From: Amphiscolops sp. MND2022
Lineage: Eukaryota
DNA length: 64,000 nucleotides
NCBI GenBank assembly: GCA_964187785.1
Contig: OZ076417.1
Coordinates: 36,022,001-36,086,000 of the forward strand
Reading direction: 5' to 3'
Part shown: in pieces, positions 1 to 64,000 of the stretch
How the letters are laid out: each line of letters starts with the position of its first letter
How positions within the stretch are numbered: the stretch's first letter is position 1
Position numbers and translations under genes: made by a program
Notes under the pieces: generated by a model
Told to the model about the DNA's origin: nothing
Databases searched by the model: none
Seen by the model: only the letters and a program-made list of their open reading frames with translations

Positions 1-438
1 CCAAAAAATGAGGTTCTATGTAACGATAAGCGCCGGCGCTTGAACCGCAACTTAGAGTGGAGGAACTAGAACAGCGAATATAATCTGGGACTTAGATCTC
101 CGCGGCCCTAGCTCATTTTCCCTCCGAAGGAGCCAGTCCCAAGGTGGGGGAACCGTCTTGTAAGAAACTCTCTGGCCTGGTCCCAGTCTGTAACTGCTAA
201 AAGTAACAGGCATCTTGCATAACTCAAGACCACTGCTCAACTAGCCTTTAAAAATGGGGCTGAAAACAAGAGGAGGTTGAGCCATAGTATTGGAGAATCT
301 GATAAAATCGACATATCCAAATAGGTAAACATAGATGACCAAGGGCAGCTCTCGAGCATATCAATCTACATCGAAGAGAAATACAACAAAATTAACAGTT
401 TGAGTCATTTTGGTAGAAACTGACCTCGGCTCCTAGCG

Positions 439-805
439 CTAACGCTCGTCACCACACAGGACACTGCAAGGACACTCAGGCGAACATCTGGAACACGGGT
501 TTCCGGTACTATAGTAGTGTCGATCTCTTGGGATGGGCACAATACCGTGTTTTTTAGACGAAAGGTACGTCTTTTTTGTCGTTTTCTTGCGTTCGCTCTT
601 CGCGGGCGGCGATTTCTGATTTTTTTGGGGTGCTTTTCTGGCAGGTACTTCATCTTGAGCATGTTTGAGTGCCACGTCAGATTTGAACGAATTTTTGGCA
701 AAATTTCTGAACATGTCGAGTTGCAACATCGGTGGATATTGCTGTACCAGAGCTTGCCGTTACAGAAGTTCTTCAAAATAAGACTTCATGAAAGTGATCG
801 CTCAT
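439..805 (-). pseudogene. Decayed basic/Cys-rich ORF, possibly an accessory ORF of the degenerate element at the left end of the window
   Basis: ORF 439..729 ends ...KHGIVPIPRDRHYYSTGNPCSRCSPECPCSVLCGDER. An upstream ATG at 805 (MSDHFHEV) is out of frame. It lies divergent from the decayed zinc-finger gene, mirroring the ORF6/antisense-gene layout of the intact element. No recognisable domain. Confidence 0.3.
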
Positions 806-2404
806 TCGACTTGATTGCAGTTTCCGATTGTTTTCAATTTCAATCCCAAAAAAGACCATGGATGGAATTTACTATTTTTTACAAGTTGCAAGTTGAAGGA
901 AGTCGCACGATAAATCTGTTTCAAATGATTAGTCGAGTTGAGAAAGTCGAACGATCAGGTTAGTGAAAATGGAAAAAAAATCCAGGTTGAGAGATATGAA
1001 TCTGAGCGTGAACATGAGACCATTGCAAAAATCTAGTCACGCAGGTCCCTTAAGAATTCCGAAATGAAACGTACAGTGACTGGGCCCATATTGGGGGTAA
1101 AGTTGATGAATATACTGTTGTTTAGAACTGCAATAACAAATTGTTTTACGAGGCAAACTCTCATAAAGACTATATTCGTGAAGCTCAGTGATTTTTAAAA
1201 GGCTCAAGGTCCTTTTCCCTCCAAGTTGTTTTCTGATTTAATTAGGTACCTAACTTTCAATGTGTCCAAACTCTGATTGCTATTTTGAAAGTCTGCTGAA
1301 CTCCCCTTTTGATAAGTAGCAGAATTGCGTTGTCTGAGATCAGATTTAGGTTGATTTCAGTGTATTTTGTGGCTGAAACCGTCCTATGGATTCCTGTGTA
1401 GTCCCTTGGACCGAAGGTCCATCTTTGGGTTTAGATCGTACTCTATTTCAACAAGACAGTGCTGGAGCTGAGGGATCAATTGCTGGTCAACTCGGAGAAT
1501 TGAAGCCAATTTTAGTTTCATCTAATTTTGTAGTTCTAAGGCAACATGCTTCTTCAAATCTTCGATTCGAAAGATTGAATTTCTCTAGTCTTGCGAACTT
1601 CCTGTCTTGATCTGAATGCGCGGGAACTTGCGGCCGGGGAGTTTCCCCGCAAGTTCCTTATTGTTTCTTGATAACTTCATTTTCGATGGACTTCTTCTCA
1701 CCCCTTTTGTAGGCTCCTAATTCTACCAGTTAATTGAATCCTGAGGATCACTTGAACTTCTTTTTGTTTTTATCTCAAGAAGAGTTAATGACTTATGGAA
1801 GTGTTTAACATCAGCAATTCACAGCTAATAAAATCCATCAAAGACGTTTGGTCCTCTTGACGACATCAATGAAAGCAGCCAATCACGTGGCGTTGATGAA
1901 TAATTGAAGAAATACGATGAATGAAAACATGCTGGAAGCTAATTAATTGAAGTAACCGGGATTTTGTTTGATCCCAGGTACTAAATTGATTAGGTGGACT
2001 TGAACTTTTTGTATTTTTTGACAGGTTCCACAGGGCAAAAAATGTATTTAACTATTATTGAGGCAATAGCCTAAGTAACGCAAGAATCCTTAAAGAACTT
2101 GTCGGTAGCCATGACTTCCATTTTAATCAATAACAATTTAGCGTTTTTTTGTATGAATAAAATCTGCAGATGTAAAGTCAGGATAGTAATACTACCAGTC
2201 AATGTTTTGAAGCTGTTCTGTTCGGCATTATATTCAAACTAGTGCTTATTGTAGATGTTTTTTGGATATGTTCCTCTGCCACTCTGTCTGAAAACTCGAG
2301 AGGACTAACCCTCAATGACATTAGAGCATTTTCCATTCTCATCTGACTTGAATATGAACAAGACACCCGCTAAGCACCGTGATATTTTCCGCCTTCTTAG
2401 TTGA

Positions 2405-2640
2405 TTATTTTAGTTACTTGACTATTTTAGTTACTAGTATCTAAAATTGTCAACTTTACGAGTTTAGTAACTAAAATCTCCAAGATCTCCATCCACTACT
2501 TGACTATTTTAGTTACTTGAAGTAACTGAAGTACTCAAGTAGTGGATGGAAATTGTGGAGATTTGGCAGAATTTAGAAAAAAAACGCAACACAGATTATT
2601 ATGATTTTCTTCCCCCATTATATGGGGGCGGAAAATCACA
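2405..2640. repeat. Small fold-back/MITE-like segment
   Basis: 16-bp perfect inverted repeat TCCATCCACTACTTGA (2488-2503) / TCAAGTAGTGGATGGA (2535-2550); direct repeat ACTTGACTATTTTAGTTACT; imperfect hairpin TGATTTTC..CCCCCAT-TAT-ATGGGGG..GAAAATCA near 2605-2639. Confidence 0.5.
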
Positions 2641-4892
2641 ATTCCGTTTCTACGTCTTGAAAATATGGTTAAGTTTGTGCTTCAAGGAGTCAAATTGCAA
2701 GCTTGATCAAGGCTTTCATTTTGACTAAAATCGCTTTCTGCACCATGAAAGGTTCCAACTAAGCGTAAACATTTTTTAAATTTGCTTTTGAAAGCCTTAA
2801 AATTGCAGTAATATGGACTTTTACTCAGGAAGTGAACTGCTTGAGTTTATATCTTTTTGTTTGGGCAAAGAAATGAGTGGCCAACCACTTCATATTCAAA
2901 TGGAAGATTTGAAACGTTCCCCCACTGATGCGACGCATGTTGAGCCGACTAAAGCTAGAGACGGATATTCAGCAATTCCTTCTGTACATCCTTTCAGCTC
3001 ATCCAGATCAAACATAGCCAACATTCCATTTGCAGGTTACCCGCTTTTTGCAGCAGTTCATCTGGTCAAAATTGAGGAATTTGCTTCACAAGGACACTGA
3101 AGTCATAGCTGGCTGAGCATGAGTCCTATCTCGAATTTGTGGTTGGAATCCCTCCAGTCAAGGGGAGTACAAGTGACACGGTCGAGATTTCACCTACATT
3201 TAATTTGCAATTCTTTCAGAGATGCCTTCTGAGTTGGTACCTGTTGTCAACTTTTCGAACTCTCGACACACTACAGCTCTTTCTACAGACCTCCGGTGGG
3301 TCAAAACTGAAAAAAGTTTAAAAAAAAATACACTTCTGGACTGGACGCCAGCTATCGTCCATATTGCAAGCGCCACGCTTCAGTTTATCCGATTGGCAAC
3401 AGCAGCATCCCTTCTTCAGGGCCACTTCAGCGATAAGGGCAGGCGTCGTGTTGTCTGTTTCATTACTGAAGCAAAGTCGTCAATTGGCTCTCACATTTTG
3501 TAAGTTGGACAGCAACGGTCAAAGCTCGCTCAGGTATTATACTCGCCAGCATAGCAGACCAACCTTCATAAAAGTAACCTTTCCAGTGTCACGTCCTCAG
3601 TTAAGCCACAGACGTCAAATAAAGACCCCGCTCCGCTTTCGAGCAGCACTGGAACCACAATTAAAAGGTTTTTCAAGGAAAGCTCTCTAATCAACGTACC
3701 GTTTTGCGACCCAACAATCACTCTAAATGGGCTCAAATAAGTCACGAGGGCCTCTCTTGAGATGTTAAAGAGTGTTGTAAATCGTGTCAGCAGGTTTCGC
3801 GTATCTAGTCCTCAGACCAACACATCGCGATTTCAGGTCCAGACTCCTGCATCCAATGCGTCCGTCCTTGACTTTGACGCAGATACTTCTCAAGGCACAC
3901 CTGACCTTTATCGTAGTAAGTCCAGTTAAGGGATCCGCAGTGACCGTGACTTTGACAGTATGGGCACTCTTATGAGTATCCACAAATCTCCACCTCTGCA
4001 GTACAACTCCCCAGCTGCTTGTTACTGTCCAGATGAGCGAGTGACAGTCCGGGAGCACAGACCCTCGCATCTTCGAAGTAAGAGGCAATTTCTGATGAAC
4101 GAAAAAGGAGTTGAAAACGCCAAAAGAAGCCCAAAGTAACCCTTCAAATGCCGTCGCTTACTCGCTCTTGCATAATTTTGAAGGAAGAGTTCTTCGAAGG
4201 GATATCCTGGATCGCACCTTTGTTTGCGGATCAATTGATCCAAAGAAGAACCCTGCAAAATCTACTACCCGCTCTGCAAAGGAAACGTGTCCATTTTCGG
4301 GCATGGAGTCAAGGAGATTCTCAGGCATCATGCCACAGAAAGACAATTTAGACGAGACCAACGGTATAGCCACTTGAATCAATCCACTTGAGGACCCTGT
4401 CATCAAATCCATGACCCATCAAGTACGAGGCAGTGATTGACACCTTACCAGCTCAAGATTGAGTTGTCAAAGTTCAAACGCCAAACTTGTCGATATTAAA
4501 GAAACGTTGCGACTCGTTGCGAAACGTTGCAATCATGGCTTGCAATGGTCACATGGCATTTACATCAGAGAACGGAGTGAGGGTCCAGATATCTTTTCTT
4601 GGGCATTTTCCACCATTTTCTGGCTACATTGCTGCACTCTGGCGATACGTAGGTGTTGTCGTCGATCAAGAATGCTTATTCGACAATAGTTACAGGATAA
4701 TTTCCGCTGGAGGGTTGATATTTCACATCAGGGTTAACATTTCAATCTAAAATTAGTAGCTAATCAAATCAGGCTGCTATTGAGCTTAAGGTGCTTTTCC
4801 ATCATTTGTGTTTGCAGCTCTAAGAAGACATTGAGACGAACATAGTGATTAGTGGATTTAATTCAATAGATTTCGAGCGGCAGATAGTCTTC

Positions 4893-6805
4893 TGTCGCGC
4901 TATGACTAACGCTCTAACAAATAGAACAGAGCTTACTAATATTGAAATAACACGTGCAAAAAGAAACAGGAAATGGAACTAACGTTGTGTGTGGGTGAAG
5001 GAATGAAGGGAATAAAAAATGGCGGCCGCCATAACGCGGTGGCCGCGAAGGTAAATTATGGAGAAGTACTGCGAAAAAAGAATTGCACAAGTGAAGAATT
5101 CTATATTATACCGCGTATATTTGAAACAAAAAGCTAGTCGTGATTGGTGGCATGCGAACCATGCTTGCTATGCGGCACTCGTGAGAAGTGCTTGGCGGTT
5201 TTTATACCGCGAACGCGGGCGAGGAGATTCATTCTTCCACAACTAACAGAGCTTCAACTTAACAGCTCTCTTCCCTCTTCTCTTCTCTTCCTCCTCGTTC
5301 CCCTTACACTTATTCTCCCTTCTTCCCCTTTTATCAGAGCTTCAACTTAAATAGCTCTTTCACACTTTCCTTTCCTTTCCTCTTCGCTTCCTTATTTCTT
5401 ACTTTCCCCCTTTCTCTCCCTTTCACTTCTGATTTCCCGCTTAGAATTAAAAGTCTATTCCTTTTCACTTCTCACTCCTTGGCTCTCATCTCAGCCAATT
5501 TCTCTCGCTTCCCTTCACTTCACTTTGTTGACATCTTTCTTAGACTAATAAAAGTCTATTTCCCTTTCTCCCCTTCCTACTAGCTCACTTTATCTTTGCA
5601 AATTCTCAGTCCCCTCAACCAGAATTTTCTGTCTCAGAAAAATTCTCTTCGACCCAACTTAGTCCTCAGTTTGGTGAGTCGAAAATTGTCTTAGATTTTT
5701 CTACGTGGAGAGATTTTTCATTCTCCCGTTTTCTAACTTAAATTTAACTTGACAAATTTCTCCGTTGATTTTACTCAACGGTTGTATGAAATTTAACTTA
5801 ACAAATTTCTCCGTTGATTTTACTCAACGGTTGTATGAAATTTAACTTAGCAAATTTCTCCGTTGATTTTACTCAACGGTTGTATGAAATTTAACTTAAC
5901 AAACTTCTCCGTTGATCTTACTCAATGGTTGTATGAAATTTAACTTAACAAATTTCAACTCCCCGTTGATTTTACTCAATGGTTGTATGAAATTTAACCT
6001 AACAAATTTCCCCGTTGATTTTACTCAATGGTTGTATGGAAATTAACTTAACAAATTTCCCCGTCGATTTTACTCAACAGTAGAGTGAGAGTTAACTTGA
6101 AAAGTATCTCAGGAAATCCTGAACTAACTTATGGGGCTATCGTTACATTAACATTTATACACAAAATCTACATTTTCTATTTTATGATTTTCACCGTCTG
6201 AAAAGTCTAAATGCTATTCTAAATTTCCCTGAATAGAGACTAAAAATAAAAACTCTGCCGTTTAAACTACTACAGATAGTAAACAATTTTGTGTGGCGCT
6301 AATTTATTTTCCAAGATAAATGGAAATTCGCCTGAATATCTTATATTTTTGATCAATTGTAATTCACCCAAAGTACAAGTAAAAGCAATATTACTTTCAC
6401 AAGGAAGTTAAACCTGAAGTAAATTGAATCAACTGTAAAATTTAACACTGGAATAAATACTGTTCAGTGTTACTTTATCTATCTTCCCCTAATGTCTCAC
6501 GTGATATAATTCAACATTTATTTCCTATTCTTTTGTGTGGAAAACAGAGCTCATTTACGCATACTGCCTTGCACCTACTCACGCAATATCTTTTGTTCGC
6601 ACGTACACGCAAGGCACTTCCTTTCTAGTATTACACAGAGTAAGCTTTGAGACTTTCTTACCCACTTCTAATCAATAATAGAATAGTCGCTTGAAAGTAC
6701 TTTGCAAAATGCTAAAGAATCAGAACTGACTAATACTGATAACAACTGAGCAGTCCCGTGAAAAGAAAAAATAGTAAATAGTAAAATTTATCCATGCGTG
6801 CGACA
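4893..6805. mobile_element. 1913-bp solo-LTR-like insertion
   Basis: Begins TGTCGC and ends GCGACA (TG..CA, 6-bp terminal inverted repeat), flanked by 4-bp target-site duplication CTTC (4889-4892, 6806-6809). Removing it restores a colinear exon (ERQIVF*FFNLRFW vs ELKGLFLFMHVRFW). Contains a CT-rich tract and a minisatellite; no long ORF. Confidence 0.8.
5740..6080. repeat. Tandem array of about 7 copies of a 49-bp unit with an internal hairpin
   Basis: Unit AAATTTAACTTAACAAATTTCTCCGTTGATTTTACTCAACGGTTGTATG; units start at 5740, 5789, 5838, 5887, 5936 (54 bp), 5990 and 6039; CCGTTGA/TCAACGG stem. Confidence 0.95.
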
Positions 6806-7527
6806 CTTCTGATTTTTTAACCTACGATTCTGGCGCGAGAACCAGCTATGTCGCGTGTTCATCCGCCGAACTGGAAGTACAGTCGGGCAAACCGCAGCTG
6901 AGCTTTGTCTAATTTCATCTTCACTTGCGGCTATCCCAACCAATCATGCCTAGTTTTGTTAGCTGTGCCGGATGTTCTCTCCATCTTCCAACTGATTGAC
7001 AAGTGTTCCTGTTTAAGCATGGAAATCAGAACCCCGTAAAATTCGAAGGAATCTGAAAAGCCAAATTTCTGCACAAACACAGCTATAGTGTTATCGGACG
7101 CATCGACTTCTCTGTGTTGATATTTTCTTGTGACAACGTTAGGAGGGAGTTTTGAATTTAAGTGGACACTCTTCCACCAGAAAATGCCAAAGTGAATATA
7201 AATACGTCTTTATGTATACCTTTATTCCAAGCCCTGAGCGGTTTCTAAACGTGCTATATCTGCATCATGTTTTTGTTACAGGCCATTGAAGACTGTACCC
7301 AACACGTTTCACGATTACCGTCACTCTACTGACAATTGCTTGAGAAATGAAGCCAAGTCATCGAGTACTTGATTAAGTGTTCCATGTGACATGAGAGGCA
7401 GGGAATCATTTGACAGGTAATTGTCTTCCAGTCCTATGAATCTTTTGTCCTGACTACAGTTCTTGAAAGCAATGGTATTTAGGTCACAGTGTCTTGAGTG
7501 GTCTATGATTGGTGATGACCTGGAACT

Positions 7528-8069
7528 CCAAGTGAATTGATCGTTTTAAGATGTAATTAGCGTTTTACATAGTCTGAGTGAACAAAAATGCCAGTACGAA
7601 AATGACCTGGAACTGTTCTTTGGACTCCAATGTGATTGTGAGCATTTTCTTATCAGATCCAAGGTCCAAAATGTCAAGTGATAACCAAGTGAATTGGTCG
7701 TTTTCAGATGTAATTAGCGTTTTACATAGTCTGAGTGAACAAAAATGCCAGTACGAAAATGACCTGGAACTGTTCTTTGGACTCCAACGTGATTGTGAGC
7801 ATTTTCTTATCAGATCCAAGGTCCAAAATGTCAAGTGATAACCAAGTGAATTGATCGTTTTCAGATGTAATTAGCGTTTTACATAGTCTGAGTGAACAAA
7901 AATGCCAGTACGAAAATGACCTGGAACTGTTCTTTGGACTCCAACGTGATTGTGAGCATTTTCTTATCAGATCCAAGGTCCAAAATGTCAAGTGATAACC
8001 AAGTGAATTGGTCGTTTTCAGATGTAATTACCGTTTTACATAGTCTGAGTGAACAAAAATGCCAGTACA
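7528..8069. repeat. 157-bp tandem repeat, about 3.4 copies
   Basis: CCAAGTGAATTG recurs at 7528, 7685, 7842 and 7999; identical ORFs 7565..7834 and 7722..7991 are offset by 157. Confidence 0.95.
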
Positions 8070-8299
8070 CCATCAAACTCGGGCGGCGTTGTGTCATTTA
8101 TGGAAGTGTACTTCGCGAGACTAATCTTCACCAGATACATATATCGGGTAGTGCCTCAATTTGCAAGCATTTAGTCTGTGTTGTATATCTACTTTATTTT
8201 AACAGTCGGTTTTAGGTCCGTTTTTGAGTTTTGCTGATAGAGTTGCAGATTTCATTAATGTGGTTCCGTTCCATGGTACATTAGAAATCCCATTTAGTA

Positions 8300-9802
8300 T
8301 TTCTAGTTGAAAACTCCTCTTTTGTGTTTCTGAAAAAAATTACATTCAAAGAAAGGATGTGCGAATATTTTTTGTTGGCTACATATACATAAAAGGGAAA
8401 GCGACTTCCGACTTTGATATTGAAAGTCTTTCAGCTTGTATTGGCCGGTGATCGTTTTCGTTAGAATCTTTACTGACGTGCGTTCAAGTGCTGTAGGAGG
8501 AGCTGCTTTTTGATGCTGTGAGAAGGTACTTCGGGTCAAGTTAGTAGGAGACGCGACTTCAACCTATTGAAAAATATTTTCTGGAATCTGTCAATGTGTA
8601 TTCTGTAGCATATTCCAGTCCGGTAACTTCAAGGTAGGGTTTATGACTCGCAATTGAGCACGAGATAGTTGATCTGTCTGTCTGATTCAGTGCTGTGAGC
8701 AGAGATCCCTCATTTTTTCGTTTTTGGGGAGAATATCCACTTGCGATTACTCAATTTTGGAGTCCATGGGGGTTATATGGCACCTACTTCCAGTTAGTCA
8801 AAGCAGTGGTTGTACCGCGATCTGCTTGCTGTAGACAAAAAACTGTATCAAAGTTGGATTTGGCGGAACCAGCTTCTTTGCTACCAAATATGGGCAAAAA
8901 ATGTCGACAAAGATCGTACAATGCTCCATTGTTGTTTCCGTGTTAGTTTGCGTCAGCTTGATTAATAAATAGACCGAGTGATTTCCAAATCAGCTTGGCT
9001 TTGACTGTAGCGTTCTCGGGTACGGAAATTTAGTTCCGCGTCAAAAGTTATGCTAAGTTCTTTTGAAGATTTTGAACATCTGATTTCATCTTCTTGAATT
9101 TTCACGCCTTTCACAAACTAGTCATTTTTTTGATATTCAACGACGGGAAACTCCGTTTTGCTGCTGAAAGTTTTTGTGAGGCATGCATCAATTTTGTTGC
9201 AATCTTTGTCAAATTTGCTTCTTCCGCAGTCTCCATTGCTGTGGCGATTGAAGCGTCATCGTGTTCAAAAGGTTTACTGACACAGTCGTTGATTATGTCT
9301 CCGCAGAAATTATGAATAACAATAGTGACAGTACACTGCCTTGTGGCAGACTTACGTTCAGCATGTAAACTTCGGATTTCTAATCGTCGATCTTTATGAT
9401 AACTTATCGTTCATGTAGGACGAATTTTATAGTATCAAAGAATTTCACTGACACGTCGTCTTTCAAAAACTTATACAACAATCTCTCTAAGCATATTGAA
9501 TCAAAGATTCCTCCAGATCTATAAAAAGTGCGATTGTGCAACAATTCATATCTTTGTACGACTTCAAGTAGTCGCCTAGTGTGTATTTGTAACGACCGGT
9601 GGTTTTTTCAACTGAAACTCTTTTGTTCATCATGGAGTAGCATGGCTGATTCCAAATGGTTTGGTATTCAATTCTCTAGGTTTCTTTCGTACAGTTTAGC
9701 ACGTATGATTTGGAGGTAAATGGTCTATAGCTGCTAGCTTACTTGTAATCAATTTCATTAGCTTTCCGCAGGAAAACTACTCACTATTCTTCCCGATGTA
9801 TT
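8300..9802 (-). mobile_element. Degenerate non-LTR retrotransposon (LINE) reverse-transcriptase remnant
   Basis: Minus-strand translation with stops and frameshifts gives SYRPF (domain 1-like), ALFIDLEES (cf. ALFIDLxKAFDS), FEHDDAS (decayed YADD) and KELSITFDAELNF (cf. KxLGITFDxxLxF). Cut at 9802 by the Gypsy LTR. Confidence 0.7.
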
Positions 9803-10993
9803 TGGGGTTAGAGGGAATACGCTCTAGTCGTGTTGACGTGCTGTCAACAACTATATTTAATCTCAAGTGCTATTAACACTAAGTACCAGTACAGTGCTAC
9901 AGTCATTTTGACGTTTGGCCACAAACCATCTATATTTGACAAACAGTACCTACTTAGTTATTTAGTGCAGTCAATCTGACATTAGGTCAACATGTCATTT
10001 CATGCAATACCTTAGTATAGTTATCACGACGTAATGTAGTATTGCGTACATGTAACCACTAGTGCTACCAGTTATTGATATAACCCTTTCTAGTGCTATT
10101 TATAGTTGATGATGTAATATGACGTCATGTCTGCGCTTAGTTATTTATAGTATTATGACATCATTTGTATTTTATTACCATGACACCCCAAATAATGAGT
10201 GTCATGGTCCCCCAACTATATATACAAGGAGTCCGATGTTTAAAGGATCACTTTGTTGATATTGAAACGCTATATACAACCTCTTTGATTTGATTTGATT
10301 AATTGCAAAATTCACTGTTAGAAACGTTCAATCTTCTTGTCATGCCTTCTACCAGGAAGCAAAAGGCCAAAGAGAAACGTTCTAGACAATCTGACGTGAT
10401 GTCAGATATTGAAAACCTCGATGTAATGTTAGGAGCTTACTCGAGAAATGATTTAGTTGAGGATGAGAATAATACAGAACCTGAAGTAGACTTAGAATCA
10501 GGTAGACACCAGCGGAGTGAAGGCCAAACTGAAAATAACTTTAGGTCATTATTGAACACTAACCCGAGTGAAAATAGTGAGGTTACTGTAGAAACTAACA
10601 GGCTAATCAATTCAGAAATTTCTTCCCAAATGTCTCGAAAACTTGAGGAATTGAAAACAGACTTGAATTCTCATATACTTGATGTGATTAACTCCGCATT
10701 AGAGGAAAGAGTGCTTCCAAGCATCAAAAACGCTCTGGAAACCAAGAATTCAGCTAAAAACGTGAATTTGGACCTTCGGTCAGATGGACTGCATTCGAAT
10801 GATTTCAGCCAAGAACAGGCCCAAAGGGACCTAAGGTCATATGGACGGCATCTGGAAAATCCAACCCAAAGGTTTCAGGATGCCCAAAATGACTTCCCTA
10901 GGCTAGAATCGATGAGGAATAACCGTACAAATCATTGTAGAAGGAATTCAATAGATTCCAACAATAGTAATGAAAATGATGATGGTTATGACA
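9803..10993 (+). repeat. 5' LTR
   Basis: Matches 24443-25633 except 9890 T/C, 9974 A/G and 10704 G/A (by eye). Starts TGGGG and ends TGACA, followed directly by TGG. TATA-like TATATATA at ~10217; TGACGTCA (CRE-like) at 10120. Confidence 0.93.
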
Positions 10994-12141
10994 TGGTGAC
11001 AGGAGCCAACCTTACCCCACAAATGGTCCCTGAATTTCTGACCGGACGTCCCACGCAGTCCCGAAATACCAATCCCCATCAACAGTGTGTCAATGATGAC
11101 ACACTAGATAATACCCTACCGGCGCAAATACCGTCAGTCCCTATTAACAACCAGAGGCAACACTCTGAAACACCCCTAGACCCCATTAACCGCCTTGCAG
11201 ACGTAATTATAGGAATGAACAACAAATCTTCTGCACAAACACTGATGGTACGCCCAGTCAATACCGCCACTCTGACATTTGATGGGAAATCCGAAAAATT
11301 TGAACTGTTTGAAGATCTTTTTCACACGATGATAAAGATGCAACCGGACATGACGGAAACAATGAAAATTAATCACTTTCATTCACTGTTGCGCAAAAAT
11401 GCGCTCCAGACCTTCCGTAACATTAGTTCAGCAAACAGACAAACATTGGACGACATACTGGCTGTCTTTCGCCGCAAATATGTCAAACCTGAATCTCAGG
11501 CAACTGCCAAACACAAATGGCACAAACTCGTATTCAACCCGAATACAATGAAATTGCCTGATTTTCTTGAAGAACTCAATCAGGGTGCCGAAAAAGCCTT
11601 TGGCGAACACGCGCAAGCAATGATCGACAGTCTGCTCTATGCCAAACTTCCACCAAAACTCAAACGTTCTGTCAACATGGCGCGATTAGAAAACGCGACC
11701 TATGAAGAAATTGTCACTCACCTAGAACGTGAATTAGAATTAAATGGCCTTGAGGAAGGTGACGACATTCCCGTTCCCACAATGTCCACTGCCCCAACGA
11801 CGACACGTCCGGGACAAGGCCTCCTTTCGTCAGGGATTGACACAGGAACGACATGCAACTACTGCAAAAAACCTGGACACGTCAAAGATGAATGCCGAAA
11901 ACTCAAAAGAAAGGAGGAACAAAAACGCAATGAAGGCCAAAGTACCAAAAAAGAGTACCCAAAGTGCCCAACTTGTGACAAAACGAACCACCCGGCGGAG
12001 CGGTGTTGGAAAGGCGCAGGAGCCCACCTCAAGCCCAAAAACCTCAAATTAGACAACTCTACCTCCGACGACATAACCGCAAGTCATGACGACTCCAATA
12101 ATAAGACAACTACTTCTATCCTTAAAAACTCAAAAAACTAG
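10342..12141 (+). CDS. gag: Gag (599 aa from ATG 10342; first 217 codons lie inside the LTR)
   Basis: Open frame; capsid-like FDGKSEKFELFEDLF; zinc knuckles CNYCKKPGHVKDEC and CPTCDKTNHPAERC. A second in-frame ATG at 10993 spans the LTR/PBS junction. Confidence 0.9.
   Translation: MPSTRKQKAKEKRSRQSDVMSDIENLDVMLGAYSRNDLVEDENNTEPEVDLESGRHQRSEGQTENNFRSLLNTNPSENSEVTVETNRLINSEISSQMSRKLEELKTDLNSHILDVINSALEERVLPSIKNALETKNSAKNVNLDLRSDGLHSNDFSQEQAQRDLRSYGRHLENPTQRFQDAQNDFPRLESMRNNRTNHCRRNSIDSNNSNENDDGYDMVTGANLTPQMVPEFLTGRPTQSRNTNPHQQCVNDDTLDNTLPAQIPSVPINNQRQHSETPLDPINRLADVIIGMNNKSSAQTLMVRPVNTATLTFDGKSEKFELFEDLFHTMIKMQPDMTETMKINHFHSLLRKNALQTFRNISSANRQTLDDILAVFRRKYVKPESQATAKHKWHKLVFNPNTMKLPDFLEELNQGAEKAFGEHAQAMIDSLLYAKLPPKLKRSVNMARLENATYEEIVTHLERELELNGLEEGDDIPVPTMSTAPTTTRPGQGLLSSGIDTGTTCNYCKKPGHVKDECRKLKRKEEQKRNEGQSTKKEYPKCPTCDKTNHPAERCWKGAGAHLKPKNLKLDNSTSDDITASHDDSNNKTTTSILKNSKN
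10994..11005 (+). other. Putative primer-binding site TGGTGACAGGAG
   Basis: Starts with TGG immediately after the LTR CA. 11 of 12 bases match the complement of the 3' end of vertebrate tRNA-Leu(CAG), TGGTGTCAGGAG, as recalled from memory; the host tRNA was not checked. Confidence 0.65.
12132..12138 (+). other. -1 ribosomal frameshift slippery heptamer A AAA AAC
   Basis: Directly precedes the gag TAG (12139-12141). The -1 frame is open from 12126 through the whole of pol. Canonical X XXY YYZ pattern. Confidence 0.8.
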
Positions 12142-15100
12142 ATTCGCCACGGCTCTATATTAATGAAAAACTACGAGTCAGACAATACATCATATCTGAC
12201 CCTTCCACTATATACTATACTGAATACTATTCTTCGCTAAAAGAAAATTCATCTGCTGACTGGCAGCAGCAGGTGTCAAACACCCCTATTAGCCTACTTG
12301 ACTTGGACCATCAGTCCAACAGACTCCACTGTAATACTAGTACTACCCGGCCCCTACCCCTCATAAATGACTATAATCCCTATTACCTTGACCCAGATTT
12401 TGGTTTCGACCCTTATTGGGACATTCAGCTCTACAACCAACATCATCTTCATTTCTACAACAATTACCATAAGAATCCCATGGAAATTGAACTTGATTCA
12501 TATGACATCGACCGAACCCTCAATTTAACCCTGACCAAAGCTCTCGTAGATCCCTGGCAATATAATCGCACCACCACAACTTTACCAATTCCAGAAGAAT
12601 CAATAACCAAACCTTCCGAAGAAGGACCTATGGTCATGCTGACTGCAGCCGTTGAAGAACGCTTTGTGAACACGCTTATCTCAAGAGCCGGTGAACCCGA
12701 TTACGTCCCTCTAACGACAAATTTGGGACTCAAATATAAACGACGCATGCTCTACTTTCCAATGGATTTCGGCGAACTAACTTTAGATGGCCTTGTAGAC
12801 ACGGGAGCATTATCGAGCGCAATCCCAGAAGCTGATCTACGTAAAATCCGACTATTAGCCCCTCAGTCAATCATCAAAGAGGGCCCAGCTCCTAACTTCC
12901 AAATTATGGTAGCTAATGGACAGCTGGAAACTCCCAAGAGCACTGTCGAACTCAAATTCGAGGTCGGGGACATCGATTTTCACGAGATTTTCATAGTCAT
13001 GGAGAAACTCACAAGTCCATTAATTGGCCTTTCGTTCCTTCAACGAAACAATACCATACTTGACATGAGACAGGGAGTCCTAAACTTTCCGTTCTTTTCC
13101 ATGCAATTAAAAACCGCGGACCACAAATACACTAATGTCATGGAACCAATTTGCACCCGGGAGGATATCACTATCCCTCCCAATGATAGACATATGGTAT
13201 CCATGTGCTCACAAATGTACGAGGATACAACCGTCACTGGAATTCTTCAACCGAGCAATGACCTCGCGGAAGATGGTGATATAACCTTCTGCGCCGCTCT
13301 AGTCACACTGACCCAAGGTCAAGCATCAATTCATGTGAACAATTTCACCGATCAGCCTTACACCCTCAAACGAGGTTCCCACATCGCCAATTTCTCTGTA
13401 CTAACTCCAGAACAGTTGAAATACGTCAAACCTATCGACCCTGTGACCACTTGGCATCTTCTACAGGATAATCCTGAAAATGCCGTTTATTATGCCAGTA
13501 GTCTGATTAAATCTCCGAAAGCCGAAGACAACAGCGAAAACTATTGGTTTCCTACTCCAGAGCAACCAGGAGATCCTCAGACGCATACCCCAATACAACA
13601 AAGAATTCTCAAAGAATTGCGAAACTTGCAAGAACTAGAGAAACTCAACCCCCAGGATGACCTGGAGTCTAGAAAACAGTTTCTCGCCAACTTTGACTGG
13701 GCAGACTCGACGTTGAACCCAACTGAAATTGCCCAAATCGAAGAGCTTCTTGTCGAATTCCACGACATTTTTGCACGACACCGCTTTGACATAGGGATGA
13801 ACGAGGACTTCAAGGTAAAATTAACCCCTAAAGACGACTCCCCTGCCTACAGTCAAAGCTTGCCTACACCCATCAATCTCAAAGAGGACATCCTCGTCGA
13901 ATTAGCCCTTCTACACAGATATGGGATCATAACAACGCTTCCGTTTTCCAAATATGCAAGCCCCATTTTTGCTCAGAAGAAACCAAATGGCAAACTACGA
14001 CTCCTGGTCGACCTCCGGAAGATCAATAATTTGATCTCTGATGATTACATCAACAATAATCACCCTGTCAGCACACTAACGGACGCTGCCCAACATATGG
14101 CAGGCAAACGATTATTCTGCAAATTGGATTGCTCTCAAGCATATCACTGCCTTCAGATGGCAGACCAGAGGTCAATTGAGATGTTAGCCTTCAACTTTGC
14201 TAGCAGAACCTTTGCCTATCGCAGACTTGCGCAAGGTCTAAGCAGAGCCCTATCCGCCTTTTCGAGCTTTATGCGCGAATACCTGGACAAGGTGATTAAA
14301 GCGGATCAATGCGCACAGTACGTAGATGATATTGGAATCGCAGCCAACAACGCGACACAACTTATCAACAACCTACGAGCGACCTTTGAGTGCATCAGAA
14401 CCGCTGGTCTCAAATTGACAATGCATAAATGTCACTTCGGAGCCAAAGAAATTGACTTCCTGGGACGCACCATCACCCCTGAAGGAAGGAGGCCACAACG
14501 ACCCAGGGTCCAAAACTTCCTAGAGAAAACGAAATTTCCAAAATCCAAAAAAGCACTTCAACGATACTTGGGCTTCCTGAACTACTACCGCAACTACATT
14601 CCAAGACTTTCAGAAAAATTGACCCCCTTTTTCAAATTATTGAAAAATGATGCTAAAGTCATGGTGACGCCCGATCTGTTAGAACAATTCACCGAGATCA
14701 ACAAAGCTCTTGACCGATGTTGTGAACTTGCGCTCAAACAACCCCTGCCTAATAAACAAATAGCTCTAATGACAGATGCTAGTTTTTCGGCAGCAGGTTA
14801 TGCAGTTCTCATCGAGGACGATCCAATGGAAAAATATTCATCGACGCGGAAAGCCTTCGCACCTGTAGCATATGGATCCAAGACCTTTAGTCCCGCACAA
14901 CTGAAAATGTCCATCTACGCCAAAGAGTTCTTAGCAATATTCTTTGCCTTCAAGGAATTTGGACATATCTTTTGGGGGACTCCGCAACCGGTGATCATTC
15001 TGACAGACAACAAGTCGGTCACTCGCTTTTTTCAGACTAAAATAATTCCACCTACCCTGTGGAACGCGTGTGACTACGTTATTCAGTTCAATTTCACAAT

Positions 15101-17306
15101 CGCTCATATTCCTGGCAAAAATAACACCGCCGCAGACTATCTGTCTCGTCTAGAAATCTGCCCTAAAGAGAAACTCATACTCCGCATACGGGAAGACATA
15201 TCGACAACGCCCATCGAACTAAATGTGCAATCCGCCGGAGTCACTGAAGAGGACCAGATATTCTACACTGACGATAATGAAGAAACTGAAGAACAGATAT
15301 GGCAACGGAAGAAAGACGCCAGGTCAAACCCGACAAATCAATTACCTGACATCACCCTAGGAAAACTCAGTGCCCACACCACTGTCTTTTCACATCAAAC
15401 AACTTTACAAAGACTATCAAACCCCACCACCATGGCTATTGAACAACAAAATGATGTGGTATTGCACCAGTTACGTCTCAAACTGCAGAAAGAAGAATAT
15501 TCGGAGACGATCCTTAAACAAGATTCGCGCTACAGACATTACTGCAGTCAAATTGACCGTCTGTCCGTCCAGGACGACGTCGTCCTTAGAGACTATTATG
15601 ACGAAACAGGAAGCGTCCAATATCGTCAGGCGCTTTTACCCAAACACCTCGTGTCAGAATTACTCCAATCACTGCATGGGACAGCACATAAACATCCGGG
15701 AATTTCCAAGATGCTTTATGAAATCCGTCAAAAATATTACTACCCTGGAATTGCAAAAATTGTCAAAAAGTGGGTCCAAGGATGTGAAACATGCATTAAA
15801 GATAAACGAATCAAAAACCCATCAATAACACCTGAACTTCTTAATTTGCCTGAATGGGATCTTGGCCCGGAAGACGCATTACAAATTGATCTTCTACCTA
15901 ACCTCCCACCAAGCGGGGGATATGAAAATGTTATTACTGCCCTGGATGTCTTTTCAAGATACCTGTTCGCTTACCCTGTAGCCGACGCATCGGCCTCCAC
16001 TACCGCAAAAGTACTTATTGATATCATGACAAGGCATGCATATTTGCCAACAACTTTGATCACTGACAAAGGAACTGCCTTTACGTCTCGTCTAGTCGAT
16101 GAAGTCACAAAGATCCTAGGTATCCAGATCAAATGTGCAACAACGAAACATCCTCAGACAATAGGTAAATTAGAGAGAACTCATGCAAGTCTTAAAGGCA
16201 ATCTTAAAATGGCTTCGGGTGAATACCGGCGCCAATGGCACAAATATTTACCATTGGCTGTTCTCAATTACAACACAACCTATCATTCCAGTCTAGGATG
16301 TGAACCATCCAGAATTTTTCACGGTAGAGTGCCTTACAACATCCTAGACCACAGGTTGGGATTAAATCCCAACCCGAAAATCCTACCATCAATGGATTTT
16401 GCTGAAGAACTACAAAGACGTACCCAAATTTTGATTGATAGAACAAAGAAAAATATCATGCAGTCGTACTTAAAATACAAGGAATATTATGACCGAAAAG
16501 CTAAAGCAGCCCCGTTACACCAGGGAGATTATTGCTTTATATTACAGCCGTTAGCCGACAATCAAGGATCCAAAATTCCATTCCGTGAATTCAGGTGGAT
16601 TGGACCGTACGTCATTGAAAAGGTCCTACCGAATGAAAACTACATTGTCCGAAAACTCAGCTCTAACAAAACGCAAATTTTACACAGGATACGCTTGCGG
16701 AAATACGTTCCAAATACGGAATTATGTGATGTGCGACCAGAAGGAAATTTACAAGCTGATGATGAAATTATTATACCTCAAGACGACCTTTATATTATCT
16801 CGTGGGAGACTGAATTTGCCGAGTTTCCCCCTCATCTTGATACAGGAGACACTCCTGATGATTTTCCGATGAATTCTGACCAACCAGATGCTATAAACAC
16901 GGATTTGGACCTTCGGTCCACTAGACGTGACGCCAATTCTAACGACAACGCCGCTACACCGCGCGAGCACCAAAATAGCGATATTGACTCAAGGTCAACC
17001 GGACCGAACAAAGATACTGACTCAGCCGTCACCGAGCAGCCGGCTGAAAATTCACCTGACATGGACCTTAGGTCAAACCGACCACAATCAACTACAGATC
17101 CAGAAATAGAAGAAATGCCTTTCAAAAGCCCATCGGAAATGCCAAACTCCGATTTTTCAAACTCTAGCGGGAAGAATATTTCCGTGCCCGATTTATTAGA
17201 AAGAGAAGATGACGAAAAGGTTGTAGAAAATGAAAGCCCCAGGGGAGGCAAATATAATCTACGTCCCAACCCTACTCCAAACTTTACTGATGAATACAGA
17301 TACTAA
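12132..17306 (+). CDS. pol: Pol polyprotein (protease, RT, RNase H, integrase), probably expressed as a Gag-Pol fusion
   Basis: Protease LVDTGALSS; RT LVDLRKIN, KLDCSQAY, YVDD; RNase H TDAS, EFLAI, TDNKS, AADYLSR; integrase HGTAHKH..CETC, QIDL, TDKG, LERTH; GPY motif; C-terminal YNLRP. No chromodomain seen. Confidence 0.97.
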   Translation, partial: KKLDSPRLYINEKLRVRQYIISDPSTIYYTEYYSSLKENSSADWQQQVSNTPISLLDLDHQSNRLHCNTSTTRPLPLINDYNPYYLDPDFGFDPYWDIQLYNQHHLHFYNNYHKNPMEIELDSYDIDRTLNLTLTKALVDPWQYNRTTTTLPIPEESITKPSEEGPMVMLTAAVEERFVNTLISRAGEPDYVPLTTNLGLKYKRRMLYFPMDFGELTLDGLVDTGALSSAIPEADLRKIRLLAPQSIIKEGPAPNFQIMVANGQLETPKSTVELKFEVGDIDFHEIFIVMEKLTSPLIGLSFLQRNNTILDMRQGVLNFPFFSMQLKTADHKYTNVMEPICTREDITIPPNDRHMVSMCSQMYEDTTVTGILQPSNDLAEDGDITFCAALVTLTQGQASIHVNNFTDQPYTLKRGSHIANFSVLTPEQLKYVKPIDPVTTWHLLQDNPENAVYYASSLIKSPKAEDNSENYWFPTPEQPGDPQTHTPIQQRILKELRNLQELEKLNPQDDLESRKQFLANFDWADSTLNPTEIAQIEELLVEFHDIFARHRFDIGMNEDFKVKLTPKDDSPAYSQSLPTPINLKEDILVELALLHRYGIITTLPFSKYASPIFAQKKPNGKLRLLVDLRKINNLISDDYINNNHPVSTLTDAAQHMAGKRLFCKLDCSQAYHCLQMADQRSIEMLAFNFASRTFAYRRLAQGLSRALSAFSSFMREYLDKVIKADQCAQYVDDIGIAANNATQLINNLRATFECIRTAGLKLTMHKCHFGAKEIDFLGRTITPEGRRPQRPRVQNFLEKTKFPKSKKALQRYLGFLNYYRNYIPRLSEKLTPFFKLLKNDAKVMVTPDLLEQFTEINKALDRCCELALKQPLPNKQIALMTDASFSAAGYAVLIEDDPMEKYSSTRKAFAPVAYGSKTFSPAQLKMSIYAKEFLAIFFAFKEFGHIFWGTPQPVIILTDNKSVTRFFQTKIIPPTLWNACDYVIQFNFTIAHIPGKNNTAADYLSRLEICPKEKLILRIREDISTTPIELNVQSAGVTEEDQIFYTDDNEETEEQIWQRKKDARSNPTNQLPDITLGKLSAHTTVFSHQTTLQRLSNPTTMAIEQQNDVVLHQLRLKLQKEEYSETILKQDSRYRHYCSQIDRLSVQDDVVLRDYYDETGSVQYRQALLPKHLVSELLQSLHGTAHKHPGISKMLYEIRQKYYYPGIAKIVKKWVQGCETCIKDKRIKNPSITPELLNLPEWDLGPEDALQIDLLPNLPPSGGYENVITALDVFSRYLFAYPVADASASTTAKVLIDIMTRHAYLPTTLITDKGTAFTSRLVDEVTKILGIQIKCATTKHPQTIGKLERTHASLKGNLKMASGEYRRQWHKYLPLAVLNYNTTYHSSLGCEPSRIFHGRVPYNILDHRLGLNPNPKILPSMDFAEELQRRTQILIDRTKKNIMQSYLKYKEYYDRKAKAAPLHQGDYCFILQPLADNQGSKIPFREFRWIGPYVIEKVLPNENYIVRKLSSNKTQILHRIRLRKYVPNTELCDVRPEGNLQADDEIIIPQDDLYIISWETEFAEFPPHLDTGDTPDDFPMNSDQPDAINTDLDLRSTRRDANSNDNAATPREHQNSDIDSRSTGPNKDTDSAVTEQPAENSPDMDLRSNRPQSTTDPEIEEMPFKSPSEMPNSDFSNSSGKNISVPDLLEREDDEKVVENESPRGGKYNLRPNPTPNFTDEYRY

Positions 17307-17496
17307 CCAGACATGTAAATTAAACTCTTTATAATGACCACTCTACGAGGCCCAGACTAACAGTACGTCTTCTGGACTGAATGAAATGGTATCAGTAAAG
17401 GAACGAAATACGAATGAAAGCAATGACATAAAACACCCACACAGAATAAATAGACAAATGTACAAACTAAAGAATGCAATTGTACATAATGTACAA

Positions 17497-20400
17497 TTAG
17501 AGTTTAGAACTACTAGGGGTCAACAAGGCTTTAGCTGACGAAATCATTTCCTTATCGGGTGACTGCTGATTGGGTCGCTTGCTGCTCTTTTTGGGAGACG
17601 ACTTGGACGCTCCGGAAGCCTTACTGCTCCCTGCAACTTTACCGACAGCAATGCTGACTGAGGGCTTGGGTCTGCTAATATCAGAAGTTAGCTGTTCAAG
17701 AATCTTCGAACGTCCAAAGAAGTCAACGCTGTCCCAGGGGCAATAAGTATCGCTCATTCCACCATCAATAAAATCAGGCTCCAGACGAAGGAAATCAGAT
17801 ACGGATTGATCGGTAGTAACAGCCTCAATACTGTGGGGTACATTAGCAAAATAAGATTGAACAGGTAAAATTACATCAATATGACTGCTAGTCGGGTTGT
17901 CAGAATCAACTGATCCAAATTTCACGCTGGGTAAAACAGGAAAAGGCTCATCGAGGCACAGGCACGCCAAACGAAACAGCTTGAAGAGCAAAGGTCGACT
18001 ATGCAGGATAGGCAATTCAACAAGAAATTTGACTGTATCAGGTATCAGTAAAGTAGGCTGCGCCAGGTCAGAGTAAGTACGCCTCAGATCATCCACAAAT
18101 GACAGGTATTCTTCACCACTCGCAGTCTCTTGTTCCATAGTAAAATGGCCCCGCAGTCGGAAACTAGTAAACAACTGGGTGTGACAGTAAGTTGCGTGTG
18201 CTATGGGTCCAAGCAGGATGATTTCCAAGTCAAAGCAACCCAAGCCTTTAACGAGGTCATTAGTTAGCCCCTTCAGTCCTTGGAACGAATTAAATAAAAA
18301 GGTGACGTAACTGCGTGCTGCCCTTCCAAACTCTTCTTTATTCTTGTCAGACAGTGCATCGATGGATAGACCTGCGTTGCATTTTTCCAATTTGTCGTAT
18401 CCAGCTTTGATCTTGCAAGCTGCGTCTAACTTAGAACCAAACTTGGCTCGAGAAAGGAAATTCTTGACACTGAGTGCAGTTGTAGTTCCCAAGTCCAAGT
18501 CGAGGATTTCAGGCCAATTTTCCTCTGGAGGCAAATCTTTTGGCGAAGAACATCGTCGCGCAAGTTTGAATAGAAATTGGCAAAGTTGACGGTAGGTGTA
18601 AAATGACCTATCTCTTCGGCCCGACAGACTGAGCGAAAAGGCATTAGCATCTAAACGAACCTAGGAATCAGTTTGAAGAGACCAAATAACGATGAAAGGA
18701 AAGAAAGGAGCACTAACAATCCCGTGTTAATCGTTGGAACAATCCTAGTCGACAAGTGAAAAGTTCATCTCCAATGATCGACCATTCCAAATTCTGCGGC
18801 TAGAAGCAAGAGACATATTACAGCTACGAAGGGATTTGAGTATTTGACCAAAAGTCAGTTTGACCAAATTCCTACCTGATTATGCACCCCTTGCATCTGT
18901 TGCTTGAGCGAATACGTAGTAAGAAACTCTACAATTGACTTCCAATTCTTCATCAATTCCTGACAGAGGATATGCAGTTTAGAGACGTCCAGCTGACATG
19001 TTCTAATCGCCTACAAATAACACAGTCATTTAGGCCTAGTCTTAGTCATGGAAACCCAAAAACAATGCAAGACTCTAACCTTAGATAACTCAGGGGATAG
19101 CAAGACGCACTCCATGTCCAATCTGCCGCCAAGTGAGACAACTAAGTACTTTAGGGTGGAAAAGAAGTCAATTCGTCCAAATACAGAATAATTGTCCTTG
19201 TGCATCAACTTAGCTAGTGACACCTCGTCGAATCGCTTGAAGCTCTGAACTCCCAATGTAAATAGAGGACTCTCGTCTAATTCTTGGACAAAATCGAGCG
19301 AACATCCACTAGCACAAACTGGACTGGGACGCGTTGAGATAGCGCCCAAGAGGCTGGAGAAAAGATGTTTTTCAGCTTGGGTTTGTCCGCCAGTCCGCCC
19401 TGTCCTTTTCAAGACAACACGACACAGTTGGTTGTCTCGCCAGAAACGCACGTGCATAAAGAGGAATAGGCCTTTCAACTCAAACTCAACGGCAAACTGT
19501 CCTTCAGCCACAATGTATTGCCCAAGGTCATCCAACAATCGCACGAATATGTGATGGAACAGGACCTGAAAACACAAATCCAACATACTAACAAGGGGAT
19601 TTGAAACGTAACAGCAAGTCAGGATAACGGTAGGGCTAAGTATGACCTAACTCATGAAAGGTATCAATATATTGGATGGTCTAGTCAATTAGACACTGAG
19701 TCGCAAATTATTTTATGAAGACTTACTGAGAGGCGTTCTTTTCCCCAGTTGAAGTCAGAGAACAAAGCCTGGTGGTTGACGACTACTCCAATATCCTTCC
19801 ACAAACTGCGTAAAGACCTAATGTCACCGAAGTTAGGAAGAAAGTGGCCCAAGATCGAGATCTGTACGCGAACTCTGTTTTCAGAGGACGACGTCATGTG
19901 GGTATTCCCTGCCATAGCCTCATCGTAGAATGGCAGTTTCTCTCCGATGTCAACGAGAGTCACATCCTTGAATTTGGGATATTCAAGTTCCAATTCGTAC
20001 GGTGTCAAGAGTTTACCATTCTCGTCTCTGACGTAGTGACGAATCGTCTTGGTGACTGGATCCTCCACAGACAGGTGTTCGTACCGCCATCGTTGGTCTC
20101 TACGAAGGTGGCGCTCCGTTCCGTGATGTCTAAGAATTTCCTTGACGCCCCTGCCATAGATGGACACGTTCCCCTTACAAATTTGACAGTAAAATTTATA
20201 GGGGTTCCACTTAGGATCCATTGGTCCGGTAACAAAAGTTCTTGCCCAGCTTATTCCTTCAAATAGCTCTTCTCGCATCACCTTGTTAGACCTCCACACG
20301 GGTTTCTTTTTCTTTGATTTAGTAGCGGTGGGACGCTTGGAACCCTTTTTCTTTTTGGTTTTGGTCACTGCAGCTTCACGTTTCAACTCAGCCAAGGTCT

Positions 20401-21730
20401 GTGCTCCTGGACTGTCAGCGGTTTTCTCCAAGGCAGGGGACCGAAGGTCATTTCGACTGCACCCAGGTACTGGGGGACTTGGAATGTTGATCTCCGATGC
20501 CCGACTGGGAGTTTGCTCGCGAGAATGATCGGTGGTCCAAAAGTCACTTTGACCAGATGGGGTCCTGTGACGGAACGTATACCGGTCAGTTTCTGAATCT
20601 GTACCAGTTGATTGGACTGACTTTGGCCGATGCATACTTTTGGCGGAATGAGGACTTTGGTTCAAGTTGAGTTGACTCGCCTTCTGTATGAGACTGTTCA
20701 TCATCCCAAAGGTCGATTTTGCTGTCTCGTCAGCAACCACTTTCAGCATTTGGCACATCTGTTCCTGGTTAAAGGCGACAGTCGGGTGCCCTTGTGGTAG
20801 ACTTATGGGATTTGTTTCAGCAAAACACTTGCGAATTATCTCCCTACTGCTGATTGAGATAGGTGCTTCTCTAAATGCTGCTACGGGTGCCTGTATGGTT
20901 GACTCATAGTCAGACCCATCGCTATTACAAGTGAGGTACTGAGTCTTGGGGGGTGCTAATGCTTCTGCTAACGTTGACCGAGCGTAACGGGTAGAGTCAT
21001 GGTCACTTAAGAACGGAACTTCAGTCTCACTGCCCGATTGTGTCTCAGCTAAGTGACGTTCGTGTGGTTCTAAGGACGTAGAGTCAAGTTGACAGGATTC
21101 ATTCTCATTCCGGATGGACTTGTGTTTCACTGCTGGGGCAAATGTAAACTCATACGTGTCAATAACCTCGCTTGGCTCAATGTGCTTGACATCAGGGTTG
21201 TTGACCGCGCTGATGTATTTGGATAGGGAAAGAGGCTGTGTTTGCTTTGAAGAAGCCTGGCCATCGGGACTACAATTAGGCCGCATGACAATTGGTTCGC
21301 TTTCACTCTGTTTGACCTTGCCATTGGTCTTGGGTGTAACTTCAGGTTGCCCAGACTGTTCCATCTCGTCTAGTTTCCTTGTCACATACGCTCCAAAACT
21401 CTCATCAGAACCAGTGCTGCTATTACTAGTAAATCCGCTTCTCCTTCGAATTTCAGCAAATATCTGCGCTTCTTCAGACTCAGGCTCAGTTTTCATCAAC
21501 GTGACTGGGGGTAGAGCAGACTCAATGTCTGTGCACTCAGGACTGGATAAAGTGATCTCGATTACCTCAATCTCATCACTTGAAGTTTCTTCAACTGCTT
21601 CTCTACGAACCAAGCTAGGAGAGCTCGTGTCCATTTTTTCTTCCATATCTTGAGCTGGTTGGCCAGTTGTTTCATTTTCTAAACGAAAGGAAATGAATAA
21701 TCGCGGTTCGCTTCCTGCAAAAATATCCAT
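17497..21730 (-). CDS. Antisense five-exon gene: zinc-finger, probable catalytically inactive hAT-transposase derivative (~1286 aa)
   Basis: Exons 21730-19727, 19565-19080, 19010-18876, 18799 (or 18793)-18718 and 18650-17497. Introns of 161, 69, 76 (or 82) and 67 bp are all GT-AG with matching phases (0,0,0,1) and give one open frame. CxxC..H..H finger at 20188-20108. The start codon is uncertain (21730 or 21646). Matching junctions are present in the paralog at 3650-8092. Confidence 0.85.
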
Positions 21731-23465
21731 CTTGCCGCATTCAAATAACTTCCGGAAGTAGATTTGAAATTTCACACATCTTAGTATGTTTTCACGATGG
21801 AGGAAGACTCTTAGTTAAATGAAAGCCCTGATCAAGCTAAAATTTAACGATTCAAAAAGAACCAACCTGAAGATACTTCCATAATGGAAGGTCTGAACTC
21901 AGCTCAAAAGCAGCAGTAAACTGTTGTATCGTATGGTTTCGGTAGCTCCTTCCTACAACGCTGGGTGATGAGACTTTCAGTCGGATTGATGAACCAGAAC
22001 AAGCGATGATAACGCAATCAGTAATCACAAAATCAATTTTAGTCTACAATTCAAAAGAAACGGAATCAAAATAGTGAAACAGACTAGTGCAGTAGACTGA
22101 TCTAAAGGAGAAGTCGAATTTGATGTGTTTTCCAGTGCGTAACAAGGATTGAAGGAAATGACACAGTCCCAAGGTCAGAAAGACAGTATTAAATTCCTGA
22201 TGGAAATTAATACAGCTTAAGTGATGCTACTCGGAAACTGTAATCAATTACAACTGTCAACTTTGAACGGTTAGACCAAACGTATAGTGAACAACTATTA
22301 ACGAAGGTATCCAAATGACGTAATGTACGCTGTGTTCCGCCTGCAATAGATTAGTGTTTACATAGTCTGACTTTGCACTCATTTATTATTTACTTAATGG
22401 GACAATAAGTCCACTTGACTACAAACGCTTACATGTACTCAGCCACCAGTGGAATAGGACAGGTGATAATAGCAGCCCACTTTCTTCCACATTGTGACGT
22501 CATCCATGATGAAAGACCACAGGTCATTCAGACTACACTAATTTACTTACATGTACACCCCGGACTATTGAGACCGAATTTTTTCAACTGACAATAATCA
22601 ATTAATGTACCTTGCTTTATTACCCAACATGCAGTGCATTTACCTCACCCAAGTATTTCAACTCATTCAATGGAACGTAATTAGTGGACAACACGTTCAA
22701 CAAAAGCACTAACCACGTTTAATTGAAAATTTGCACATTAAATAAAATTTCAACGAGAGCCGTGGCTGAAAATAAATTATTTAGAATTAACTTATTCCTC
22801 AAAATTATGTCAATCGGAGTGAAATTACCAATGATCGTGCGTACCGAACCTGCCAGTGAAGTACCCCTAAAAGTGCATCATATTAGTAATTTAACCCTTC
22901 AACTATCGGTCAGATTAAACTTACTACCTTATATAACCATCACATGCATCAATCAAAACATTACCTCATCACGTTCAATTTTCATCCAAATCACCGCTTC
23001 ACCTTATCAAATTTCATTTTATTTTATATTCGTCAAACTTATCTGATTGGCTATCACAACTGCTGCGGTCACATAGACCGATGGTCTTTGATCAACATTG
23101 TTGACAAATATTAAAAGTGGTAAACGACTTAACAACCTGTTAACACCGCTTCATAGACCTTTGAAGAGGAAAGCCAAATAAAACTCAAGGACTACTTGAC
23201 GACTGGAAATCTCACCCAACCGTTAAGTTGTTGATGTCCCATTCAGCCAAATCTACCTAAAATAGGAATATAAGGAAAATGGTGTGCGGGGTTTTCCTTT
23301 TAGTCTTCCCGCAAATTCTGAGATTAGACCTTAGGTCAGAAGGACCATATCACTTCATTCTCACATCTACTCAGCTGAAAATCAGTCTCACGAGATCTAT
23401 AAATCAAAATTGCCAAGAAAATACTACTCAGCCGCTACAACGGGAGAATGTCCCTCCAGTTCACC

Positions 23466-24275
23466 ATGGAAGAACGCCCCAGATCGCCAGTCAGCCTTGA
23501 GTACGCCTCTTCTGATGAGGATATGGAGGTGGATTCAATCGCATCCGTTCAAGATCTGCTGGACAGAGAACAAGACGAAGACGAAATACAAGTGTTGGCA
23601 TGCTTTTATGAAAAACCTCCGTTCCCTCCACAGCTAGCTGCAGGACGTGCCATGACAACAACTTTGACTGAAAGTCTGAATGACCTCAGCTTACCAGCAG
23701 AAACTCTTCCGGATACGATTGGCGATTTCACCGAACCTTCTGAAGAATTAATCAACTGGGCTGTAGGTCATCCTCCAGCCTCCTACTGTGCACAGAATGT
23801 GGATCAACACCCGATTGCAGTGTGTAGTCAACTTGATCCGGTTCCAGCAACTCCTGCTTCACCCCCGTTAGTCGACCAAATGCCGCACTATCAATATGAC
23901 AGCCAGCAACAGCACGAGCAATATACAGATCAATGGGCTCAGAACCAGCACATCACAGGGTTGGCAATTTCCGTGAGTGGATATTGCGGGCAACCAAACG
24001 AAACCTATCACTCGGGATGTGTGGTCTGTGGGAAATCTTTCCCCGAAATCAGAGAGGAAATAACTCTGGGCTATCTAGAAGGATCACATGTCAGTGGAGA
24101 AACATACGATCAGAGGATGGCCAAACGACGGGCTTTTCAAGCGGGAATGCGGGCAGGCTCATTTGTCTTAGTCCCCCGGGGAGTGTCACAGGCTGCCGCC
24201 TGTGACGGCATTTTGTATCAAATCATGCCTCAAAACTGTCAAATTAACCCCGGACCTGGGGTACTGCCAATATAG
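23466..24275 (+). CDS. Orphan accessory ORF of the Gypsy element (269 aa, acidic N-terminus, CVVC motif)
   Basis: Uninterrupted ORF between the antisense gene and the 3' LTR; no signal peptide or transmembrane segment evident. Confidence 0.65.
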   Translation: MEERPRSPVSLEYASSDEDMEVDSIASVQDLLDREQDEDEIQVLACFYEKPPFPPQLAAGRAMTTTLTESLNDLSLPAETLPDTIGDFTEPSEELINWAVGHPPASYCAQNVDQHPIAVCSQLDPVPATPASPPLVDQMPHYQYDSQQQHEQYTDQWAQNQHITGLAISVSGYCGQPNETYHSGCVVCGKSFPEIREEITLGYLEGSHVSGETYDQRMAKRRAFQAGMRAGSFVLVPRGVSQAAACDGILYQIMPQNCQINPGPGVLPI

Positions 24276-24442
24276 AAACTGGAACAACCCATTTACAATG
24301 TTAATTACAATTTTACATGTATTCGTTGATTTTAGTAGTATTTAGTAAATAGCCTGACCATGAAATCTGATATTCTACTGTTTGGACTTAAGGTCAAACT
24401 GACCGCATCAATATACTCACAGTATTCACTTGACGCCTGATA

Positions 24443-25633
24443 TGGGGTTAGAGGGAATACGCTCTAGTCGTGTTGACGTGCTGTCAACAACTATATTTAA
24501 TCTCAAGTGCTATTAACACTAAGTACCAGCACAGTGCTACAGTCATTTTGACGTTTGGCCACAAACCATCTATATTTGACAAACAGTACCTACTTAGTTA
24601 TTTAGTGCAGTCAGTCTGACATTAGGTCAACATGTCATTTCATGCAATACCTTAGTATAGTTATCACGACGTAATGTAGTATTGCGTACATGTAACCACT
24701 AGTGCTACCAGTTATTGATATAACCCTTTCTAGTGCTATTTATAGTTGATGATGTAATATGACGTCATGTCTGCGCTTAGTTATTTATAGTATTATGACA
24801 TCATTTGTATTTTATTACCATGACACCCCAAATAATGAGTGTCATGGTCCCCCAACTATATATACAAGGAGTCCGATGTTTAAAGGATCACTTTGTTGAT
24901 ATTGAAACGCTATATACAACCTCTTTGATTTGATTTGATTAATTGCAAAATTCACTGTTAGAAACGTTCAATCTTCTTGTCATGCCTTCTACCAGGAAGC
25001 AAAAGGCCAAAGAGAAACGTTCTAGACAATCTGACGTGATGTCAGATATTGAAAACCTCGATGTAATGTTAGGAGCTTACTCGAGAAATGATTTAGTTGA
25101 GGATGAGAATAATACAGAACCTGAAGTAGACTTAGAATCAGGTAGACACCAGCGGAGTGAAGGCCAAACTGAAAATAACTTTAGGTCATTATTGAACACT
25201 AACCCGAGTGAAAATAGTGAGGTTACTGTAGAAACTAACAGGCTAATCAATTCAGAAATTTCTTCCCAAATGTCTCGAAAACTTGAGGAATTGAAAACAG
25301 ACTTGAATTCTCATATACTTGATGTGATTAACTCCGCATTAGAAGAAAGAGTGCTTCCAAGCATCAAAAACGCTCTGGAAACCAAGAATTCAGCTAAAAA
25401 CGTGAATTTGGACCTTCGGTCAGATGGACTGCATTCGAATGATTTCAGCCAAGAACAGGCCCAAAGGGACCTAAGGTCATATGGACGGCATCTGGAAAAT
25501 CCAACCCAAAGGTTTCAGGATGCCCAAAATGACTTCCCTAGGCTAGAATCGATGAGGAATAACCGTACAAATCATTGTAGAAGGAATTCAATAGATTCCA
25601 ACAATAGTAATGAAAATGATGATGGTTATGACA
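24443..25633 (+). repeat. 3' LTR
   Basis: Direct repeat of 9803-10993 at offset 14640. No clear polypurine tract upstream; the purine-rich GGGGTTAGAGGGAA lies just inside the repeat. Confidence 0.93.
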
Positions 25634-25956
25634 GCAGAAAATTGAAACTTCCTGCATTACCTGCAATTGATAGGCAAGCTATTGCCGCGTGTTGCTCAGC
25701 ACGCCCTTCGCCTTTCAGACTCGTGGAGGATAAAGTTTTTCAATGGGCATACCCTTGCTCAGTGAAAGATCGAAACAAACTTTCTACAAGAATATTCGAA
25801 CTTGCGCGCGACGTGGGCCTCAAAGTCCCCAGAAAGTATCTTTCTATTCCACTCGACGGTTGGAAAAGACCAATAAACGATCAATGTCACATGTCTTACA
25901 TTTTATCTGATAGAAACAAGTTGTTCTCTTGGGAAAGTGTCGTAGTTACTGACTGA
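24982..25956 (+). other. Chimeric ORF (324 aa): LTR-encoded Gag N-terminus fused in frame to flanking hAT transposase remnant
   Basis: Identical to gag up to ..DDGYD at the LTR end, then continues ~107 codons containing RPSPFRLVED and YLSIPLDGW. Expression is unknown. Confidence 0.6.
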
Positions 25957-26260
25957 ACTACTTTGAATCTCTTCGAGATTTTGACATCAATTGTGCATGA
26001 AATGACAGACGCTGGTGGCTCAATTAACCGTGCTGTCGGTGGCATTGCTGCAAACACACAACTCACTTTTTAAAATGTTGAACCAAAAAAAAATCCGCGG
26101 ATTCTGACGGGACGATGTGTCGCCCACATTTTGAATTTGCTGATCGATTACGTTTTTTTGGAATATGTCTAGAGTGAAATGAAAGCCATATTAACCAATG
26201 TCGATCAGTTAATCAAAGACAAAAAATACAACGTTCCGGCTGCCCAAAACCCAATTCACA
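25634..26260 (+). mobile_element. hAT transposase remnant, N-terminal catalytic part
   Basis: PFRLVED, first catalytic Asp context SIPLDGW, and CxxH signature RCVAHILNLLI at 26113-26145; contains stops and frameshifts. Confidence 0.75.
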
Positions 26261-26269
26261 AAACGCTCT

Positions 26270-27290
26270 CAAATATTCTGTTAAAAGTTGTAGTGTTTGA
26301 AGTGTGTTTGTGTGTCATTTCTCTGCGCCTAAACTGGACAACTCATTTTCCTCCATTTAACTTGTCAATTTCGACAGTGCCCAATTTCTTGGCTTCTGAA
26401 ACCTTTTATTATTTTTGGAATGCGGTTTTCTATCTAGCTTTATCAAAAGGTTCCCTAGTTATCTTCCGTTTAGAAGAGCTTGATTTGCTTTTTCCTTGGT
26501 GGCACAAGGTAGTTTCAATTCATTCATTTGTGCGTTGTTACCAGTTTTCAGAAGTGTTACTGTGCATTGCGGATACTTTTTGCACACTCAATCCTGGGTT
26601 TGCAATTCGGCAATTCCTGTAATTTTCATGTATTGTGGGAGTGGTGTTCAGAGTTAGAGATGTTGTTTTTGGTTTAGCGGTTTCACGGCAGTCAATATGC
26701 CACACACAATTTTTGCCAATCCTCCATCATGTGGGAAGTGGTTTCTTGGCTATCAGTTTGTACCATAAATCTGCCATCTGAGGTTTTCATTGTGCCCTTT
26801 ATTTCACACTGGGAACGTGCTTTCTCAAAGTGGTTTTGATTTTGTTAGAGTCCCGGATGTCCGGGTCGTCTTTGGTTTTGATGATAACGAACAATGACTT
26901 CGAGTGATCATTTTGTTGTTGTCTCGGGGATGGGTCGGTTCGTGCTACCACATTTCCAGCGTAGCTTTCAATTGAGAGGGTTAATTTATTGCAGGTTGAT
27001 TGACTGTTTTGTGCTGTATCCTGAATATGCTTTTTTCTTGTGTTCAGATCTCTGGTGAACCCAAGGTGCTCAATCTCTGGTCACAGTTTCCAGAGTCATT
27101 TGCGCTAAGCAATGGTGGTATCTGTACAGAACGTTAGAAATTTACTTTTTTCAGCAAAACTCACGCGATAAGGTACTTTGCATGGATTCAGCTGGTACAT
27201 GTGTCACAATCTACCCCGCAATGTCCGGTGACAGAACACTTGTGGCAGTTTATTTTTCAACAAAACTTTTCGTCATGGGTGAGAACGGTT
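26270..27290 (-). mobile_element. Degenerate LINE ORF1-like remnant
   Basis: Minus-strand fragments CHKC..CGVDCDTCTS*IHAK (PHD-finger-like, near 27170-27260) and RSQEIGHCRN (decayed CCHC-like, near 26365-26400); heavily interrupted. Confidence 0.4.
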
Positions 27291-29127
27291 AAGATACGTA
27301 TCCGCATACCTGAAGAAAAGTGTTACTCAGAAAACTAGTCAAAACCACAAAAACTAAAGCAGGTCGCTGTGATTAGTCTCAGAGGCCTCTCAGCGGAAAT
27401 TTTCTTTTCTTCTAACTTCTCTTGGAAAACCTCTTGTTCGGGTGTCGTTGCAGTGTAAGCTATTTAAGGTTCATCAGATCATGAAAAACTCGAAAAATTT
27501 TGTATTCAACGTTGGGTTTCAGATGGATTTTAGAAGTTTCAGCTACAGTTTTTGGTCCTTTCTTCGTTGGCAGAAGATTTTTGCCTATCTTGATGGCGAG
27601 GATTCAGCTATGTATACTTCTGTTCAGGTTTCATCATTTTGCAGTAAACAATGGATGCAATTCCGTTCCAATAGACTTGAAGGAACTTGAAGGAGTTCGT
27701 TTATCGACAGAGGTTTGTTGCTGTTGTCAGTGTACTCGAAATTTAAATTACTAAAAATGTCGTGCCAGATCAAAACTTCTTGATTTGGCAGGAAGTTCGT
27801 ACTGTTCGAACAGAATAGTTGATACTGAATTGTTCTTCGGATGTTCAATGAATGATTGTTGATGCTCAGTCGTGGAAGCTCAAACTACTTCCAATTGACC
27901 AAATCCTTTTTTTTAGCCACGACATAATTGAGTTTCTCATTGGTTAGAAGCATCTTTTCGGGCATGACCTTACGTTTTCCATTTTTCAATTTGAGTTGCC
28001 TATGCTTAGACGTGCCCTTCAATGTTTCCTGTTGTGAAGAATGGGGGCGTGAACTCAGATGATCGAGTTGGTAGGCTCGTTGATGTGAACCTTCCAGTAC
28101 AGTTCTAATTCTCTAAAGTTGTCCATGGCATAAATGCGATGACAGCTGACGATTCAGTCGCAAAGTGTTTCAATATAGAGCCTTCATTCGGTAGCAGTGG
28201 ATTGAGTGACGTGTACAGTGCTTTGTCTAATATCTTCGACTATTTTGGGCGTTCAGAGATTGTGGAATCCCCTGACTCTTCTGGCATTCGTCATAAGTTG
28301 CATTCGTCTTTGCTGTCGGATGTTTTCGGTTGTTTGGAGCACCCTAAAACTTTCCGTTCCCCCAAAACAGCATTGTATATTAGCTGATGTCAATCCTGCT
28401 ACGTCGACTAAAGAGCTTGACACCTGTCAACCAAGCTGTCAGAGCATTTGTAGGACGTGTCGTCGAAAGGAACCCCTTTCCGGGAGCGGACAAACGGACA
28501 GTGACGGTGAAAATTGTAGACGTATCTTCAGATTTATACAAGTCGCCCACCTTGCAGACGCTATACATTTAGTGCAGGAGGCCGGCCCTCAACCAGGAGA
28601 AGAGTAAAGCCACAGGAACTCAATTTACGATTTTAGTTGTTGAGATATCTTTTATCTTTTTGTCGATTGTTTTTCTTTTCTTTTGTTTCTTTTGTTACTT
28701 TTAAATACTTTCTGTAGACCAGTGCTTTTCTCTTCAGATACGCTGATGACTCGCAATGGGTTGAAAAGGTTTCAATAAATACTTGAACATTGATACTATT
28801 TTTCCAAGCTTTGGATATCATAGCAACTTTTTTTGAAACTTGTTTCTACCGGTCAACTGGGATAGTGGCTGGCATCAGTAGTTTGTTGGCGTTGAGATTT
28901 GTTTTTGTTGAGATTTGTTCAAATGATTCTTTCATGTTTCATGTTTTCATTTCTAAAATGTGTTGATGAATGATTTTACCGCTGTGACTATTGTAGCATT
29001 GGTTTTTGTGAGAACATACAATAACGTCAACCTATCTCAAAATTTTTGCTATCGAGCTATTGCACCCAGTTTAGAGCAACTGCCCACGCAGCATAAATTC
29101 AACATTATTTGGTGATCCTCTCGACGT

Positions 29128-32100
29128 GATACCGGTTAGATCGTTTCAAATTTTTTCTATGGTACGAAAAATCTTTTATCTGAAAAACAATTCGAAGAGT
29201 TTGATCCTCTCCAATTCTCTACTGAAAAATTTCCTTTGACCTTTTGTCTGTGCCCGGAGCTCGTCCACAATATCTTTGGGACTTTGTACCATCTTTCAAA
29301 AAATTTGAAAAGATTGTTTTGTTTGTTTGTGATATTGCATCAGAGGATTTCCAATCAAAAAGTGGCACCTTTTGTGAAGCAAAAGAACTAGTACAAGTCG
29401 CAAGCGAAATACTTGAGCTGGCTCGTATCCTAATTTTGCGTACATCATTTGTTTCTTTTGTGGGAGTGCCACCTCGAGGTACTGAAGGACTGCAAAAAAG
29501 GTCCTAGAACTGAACGCTGAATTGAACGCTTCTTGCGATATACAGAAACATTCTATCATTTTTGTTGTGGTATCGCAGTATTTGTACGATTCGAAACAAA
29601 TATCCGCCGACCTCTGTCACTTTGAAAACGAGGGCTTTGCAAAAGTTCATATATTGTTGAACGAGAATGTATTGAAACAGAAACTCCAGAAATAATCTAA
29701 ATACAGCAAAGTTCGTTTCTACTGTCAAGTCTATCACACTTTTTCTTTCTGACAAGGTGTCTTTTATTCTCTTTGGTTGCACAATCTTCAAGTGTCCTGC
29801 CTGAAAGGGGCAGTGCTCATTCAAAGAAAAACATAGTTTCGTTGCAAATGACTGACATAATTGAAGATTGGACGATACTCACAGCATCCCGAAACGCTCG
29901 TACAGGTATCGTTACTCGTAAAAGCAACGACTTCGAAAGTATCAAAACGAAGTCGCCTGAGGAAGTTACCGCAGGTGACAAAATTTTGGCGGAAACATAA
30001 TTAGACACCATCACTGATAAAATGGCCAAGTTTGGCAAGTTTAACTTGAAACTTCTTGATGCTATTGAGAATACTGATGAAGCCTTAGAAGCAGAACTGC
30101 TTAAACAAGATGAAATTGAAATACAAGTGAAATCTCAAATGAAAAGCATCCAAAAATGGAGACGAAATCACAACTCGGATGTTGATGAAACATCATCAAT
30201 TGACTCGAATCACAGTGATAACAACGTCAAGTTTCCTCGAATACACTTATCGACATTCGATGGGCAATATAAAAAGTGGAAAACTTCTTTTCGATATGTT
30301 CAAATGAACAGTACACAAACATCTTTCAATACCTAAAGATCAAAAACTTTACTTTTCAAGAGGTGCTTCGAAATGTGAAGCTAAACGCATTCTTTCTCAT
30401 TTGCCTACTACGGAAACCAACTATGATGCTGCCATTCAACTGGTGAAAGATCGGTATGACAATGAGTTTTTGATTGCCAAAGCACATTTGAATAACATTT
30501 TCAAAATTGACTCGATGAAAAAAGACAGCGCTGAAAGTATTCGAAAACTCATGGGAGTTTTCAACGAAAATGGAATGGCTCTTAGTGCCTTTGGATTGAT
30601 ACCAAGGGTTCTGATTTCGTGTGTTCACATACTATCAGAGACACTTGACACTGAGACTGCTCATGAGTGGCAGGTGGGTAATACCGATGGAAACCTACAA
30701 TCGATTGATCAATTGAGAAAGTTTCTTGAGCACCCTGCTCGTGCTTTGGAAGCATCTGATCGGTTCACGGACGAATCACGAGAGTCCAACAGAGATAAAA
30801 GAAACTCAAAGAATGCATGCCAAAGCTACCAATCTAATTCTGTTATGCGTCCGCAGTGCAACAAAACATATCACATTTACACGTGTCCAACTTTTCTGGC
30901 CTTGTCAATCACTGATCGTCATGAAAGAGTTAAACGGCTCAAACTTTGCTTCAATTGTCTGAAGCAAGGTCATGGTATTAAAACCAATGTCCAATTTTTC
31001 TTGCACTTTCAATCACCGATCGATACCGGTTAGATCGTTTCAAAATTTTCCTATGGTACGAAAAATCTTTTATCTGAAAAACAATTCGCAGAGTTTGATC
31101 TTCTCCAATTCCTCACTGAAAAAGTTCAAGTTTATTTCCTTTGACCTTTTGTCTGTGCCCGGAGCTCGTCCACAAGATCTTTTGGACTTTTTACACCTTT
31201 CAAAAAATTTGAAAAGATTTTGTTTGTTTGTGGTAATGCATTAGAAGATTTCCAATCGAAAAGTGGCACATTTTGTGAAGCAAAAGAACTATTCCAAGTT
31301 GCAACTGAAGTGTTTGTGCTGGCTCGTAGCCTAATTTTGCGTACATCATCTGTTTTTTTTGTGGGAGTGCCACCTCGAGGTACCAAAGAATTGCAAAAAA
31401 AGGTCCTAGAACTGAACACTTCTTGCAATTTACAGAAACAACCTATTCTTTTTGTTGAGGTATCACATTATTAGTACGATTTGAAACATATATCCGCAGA
31501 CCTCTATCACTTTGAAACGACGCCTTTGCCAAAGTACGTAAATTGTTGAACAAGAAAGTATTGAAACAGAAATTCCAGAAAAAAACTAAATACAGCAAAG
31601 TTCGTTTCTCCTGTCTGGTCTACTTCAATTATTCTTTCTGACAAGGTATCTTTTTTTCTCGTTGCACAATCTTCAAGTGTCCTGCCTGAAAGGTGCTGTG
31701 CTCACGTGAAATCATTGTGTAGTTATTTTTAATTTTTGTGACCTGTCTGAAAGGTGCTGTGCTAACTCAAAGAAAAACTTTGTTTCGTTGAAAAAGACTG
31801 ACATGACTGAAGGTTTGAAGAGGCGCTTAGCTTCCCGAAACGCTCATACAGGTATCGTTACACGTAAAAGCAACGACTTCGAAAGTATCAAAACGAAGTC
31901 GCCTGAGGAAGTTACCGCAGGTGACAAAATTTTGGCGGAAACATAATTAGACACCATCACTGATAAAATGGCCAAGTTTGGCAAGTTTAACTTGAAACTT
32001 CTTGATGCTATTGAGAATACTGATGAAGCCTTAGAAGCAGAACTGCTTAAACAAGATGAAATTGAAATACAAGTGAAATCTCAAATGAAAAGCATCCAAA

Positions 32101-32932
32101 AGTGGAGACGAAATCACAACTCGGATGTTGATGAAACATCATCAATTGACTCGAATCACCGTGATAACAACGTCAAGCTTCCTCGAATACACTTATCGAC
32201 ATTCGATGGGCAATATAAAAAGTGGAAAACTTCTTTTCGATATGTTCAAATGAACAGTACACGAACATCTTTCATTACCTAAAGATCAAAAACTTTACTT
32301 TTCAAGAGGTGCTTTTTTAAATGTGAAGCTAAACGCATTCTTTCTCATTTGCCTACTACGGAAGCCAACTATGATGCTGCCATTCAACTGGTGAAAGATC
32401 GGTATGCCAATGAGTTTTTGATTGCCAAAACACATTTGAATAACGTTTTTAAAATTGACTCGATGAAAAAAAGACAGTGCTGAAAGTCTTCGAAAAGTCA
32501 TAGGAATTTCCAACGAAAATGAAATGGCTCTTAGTGCCTTTGGGATTGATACCAAGGGTTCTGATTTCGTTGGTACACATACTATCAGAGACATTTGACA
32601 CTGAGACTGCTCGTCAGTGGCAGGTGGGTAATACCGATGGAAATCTACAATCGATTGATCAATTGAGAAAGTTTCTTGAGCACCCTGCTCGTGCTTTGGA
32701 AGCATCTGATCGGTTTACAGACGAATCACCAGAGTCCAACAGAGATAAAAGAAACTCAAAGGATGCATGCCAAAGCTACCAATCTAATTCTGTTATGCGT
32801 CCGCAGTGCAACAAAACATATTGCATTTACACAAGTCCAACGTTTCTGGCCTTGTAAATCACTGATCGTCATGAAAGAGTTAAACAGCTCAAACTTTGCT
32901 TCAATTGTCTGAAGCAAGGCCATGGTATCAAA
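29128..32932. repeat. ~1.9-kb tandem duplication including BEL/Pao gag
   Basis: GATACCGGTTAGATCG occurs at 29128 and 31022; near-identical ORFs 30022..30336 and 31968..32282; similarity ends after GGTAT(T/C)AAAAC at ~30983 and ~32933. Confidence 0.9.
29817..30985 (+). mobile_element. BEL/Pao retrotransposon gag remnant (first, truncated copy)
   Basis: VKFPRIHLSTFDGQYKKW and NYDAAIQLVKDRYDN (DUF1759-type gag); Cys motif CFNCLKQGH; frameshifted. Confidence 0.85.
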
Positions 32933-35830
32933 ACATGTACCTCCAAGACGCTCTGTCAAACATGTAATAGAAAACACAACTTTCTACTGCATCGTAAGCC
33001 CACTGAAGCTGTTTCGACCCACTTCACGGAAAGCGATGATGCAGCTGAACAGCAACTTCAATTTTCCGGACATCAACAAGCAAAAACTAGCTATGCATTT
33101 CTACTTCCTACTGCAAAAGTATCCATTCTCAATTCCGAATACAATCTTGTTCAATGTTGATCCCTTTTAGATAGTGGTTCTTGACTCAGTTTCATAACTG
33201 AAAGTTTGGGTACTGAACTCAATTTGGATAGAGATACTGTAGAGCTGAACTTGAGTGGCATCGATGGTAAGTCACGTGATATCATCTTTGTGTTTCTAAA
33301 GAAGATTCAACCACCACCAAACTAAGAGTAGTCTTTGATGGTTCCGCTAAAACATCAAATGGAGTTTCCTTGAATGAGAGCTTTATGGTTGGTCCAGTTG
33401 TGCAGAATGACTTATTCACCAATCTGAATCAAGCAAACTCCGTTTCAAGCCCATTGCGCTTTCAATGGACATTGCGAAAGTGTATCGTCAAGTTGCACTT
33501 GATGCCCCAGACAAAGACTTCCATCGATTTCTATCGCGGAACAAGAAGGATGACAAAATCAAACACATGAGACATAAACGAGTAACTTACGGAATTGCTT
33601 CTTTTGCGTTCCATTCAACTTTCTGCCTTAAGGAGGTTGCTCATCGGACCGAGAATTTAGCGGTTGCAGATGCGCTCAACAATTCTACGTCGATGACTTC
33701 CTGGGTGGTGCTGAGAGTTTGGAGGAAGCACGTAAATTGTTGAACGATTTATGCAATGATCTTTCTTCTTTCGGTTTCGAGCTTCGAAAGTGGACCTGCA
33801 GCCACCCTCAATTATCGATGGAGCTTCCTATCGATTTGCGAGAGTCATCCGACCCAGCTGGAACTTTTCTCGGTAGAGTACAAAATCAAAGCATTGGGTA
33901 TCTACTGGAAACCAAACCTTGACAAATTCGTTTTTTCAATTGCCTTGCTGCCTGTTGAACAGCTTACCAAAGAACTTTCCTTAGTGATTCGTCTAAAGTC
34001 TTCGATCCTATCGGCTGTATCGCACCAGTCATTCTCGACTCCAAGGATTGGCTTGGGACAACCTATTACCTTCAAATTGTCGACAAAAGGATAGAACTCC
34101 GCAGGGGATTGAATGATATTAAGAAACTTCAGATTCCTCGTTCTGTAATCCCCAGTGAGCAACATGTAAAGCAGTTACATGTTTTTGTGACACCTCGGCG
34201 AAAGGGTTAGCTGCAGCTGTGTATGTACGGACCGAGGACCTGGATAAAAACATTCAGGTCTCTTTTCTCACTGCCGAGACTAGGGTTGCGCCGGTAAAAC
34301 AACTGCCAATGTCCCGTTCAGAACTTTCCGCGGCGCAACTTGGTGCTATTTTGTTACGTACAATGAGCAAAATTCTGAACATTCAGGACATATACGCTCG
34401 GACTGACAACACTATAGTACTAAGTCGTGTTGCCAACATCCAAGAAGTACTGCCCCGCAATCATTGGGACCATGTGCCATCTGATGAAAACCCTGCTGAA
34501 ATAGCCTCAAGAGGAGCAACAGTTACCTAGTTAAAAGAAGATCAGCTTTATTGGAAAGGCCCACCTTGGCTTGCATTTGATAGAAAAACTTAGCTTAACT
34601 ACAGATCGAGCAATGTTGAAGCTCCCGAGAAGCGTGAGTCGAAAGTTATTTCAAATTTTACAAATTTTCCTCAGTTCATTGAGCTGGAACGTTTCTCTAG
34701 CTTGAAGAAACTAAGCAGAGTTTTCGCACTGATTCGAAGGTTCATGAACGCGCTACAGAATGACCGAAGAAACTTCAAGAACCTTTCAAAGCTGGTGACT
34801 TATCTAGTGCCAATTTCGATTTGGTTTCATTGGAACAGAAAAGATTTTTCACTGAAGAAATCAGTCTCTTGAACGATCAAAAGAAACTTCCGAGGTCTTA
34901 GAATCTTCGAAACCTCACGCTATTTTACGATCCCGAATTTGATGTTTTGAGAGTTGGAGGCCGAATGGGCAATTCGAAGTATAGTGAAATGAAAAAAATC
35001 TCCGAAGCAGTCGTCGCTTGTACTTTTGATTATTGGCCATTTCCGTGAAGATACTCTTGATGGTGGGGGCCTCTTAACACATGCTGCTACCAGCGAGCAT
35101 TACTTGATACTTGGTGCAAAACCACTTATCAACAAATACATCCGAACCTGTATCAAATGTGCACGTTATTCCATGAAGCCAGCATTTCAGCTAACGGCTG
35201 ATCTCCACGCTGAGCGAGTTATTCCATCTACCTACACAAGCCACAAAGGCTCTGAATGGGTGAAAATTCCCAGTAGAGCTCCACACTTTGGTGGTTTATG
35301 GGAAGCATCTGTGAAGGCTACGAAAAAAATATATTTACGCCGAGTTGTGGGACAGCAAGAATTCAGCAATGAGGACTTATTAACAGTTCTTCATTTCATT
35401 GAAGCCATTCTGAACTCAAGACCATTAACGCCATTGTCAAACGACCCCAACGATTTGGTTCCTCTAACTCCAGCACACTTCCTAATTGGTTGCTCATTTC
35501 ATCCGATGGTAACAGCTGATGCTCAAATGCCGCTGAATACTAGATACATCTACAACAAATCCAGAAAGACTTTTGGCAACAAGGAAACGCGACTACCTAG
35601 TGACCCTTCAAGTGAGGAAGAAATGGTTCAGCAATTGTCCAGAAATGAATCACGATTACCTGGTGCTTGTAGTCAAAGACAATCTGCAACCATTTTAGTG
35701 GAAACTGGCCGAGTAATCGCGTTATAACCTGGAAATGACAGCGTTACACCAGTTGTTAAACTGAAATCATCAGGAGAATTGATAATACCAGTCATAAAAT
35801 AGAGAAACCTCTTGATCCTTGTGTACTTAA
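31790..35830 (+). mobile_element. Degenerate BEL/Pao retrotransposon, gag-pol remnant
   Basis: Gag as in the first copy; protease LDSGS (~33170); RT DIAKVYRQV, RVTYG, FYVDDF (~33682); RNase H TRVAPVKQL, ENPAEIASRG; integrase APHFGGLWEASVK, LNSRPLTP..LTPAHFLIG. Many stops and frameshifts; no LTR pair identified. Confidence 0.9.
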
Positions 35831-36059
35831 CAGGAATTGCAATTTCAAAAGCAATTAATTGCATGCACATACATTAATTGCGACTTTGAGGCATGCAATT
35901 TCAATTAGCAATTATCGAAGACACTGAGGGCAATTAACAATTACCAATTAGTGCGAAAATTTGTGCAACTTTGCAATTTTCCCAGTTGTTCCTCAAAGAA
36001 AGCAATTTTGGCTTGAATTACAACAAAATGTTTTAAAAAATTTTCATAATTACCTCACT

Positions 36060-36640
36060 TCAACTTAAATGGAAATTGAATTTTGAATTAGACGTTAAAT
36101 GCAACAAGATGGAATAGTTTTTTGGACATTCTTGTGCGCTTTTTACATTTGCGAACTCATCTCAATGATATTGATGTCGAAGGTGACCTTGAAAGGTCTA
36201 ATTTGGAGGCGCTGCAGAAGTTAGTCAATGTTTTACAACCGCCTAAAGACATAACACTGGAGTTGCAAAAGAAATCCGCTAATGTCAAAACGGCTGTTGA
36301 TGCATTTAATTATCTGAGAATCGTAGCAACGAGAGAAGCAACGCTGCAGCATGCCTATAAAAAGATGTTCTCAGCAAATGGATAGATGGAAACAGTGAAG
36401 TGGAAGGTCTAATTTAGTCCAGAGGAGTTTTATGACTTTATTGTTTCTAAGATGCAGCGCAATGAACATGCTGTTATATTTGATCATGCATACAATCCAC
36501 TGAGGGTCATCTCTTTTGAATTTTAGACCAGCGAGTGTTGAGCCCGAGAGGCTTTTTTCTCATGGAAGGCTGACAAAAAATTATCAGCAAAACCGTCTAA
36601 CGCCTGAAAATCTTTCGCGAAACGTGTTTATCAAGAAAAA
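36060..36640 (+). mobile_element. hAT transposase remnant, C-terminal part
   Basis: TRWNS at 36104-36118, LQKLVNVLQP, and dimerisation-domain signature PASVEPERLFS..NRLTPENL. Confidence 0.8.
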
Positions 36641-36644
36641 CAGG

Positions 36645-37185
36645 GAACAGGAAGTTTCGGCAAAGTTGTTTCGGCAAAAAAACTCCAGACGTTTCGACAA
36701 TTTTTTTATGCGGAAACGTCCCGTATTATCTTGGTCCCGTATTATTTTGGTTTTGTTTTTGTTTTTCTACAAACTGGTTTAGTCCAGTTTGTAGAATACC
36801 AGTTTGTAGAATTCTGGAATTGAAGAAAAACGATAAGAACATCAATGTCGGAATTATGGAAAGCATAAAACGTGCCTCGGATATGTCCCCATTTCCTCTA
36901 GTGCCCCGCGGCCCCTTGGGGCCGCTCATATTCCCATTTTGCTAAGCGAGGTCGAACAGGAGCAAAGGCCTAGCGGGAACGGAGACCGCGAAGCGATCGT
37001 AGTGGGAGCTGGTTTTTGCGACGGTGAGGGTGAGCGTGCAAACACCGGATATGCACCACCTATCATACGAAACGTTTCGGCAAATGTTTTTAGCCTGAGA
37101 CGTTGCGGCAATTTTTTTTGCCGAAACATCCGCCGCCATGTTTTTGCCGAAACGTCTTTTGCCGAAACGTCCGGAATCCGAAAAA
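36645..37185. mobile_element. Non-autonomous element with TTTCGGCAAA/TTGCCGAAA subterminal repeats around a GC-rich core
   Basis: Repeats point inward from both ends. The core (GCCCCGCGGCCCC..GCGAAGCGATCGTAG..CACCGGATATG, ~36865-37060) recurs at 40700-40802 plus 42698-42760 and at 43130-43280. Confidence 0.55.
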
Positions 37186-37406
37186 GCTACACCTGTTGGA
37201 GTAACAGAAAGTTCTGTTTCACACTTGCCCGCAAATAGAGCTTCATTTTAGAATTTATTTATATATAATGTTAGAATATTGCAGTGCTTTCTTTCAAAGC
37301 GTTTTTTCACACTGAGTGTAATTTATGTTTTTTCTTTCTAGTTTTGTTGCCAATACGACATATCTCACAAGCTGCTCTTTTACCAGATTCATTGTCAAAT
37401 TCTGAT

Positions 37407-39329
37407 ATTCTGATAGATCTTAGGAAACGATTGCAATTGCAATTATTAACATATAAAATTGTGCAATTGCAATTAGCAATTATTTCTTGCTCTGCAATTT
37501 CAATTATCGCATTTTGCAATTAATTGCAATCCCTGGTATTTAATTCCAAATTTGATATAATTCAAAGGATTTTTCGAAGGATATCTTTCATTTTTTATGT
37601 TTTCATTTCTAAAATGGGTTTGGAACAATTTGCCGAAACCCAATTTGCCGAACGTAAAGGACAATTTGCCGAAAATTGTTCGACAAATTGTCCATGAGTC
37701 ATTTTTCGGCAAATTGTCCCGTATCCTCTAAAATGTGTTCATGTATTATTTTACTTTTGTAGAATTGTTGTTTTCGTGAAAACATACTGTCGCATATATT
37801 ATTCTGACTAAATTTCAAAATGATTCCCCAAACAAGTGGAAAGATTTATCGAATTCGTTTGCAGACCACGAGTTGTGCAATTTGAAACAACATCAAGTGA
37901 AATACTTTTGAAGAAATGTGTTTTTGTACTTTGTATAATTATAAAGCTTGAAAGCGCTCCTCAGCTCATGAAAACCTGGACCGTCTTTTCCCCCTACTTC
38001 TTCCCCGCGAACCCGGCTGTCTTATCGCACGCCTCACTCCTTGAGGCTGATATTGCGCACCCAGGCGCTGAACGCGCTCTTCATTGGCCTCCTCGACCTT
38101 CATTGTGGTTGTCATCAAAGCCGCTGGCCCTGGTCCCGTCAATACACAGTGTGCGGTCAAGGAGGAAAACAGGACATCACCGGGCTTCTGGATGCAGTAC
38201 GCTATATGTTCCCGGAATTGCAGCAAGTCATCCCGGAGCGTACTAGGCAGGGAACGAAGCCTTTCCAACGGAGGCACGATGCGTTTCCTGCAGAGGGTCT
38301 TCACCTCGCGTGTGCGAGTGGTGGAGAACCACAACTTCCTCCCCCTATTCTGATAGATCTTAGGAAACGATTGGAATTGCAATTATTAACATATGAAATT
38401 GTGCAATTGCAATTAGCAATTATTTTTTGCTCCTCTGCAATTTCATTCATCGCATTTTGCAATTAATTGCAATCCTTGGTATTTAATTCCAAATATGATG
38501 TAATTTAAAGGATCGTGTATGTTTATACTTATTCTTGTTGTGATGTGTTCAAACGATATCCTTCATTTTTTATGTTTTCATTTCTAAAATGGGTTTGGAA
38601 CAATTTGCCGAAACCCAATTTGCCGAACGTAAAGGACAATTTGCCGAAAATTATTCAATAAATTGTCCCTGAATCATTTTTCGGCAAATTGTCCCGTATC
38701 CTCTAAAATGTGTTCATGTATTATTTTACCGCACTGACTTTTGTAGAATTGTTTTTCTCGTGAAAACATACTGTCGCATATATTATTCTGACTAAATTTC
38801 AAAATGATTCCCCAAACAAGTGGAAAGATTTATCGAATTCGTTTGCAGACCACGAGTTGTGCAATTTGAAACAACATCAAGTGAAATACTTTTGAAGAAA
38901 TGTGTTTTTGTACTTTGTATAATTATAAAGCTTGAAAGCGCTCCTCAGCTCATGAAAACCTGGACCGTCTTTTCCCCCTACTTCTTCCCCGCGAACCCGG
39001 CTGTCTTATCGCACGCCTCACTCCTTGAGGCTGATATTGCGCACCCAGGCGCTGAACGCGCTCTTCATTGGCCTCCTCGACCTTCATTGTGGTTGTCATC
39101 AAAGCCGCTGGCCCTGGTCCCGTCAATACACAGTGTGCGGTCAAGGAGGAAAACAGGACATCACCGGGCTCCTGGATGCAGTACGCTATATGTTCCCGGA
39201 ATTGCAGCAAGTCATCCCGGAGCGTACTAGGCAGGGAACGAAGCCTTTCCAACGGAGGCACGATGCGTTTCCTGCAGAGGGTCTTCACCTCGCGTGTGCG
39301 AGTGGTGGAGAACCACAACTTCCTCCCCC
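37407..39329. repeat. ~0.95-kb tandem duplication
   Basis: TATTCTGATAGATCTTAGGAAACGATTG at ~37407 and 38346; ORFs 37836..38246 and 38820..39230 are near-identical (offset 984). Confidence 0.92.
37618..37726. repeat. ~100-bp MITE-like element (second copy at ~38592-38700)
   Basis: Inverted ends GG(A/G)ACAATTTGCCGAAA / TTTCGGCAAATTGTCCC with internal CAATTTGCCGAA repeats. Confidence 0.65.
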
Positions 39330-39790
39330 TTTCCAGCTGTCTGACAATGCTTCCTCCCGGGTTGGAGTCTATGTGCCAACCACTCCATGCCCAACCACCA
39401 CTTGCAATGAGTGAGACGTGCTCGATGGAGTGCCCGCCAATACCTTGGACAACCTCCACATACTACTCTCCTAGCGGGTCTGGGTATAGGGCCTCATTTC
39501 GCCAGGGAGCCTCTGGAAGACCTTCGGAAGCAGCGTCCTTTATCCGTGTGACCTTGAACTACGGAAACAAACAGCGACCCTCCTCGCTGCTCCGTTGGTG
39601 TAACCCAGCACAGGATTGCCACGTATAATATTGGGGATGTTCTGTTTCCTCAAGAAATCCGTTATGCCCCCCTCCCTCACCCGAGTCAAAGGAAGCCTCC
39701 CCGACTCTAACACCATTGTCAGGCTTAATGCAGCCTCAAGCTCATTCATCTCTAAATTAGCAAGCTTTACTCTTTCTTCATGTAAATTTG
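38950..39790 (-). pseudogene. Intronless JmjC (2OG-Fe(II) oxygenase) domain pseudogene; 3' part duplicated at 37966-38345
   Basis: WSGWHIDSNPGG..LERGRKLW..CIQEPGDVLF..AHCV carries the HxD..H triad of JmjC domains. In-frame TAG just upstream of 39459 and a frameshift near 39550. Confidence 0.7.
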
Positions 39791-40802
39791 TAGTTGAAAC
39801 TGTGATTTATAACTTTTAGTTGAAAGCGAATTTTTGAGTTCATACAAGCTCACTATGACGACGCGCTGAATGCTACCTTTGTTTGATTGACCTTTCCCAA
39901 CCCCATTCATTCTCATTGTTTTTGCTGAATACATGTTTTACGTTGCCTATTTGTTGTATAGACCGAATTGAACAAGGTGCTTTGCCAATGAATGCAATAT
40001 TTTTGTTAGCCAATAAGCGTGCAGTTACATAACTCCAATTGCATCATACTGTATAATTCGTGTCCATTGACTGGTACATGAATTCTAAACATTGTGCTTC
40101 ATTGTCAAAACCTCACCCACCATGATGAGAGCCGTGAACTGTCTTGAACTGCAAAAACGTGCAAAACGCAAAAATCTTTTTGTTTAATAAAGCTTTAAAG
40201 CTTCAACACAGTTTTGTTCGATTCTCTTCAGCAAAATTCATAGTCTTACTTCCTGATAGTGGTCAGGTGGTCCGCCATTCAAGAACCAAGGGCGAGACTA
40301 CTTCGCAAGCTACAAGCAAATCATTCTCGCAAACAACAGAGGGACATCGGCGTGAACACATACAATAAAGTCAACCTCTCTCTCAAAAGTTTTGCTATCT
40401 AGCTATAGCACCCAGTTCAGAGGGTAAGGGTGGGCGGAAAGAGGTCGAAGGAACGGGATCGAAAATCAGAGTTAGTCCTCAGGTCGACATACCAACTTTT
40501 TGAATGAGATCGAAACAACTCGGATCGAAATTTTTATAACGTATTCAGATATGTTCACATACCCTTAGTGAGGGCACGGTAATAAGTTCGAACGCATAAG
40601 TTCGATATTTAATTTCGAATGGACTAAGTTCGAATTTTCCAAAAACCGGAACAATTTCGAATCGCTGTGTTCGAATTTTGAACAAACCGCTGTAAGAATA
40701 AAACGTGCCTCTGATATTTCCCCAATTCATCTAGTGCCCCGCGGCCCCAGCGAGGTCGAGCAGGAGCAAAGTGCTGGCGGGAACGGAGATCGCGAAGCGA
40801 TC

Positions 40803-42697
40803 TGGAGGGTGGAATAAGATCTAAAGAATAAGATCTAATGGAATAAGATCTAAAATTTTAACATGCTCATTTTCACACTAGTGGAATAAGATCTAAATTG
40901 GATTAAGATCTAATGGAATAAGATCTAAAATCTTATTCCACCCTCCCAATGTTCACGATCTATTTTTTCCTGGATAATTGTCAAAGGTGTAATTTTCCCG
41001 AGTATTCCAGGTTGTGATGTCAAATTTTGAAAAAATAGAAGGAAAAAGAAAAGGTTCCATCAATTACGTACATCAAGGATTCATTTATACGAAAAATAAC
41101 GCGGATTCCATTAAAACGAGGTTAAGATGCCATCGATGGCGAGATGGATGCAAAGGCACAGCCTTTATTCAAGAAAACACTTTTCACGTGAATATTAATT
41201 GCAGTCATGAGCCTGAAATGTCGGAAGTTAAAAAAAGAAAAGTCGAAAGTGAAATCAAAAACGCTGCAGGAAGTACCTGTACACCACTCCGCCAAATATA
41301 CGATAAGCTTATCACCAAAAATTCCAACATTCAACCTTTTGTGAAACTCAAATGGGCTATGGGCAAGCGAAGAAAATTAAATTTACCAGCGACACCGACC
41401 ACCGCTGAAACTTTCAAAAGTGCCCTGAAAGAGAGAGCCGGCACAATTGCACCGTATTTCAGGGAAATGTCTAAAGTTGCTGATGAGTTTTTCCTTTTGT
41501 TTTTTGGAGATGTGACAAGTGAGCAAATGAAAACGGTGTCCGTCATTCACGCCGATGCTACATTCAAAGTTGTGCCAAAAAAATTTTATCAACTGTTGAT
41601 AATACATTGTGTTTTTTCTGACGTCCTAATTCCAGTATTTTACGCCCTGATGACTTCCAAGTCAAGAGTCCTTTATGATGCTTTGTTTCTCTGTATACGC
41701 AACTTTTTTCCGAGTTTTAAACCAGCTAAATGCGTTGTTGACTTCGAAACCGCGCTCTATTCGTCGATCCAATTCAATTTTGAATCTCAAATGCAAGGTT
41801 GTTTATTTCATTATCGTCAAGCTTTGTGGAGGAAATGGTCGAGGCTTGGCATTGATAAAGATGGAGAATTAATAAAATGGCTGAAAAAGTTGATGGCACT
41901 GCCTCTCCTTCCTGAAGAAAATGGGCTAGGAACCCGCAAAAGGAAAGCTAAATTTTCTAAAGCTGTAGACAGCGCAATAAAAGATGCTGAAGAAAAACTC
42001 CAAAATGATCGAATAAAAACCTCGGAGTTCCTGGTTCGAGTCGCTGGTTCGACTGAAAGGTCTTTCAAGAAAATGGAATTTCAGAAGGAGTTTGAAGAAG
42101 AAGAAGAAAACAATCCTCCTGACGATGAGGATGATGATAATAATAGTGATCTTCTGTGCGAGGAAGATGATGAGGAAGATTATGATTTGTGCTCAGGCTG
42201 CGATGAAAAGCCCATTTCTCACCTCGTGCAACCTTGCGGTCACATGCTATGTGTAAACTGTGTCAAGAAAAAGAAGTGCCAATTATGCGGCTCTCAAATT
42301 TTCAATAACGTTACCATCGATTTTGAAGATTTGTCATAACTTTCCTCGCGAATTCTTGGTCATTTTATAATTTTGTCAATTTGATCTTGTGATTTGATTT
42401 TGTGCAAATATTGTATTTAAGCAATTCATGTGAATTGATCGTTAATCCAACCTAATTTCACAAAAATGATTTTGGCCACACTTTTCTTATTGAATTTGAG
42501 TTTTTGAGACGTAACGTACTCCATATGGGTTTATTAGATCTTATTCTTTTAGATCTTGTTCCATTAGATCTTATTCCTTTAGATCTCATTCCATTAGATC
42601 TTATTCTCGAGTTGATTTCCTTTAGACCTTATTCCATTAGATCTTAATCCAATTTGGTGATTAGATCTTATTCCATTAGATCTTATTCCGGCCTCCC
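40803..42697 (+). mobile_element. Mutator-like (Phantom-like) DNA transposon, 1895 bp
   Basis: 9-bp TSD GAAGCGATC (40794-40802, 42698-42706); ends GGAGG(GT/CC)GGAATAAGATCTAA inverted, with a terminal-base mismatch; arrays of 14-15-bp GGAATAAGATCTAA subterminal repeats. An empty target is seen in the repeat copy at ~36990. Confidence 0.88.
41017..42339 (+). CDS. FLYWCH + MULE transposase (internally deleted) + C-terminal RING finger, 440 aa
   Basis: GFIYTKN..LRCHRWRDGCKG..CSH (FLYWCH-like); HADATF, VVDFE and GCLFHY (MULE D, D and CxxH); no RTNNxxE-type third catalytic motif; CSGC..PCGHMLCVNC..KCQLC (C3HC4 RING). Confidence 0.85.
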   Translation: MSNFEKIEGKRKGSINYVHQGFIYTKNNADSIKTRLRCHRWRDGCKGTAFIQENTFHVNINCSHEPEMSEVKKRKVESEIKNAAGSTCTPLRQIYDKLITKNSNIQPFVKLKWAMGKRRKLNLPATPTTAETFKSALKERAGTIAPYFREMSKVADEFFLLFFGDVTSEQMKTVSVIHADATFKVVPKKFYQLLIIHCVFSDVLIPVFYALMTSKSRVLYDALFLCIRNFFPSFKPAKCVVDFETALYSSIQFNFESQMQGCLFHYRQALWRKWSRLGIDKDGELIKWLKKLMALPLLPEENGLGTRKRKAKFSKAVDSAIKDAEEKLQNDRIKTSEFLVRVAGSTERSFKKMEFQKEFEEEEENNPPDDEDDDNNSDLLCEEDDEEDYDLCSGCDEKPISHLVQPCGHMLCVNCVKKKKCQLCGSQIFNNVTIDFEDLS

Positions 42698-43342
42698 GAA
42701 GCGATCGTAGTGGGAGCTGGTCTTTGTGACGGTGAGGGCGAGCGTGCATACACCGGATTTGCCCCACAGCAGAAAGGGAAAGTACCGAATTTTTTCTGAG
42801 ACATTTACGAAAGGTAATATTTTATTCTTGACACACCGGATATGCCCGATATGAAAACTCGAACTTGGTGTCTCGAAACTATTCCTATTCGAACTTATTC
42901 CACTAGTTCACATTCGAACTTAGTAAATCGAACTTATTTCCCGAAGCCCCTTAGTGCCCTGAATGCAGGAGCGAAGAGAAGCGGAGCGACGTGCCATATG
43001 GCCATGCCTCAATGTTGCTACTTGGCGAAGGGAGCGAAGCGACCGAGCCATACAACAAATACGATAAAATTCGATCGCATTCCATTCGATCCCTGCAAAA
43101 AAGGCTAAATTTCCTCTAAAGTCCCTATTTCCTCTGGTGCCCTGCGGCCCCTTGGGGCCGCTTATATTCCCATCTTGCTCAGCGAGGTCGAACAGGAGCA
43201 AAGACCTAGCGGGAGCGATCGTAGCGGGAGCTGTCTTTGCGACGGTGAGGGCGAGCGTGCATACACCGCATATGCCCCACATTATGATATTTCCGGGAGT
43301 TGACATATTCCTTGATTTGGAATGGAGTTGGCTTAATTTTGT

Positions 43343-43417
43343 GGTCACTTGGCTTAAAATTTTTAAGCCAAATGACTCGACGAAAAAAATAAGCCAAATG
43401 GTATTAAGCCAAGTGAC
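43343..43417. repeat. Short MITE-like palindrome
   Basis: 14-bp inverted repeat GTCACTTGGCTTAA / TTAAGCCAAGTGAC with internal AAGCCAA repeats. Confidence 0.55.
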
Positions 43418-44164
43418 GTAACCGTTTAGAGCAACTGCCCAAGCAGCAGAAATTCAACAGTTGGTTTTTTTGTTGCTACTGGAATAGTGCTGGTATGGGG
43501 TTTCCTTTCGTTACAGACCACGGGTGTGTTTCTTCCCCCAAAGTGATGAAACACATGGCACTTCATTGATACGAAGATCCATGATATCTGATTGCATTTT
43601 TTCTCATACTGGTGTTTCAAGGGGAAAAGTTCTTCGGAGTGATTTTGGCCATTTTCGAGGATGCGTTGAAGTCAACGATTCTGTAGTTAGAATGTTGGCC
43701 TAAAGCTGATTTTTTTTCCGTTTTTTTAAATGGAACTTTATGACATGAGTCCTTTTTTTTAAAAAAAAATTGCTTCCCGCATAGTCTTGAGCCTTTTATT
43801 ATTGAATGGATTATTTTGAGCTTTGGGCGAACGGAGAAACGAATTTGCAAAAAATACATTTCCAATTGACAAGCCCCTGGCTAGCTCTGAGTTCTTTTGG
43901 CAAGTCATCAAATATCCAGAGAACGGGTCCGTTTGTTGTCTCCAAAAGCTATTTGTCTATGGTGAACTTATCTTGACTGGTAAACTGCAAAAATAACATT
44001 TCACTACGTTTTTCTAACCTTTTGTCGTTTTCTCGACAACTAGTTCGATAGTTCCTCAAGATACCCTGTTGTAAGTTCTGACAAGTCGCAGTGAAATATT
44101 TTTGGCCAATTTTCCTGAGTTGTCTTTTTGTTTTTAAAGAGTTTCTACTTTTTCAGTCGTAATA

Positions 44165-45425
44165 ATGGTGAAGCAAGAGACTTGCACTTTCAGTCAATTG
44201 AAAATACCGGCTGGCAAGGGTAAGAAGTACGCGAGGACTGATGGAAAAATTGCCTTCTTCCTGTCCAAAAAGTGTGAAACTCATTTCAAAGCGAAAAGGA
44301 ATCCGCGAACATTCCGCTGGGGTGCGGTTTTCCGAAAAAAGCGAGAAAAGCAACAAGGTGCTGCAAAGAAGGCCAAGAAAATAGTTGTGAAATCAACTGC
44401 TTTGACCAGAGGTATTGCGGGCATCACCATGGACGAACTGTTGAAAAAGAGAAACGAAAAACCAGAGGTAATTGAAGTTTTTCAAGAATAAATCCTGGTT
44501 TTGTCCATCAATGCTAACCACTCCAAGGTAAAACGTAACTAAGCTAGCGATTCAGTAAGTTCAATTCAAATTGAACCTGCTAGATGAATCAGCTATTCTT
44601 TCCAGCGTTGTTGATAAAATTCTACACTGGGCAATGATTTTTGATGGTACCTTCTAAAACCACCTTTTTTAAAGAATTTACAGCGAATATTAGAGCCCTT
44701 GTTGAAAAGGGAAGTGTTGGTAGGGTGAAAGGGTCAGATACGCTGTAATCTGCATAGTCTCATTACAGTTTCAGTGATAATGGCAATAATAGAGATTTGA
44801 GAATATTGACAAGTGGAAAAAATTATAAAATGCAGCACATGTATATTTTTAGCGTTTTTCTGACAACGAATGTTTTGCTGCTCGGCCTTTTTTTTCAAAT
44901 AGAACTAACAATGTGGGATCAGGACGGATCAACGTCTCTGAACAGTCACGATTGAAATTGGACAACTTTGGAATTGTGATTTCTATACAAAGCAAGGGCG
45001 TATTGCAACTGTGAAATGAGAAATGTTTCATGTGCCCAAAATAGAGAGGTCGTGTCGGTAAAGAGTTTTCTGGCGCCCTTGCGTTGCAAGCTGACAAGTC
45101 TCCTCGCAGTGTCAGAAACGGGCCCAAAAATTAAGTGGCTAGAAATGTCAATTAGGTCATCCTATCACGTCTCATTCATCATCAGAAATGGTCTGATGAA
45201 AATTAAGGATTGTTGATCTTAAGTAGCACTCGACTTTGTTTTTAGGTGAGAAAAGCCAAGCAAGAGGCGGCCATCCGAGCCGTGAAGGCCAAAAAACGAG
45301 AGGTTTCGGAGAAAAAGAAGGCTGAAAAGGCAGCTCAGGTAAAGGCCACACAAGCAGCAAAACCAAAGAAGCAACAGAAGATCAAAAATCCCCAGAAACC
45401 CAAACAACAGGGCAAGAGCCGATGA
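44165..45425 (+). CDS. RPL24: 60S ribosomal protein L24 (eL24), 2 exons, 160 aa
   Basis: Exons 44165-44467 and 45246-45425 with a phase-0 GT-AG intron; YARTDGK, KCE, KRNPR, KRNEKPE|VRKA..EAAIRA motifs. Confidence 0.95.
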
Positions 45426-46270
45426 TGTGTTTTGTTGATGGGAGAAGTTTGATGATTTTCATGTCTTTGTGGAATTATAATTGAGCTTCTTGAAATATGT
45501 CTTCTTTTTGGCGCGTTTGATTTATTAACAAATGAAAATCAGAAGTTTGGGGCCTGCATGTCTGAGTAACCGGAGCATATTTTGTATCTGGTTTGACTGA
45601 AAGCTTTCATGAAAATTCAGCAGCATATTTGAATATACACAGGGTTGACGAAAAAAATGTTTTGAAACTTTTAAACTCACGTTAGATCGAACACTCGACT
45701 TCAGCAATTGAATACAAAATGTAAGTTTTCGAGTTGAAACCATGGCCGATAGTTTTATTTTTATCCACGAAACAGGCAATCTGATGAGTGCCTGGTATTA
45801 TGGGAATTTAACGTTGAATCGACAGTTTTAAACATTTATATTTTAAAGTTCGAATTAATTGAAGCTTTCAATGACTCCATTCGGCCAAATAGTAAATTAC
45901 AGAGTTCTAAGCAATACAAGGGGATTTATCAAGAGTTTATATAGAGTTTATATAGGTATAAATATCAGACGAAGCGAGAAGAAGTATCTCTGTGAAAGGA
46001 ACAAAACATCTGTTCCAGTTAATCCTGAATCTTGAATGATTTTTTGCAAAAAAATGTGCGTCTTGAATGCGAAACGCAATTTTTAACCAGGACTTGGCGT
46101 CGAGACAATAGACTTCAGAGTTTGTCTAAGTATGCAAAATTGAAATTTAAGGAATGATCAAAACTTATTGTTACTTCTGACACCGCAGAATGAACCGAAA
46201 CATGTGGTTGTGTCATTGTCAATTAATATTTTTGAGACCATGTTGCCAGTTCCAGATAGTCCATGATGTC

Positions 46271-46594
46271 ATGGGTCGCATTAACTGGAATAAACATTTG
46301 CGGGGAGGAATCCCTCTGGTAACTGTCACTGCAGTCTGTGGCTGGTTTCTCCATCACGTCATTGACGGTCGCATTTCCGCTAAAAAGCAGAGCAGAGTTA
46401 TCGACTCAATTGGATTCAAAATAGATCAAGATCGCAATCTTGCCCGAACTCGGTCTTCAGACGAAGACCCTGTTGTCACTGAACAGTTGAAGAAACTAAG
46501 AAAAGCGGCCAAAGCAGCTGAGAAGGCTAACCTTGACGGATCTAACGATTACGAGTTGAAACCGGTCCCTAAACCTCCTTCCTGGTACAACTAA
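46271..46594 (+). CDS. COX16: COX16-like cytochrome c oxidase assembly factor (107 aa)
   Basis: GIPLVTVTAVCGWFL transmembrane segment, EQLKKL coiled stretch, and DYELKPVPKP C-terminal motif; size fits the family. The start could instead be 46190. Confidence 0.55.
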   Translation: MGRINWNKHLRGGIPLVTVTAVCGWFLHHVIDGRISAKKQSRVIDSIGFKIDQDRNLARTRSSDEDPVVTEQLKKLRKAAKAAEKANLDGSNDYELKPVPKPPSWYN

Positions 46595-46637
46595 ACTACT
46601 ACTTAGAATATTCATCAACATCTGTGCAGATTCCTCG

Positions 46638-47735
46638 ATGGATGTTCTAGAACCCGAATTGCTATTTTTGCCCAATGGTATCACATACCGCGTGAACCCG
46701 AGCACTGATCCTTTGATAAACATTAAACAAGATGAGATTCCCAATTACGAAACTTCTCGTTTTGTGCGCTATGATGAAGATTTTCCTTCATGTAGTGGAC
46801 CCGTTCTGAAACAAACTATAGAGTGTCCGTCACTGTTGTTGAAATACGTCATAGGAAAAGGTGGTGAAAAGAAGAAGCAAATAGAACAAGAAACTCATAC
46901 AAGAATTATCATACCTGACAAAAAGACTCCTAATAAGCCCATCCTCGTGGAAGCGCTGTCTAGTGTGGAACAATTGAGTTCTGCACTCACTAGAATTCAG
47001 ATGATAATTGACAGTGGACGGGAAAAAGAACCTTTCACTCATTTTGTATCGATTCCAATATCATCCGAAGAAATCAGTCGGAATTTTGCGAACTTTAAAG
47101 ACTCCATTCTCTCAACGGGGTTTTGTCAGTCTCAAAGAATCAGCCAAGCTCTGTTTCAAAATGAGTTCAAGTTACATATAACAATTGCAACTCTGGCGTT
47201 ATTGAGCAAAAATGAAGTCGACGATGCATGCGAGATTCTGAAAAGCTTGGAAATGCCTTTGAAAGATATCTGTGATTCCCAAGAGCTGAAATTTGAGCTT
47301 TCTGGTTTAGAAATCATGAATGATGACCCGACTGCTGTTGACGTTCTCTATGCTAAAGTGAGCCAGGAAAATTCAGAAGTTTTACAGATCATGATAGATT
47401 TCATCTACGAAAGATTTGCTAGTAGTGGCTATTTACAAAAATCATTTGGACGTGACTCAGTCAAAATGCATGTGACGTTGATGAACAAAAGATTTGGGCA
47501 GGATTCGTCAATGAATACCTCGAATGAATCAACAACCCAATTGCGCAACAATAGAACATCGGAACAAGAAGAGGGCTCATTAGACCGAACATTCGATGCT
47601 AGAGGAATATTAAATCAGTTTTCGGACTTTCAGTTTGGTACTTTTGCTGCTGACAAAATTCATTTATCACAACGTTATTCTACTGATTGTAAAACTGGCT
47701 TTTATGCACATAGCTATATTCTTGATCTTTCATAA
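46638..47735 (+). CDS. ASCC1: Activating signal cointegrator 1 complex subunit 1 (KH + 2H phosphoesterase), intronless, 365 aa
   Basis: N-terminus MDVLEPEL..YRVNP; KH loop VIGKGG; FTHFVSIP; two HxT motifs (KLHITI, KMHVTL). Confidence 0.93.
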   Translation: MDVLEPELLFLPNGITYRVNPSTDPLINIKQDEIPNYETSRFVRYDEDFPSCSGPVLKQTIECPSLLLKYVIGKGGEKKKQIEQETHTRIIIPDKKTPNKPILVEALSSVEQLSSALTRIQMIIDSGREKEPFTHFVSIPISSEEISRNFANFKDSILSTGFCQSQRISQALFQNEFKLHITIATLALLSKNEVDDACEILKSLEMPLKDICDSQELKFELSGLEIMNDDPTAVDVLYAKVSQENSEVLQIMIDFIYERFASSGYLQKSFGRDSVKMHVTLMNKRFGQDSSMNTSNESTTQLRNNRTSEQEEGSLDRTFDARGILNQFSDFQFGTFAADKIHLSQRYSTDCKTGFYAHSYILDLS

Positions 47736-48154
47736 CGTTTTACAGAATTTATACAAACTTGAAAATCTTTATAAAGGTTTCGCCAAATTTAGCTGTGAGT
47801 CATTCGGTGGAATTGAAAATTGAACCTAGGACTATGAGAAGGTAAATTTTCTGTCTAAACAAGACTTAGTTCTCTGAGAGTTTCTAAAGCCTTGTCGTAA
47901 AGGTTAACATTATCATATTGCTTAGTTTTAAACAAACCACGCTTCGAATTAAACAACAGACTTCGAATTTGAATCATCCCAAGTGAAATATCATTATTAG
48001 ACGTCACAATCTCACTAAAATATTCGCAGGGAAGATAAGATTCGCTCACTAAAGATCTCCCGAGGGGTGCCAATGGTTGATGCTTGAGATCGCTCTGGTT
48101 TCAGTGTGATGATTCGGGCTTACTGACTATTCCTTGGGAACTTTCTTTTTCGCA

Positions 48155-49012
48155 ATGTCTGTTGATGAAGCGGAAAAGGCATATTGTTTTGAAAAGAAAT
48201 TGGAGTGTCCCCGTGTTCTGGTGAAATATATCATTGGTCTGTGTGGAGAAATGAAGTTTGAAATTGAACGCGAAACTCAAACCAAAATAATCACCCACGG
48301 TCTGGAAAACGATGATGATACTGTTACTGTTAAGGCTTATACGAAAGAACAACTAGAAGCTTCTGTTGAAAGAGTTCGTTGGTGTATAAATCATGGGAGG
48401 AATCGGCAGCCCTATACCCATGTTATAGCTATTCCCGTGGCGAATCAAGAGATATGCAGTAATTATCAACATTTTAAGACATGTATGTTGGAAAATGGGT
48501 CAAGTTCCGATTCCAGTAGTCTGAATTTGTTCGAAGATGAACCGAATCTGAACCTTTCTCTACTCAATTTGATTCTTTTGAATGAAAAAGAAGTACAAAA
48601 TGCATGTCAGATTCTAACAGAATCCAGGGAAGATTTTAGCGGAGCGTGTAAGGAACTAAAGTTTACACTGGCTGGTGTGTCCACAGATGTCATCAATTTT
48701 GAGAATCAAGCTGCTATCTTCACGAAAGTTCATCAACATGTTCCTGATTCGCTCCAAGTATTGCGAGATATGATTCGTGAGAAATTCAGAGAAAGCGGAT
48801 TTTGTGGGCTAGTTGCTACGGAATATGGATCACATGTTACCCTTCCCTTGAACTCAGGACTTTCGGGAAGCGGAGATAGGTCTGAAATTGACATGAAACT
48901 TGAGAGAAATGATCTAAAGAACTATCATTTTGGAGAATTCGTGGTTGAAAAATTTTCTTTGATGGAAAGAAGTCAGAATTATAACGTACTAACATTACCA
49001 ATTATTATCTAA
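48155..49012 (+). CDS. Divergent ASCC1 tandem paralog (285 aa)
   Basis: Colinear with ASCC1 (ECPRVLVKYIIGLCG, ERETQTKII, PYTHVIAIP, SHVTL); lacks the N-terminal segment and the first HxT motif. Confidence 0.8.
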   Translation: MSVDEAEKAYCFEKKLECPRVLVKYIIGLCGEMKFEIERETQTKIITHGLENDDDTVTVKAYTKEQLEASVERVRWCINHGRNRQPYTHVIAIPVANQEICSNYQHFKTCMLENGSSSDSSSLNLFEDEPNLNLSLLNLILLNEKEVQNACQILTESREDFSGACKELKFTLAGVSTDVINFENQAAIFTKVHQHVPDSLQVLRDMIREKFRESGFCGLVATEYGSHVTLPLNSGLSGSGDRSEIDMKLERNDLKNYHFGEFVVEKFSLMERSQNYNVLTLPIII

Positions 49013-49482
49013 AAATTGAAAATTTCTATTTCCGAGAGTTTTGAAATGTGAACTCCAGTTGACTGCTTCAGATTCATTGAATTTATGAAAAATGTTTCAT
49101 TTTTTGTAGCAATTAACATCTAATTATTTTATTGGTACTTTGTATTGATTTTGGATCTCAGGTAGCTTTATTTAATGGAAGAACTTGAATGAAGTCTTTC
49201 AAAAGATTCGCTTTAATTTTCATTTCTACACATTTTCATTGTAGTGTTTTTTGTTTTCTTAGACTTGGATGAACCTCATTGGAAATTGTCAACTTTTTGA
49301 AAATCGCCAGTAGTTGTAGTAGAAATGAATTAGGCCATACTCTGTAAAACAAGTTGATAGCGCCATTTTCGAAAAACGCCATAAAGTGCCTCATCTCTAA
49401 AGTTGTAGTAGTGGTAATAGTAGTGAAAATACTCAATTCCATTTTAAAGGGGCATTAACAAAACTATGGCATCAGAATGATT

Positions 49483-50870
49483 TTAAAAGGTTTCTAGTCG
49501 GAAGGTCCGAAGGTTCTTCTTGAACTTCTCCAAGTTCCTCATGAAGTCTATGGCGTCAAGTTGTAGTAGGTTATTGGCAATTCTAGAAGCTCTGCAGAAT
49601 TTCTCACGTGACTTCAAATTGTTGCGTTCCTCAATCCTGAAAGGAGAGACAGAGCAAGAACCGATACTGTAAGGAGTTGAGTAAACCTTAGAACATTCAA
49701 CTTTGTGGTTGACAATTTTCCAGAGTAGAACTTGGTCAAAGTATGTAAACATGTAGGATATCGGTAATAATCCCAATGGGATAAGAATTTTTGTGTAATC
49801 AGTTTCGTTTGGACTGTAGATCCATGTGACACATTTGCGCTGTAATTTTTCCGTGAAAATAATTTTTCCGTATAGCAATATAGAAAAGTTCCAAGAATTA
49901 GAGGTCTGTAAAGATACAATTTTGTAGAGCTGGGAATAGAGAAATGGAGATTGCGTTTTATCTGCTAAATAGCTTGAGACATTTGTCAATTTGTTGGTTG
50001 ATATGAGGTTCCCAAGTCATAGTTGTAGTCAAGATAATACCGAGATCTCTGAAGTTACCTGCCTCTTCGAGAATGATATCACCAAGAAGTAATGTATCAT
50101 CAAATAATCGGTTAAAAGGAAGTACTTTTAATTTGCTTTAATGGAATTCAAGGCAATTTAAACTAGACCAATTCATAAGTTCAAGATTTTGTCGGATATT
50201 GTCCACTGCGGCACTAGAAGGTAATTTAAGATCACCAGCGTAGAGAAAATAATGGCGGAAATTGAACTTTTCCTCAACATCATATAATAAGAAAAGGAGT
50301 GGACCGAGTACACTTCCCTGCGGTACTCCAGAGGTAACGCATTGAATTCTGTTAGTTAGAACCAAGTAGTTGAAGGAAGCAATTGTCAAGATTGTAGACA
50401 GTTTGAAGTTTGGTCATTCAGTAAATTATTATGCGGAACACTATCAAAAGCTTTACGCAAGTCAAGATAGATGGATAAGTAAAACTCATCTTAGTACTGA
50501 TACTAGAGATCGACATAGTCGAGAAGTTGCACCAGTGTGCTTCTACCACGAACGAAACCATGTTGATATCGTGATCTGAGATGTCGGACCTTATCGTAAT
50601 AATACGTGAATATGATTCGTTCGAAAAAAGTGACAATTTAGGGAGGATGCTAATGGGACGGTAGTTGTCAACATGATGCTGCGAATCAGATTTATAAATA
50701 GGTGTAACCCAGGACTCTCCAATTATCTGCCCATTGTTTCAAATGAAGAATACCCAAGAACAAATAATGCACCAAAAGAGCGAGGATTTCTCGTAGATCC
50801 CAGAAACGCCAGTTCACCCAAGACCAAGTCCTCTATGAGCGCAATTGTCGAAAAGTGCAGGCTTTCAATA
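49483..50870 (-). mobile_element. Degenerate LINE reverse-transcriptase remnant
   Basis: NYRPISILPKL, LDLRKAFDSVPH (~50430-50466), GVPQGSVLGPLLFLLY, YAGDLKL (decayed YADD); multiple frameshifts. Confidence 0.9.
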
Positions 50871-51215
50871 ATTTGACGACGAGCAACATAGTTGCGATAT
50901 CTAATTTCCTACATTTTCTTCGCGATTCGTTTTTTCAAGTTTAAAAATTGATCATGGTTTTTTCCGTCCCAATGAATAGTCAAGATAAATGTCCGCGGTA
51001 TTTTTTGTCATTCAAACGTACGACATCGTCGTACTTGACTTATTTCTGTCGCAGCTCTACTGCTGGACTCTACTGCTGTGGATTTCCTGAATGTTACCTA
51101 TTGGTCGCAGTCCCCGGTTGTGTGCCATATCCAATCTGTTGCCAATTAAGTCTTGCCATCGAAATTTTCCAGCAATGGCGAGTCACTACTTCAAAAGATT
51201 GTTTCAGGGTTGTCT

Positions 51216-54200
51216 ATGGCCCCACCCTCTCTTCAACAATGTGGTGTGCCTGCTTCCGTGGTACATTCTGGAAGTGTGACCAGTGCACCGGCTGTTGAAC
51301 AGTTTCTCCACCGGATATTCTCTCCGCCTCCTAGTTCCGTCTACCATCATTTATCAAGCTCGGCCCCGAGCTGCAGCAGCACCAACAAAAGATTAACACT
51401 AGAAACTTTGGAAAATTTTATTGAATGTAGCCTCAAATCGGAAAATGATTCTGAAAGCGAACATATCGCTGAAGATGAAAACGATGGCCGAATCCTCAAT
51501 GGCGACGAGCGGTGTAGCCATGGGATGGTACTCTTAGATAGGAAACTCACGCATGGGAATTTTTTCTTCGAATATGATCAGCTAGGCGTGACTAGCCTTT
51601 CTAATTTTTCAACCATCACTGCCAACGCCTGTGTTTATAAAGGCAAATGGGTGTACGAGGTCATGCTGGGCTCAAAGGGGTTGATGCAGATTGGGTGGTG
51701 CACCACTCAGTGTACTTTCTCGCCCCAAGAGGGAGTTGGTCAGGGATTATCTTAATTGTTTAAGATCCAAATACAATCAATTCGGATACTATAGAATCGA
51801 TGTGCGCAAATCTTTCCCCAATTATGACCAAAATTTGTTATACGTAACTGCATTGATGTTTTGTTCAAGATGATTTTTCTTGCATTTTTAGCGTGACTTC
51901 CTGTGTTTTTTTGCTTAAGAATTTCTGAGAACTCATATTGAATGTATATATTCCCCGTTAATATTTTACTACTTTTACCTGATTCAAGCTCTTACTCTGG
52001 TAACTAAAGGCAACGTAGGGAAGACCGTCGATATCTAGAAGTAAACTGGATAATTTGAATATAGGAAGGCATAGTTAATGGACAATAGAATGATAAACGT
52101 CTAGTCCTTTTTGGTGGTACGAATAACTCATCCAACTATCAACTCTTGGTAATAATCATCGATAATCCCTGATGTAGGTGACACACCTAATTCGTACGCC
52201 TACGATGGTAATCGAACTCGAAAGTGGAACATGAACACCCAGAAGTACGGAGAGGCCTGGAGCTCTGGTGACGTCATTTCCTGCACCATCGACTGCGACG
52301 AAGCCACCATAGGTAGCAGTGCCAGCAATATGATAAAATTTGATCGAGAGTTTGACTTGTGAAAGATGTCGTGTAGACAGAAAATGCAAAAAAAGTAAAA
52401 GCAATGACGTCGGCAAAACTTTGGTTACTCAATTTTTAGAACATACTTGAGTTTTCTATGTTCATGGCATTCTGAAGTGCTGCCATAAAACAGAAACAGA
52501 CGTCCTATACGATCATTGTGAAGATCGATATCAACAGAAATGTTTTTTCTTGTGGATTTTGTTAACATGAAGGCTTGTCCTCTACTGGACATGCCAATTC
52601 AGTTGAGCTGCCTGTAAAATTCGGCAAACGGTTTCTAGCTACAGCCGAGAAGTTTCATTTGGGAATAAACTTCAATTTGCTGGCACTTTCAAATTCCTAG
52701 GTTTCTACCGCAATGGCAACTTCCTGGGCATTGCTTATGATAACATTACTCTTGGCCCTGGGTTCGCGTACTTGCCCGCAATTTCTCTTTCTGTTCACGA
52801 ATCTGTACGACTCAATTTTGGCTCAAGTCCTCTTCGCTACCCCATAGAAGGATATCGTCCTATACAAGTTGGTTTTTGACATATGCGCTATTATTTGATT
52901 AGATTTTTTTCTTTAGCTTACTGAAATTCAATTTGAAAAGTTCGGAACTTCAGTTTATACAAATCATCTTTCAGTGAATGAGTAAAGAGACCAGTCATGT
53001 ACCTGACATTTCAAAGGGGAACTTTCCATGGTTGCATAAAATATCGAACTTTGAATAATGAATCTCTCACACCTTTGTTTTTGTTTTCGACCTAATTGTT
53101 GTTTTGTTCTTTGCATTTGATCAAGTTTACCCATCAACATCGGGTTTCTTAAACTAAGCATTGAATTAACATCCGAAACATCAGTTTTTGCAACAACAGA
53201 AGCGAACCAAAAGACTTATCAAAAGTCAGGACTCGTTAGCGATGGGAAAAAGAAGGTTCACGATTAGATTCCAAGCTGTTTTCATGTTTTTGCCAATAGA
53301 CTTCAATCGAAACTCTCATACATTTTGTTTCGGTCCTTTTTTAACGATGTTTTAAATTATTCAGATGGAAATAAAGGGAAAACTACACTGATTTTAACTT
53401 TATGCTGTTCCTGCTTACAATCAATCCTGGCCATCTCTCGTTTTTTTTTCAGGATCCGCCCTACCTGCAGCTCCAGCAGGCCTCGCAGCTGTCGAAGTAC
53501 CTCGAGCGGTTATTAACTTGTATGACGTCACAATCAGGAGGGGCCTCTTCGCTTCAGGGCGAGTTCGATCTGCTCAAGGACAGCGAGAGTGTCAAGATCA
53601 TTGTGGCCAGTCAGATATTTGACAAATTGGCTCCGCTCTTCTACAGGTACAGTTAACAGACAATGGAGGTTTTGATATTGTTGAGGCTTGTCAGGAAAAG
53701 TTTTATTGAGAGTACAGCTTTCGGGTGCTTTTTGTTCTATTAGGAAGCAGTTTGAACAACAATTGGTGATATTATTTTGACAGAAAGCGAGTATTGAGTG
53801 AGAAGCTTGATGGGTTTTCAAAGGACTGAATATATTCGAGTGAATGAACTTCATTTAAATATTCTTTATGATTTATGTTTAGCACCGATCAATGGGTTGA
53901 TAATTTATTTTGACTTACACTGAGTATACGTCGTAGTTCAAGTTAGCAAGCAAATAGTCCACTAGATTTTATAGAGTTCATCAGTTCCTCATAGTCTTCT
54001 TTCTGGGTGCCCAGTTTTGGCAGTGAAAAAATGAGCGGGTGGGAGTTTCTTCTGGTTTGTTCCAAGACACATCGGACTTGCGGTTGAACTTCTATTGTGA
54101 GCTAAGTTATCAAAGATAGGTTTATGACCTTTGGTAATTCACGGGCAGTCCTCATAAACTTTTTTGAAGCAATTTTCGATTTTGTTGAAAAGTACTGTAG

Positions 54201-57200
54201 GTACAATATTCTGGCCTCTTCCTAAATCCGTATATTACCATCTGGAATTCCATTGTCTACGTGGTTCTGGCAGATAAAATTATTTAGCTTGGAGGATCAG
54301 TTAATTGTAACGTCTTCTTGTATAACTTTGAGGGTGTTTCTGTGGATAGCCAGGGAAGTCGATGATTGTTTGTTTGAGGTCCAATGAAAAGCATCTCTCT
54401 TGTAAAAGATTGGTGAAAAAGCAGCTACATTGTAACAACCGTTATCGATTGGTGTGTTCCCAGTATGACCGTGTGAGAAAGCACTGCAAGTTTTCTAGCG
54501 GTCTCCTATTTTGGTTCGATCGTATTTACCCAGAATAAAACAGTTTCTGCCAGGGTGTCATACAAGACTGTTGGTTTTTCGGGATAGACCCCATTTAACA
54601 GTGCATTGTATTCTCGACTCTCCATTTGTTTTTGCAGTGGGCAGCTAATGTTTCGGCTGGTTGATTGACTGTACTTGCATCAACAACCATCAAACCGAGA
54701 GCTTTAATTTGTTGACCACTTTGCATTTTCAACTTCCAGTGTATGGTAGTCCATCGTTTTATGGGCTTTGTCTCCGTTTATTTGAATTCTCCAAGTACTG
54801 CACCATTTTCCGACAGAGGTCAAGTTTTTGACGTGAGAAGAATTGTATCTTTCAGCTCAGAATCATCAGCATATGTGATTTTGATACCAGTAGTATTGTT
54901 CAGCTTCTTTAGTATAAAATATAAACAAATAGGATGACTGCACACTGCCTTGCGGAACACCTTGTTTCCGCTCGACGTGAAGACTAAGCAGGCTATCAAG
55001 TAGTTTTCTGACTCAAAAATTTGTGAGAAACGTACAGAACGAGTTCGAGGATAAATTCACGAATTCCTGCTTCCCAAAGTTTCAACTGTAAAACATTATG
55101 CCGGGTATTATCGAACGCATTTTCAAGGTCTAGATTTGGTTTTCAAGTTTCCGTTGGTAATCTCAGACTACGTCTTCATTATAAAAAGTTATCCCATTGT
55201 GTTCTTCTCCATAAAAAACTTTTACTGTTTAAGGTAATAGTTCTGTCGCAATTGATTGGAATTTTTCTGAAAAAAAACGTTCCTAGATAGCTGTTGATTA
55301 ATATTGAACTGTAGACTTGAAGGTTCTCTGTAGTCAGGTTTCAATATAAGGTTCGTTCAAAATACGAGGATTTCACGTCGTGGCCAGCAAGCATAATTAA
55401 GTTCTCTGTTGGATATGCTTCTAGGATTCATTGTTTTTTTGCGGTTTAAGAAATTCACAGAACCTCAGAGCGATAAGTTGGCGTTGATGAATCAGTTATA
55501 CGAAACTGCGCGTCGATTTGTTATAACTGGAGTTCATGGTACCCGTCTGTTAGATAGTTTTTTGAATGTTGAATCCCTCGAAATGAGGAAAAGGAAGGAA
55601 CTTCGATGGAAATCGCGTTGTTATAGACATTTCTAAAGTTGAATGTTTTTATCTACCTTTGAAAATTGTCTGAGGTTGGACCCAATATTTATAATCCATT
55701 TGTTATTGATAGCCTCTAGCTTAGTAATGTTTTTTTTTCATGAACTGTGTGATTAGTTGCTCAACCTAGTTGATGGCTACAGAATATGTTTTTTGTTCCA
55801 AAGAAAATTACAATTGGAAAAAATATATAAACCGCTTTTGGTCTCGTGAATTGTGTTTCGGAATTGATTTCATGTTTTGCTTTGTTTTCAGTGTGTACGT
55901 AACAGAAGCGGTGCTGCTGAAACTGCTGCTGAAGTTCTGCAACACGAGTAGACACACAGCGAAGCAGCCGTTCGTGGACAAGATGTTGACCCTCATGTGG
56001 ACTTGTCTGGAGGAGGAAGAGATAACTGTCGCCCTCAAGAACCTCTTCCTCATGATCCTCACTTCCTACAGATTCTCACAGGTTACACGCCTACCTTCAT
56101 GATTCCTTTTATTATCACATCTTATCCTTTTCGTTCAACTTGTACAGTGTGCGCCGGTTATAAGGTCAGCGGATACAAAGTCGAGTCGTTGCTTTCAATG
56201 TCAACAATGTTTTGTCGCTATGTTGAGAATTATGTTCATAACGTGCTTCGGATATAACAACGTCATTTCGACCCTTCCTGGGCCGTTCTTATATCCACAT
56301 CATGTTGTATTTAGAAATGCAGTGTAAATTCGAATATAACAAAAGCATATGGCGTGTCGGAATGATCACAAGCCGCTTAATTTTATAAGTGGTGACAGAA
56401 GCGGTTGGCTTACATTGTGGTCTTTCTGTACATTTCCAACTTGGCTCTCGGGTAGTGATTCGATTGCCAACGTTTTTGCCCCTTATTGGAGTACCGCTTC
56501 GTAGTGATGTAGCTTAGGAAATGAGCGTTTGTGGAGAAAATCTCACTATGTGGGGAGCTAAAATTGGCGAAGTTTAATTTCGCTATCTCTATCAGAAGTG
56601 GTTTTCGCCCAATATTTACGATTTTACTTGAAACTGAACTGCTCAAAATAGTACCTGCCCTGGCGACTCATTTCCCAGGGTAGGGGGAGTAATTAACAGA
56701 AAAGACCCAAACACAATTTTGACTTTTGGCCCAATGAGGGCATTCCGATCGCCTGTTAAAATTAACTGCACATACCTCTGACGTCGCTGTTCAGAACAGT
56801 GCTGTTACCATATGCGGGTCGATTGAATAATGTTGTTTTAGGTGACTGTGGATCTGAAAAACCAGCTCACCTATCTAGTTCTGCTGCTGTCCCTCCTACG
56901 TCACGAGAGAACCAGGCATGGGTTCATGATCCACTTAATACTAAGTTATATATATGAAGAGTGCAAAAATTTTAGTTTTCAAGAGTCTCGGTAAATAACG
57001 AGAAAGCAGCTTCAATACATTATCTCGACATGGTTTGTGCTGAATTTTGGGCCCATGGAATAACTGATGTCACATAATTTTATTTTTTTGCATTGTCATT
57101 TTTGAATCGTTTTTTTTTCTATCTGTATGACGGAGTGGAAACTTCGTTCTATGTTTTGAAAATATGGGCTTTTTTACACATTTCTGAAATTGTTATACGC

Positions 57201-60200
57201 ATTTCCATTTGCATATATGAAATTTGGGTGGAAAGTAATAATGATAATAAATTTTGTGACTAATCAGAAATAACGAAATGATGAAACATCTCTGGTTGGT
57301 AATTCAGGCATCTGGCTCTGGAGTGTATTCTGTTCGACATCATCCAGTTTCCGTCTTTCATGCACATCAAGCCTCCGGACGATCCAGTTTTGGAGCAACT
57401 GGTGCCAGATGTCTGGTGGGATAAAAGCGTCACTTCCAAGGTAAAATATATGGAAGTACCTGTAGTGATGATCAATAAACTTTTCAAAGTCCAGCTGTTG
57501 CGGGTTCAAGCCCCTGATTCATCCAGCATTTTTTCGTGCTTTTGCATTTCACTTGAGAGGAGGCCGAGATTCGAAAAAGCACTCCCATGTAGCCAAACAC
57601 GCTATATCCGAACTTTTGACGTTATATCCGAAGTAAATTGCGTTCTACTATGCGACTTACCGAATAAATTTTTTTCAAAAAAAATGTTTTTTCAAAGGAG
57701 TTCGGTTAAGCAAATCCGTTTTCCCAGTTTTAAGGGTAACCTTTGATTATTTTAAATCTTGTGAGACTGATGAGAGTTTTCTCAACAATTGTGCCAAAGA
57801 CCTGCTGCTTTTTCGGCCGTGTGTGACTTTTTCAAAATAGTTCTTTCAGTAAAATCCTACCCCTTCATTAAAAAAAGTTTTTGGCTCGGAAAAATGCGTT
57901 GCAGTTCAATGACTACTGTCAGACAGTTTCAATCTTAGCGCTAAAAAAACGTCTTGAATGTAATTACCAATAAGATAATCAAACGATGCTTGCTATGTGA
58001 ACCACGAAAGCACATCGGAATTGTAATACTGTTTCTGAACGAGGCGCTGAAAAATATTAGCTTTTTCTGTCAATCGTTCAAAAAGGAGCTGTCGTTGCGT
58101 AATTTGGTTAGTTGCGAACTCCCGCGCTTGAGGGAAGCAATTTCAAAAGAATTCTTACGATGAAAACAATGCAAAGATATGACCTTTCATGATCGACAAG
58201 CTTTCATAATCGGAAACGCATTTCCTGAAGGCTCAGTGCCGAAAACACTCCCTGTAGGCCCAAAAACCGCATTTTCCTAACTGAGAACATCAAGGAGTGA
58301 AATCAAAAAAAATCCAAAATTCACTCCTATATCTACTTTTTTAAAAAAATTGGACCAAGTTCTTTTTTCGAAAAGTGGCACAATGTCGTGAAACAAGCCG
58401 GGAACGGCATACGTCGGCGCCATATCTAAGGGTCAAAAATAGCAAAAGGACATGAAAGTGTCAAAAACAAACTCACAAGTGTCAAAGTATCAAACTCACA
58501 AAAAGAGGATCACACTCACGAAAAACCCAAACGACCGAATTGGCGCGCCAGGTGCCCGCTAGCGCGGGCCCCGGCTAAAAGAGGGGACCCTTTCACATTT
58601 TTAACATCCACTGTTGCAAAACATCAAAAAATTAAAAGGGGGACCCTTTGGGGATTTTTTTCCCGAAAAAATCTAACAATGCCGAAAAAAACTGAAAGGG
58701 GGACCCTTTTGTCTCTCGCGATACTGTATGTTACGCGGAAAAGGAAGAAAACCCTTTTTGGTTCAATTCGCTAGGCCAAATAATTCAATTTGGGACCATA
58801 ATATTTCGTAGAACTTTTGAAGAACTATTTTGGTCAGTCGGTGTTGATTGAAAAAAAAGAGTCACTATAATAGTCGCGTTTCACTTCATGAAGCGCCGAC
58901 TAAAATAATGTCCTTGCCATCAAGAATTGGAAGCTCTTTGAATGGTTCTTGTTGCATAACTTGAAGGAGTGGTGATACTGAAATGTGAGCTTACTCAATG
59001 CTAGATATCTGATATTCATATCTTTTTGCAGGACCAGAACAACATATTTGCAAACTATACCGACGAAAACTCCCTCTCGGATGCAGAAAAACAAGAGAAA
59101 GAGACTTACTTGAGACACTGTGCATCTCTCAAGATGAAGATCACCGAGATCGAAGAGATCCAGATCGAGATTCTGAAGCTGCTCATGGAAGATTCCGACT
59201 CCAATGATTCCGGCAAAAGTTCCAGGCACGCGTTTCACCACTTCTCATTTATCAGTAGTTTTTTTATCGAACAAGGGACGCATACCGCCTTTAAATATTT
59301 CAGTGGCATCAATTCAAAGAATCATTCAAAACATGAAAAACACAAAAACTTGGAATTGACATGAATTTTTATAAAAAAGAAATCAACTGTTGCTGTAAAC
59401 GTTTAGATTTTTCCTTGAGTAGAAATGCTACGGAGCCATTTTTGTTGTTGAATTCTAAGGAAATAGCCATATTTTTTGAAGTTCCAATTTATAGCAAATC
59501 TAGTTTTTTTTTAAAAAAAACCGCCATAGGACATTTTATTGTTGTACGAAAAAATATACACCGGTAAAGTTAACTTTCTTCAGTTCAGTATTTTCGTAAT
59601 TAAATTTCGTTGTTGTAAAAAGCTACAAACATACTCTGCTGAAAAGTTCTGGAATAATTCCAATTGTGAAACGCGTGGCTGTTGAAGAACCCTTTTCGTC
59701 ATAAAACTGCGCGAGTTTCTGTTCGCGTGTCAGAAAGGTCAAAAGTTCACGCCCTCGCCGTGTCCCCTGCCCGTGACCCTCTGCTTCATGCACCGTCTGG
59801 TGAAGGTCAGCCATGTTTTATTGCATTGCAATATTACAATAAGTGATAATCCTTCTTTCTATGAAACAGTTTTGATCAATTTGAATTTATATTTTAATTA
59901 TTTAAATTGATACAAACTGTTTATACAAAGGACTATAACTGGTTGCAATAATGCTACCAATTATTATATAATACATAGTCCATAGTTTTGGTAATCTGAA
60001 TTTGTACAATATAATTCAAATTTCAACTGCTTGGAACGACTGCACGGATTCTGATTTTAACGTTTCACTTTGCTGTTCATCAAAAAAGAAGTTTTCCACG
60101 AAGATTCCATGACCTGTACAAAACATACAACTTTTCACTTCCAGTTTGTAGCAAAGTTGTAACATTCAAATAATTTTATAATTATTTCATCGTTCAGACT

Positions 60201-63200
60201 GCAGGCATTTTTGAGAGTTGATTTTTTTCGACACTTGACACTTAGATAGGTTCATCTTTGCGATAAGCAAGTACATGTATTATACGGAACCGATTTCGGA
60301 ATTTTTCGGAAGAACAATTGGCTAAACTAACAAAAAGTGCTTCTTAGCTTCACTATTTCTAGGTGATGCAGCGACAGTTTATGACTGATTTTTTACTGAA
60401 TTTTGACGTACTCTCATCTAGGTTGAACATTTATTTGTTTAAATCACTAATATAATAGTGACAATGAGATAGACGTAACTGTTGAAGGCTCTTCGATGGT
60501 TCTGGGACAGAAGTGCCAAGGAGAATGTTGCGTGGGTGAATTCCAACGAAGCCTTCGTGCCCGTGTGGATGTTCACGCACGACAAAAACCACAAGGGCCA
60601 ATACATCACAGACAGGTTTACTATCTCCTAATTACTATCTCTTATTGATGATTAATATAAGGGATCCATTTAAAATCCGTTAAGCGGATCCCTTAAATAT
60701 TACATTAATTAAATTTATACAAAAACCATTAATGGAATCCCTTTTAAATTTCTCGTTAATTCCAACGTATGCATTAAACCGTTGAATTGGCTAGCTTATA
60801 CAGAGAGAGGGTAGCTTGATCAGTCCTCGGCATCTTGCCTTCGCCTGCCATCGCAGAGCGCATGTTTTCGAGGGCAACGTTTCTGACTGAGAAACGAAGA
60901 AATAGACTCTCAATGCAAAATTGCGATTGATTTGTCTTGTCTGAAAATGAATATTTTCATTTTTTGCAATCCATTTTCATGAAAAAATCCACATAATGGA
61001 TCCCTTAAATTCAAGGTCTACCCGTTAAATGTTAAATTTTCCTTAAATTGGTCATCACTGCCTAATTGCATTCATTATAATTTTGGATTGATGTACGTAT
61101 TTTTATTGCCTTTTTCACTGAAAAATTTGCGTTAGCTCAAACTACTTCCCTTTTTAAAACTTTTTAATTAATCCAAGTAATAGAGTTAATCGTTAATGAT
61201 TTGGATATTTTCTGTCAATATTACTGAGTTTATACAATTTCGCAAAATTCAAAACTTGAAAGTGTTTCTAGGAAAGCTTCGTGGAATTGGAATTAACTTC
61301 CGGATGTTTCTATAATCTGATTTTGATACCAAAAACTTAAAGGAAAGAATATATGAACTTTTCAAAATTTATTTGTGAACTTTTTTTAAACCTGCAGAAA
61401 TATTGAACAAATTTACATGATTATTCCTCTATTTTAGGTTGGGCGGAATTTACGCGCATGTGAAGAAGACAGTGACGCTGAGTGAGAACGTGACGGAGAA
61501 GGATCCGGCCCCCGCTGCCACCGAGTTGATAGAGGTCCTGGACAGTGTCGTCATGCTCTACCAACTGGCTTCCCACAAACAGGCATAGCATAGCATACTC
61601 TCCAGACTCGATGGCAACTATCAATCTTGTTTCATTACTAAAATACAGTACCGTTCTAAAATATCGCAACTCCATCGCTTAAAATTGCGATTTTCAAATC
61701 CAAATATCTTTGAAACTGTCACAAATTCAAAAAATTGTCAGCCACAAAAGTTTCTTAGAGTTTCATCTAGTTTACAAAAATGTTAGTTTGAAATTTCTGC
61801 GACGAAAATTACAAAAGTTAGAAATTGGAAATTTTGATGAAATTCTATCAAATTTCCACTTTCTCTTGATTTTCACAAAGTTGAAAAAATAATTTTGAAA
61901 AATTTTCAGCCAATCATTCGCCTCTAAATCTCCTGAGGATGCTAATATGAGTTGATTAAAAAACTTTTTCGATTTCAAATAAAAATCATCAACTTTCTAA
62001 ATGCAATTCTTATAGCCTATCTTAATACATGTACTTCAGTGCTCATAGACAGAAAATACAGTGCATTTTTTTCTGATTCAGAACAAATTCTCGATCAAAA
62101 CAATTCAGTAGGTTCGGGAGATTATAGGGAGTTTCCGAATGAAAAAAATCCAATAAAAATTAATTCTAAGCTACTCAATTTTCGAAAAAACTGATTTCAA
62201 TTTTTCATTATGGGTCGTAGAAATTTCAAATATTTTTGTAAACTAGATAAAATTCTAAAAAACTTTTGTAGCTGGCAAAGGTTTGTATTCGTGACAGTTT
62301 ACGAGATATTTGGTTTTGAATTTTGCCATTTTAAGCAATGAGGTTGCGATATTTTAGAACGCTACTGTACTCTGCCAAATGATGAAAATGAGTCACTAAA
62401 ATGATGCCGAAAAGTTGAATAGGATGCATGCAATAGTGGTATCTCATACATAGTTCAGCCAACACCCTGAAATTTTTACTTGAACTGGCACCTTTTTTTG
62501 CTTGAAGCTTGGATGCTTGGGGTAAAGTACACTGAGTCGGCAATTCATTTGAAGTAGGCAGATGTTTTGAATTAGTCTTTTCTTCGATTTAATTTTGTTG
62601 ATACCTTTTACTTTTTCGACTGTCATTGGTGAAAATCCAATGAAACGTGATTTGTTTTCTTAACTAGAAATTTTTATAAATGGCAGAGATTTTTATGTGC
62701 CCCCACTTTAAGCTTTTGTGGGTGAAAATGTCTTGGGGATTTTTTGCTGTTTTGTCATGAGTATGAAATGTCTGTTTCGTATCAGTTGATGAAAATGTCC
62801 GAGTTGAGAGAAAACTTCAAAGAGATGTCGTGTGCCCTGAATGACACCTTTTACAAGCTATCTCTGTGCCCTGAACACGAGAAAGACGTCAAGTACGAGT
62901 TGATGAACTCAAAGGAAGTTCTGGAGAATAAAGGTTACGACCGAGAATGTTACGTTGTTATTCGCAACTCTGAATATGAACCAGTTTTTGATACCGCTAA
63001 ACATCTAATTAGCGGTGGGCCAAAATTTTCGGAAACATAATTATGTTATCGAAACATGTTTTTATTACGCTTGAAATATCTTTGGAATTTTATATCGCTT
63101 TTATAATTCTGAAATTTTGCCTTTTACAGCCGATGAATTATGAAAAATTGCCGACTTTTTTCACAAAAAGTTGTTTGGTTCTTCACTTTCTAGGCAATAG

Positions 63201-63665
63201 AATTAGAGCCACAGTAAAAGTACCAAAAAATAATTATCGCGAAAAATTGTTTGTAAAAGCTGGCTTTGTATTTACCAAAATCTGAATAAAATGAATCGTA
63301 CTGTTTTTCAAGAAGTTTTTTTTCCAAAAAATAGTCTACTAAAGACTATGCTGGCTATTTGACTTAAAAACAAAGCAATGCATGTTAAGCATATGTAATA
63401 TATTTAACCCAATATAAAAGTATCATGGATGTTTGAACTGCAGTGATTGAGAACTCGCGCCAACTTGCGTGGCTGATTGCAGTCCTGTTCTCGAAGGAGA
63501 AGCAAGAGGACATCCACTGGATTCTCAAGTGTTCTCTCAGGACCATGAAGAGAGCCATCGCACATGGCACTGCCTACTCCTTCATACCAGAGTATTACGT
63601 CGAGGTCGTGCTTGACTCATACAAGGCGCTCACCAGGTTCTTCTCTTTCGTCACTCCTTTCCAAG
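51216..63665 (+). CDS. RNF123: E3 ubiquitin ligase RNF123/KPC1 (SPRY domain), 5' 13 exons; gene continues beyond the window
   Basis: Exons 51216-51738, 52178-52312, 52701-52867, 53453-53646, 55892-56081, 56842-56915, 57308-57440, 59032-59225, 59688-59805, 60488-60615, 61438-61582, 62786-62933 and 63444-63665; all phases join. Motifs [52 protein letters not shown]. Confidence 0.92.
58430..58900. repeat. Intronic repeat with three GGGGACCCTTT units
   Basis: AGGGGACCCTTT recurs at ~58582, ~58638 and ~58698; non-coding; class not determined. Confidence 0.4.
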
Positions 63666-64000
63666 GTCAGTGCTGAATGACACGTCATCAAAATGATACA
63701 CAGTTGATTTTGCTTTGTATTGATACGGACCAGTGTATTGTACACGATACACGAACAAGTACCGATACACGAGTATTTACCAAATATTCGAGTACTCGAT
63801 GTATACACGACTTGAAAGTTGTTTACACGATTATACACGAAAATATTCTTTCGTGTATTGACCAATAAGAATGTGATTAATTTAAGGAAATCTAATTATA
63901 TTTCTTGAGATTCTTGCTTGTTTAGTTTGTGTGGATTACGTTCCTCAAATAGAAGAAACGGTATAAAGGCTGGAAATCTTGGAATCCTTGTTAAAATTGG

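Follow-up and report, generated by a model that had tools for sequence, protein, structure and literature searches.

Genes and insertions at the locus

The window analyzed here, a 64,000-nucleotide stretch of the Amphiscolops sp. MND2022 genome, contains a young Gypsy element on the + strand (9798-25633), whose truncated 5' LTR (9798-10993) and full 3' LTR (24184-25633) are identical at 1190 of 1194 positions. It encodes, on the same strand, gag (10342-12141), pol (12126-17306) with the domain order PR-dUTPase-RT-RH-INT, and ORF6 (23448-24275); the LTRs together with the PR-RT-RH-INT order of pol place it among the Ty3/Gypsy elements. The space between pol and the 3' LTR is occupied by an intact gene on the opposite strand (17497-21730), with five exons (21730-19727, 19565-19080, 19010-18876, 18799-18718 and 18650-17497) that join into an open frame of 1286 amino acids and are separated by GT-AG introns of phases 0, 0, 0 and 1. 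No tRNA genes were found in the window.

It is largely confirmed that a second sequence, on the + strand, is a decayed homolog of this antisense gene. The preliminary description confined it to 3650-8092, but its real span is from the ATG at 2813 (MDFYSGSE versus MDIFAGSE) to about 28280, interrupted by a solo LTR, a triplicated 157-bp unit, a LINE and the young Gypsy element itself. It is preceded by a conserved upstream region or 5' leader (2640-2812, +), with 64-66% identity to four intact elements over 2640-2907. Exon 1 (2813-4713, its 3' end being uncertain) encodes a low-complexity N-terminus and a BED-like zinc finger at about 4250-4360, and is riddled with stops and frameshifts. Intron 1 (4714-4790) is followed by an exon 2 in two pieces (4791-4892 and 6810-7191) totaling 484 nt, the modal length of this exon being 486 nt. 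The 1.9-kb gap between them was scored as an intron by the spliced aligner but is actually a solo LTR of a different LTR family (4893-6805, +), with TG..CA ends, a 4-bp CTTC target duplication and an internal 49-bp array; its 40 scored genome matches mostly start at 4893 and many are paired about 16 kb apart. Intron 2 (7192-7281; 90 nt, GT-AG, phase 0), exon 3 (7282-7416) and intron 3 (7417-7482, phase 0) follow, and the segment from exon 4 to the start of exon 5 (7483-8095) contains a 157-bp x3.4 array (7528-8068) in which intron 4 is present as three 70-nt copies (7638-7707, 7795-7864 and 7952-8021). Exon 5 is broken by an old LINE-like insertion on the - strand, whose first piece (8179-9798; 68-74% identical to the L073 locus) carries PQGSVLS, which we take to be an RT-like motif, and is collinear with the second (26397-27875; 70% to L073 over 1533 nt). 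Past the young Gypsy element the exon resumes at 27894-28276 (+; tblastn E 2e-17, 44% identity over 126 residues to L067), with about 160 codons missing between its two pieces.

The element that once carried this gene has left a 3' LTR remnant at 1263-1670 (-; 67% over 172 nt to the region upstream of L048, E 3e-16), which is the only carrier evidence retained and includes a gag-N-terminus-like stretch (a score of 60 for two of the three gag-N queries, against shuffle maxima of 52-54). A conserved non-coding remnant of the interval from LTR to gene lies at 1816-1912 (+; 70% to the L048 region, E 4e-8), and no pol remnant of the decayed element was found within the window. The preliminary description also saw a minus-strand ORF at 439-805 as mirroring the ORF6 layout, a parallel that did not hold: minus-strand frames free of stops run over 405-785 and 439-759 there, and bases 1-764 form the LTR end, starting with TG, of a Gypsy element that is unrelated (84-85% identity to L171; RT 27% identical to that of the window element). 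The window's ORF6 scored no better than shuffles; three ORF6 queries on 1-900 gave one marginal 29-residue match (48 versus a shuffle maximum of 44) and stayed at shuffle level over 765-2800, where no ORF6 was detected.

Splice sites of the decayed copy

Most of the intron conservation claimed for the decayed copy stood up to direct inspection, namely the intron-1 acceptor at 4791 (AAG/GTG CTT TTC CAT CAT, encoding VLFHH), the intron-2 donor GT at 7192, the 135-nt exon 3 flanked by AG/GT (the same length in 43 of 44 relatives), the phase-1 intron-4 donor (GAT T/GTGAGC) and the intron-4 acceptor AG/AT at 8021/8022. The donor of intron 1, described earlier as not identifiable, is still unplaced, with candidates at 4714 and 4733. 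On the intact antisense gene our spliced aligner reproduces the structure exactly; with 24 four-junction queries it gave a divided answer: the homologous junction was placed on the decayed copy by most queries for intron 2 (16/24) and intron 4 (20/24), but by only one of 24 for intron 1 and by none for intron 3. We also placed 14-residue exon ends without knowledge of splice sites. Of eight such ends, four fell exactly on GT or AG (4791 AG, 7282 AG, 7417 GT and 7638/7795/7952 GT), two were one base off (donor 2 and acceptor 3, the latter being out of register in the decayed copy while its donor is exact) and two were unplaced (donor 1 and the exon-5 start). With local GT and AG frequencies of 5.7% and 5.2%, a hand calculation puts the chance of at least four exact ends in eight at about 5e-4.

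Homologs, carriers and ancestry

We then sampled 97 homologous loci, hand-picked across identity classes from searches scoring at most 150 candidates each. All 97 lie in mobile elements or at their remnants, and the copies examined are bounded by LTRs or by DNA transposon TIRs. The possibility that homologs are mostly independent of Gypsy elements is not borne out: 83 of the 97 are antisense to pol (RT/RH/INT) and none is in the sense orientation, a count taken from gene-bearing loci and not from all Gypsy elements, and four ride a DNA transposon. The Gypsy carriers fall into three deep lineages, M, D and E; relative to the window element, lineage D is about 85% identical in RT and 58% in integrase, and lineage E 59-68% and 43%, respectively. 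The preliminary description held the gene to be old and maintained across distinct element families. As the decayed copy falls inside lineage M together with the intact element (SH-aLRT 86-88, on a long branch), it cannot by itself establish this; nevertheless, M, D and E share intron columns despite protein identities of about 25% or less, and it is lineages D and E that show the gene to be old and maintained, as opposed to a one-off capture. The phrase "distinct families" calls for a caveat, since cassette and pol histories are partly separate.

Among the 52 lineage-M loci (leaving out L068 and L084, both truncated), 44 show all four introns exactly, whereas introns 1, 3 and 4 are found in 9/9 lineage-D loci and introns 1, 2 and 4 in 14/14 lineage-E loci, the shared ones occupying the same alignment columns and phases, with intron 1 one column apart. 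Exon lengths of 486/135/82 recur in 37 of 44 relatives. The relatives P0116, P0126 and P0149 are intron-poor. Additional introns farther upstream seem to be present in lineages D and E; the apparent N-terminal introns of many homologs differ between copies, and we regarded them as artefacts that length variation introduces into the alignments. Intron 3 is precisely absent from five of 20 further loci, with contiguous codons and neither stops nor frameshifts; these copies belong to two clades, and one is sister to an intron-bearing copy. Judged by these comparisons, precise intron loss is independent and visible within one genome.

Comparison of coding sequences shows the antisense gene to be under purifying selection, with dN/dS of 0.03-0.17 in the 10 of 39 pairs with measurable gene dS. 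In seven of the 39, gene dS is saturated while pol dS is only 0.10-0.25, and hence cassette and pol histories are partly separate; almost the same pol carries a wide array of deeply diverged cassette types, and cassettes appear to have been swapped between near-identical pol genes. Fast adaptive evolution as the source of the high divergence is unsupported, dS being saturated and dN/dS low.

The second carrier, represented by four sampled copies whose genes are interleaved with Gypsy-borne copies in the gene tree, is an EnSpm-like DNA transposon of 35-38 kb. It agrees with EnSpm/CMC in its Tnp2-type transposase, TIRs and short target duplication: Pfam detects DUF1258 (E 4e-9), with Transposase_21 and DUF4218 below cut-off, and CCCCAG TIRs with a 2-bp duplication are present in all four copies having both ends. 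Its termini are CC, unlike the CA given as usual for EnSpm/CMC (PMC12730594). The transposase is unrelated to the antisense gene, which is kept open there, and the repeat arrays of this carrier could be binding sites.

Structural modeling suggests that the antisense gene is likely derived from a hAT transposase. Exons 2 and 5 were folded separately, one exon per model. The exon-2 model adopts an RNase H-like fold and its top five Foldseek matches are all Hermes (E 0.004-0.018; none at E<=0.001); in a VIA search its residues 1-109 align with Hermes 153-264 (Z 6.4, rmsd 2.9, 101 aligned), Hermes ranking eighth, level with actin-like and further RNase H folds. The exon-5 model, with no Foldseek match, aligns over 1-272 with Hermes 367-609 (Z 5.4, rmsd 6.3, 172 aligned) at rank 1 of 48,161. 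The two separate models thus map in order onto the Hermes hAT transposase, with modest scores. The ESM Atlas returned low-score unnamed matches only, and searches with the longer protein found none, which is weak evidence. Zinc ligands C515, C518, H535 and H541 (CxxC..H..H) are conserved in 67-69 of 74 aligned sequences, and Pfam zf-BED was matched, below cut-off, by a single lineage-E protein (E 0.095). The order of putative zinc finger, RNase H-like core and helical region is shared with Hermes (PDB 8edg, 4d1q).

At the sequence level, neither Pfam nor a PDB profile search gave a hAT match for the antisense proteins, and hhalign against canonical hAT fragments of the same genome, where such remnants are common (68 matches), stayed at shuffle level (17 versus maxima of 18-20). 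The hAT motifs CxxH, RW and SERxFS are not conserved in the antisense gene and are present in the resident hAT fragments. hAT transposons have their own TIRs and an 8-bp target duplication; the antisense gene differs in lying inside LTR and EnSpm-like elements instead of being flanked by hAT ends, and in its want of a conserved DDE. The catalytic residues of hAT transposases are D180, D248 and E572 (PMC2533014). Mapped by offset and therefore approximately, not by residue-level superposition, none of these positions holds an acidic residue shared by M, D and E; the second Asp position is S, G or C in lineage M, which keeps E695 in 49/52 and D1136/E1137 in 36/52. The antisense protein has probably lost its catalytic residues.

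Proposed function and its wider setting

Based on these observations, we favor, with fair but far from full assurance, the reading that the decayed sequence is a four-intron copy of an antisense Gypsy accessory gene, likely a hAT transposase that has probably lost its catalytic residues and would regulate its own element by sequence-specific DNA binding; DNA-binding regulation is the most likely function of the antisense protein. We posit that a hAT gene would have entered an ancestral Gypsy element in reverse orientation, such that its introns would read CT..AC on genomic RNA, would thus escape splicing and would survive each round of reverse transcription. The gene would make its own spliced mRNA, occasional recombination of which back into the element would give precise intron loss, and template switching would exchange the cassette between elements. 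The protein, with a predicted layout of acidic Ser/Pro-rich N-terminus, zinc finger, dead RNase H-like core, helical domain and Ser/Lys-rich tail, would bind element DNA and keep it transcribed or unsilenced; the copy on the + strand was later disabled by point damage plus nested insertions. There is precedent for non-catalytic transposase derivatives as regulators (bioRxiv 10.64898/2026.08.24.746577). A bolder version, which we offer tentatively and with considerable doubt, is that the disarmed hAT became a tradable, intron-bearing regulator cassette (the gene plus an 88-bp unit, linked to the L081/L096 clade, with a putative binding site), moving between Gypsy elements and giant EnSpm-like DNA transposons as an anti-silencing switch for each family, and gaining or losing introns inside a retroelement.

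A protein of the same hAT origin might instead tether or steer the integration complex to chosen chromatin or aid nuclear entry. A transposase scaffold with a zinc finger and a Ser/Lys-rich tail would suit such a role, and nuclear import has been discussed for plant antisense ORFs (PMC7264820); however, cassettes appear to swap between near-identical integrases, and a DNA transposon that has an unrelated transposase of its own also maintains the gene as an open frame, making this rather unlikely. We consider it quite improbable that the dead transposase serves conflict between elements, either by blocking competing hAT or Gypsy elements or by marking self and so letting many cassette types coexist. 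The many diverged cassettes on almost the same pol and the abundance of hAT remnants would fit such a conflict, but dN/dS is low where measurable, and divergence from the resident hATs lies beyond profile detection, for which reason neither shared binding sites nor mixed oligomers seem likely.

The missing sequence-level link to hAT and the commonness of RNase H-like folds might point to an origin other than hAT, either as a gene captured from the host or as some different RNase H-fold protein. Against this, two independent models fall in order on Hermes, a zinc finger precedes them as it does in hAT, and every sampled copy is associated with mobile elements, so that we give it very little probability. 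The broken state of many copies, that on the + strand included, is what would be expected of a passive hitch-hiker or of a gene relevant only as antisense RNA; this reading, which we hold to be extremely improbable, is already contradicted by the selection data, by the constancy of exon lengths and by frames that stay open across saturated synonymous divergence.

The preferred regulator has partial parallels. Its position, orientation, conservation in most copies and proposed nuclear or regulatory role recall the aORF-3R genes, antisense between pol and the 3' LTR, of Retand (TRP28/Transposase_28, PF04195), maize Grande, rice RIRE2 and fungal Boty, most aORFs being called of unknown origin (PMC7264820, PMC11963269). 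The gene described here differs in being spliced, 1286 amino acids long and structurally linked to a hAT transposase; the text of those two papers lacks the word "intron", and PF04195 has no match in the antisense proteins. TnpA of Spm and VANC of VANDAL are likewise non-catalytic accessory regulators encoded by mobile elements (bioRxiv 10.64898/2026.08.24.746577, which lacks the word "retrotransposon"); TnpA derives from the transposase of its own element, in plants, whereas here a foreign hAT-type scaffold with a predicted regulator role resides mainly in a retrotransposon. Single accessory genes in unrelated vehicles are known from rotifer LTR elements, which have a dUTPase and an extra ORF3 shared with Penelope-like elements (PMC5408684), and from fungi, where TET/JBP genes have moved between lineages of DNA transposons (PMC12730594); a dUTPase between PR and RT is also on record (PMC6431247). 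Those exchanges are within retroelements or within DNA transposons, while here an LTR retrotransposon and a DNA transposon share the gene, its introns being intact. Our search of mainly open-access articles listed no LTR element described as carrying a spliced, hAT-derived gene in antisense.

Taken alone, the decayed copy is a case of ordinary decay, yet it points to an unusual system. Plant and fungal Gypsy elements are known to carry antisense accessory ORFs, mostly without known origin, and here one can be traced structurally to a likely DNA transposase source; its spliceosomal introns survive reverse transcription, and elements of both class I and class II carry the cassette. A single genome thereby makes testable the role of antisense ORFs, intron loss via a spliced-RNA intermediate, and the existence of transposase-derived anti-silencing factors in retrotransposons outside plants.

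The decayed copy and its intact counterpart

The young Gypsy element of the window (9798-25633), whose LTR copies are identical at 1190 of 1194 positions and whose pol encodes protease, RT, RNase H and integrase domains plus a weak dUTPase, carries antisense to pol, on the minus strand, a gene whose five exons join into a single open frame of 1286 codons across GT-AG introns of phases 0, 0, 0 and 1. A custom spliced protein-to-DNA aligner that we wrote reproduced this structure exactly. The element has no target duplication because its 5' LTR (from 9798) is missing its first ~250 bases relative to family copies. About 217 gag codons lie inside the LTR (10342-10993 and 24982-25633), the frame continuing past the LTR end across a TGGT primer-site-like sequence; gag likewise extends from within the LTR and past its end in relatives belonging to M and D, two of the three deep Gypsy-borne lineages (M, D and E) of the gene. 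ORF6 (23448-24275) faces the antisense gene in head-to-head arrangement, overlaps the start of the 3' LTR (24184), has no Pfam family and is kept across lineage-M elements at 26-58% identity. Immediately after the 3' LTR is a decayed canonical hAT transposase fragment (25635-26250) that shares its reading frame with the gag portion of the LTR; relatives carry PF04937.

The preliminary description of a plus-strand decayed homolog of this gene was mostly right: the copy is real, and aligns with sampled locus L067 at 48% identity over 433 residues (9 stops, 10 frameshifts) and again at 44% over 126 residues (1 stop, 2 frameshifts). It does occupy the proposed 3650-8092, but its limits lie further out, from an ATG at 2813 to an exon 5 end at 27894-28276. 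The proposed conservation of intron positions held in spliced alignments with 24 four-junction queries for intron 2 (7192-7281; homologous junction with 16) and intron 4 (20), but rarely for intron 1 (one) and never for intron 3. Because this aligner favours GT/AG, the exon ends were re-placed splice-blind; four of eight fell exactly, two were off by one base and two were unplaced, an agreement with a chance probability of ~5e-4 by hand calculation from local dinucleotide frequencies. The intron 1 donor, previously described as unidentifiable, is indeed lost.

Remnants of the fossil's own 3' LTR and leader persist at 1263-1433, 1816-1912 and 2640-2887 (66-70% to locus L048). Exon 2 carries an inserted solo LTR (CTTC duplication), a 157-bp unit spanning intron 4 and the flanking edges of exons 4 and 5 is present in 3.4 copies, and exon 5, of which ~160 codons are gone, contains a LINE-like insertion, its two halves matching locus L073 in order and flanking the young Gypsy element. 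Neither a pol remnant of the fossil's element within the window nor an ORF6 upstream of the fossil was detected; the minus-strand ORF at 439-805, once read as the ORF6 counterpart, was rejected, as bases 1-764 are the end of an LTR whose Gypsy element is unrelated. In the tree the fossil falls inside lineage M on a long branch, its place beside the window's subclade being moderately supported; a DNA search found five further matches (68-70% identity), and thus no close sister was seen. In itself the fossil is ordinary.

Elsewhere in the window, 29100-35730 holds a decayed element with a 1.9-kb internal duplication, which by its motifs we take to be BEL/Pao-like. A ~980-bp tandem duplication (37400-39500) contains minus-strand ORFs presumably resembling the C-terminal part of JmjC, an ORF at 40993-42339 scores near or below cut-off for FLYWCH, MULE transposase and a C-terminal RING finger, and two adjoining ORFs at 46560-49012 presumably resemble a KH plus 2H-phosphoesterase (ASCC1-like) gene.

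Carriers, introns and exchange of the gene

Genome searches with exon peptides yielded 105-150 scored matches each from 1,600-7,800 candidates, and 97 loci, a non-random sample chosen across identity classes, were fetched. The association with Gypsy elements suggested earlier is borne out in this sample: RT/RH/INT lies downstream in 83 of the 97, always on the strand opposite to the gene and never on the gene's own, and the remaining 14 comprise ten with gag, integrase or LTR remnants and four (L081, L084, L096, L189) within a DNA transposon. Gene and pol trees both show the three deep lineages. All four introns are exact in 44 of 52 lineage M loci (two truncated loci excluded), introns 1, 3 and 4 occur in 9/9 D loci and introns 1, 2 and 4 in 14/14 E loci; in one alignment, the junctions that lineages have in common fall on the same columns and in the same phases, with intron 1 off by one column beside a gap. 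Twenty additional M loci include 11 with four introns, five precisely lacking intron 3 and four decayed with shifted calls. Such clean loss speaks, indirectly, for splicing and reverse transcription of the antisense RNA. That reverse orientation hides introns on genomic RNA is established logic, and here it would conceal them from the spliceosome.

Of 39 pairs, 10 have a measurable gene dS, and their gene dN/dS is 0.03-0.17; the other 29 are saturated. Such purifying selection shows that the element benefits from the protein. In seven pairs gene dS is saturated while pol dS is merely 0.10-0.25, so that the cassette (the gene as carried by elements) is often older than the adjoining pol, which points to recombination.

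A second carrier is an EnSpm-like DNA transposon: gene copies A (about nine, 97-100% identical in exon 2) and B sit in elements of 35-38 kb that encode a Tnp2-type transposase and, in 4/4 copies with both ends, have CCCCAG terminal inverted repeats and 2-bp target duplications. Since both A and B have Gypsy-borne copies as their sisters in the tree (SH-aLRT 98-99), at least two exchanges would be required, in either direction. A piece of the transposon's 88-bp repeat lies just downstream of the gene in 9/9 tested Gypsy-borne members of the clade that includes A and B and in 0/6 other elements; its motif recurs in arrays in the A element (17 exact copies). ORFs of the 35-kb element (L123:3191-8212 and L105, G000:C2 ~29.30-29.33 Mb) show weak SET-domain matches (E 0.015, 0.075) and what we take to be a BEN-like stretch, possibly a chromatin toolkit.

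Public collections contain 469 related exon-5 clusters; two of these relatives, used as queries, reached only 32% and 40% identity in this genome, which makes it probable that other species have the family too. Several are gap-free across the intron 3 or intron 4 position, as transcripts or intron-less genes alike would be; the distant P0116, P0126 and P0149 (5-13 kb contigs) read through both.

Origin and possible role of the protein

No Pfam family scored above cut-off, and comparing profiles with the genome's canonical hAT fragments gave a negative result. The exon-2 model (pLDDT 72) adopts an RNase H-like fold, and its five best Foldseek rows all point to Hermes, a hAT transposase of known structure; in VIA it aligns to Hermes 153-264 (Z 6.4, rank 8, tied with other RNase H-like folds); the exon-5 model (pLDDT 82) has Hermes 367-609 as top match among 48,161 (Z 5.4). 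These scores are each modest, but independent and collinear, and a conserved CxxC..H..H finger precedes both parts. Based on these models, we propose that the gene is very probably hAT-derived. At approximate positions of the Hermes catalytic residues, given as D180, D248 and E572 in PMC2533014, no acidic residue is common to M, D and E, with lineage M keeping E695 in 49/52; the protein does not qualify as an active hAT transposase and is predicted, with good likelihood, to be catalytically dead. Antisense ORFs in the same position (PMC7264820, PMC11963269) and ORF sharing among retroelements (PMC5408684) and among DNA transposons (PMC12730594) are known; the literature searched yielded no report of a spliced hAT-derived antisense gene of this kind.

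The protein is unlikely to act at integration, as a targeting factor; the gene's retention in a carrier with different integration machinery suggests that it works on DNA or chromatin rather than on integrase. We posit that the 88-bp unit is a putative binding site of the protein, and lean towards the protein being a regulator, for which TnpA and VANC (bioRxiv 10.64898/2026.08.24.746577) are the nearest working analogues.

Follow-up and report, generated by a model that had tools for sequence, protein, structure and literature searches.

A conserved antisense five-exon gene in a Ty3/Gypsy-type retrotransposon lineage, most likely derived from a hAT-type transposase that has lost its DDE triad

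The window (the whole stretch of 64,000 nucleotides that was analyzed) contains a young Gypsy-type LTR retrotransposon of 15.8 kb. Its features are the following.

9800–10993, plus strand: 5′ LTR, 1194 bp, a direct repeat with 24440–25633
10303–12141, plus strand: gag, a 612-codon open reading frame with zinc knuckles
10994–11011, plus strand: PBS-like sequence, which starts with TGG directly after the 5′ LTR and lies within the gag frame
12273–17306, plus strand: pol, 1677 codons, with protease, RT, RNase H and integrase, i.e. the Ty3/Gypsy order
23448–24275, plus strand: ORFX, a 275-codon sense open reading frame between the antisense gene and the 3′ LTR
24440–25633, plus strand: 3′ LTR, a direct repeat with the 5′ LTR

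The two LTRs are 99.7% identical, with 4 differences in the direct-repeat comparison. In TG..CA form the 5′ LTR would start at position 9803. An LTR longer than 1194 bp was ruled out, as there is no similarity between the sequences upstream of 9800 and those upstream of 24440. The gag frame begins inside the 5′ LTR, which contains its first ~230 codons. Gag displays weak matches to DUF1759 and Retrotrans_gag (Pfam), and the pol matches are to RVT_1 (8e-23), RT_RNaseH (4e-15), Integrase_H2C2 (1e-14) and rve (5e-12). The element thus has the long terminal direct repeats, the PBS-like sequence and the pol domain order of Ty3/Gypsy (Metaviridae) elements. A target-site duplication was not found, the flanking pentamers being GTATT or GATGT on one side and GCAGA on the other, and no 11-mer is present more than 3 times in the internal region. 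ORFX is kept across the lineage (pN 0.12 versus pS 0.78 in the comparison with locus L034). It shows no known domain in Pfam and the ESM Atlas feature search gave no usable match.

The minus strand between pol and ORFX displays open reading frames at 19685–21775, 19026–19586 and 17497–18534, the three that the sequence-only reading had named. That reading had joined them through four GT-AG introns into one frame of ~1286 aa, and its junctions hold: the joined exons comprise 3906 nt, a length divisible by 3, with a single stop codon that is terminal, and encode 1286 aa from the ATG at 21730 (context gcaagATGg). Such a five-exon open frame is far beyond chance. The parts of the gene are listed in the order of transcription.

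19727–21730, minus strand: exon 1, 668 codons from the ATG at 21730
20108–20188, minus strand: zinc finger, C515-x2-C518-x16-H535-x5-H541
19566–19726, minus strand: intron 1, 161 nt, GTAAGT..TTTTCAG
19080–19565, minus strand: exon 2, 162 codons, predicted N-terminal half of an RNase-H-like fold
19011–19079, minus strand: intron 2, 69 nt, GTTAGA..TTGTAG
18876–19010, minus strand: exon 3, 45 codons
18800–18875, minus strand: intron 3, 76 nt, GTAGGA..TCTAG
18718–18799, minus strand: exon 4, 82 nt
18651–18717, minus strand: intron 4, 67 nt, GTTAGT..TTTAG
17497–18650, minus strand: exon 5, 383 codons and the stop codon, predicted all-alpha domain, then a basic tail of low confidence

All four introns are of the GT..AG type with a pyrimidine-rich tract ahead of the AG. 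Exon 1 encodes a conserved N-terminal motif, a long Ser/Pro-rich region, a basic NLS-like stretch, the zinc finger and a helical region. The gene is tail-to-tail with pol, also as first read, and 190 nt lie between its end and the pol stop codon at 17306.

Short DNA contigs of four runs (one sample) cover introns 3 and 4 in unspliced form. A low-depth odd joint of 18804 to 19733 is also seen in DNA contigs and has no match to the gene model.

The arrangement of gag-pol, the antisense gene facing pol, and the sense ORFX is kept in 14 of 14 sampled diverged copies in the genome, as far as the ~10 kb covered per locus reaches; some loci show only one end, either that of the antisense gene or that of gag-pol. 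The identity of exon 5 across these copies is 50–85%. The tail-to-tail order is also found at L047, where pol is 69% identical, and at L048, on a contig of another sample, where pol is 67% identical. Placement between pol and the 3′ LTR, which the sequence-only reading had left to be compared among copies, is thus the same in position and orientation in the 14 copies, L047 and L048.

Intron positions and GT..AG signals are shared among copies that are only 50–85% identical in protein, and the intron lengths range from 63 to 211 nt. Some homologs (single-exon open reading frame calls from ENA assemblies) lack individual introns, and in these the frame is colinear across the predicted junction: intron 1 is absent in P0080 and P0083, intron 3 in P0171, and intron 4 in P0153 (locus L048). 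In P0121, P0122 and P0104, intron 1 is kept as part of the open frame.

Thousands of first-pass candidates for exon 5 were obtained from the genome; 107 were scored, which gives at least 107 matches, with identities from 100% to 50%. Fifty-seven of the 107 are without stop codons. The dN/dS values are 0.08–0.21 for exon 5, 0.12 for the N-terminus (aa 1–568) and 0.09 for pol. The antisense gene is under purifying selection with a dN/dS of about 0.1, and the neutral evolution that would have spoken against the first reading is not seen. Because the order, introns and splice signals are conserved and dN/dS is about 0.1, the antisense gene belongs to the element.

The part from the finger to exon 2 was modeled with AF2 on the homolog P0083 (positions 485–832), which is 39–51% identical to the window protein. 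The finger claimed earlier is well supported, as the four ligands of C-x2-C-x16-H-x5-H are invariant or nearly so in 35–36 homologs and a beta-beta-alpha structure is predicted. The exon 2 segment is predicted to fold as beta1-beta2-beta3-alpha1-beta4-alpha2. The top neighbors of the P0083 model in the PDB, AFDB Swiss-Prot and ESM Atlas, searched by Foldseek or the Atlas shape method, are Hermes, hobo, Ac, ZBED, FAM200, ZMYM and SCAND3. Besides the RNase H core, these matches include the finger and the helical region that precede it. For the C-terminal half, the sole long structural match is to the stretch of Hermes that comes next, which keeps the order. The predicted fold thus has a hAT-type helical region and an RNase-H-like core in the Hermes order.

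Sequence profiles gave a different result. The hAT families of Pfam have no match in the antisense protein at E ≤ 0.1 or at E ≤ 10, the hAT dimerization domain (PF05699) was not recognized, and profiles of both protein halves searched against PDB sequences did not match Hermes. The finger does not match Pfam zf-BED and shows only a sub-threshold match to zf-C2H2_ZN292. A six-frame search for DUF4371 gave 0 matches in the genome, a result that carries no information as control genomes also gave 0. The ESM Atlas feature search gave no usable match for exon 5, and only leads at 0.86–0.91 for the finger region. The proposal that the protein is colinear with hAT transposases therefore stands at the level of predicted-fold neighbors in three libraries but not at that of Pfam or PDB sequence profiles. 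The structural comparison is itself divided: hAT proteins rank first in all three libraries, but an aligner other than Foldseek places Hermes level with other RNase-H-like folds. No inverted repeat that brackets the antisense gene was found, and a nested DNA transposon was ruled out for this reason.

Strand topology and the order of motifs, rather than a residue-level superposition, served to locate the catalytic positions. Position 213 of the modeled segment (beta1) is acidic (E or D) in 34 of 37 homologs, and is Glu in exon 2 of the window. Position 251 (alpha1) is E, and position 283 (end of alpha2) is D, each in 34 of 37. In DDE enzymes the second catalytic Asp follows beta4; Gly takes its place in exon 2 of the window, and 34 of 36 homologs have Gly there, so the triad is incomplete. 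Acidic residues are not conserved in the C-terminal P-x-V-K-F-G-S motif. The description of a catalytically dead transposase-like protein agrees with the loss of the second Asp.

The finger-to-RNase-H part of the predicted structure appears most similar to hAT transposases of the DUF4371/FAM200/ZBED5/ZMYM kind. The hAT transposases and their domesticated derivatives compared here (Hermes, hobo, Ac; ZBED4/5, FAM200B/C, ZMYM6, SCAND3, EPM2AIP1, ZNF862-like) have the same order of finger, helical region, RNase-H-like core and large helical part, and many domesticated members, like the antisense protein, do not have an intact DDE triad. Unlike hAT elements, the antisense gene has no TIRs, no 8-bp duplication and no detectable sequence-profile similarity (the families compared were DUF4371, FAM200-ZBED5_RNase-like and Dimer_Tnp_hAT; the DUF659 profile was also unmatched). 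It is neither a DNA transposon nor a host gene in single copy but is inherited within an LTR retroelement, and its protein has about 490 additional N-terminal residues.

HTLV-1 HBZ is an antisense spliced gene of a deltaretrovirus that encodes a small bZIP nuclear regulator and is transcribed from the 3′ LTR. As in the element described here, it is an antisense gene with an intron in a reverse-transcribing element; however the present product is a transposase-like protein of 1286 aa, and ORFX separates its gene from the 3′ LTR. HBZ has been named as an analogy for antisense open reading frames in plants (PMC11963269). The statement that some plant Gypsy lineages have such extra frames is correct: in the Ty3/Gypsy lineages Retand and Grande they encode a Transposase_28/TRP28 domain, for which DNA binding and regulation of the element have been proposed (PMC11963269). 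Like them, the present gene is on the strand opposite to pol, lies in the long stretch that separates pol from the 3′ LTR, and is found throughout the lineage. TRP28 is unrelated by Pfam, however, the antisense protein having no match to PF04195, and the present case differs in the host genome, which appears to be that of an animal, the four conserved introns (introns are not mentioned in the text on the plant frames, PMC11963269) and the hAT-like predicted fold. No description of an antisense transposase-like gene of this design was found for animal elements.

Taken together, the data are best explained by a Gypsy lineage in which the antisense five-exon gene was most likely captured from a hAT-type transposase and has lost the DDE triad; its product would most likely be an accessory or regulatory factor that binds DNA in the nucleus. 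The lineage is of the Ty3/Gypsy type, its elements roughly 16 kb in length, with four genes, i.e. gag, pol, the sense ORFX and the antisense gene. In the genomic RNA of the element the introns of the antisense gene are present as the reverse complement; they are therefore not splice substrates there and are copied through reverse transcription. Their removal would occur only from a separate antisense transcript. The product would consist of a disordered Ser/Pro-rich N-terminus, the basic NLS-like stretch, the CCHH finger, the helical region, the RNase-H-like domain and a large all-alpha C-terminal domain, and may be needed by the element. It diverges about three times faster than pol, which would be expected of a recognition module specific to the lineage or of a factor engaged in a conflict with silencing by the host.

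A further reading, which is put forward tentatively, is that the retrotransposon lineage domesticated a DNA transposase whose protein is now a fast-evolving, lineage-specific DNA-recognition module. Such a module might steer integration, drive transcription of the element or counter host silencing. The pattern in which different lineages precisely lack one intron or another would then suggest that spliced antisense mRNA is sometimes reverse-transcribed and recombined into the element.

The protein may instead combine a zinc finger and an RNase-H fold without hAT descent, with the hAT ranking reflecting a common fold beside a finger; the source could be another transposase superfamily, a duplicated retroelement RNase H/integrase core, or a host gene. 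The absence of a hAT match in Pfam and PDB sequence profiles and the tie given by the second aligner weigh against the hAT reading, but three libraries independently rank hAT-family proteins first, almost exclusively, and the matches span the finger and helical region and continue, in the C-terminal half, into the next part of Hermes. A non-hAT origin is thus considered unlikely. A nuclease or recombinase that is still active through non-canonical acidic residues, with some activity for the element at the DNA level, would fit the acidic residues kept at positions 213, 251 and 283 and the strong purifying selection. Against this are the Gly after beta4 and the lack of a conserved acidic residue in the C-terminal motif, and pol already encodes an integrase, which makes continued activity very unlikely.

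Slightly less probable still is a passenger, i.e. an old nested insertion or transduced gene of no service to the element. LTR elements can carry transduced sequences, and the antisense protein does diverge faster than pol (40–85% versus 74–91% identity over the same loci), but a passenger is hard to reconcile with a location and orientation that do not change among the sampled lineages, even at a pol identity of 67–69%, with a dN/dS of about 0.1, kept splice sites and open frames, or with flanks that lack inverted terminal repeats. The least probable explanation is a gene model produced by the joining of open reading frames, never expressed as a spliced mRNA; intron-less homologs cross three of the four junctions exactly, splice signals and reading phase are kept at about 50% protein identity, and purifying selection acts on all exons.

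In the usual description, it is host genomes that domesticate transposases. Here the one that appears to benefit is itself selfish: a class I element has apparently retained the scaffold of a class II transposase, minus catalysis, as a selected accessory gene. It is also an example of intron persistence inside a retroelement, and for annotators a reason against the blind masking of such loci. With its conserved introns, recognizable predicted fold and clear purifying selection, this abundant, young and diverse family of an animal genome offers natural replicates for working out the roles of antisense accessory genes.

The antisense gene, on the minus strand of the Gypsy-type element, is predicted to encode a 1286-aa protein. 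The sequence-only reading had joined three minus-strand open reading frames and two short exons through four GT-AG introns into one open frame, and this gene model is confirmed as written. All three open reading frames are located on the minus strand. Joined with the short exons at the proposed junctions, they leave introns of 161, 69, 76 and 67 nt, each of which starts with GT, ends with AG and displays a pyrimidine-rich tract preceding the AG. The spliced frame is 3906 nt with a terminal stop only; starting at the ATG (21730), it comprises 1286 codons. The gene is tail-to-tail with pol, with 190 nt between the two stops.

Genes of the element (positions in the window)
10303–12141, + strand, gag open reading frame
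12273–17306, + strand, pol open reading frame of 1677 codons, with Pfam domains
21730–17497, − strand, antisense gene (exons 21730–19727, 19565–19080, 19010–18876, 18799–18718 and 18650–17497)
23448–24275, + strand, ORFX, a 275-codon open reading frame between the antisense gene and the 3′ LTR

Position, reading phase and GT..AG signals are preserved for all four introns in seven diverged copies, apart from a few junctions that fall outside the search windows; intron lengths range from 63 to 211 nt. Several homologs lack single introns. P0080 and P0083 (the latter on a 3.2 kb metagenome scaffold) pass from exon 1 to exon 2 at the predicted junction with neither intron nor indel, P0171 has exons 3 and 4 directly fused, and P0153 (locus L048) has exons 4 and 5 directly fused. 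Three of the four junctions are therefore confirmed by comparison. A spliced antisense mRNA that is occasionally reverse-transcribed would be one way to account for introns being absent singly and exactly. In three other homologs (P0121, P0122 and P0104) intron 1 is kept as an in-frame read-through. Sequencing contigs over the locus, from four runs of a single sample that are not listed as RNA, are unspliced genomic sequence at high repeat depth.

The LTR element spans positions ~9800–25633 and displays two direct repeats of 1194 bp each (9800–10993 and 24440–25633) with four differing positions. A TGG-initial sequence directly follows the 5′ repeat, placed as a primer-binding site would be. 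The Pfam domains of pol follow the Ty3/Gypsy order: protease, RT, RNase H and integrase. Between protease and RT, at pol residues 293–374, there is also a weak dUTPase match below threshold (E 6e-4, 20 bits; cut-off 22).

The gag frame overlaps the repeats. Its first ~230 codons are inside the LTR (10303–10993 and 24943–25633), and the sequence resembling a primer-binding site, at 10994–11011, is within the frame. At the 3′ LTR the same frame continues into flanking DNA (open reading frame 24943–25956), and a gag N-terminal match (GAG aa 13–150) is likewise at the 3′ LTR position in L047, a locus from another assembly. A target-site duplication is absent, as the bases bordering the two LTRs (9795–9802 and 25634–25638) differ; recombination between copies is one possibility.

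Exon 5 has at least 107 scored matches in the 1.07-Gb genome, from 7867 first-look candidates. They are between 50% and 100% identical, and 57 of the 107, about half, are free of stop codons. Fourteen copies spanning 85% to 50% identity were sampled with 10 kb around each. At every sampled locus that covers it, the antisense gene faces the 3′ end of pol (74–91% identical) and has an ORFX homolog upstream; every locus covering the opposite side has gag and pol. The layout is identical in L047, a more distant lineage apparently of the same species (pol 69% identical), and in L048, on a contig from a different sample (pol 67% identical). On the question raised earlier, whether the gene always sits between pol and the 3′ LTR, these two loci and the 14 copies, where covered, all have it facing pol. 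No inverted repeats were found flanking the antisense gene, and a nested DNA transposon was therefore rejected. The gene is almost certainly real and borne by the element.

A decayed older copy of the antisense-gene family is present on the + strand at 3516–4892, 6807–7407 and 27952–28270, flanking the young element on each side. It has many stop codons and 25–57% identity, and no related pol adjoins it within the window. This copy was apparently the insertion site of the young element. In three of five gag-side loci, the last 27–30 ORFX residues are matched ~0.65–0.8 kb upstream of gag, at a spacing equal to that between ORFX and the gag piece of the 3′ LTR in the window.

Partial matches to the end of ORFX
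L033, 3803–3883
L037, 5315–5404
L041, 3918–4007

Either the LTRs start further upstream in these lineages or the elements are in tandem with a shared LTR. The element's own 5′ flank in the window has no comparable similarity. ORFX itself contains a Cys-rich stretch, displays 41–77% identity among sampled copies and has no match in Pfam or the ESM Atlas.

Other features of the window are three tandem copies of period 157 bp, 98–99% identical (7528–8068); a gag fragment of another retroelement (30401–31033, +; DUF1759, E 5e-12); a 441-codon open reading frame whose matches to FLYWCH finger, MULE transposase and RING finger are near threshold (41014–42339, +); and neighbouring open reading frames (46638–47735 and 48134–49012, +) that each have a KH domain and an AKAP7-type 2′-5′ RNA ligase-like domain (E 9e-55 and 9e-17).

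The four genes of the element are all constrained. By Nei-Gojobori estimates across genomic copies, a check proposed with the original reading, the antisense gene is not neutral: dN/dS is 0.08–0.21 for exon 5 (all pairs with unsaturated dS) and 0.12 for the mostly disordered aa 1–568 (window vs L034, a sampled copy). The same pair gives 0.09 for the C-terminal half of pol, and pN 0.12 and pS 0.78 for ORFX. Compared locus by locus, identity is 40–85% for the antisense protein and 74–91% for pol; the antisense protein therefore diverges roughly three times faster.

Pfam gives nothing for the antisense protein but a sub-threshold C2H2 match at the finger, and profiles of both protein halves against PDB sequences give nothing relevant. 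Public homologs are all unnamed single-exon open reading frame calls; the exon 5 profile matches 635 clusters at 50% identity, and the family is therefore broad. The spliced protein was modelled in two parts, the N-half on residues 485–832 of the intron-less homolog P0083 (39–51% identical to the window's pieces; 67 aligned sequences). This model (mean pLDDT 69.6; strands 75–89) displays a beta-beta-alpha zinc finger, a hairpin, helices and then beta1-beta2-beta3-alpha1-beta4-alpha2, which is predicted to be the first half of an RNase-H-like fold. Foldseek against PDB has Hermes transposase as all ten best chains (E 8e-4 to 2e-2). Against AFDB Swiss-Prot the top of the list is hobo, ZK1098.2, SCAND3, ZBED4, ZMYM6, FAM200B/C, EPM2AIP1, ZBED5, ZNF618, RICESLEEPER and Ac (E 5e-5 to 6e-3, probability 0.98–1.0). 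An ESM Atlas shape search finds clusters with DUF4371, FAM200-ZBED5_RNase-like and Dimer_Tnp_hAT (TM 0.40–0.46 over 180–212 residues). On geometry alone the model is RNase-H-like; what points specifically to hAT is the Foldseek and Atlas rankings together with the architecture. The predicted finger and fold are most like hAT-family proteins, and the antisense protein is probably of hAT descent. The earlier hAT-transposase interpretation is thus partly supported: structural rankings put hAT first, but the Pfam and PDB sequence profiles are silent. DNA just past the 3′ LTR (25636–25956, +), unrecognised by Pfam, encodes …LSIPLDGWKRP…, which by eye resembles the first-Asp strand of hAT transposase.

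Catalytic positions were assigned by strand topology and motif order, not superposition. The first C of the finger ligands is present in 34 of 35 homologs, and the remaining C, H and H are invariant. The mid-beta1 residue is Glu in 30 and Asp in 4 of 37 homologs. Just after beta4, the second-Asp site of DDE enzymes, Gly is found in 34 of 36, within S/T-G-C/S. The C-terminal conserved stretch R-P-x-L...F-x-L-x-C-L-C ... P-x-V-K-F-G-S has no conserved acidic residue in the homolog columns, whereas hAT proteins carry S-E-R-x-F-S there. The first Asp position, called missing in the sequence-only reading, holds a conservative Glu. The putative DDE triad is not intact, and transposase catalysis has probably been lost.

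The LTR element in the window has four genes; the antisense one bears introns, occurs across the lineage and is under selection. Its introns appear in the genomic RNA as their reverse complement, and by established splicing rules they are therefore unspliceable there and inherited via reverse transcription. A separate antisense transcript would be spliced and then translated. The basic stretch seen directly before the finger may serve as a nuclear localisation signal, and the protein may bind DNA via its finger and helical region as a regulatory or targeting factor for the element. Such a DNA-binding regulatory role is proposed tentatively. Recognition specific to each lineage, or conflict with the host, would be consistent with divergence that is quick yet constrained.

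HBZ of HTLV-1 is a spliced antisense retroviral gene. It has been cited as an analogy (PMC11963269). In the plant Retand and Grande lineages, antisense additional open reading frames between pol and the 3′ LTR are characteristic (PMC11963269; background PMC8220671). The plant frames mostly have a Transposase_28 domain, which is unrelated to the antisense protein here, and DNA binding has been proposed for them (PMC11963269). A full-text search, in an incomplete body of literature, found no transposase-derived or intron-bearing antisense gene reported for animal LTR elements. Antisense accessory genes of LTR retroelements are a known kind, to which this gene belongs; it stands out for having four conserved introns and a probable hAT-like origin, and for occurring in an animal-type genome.
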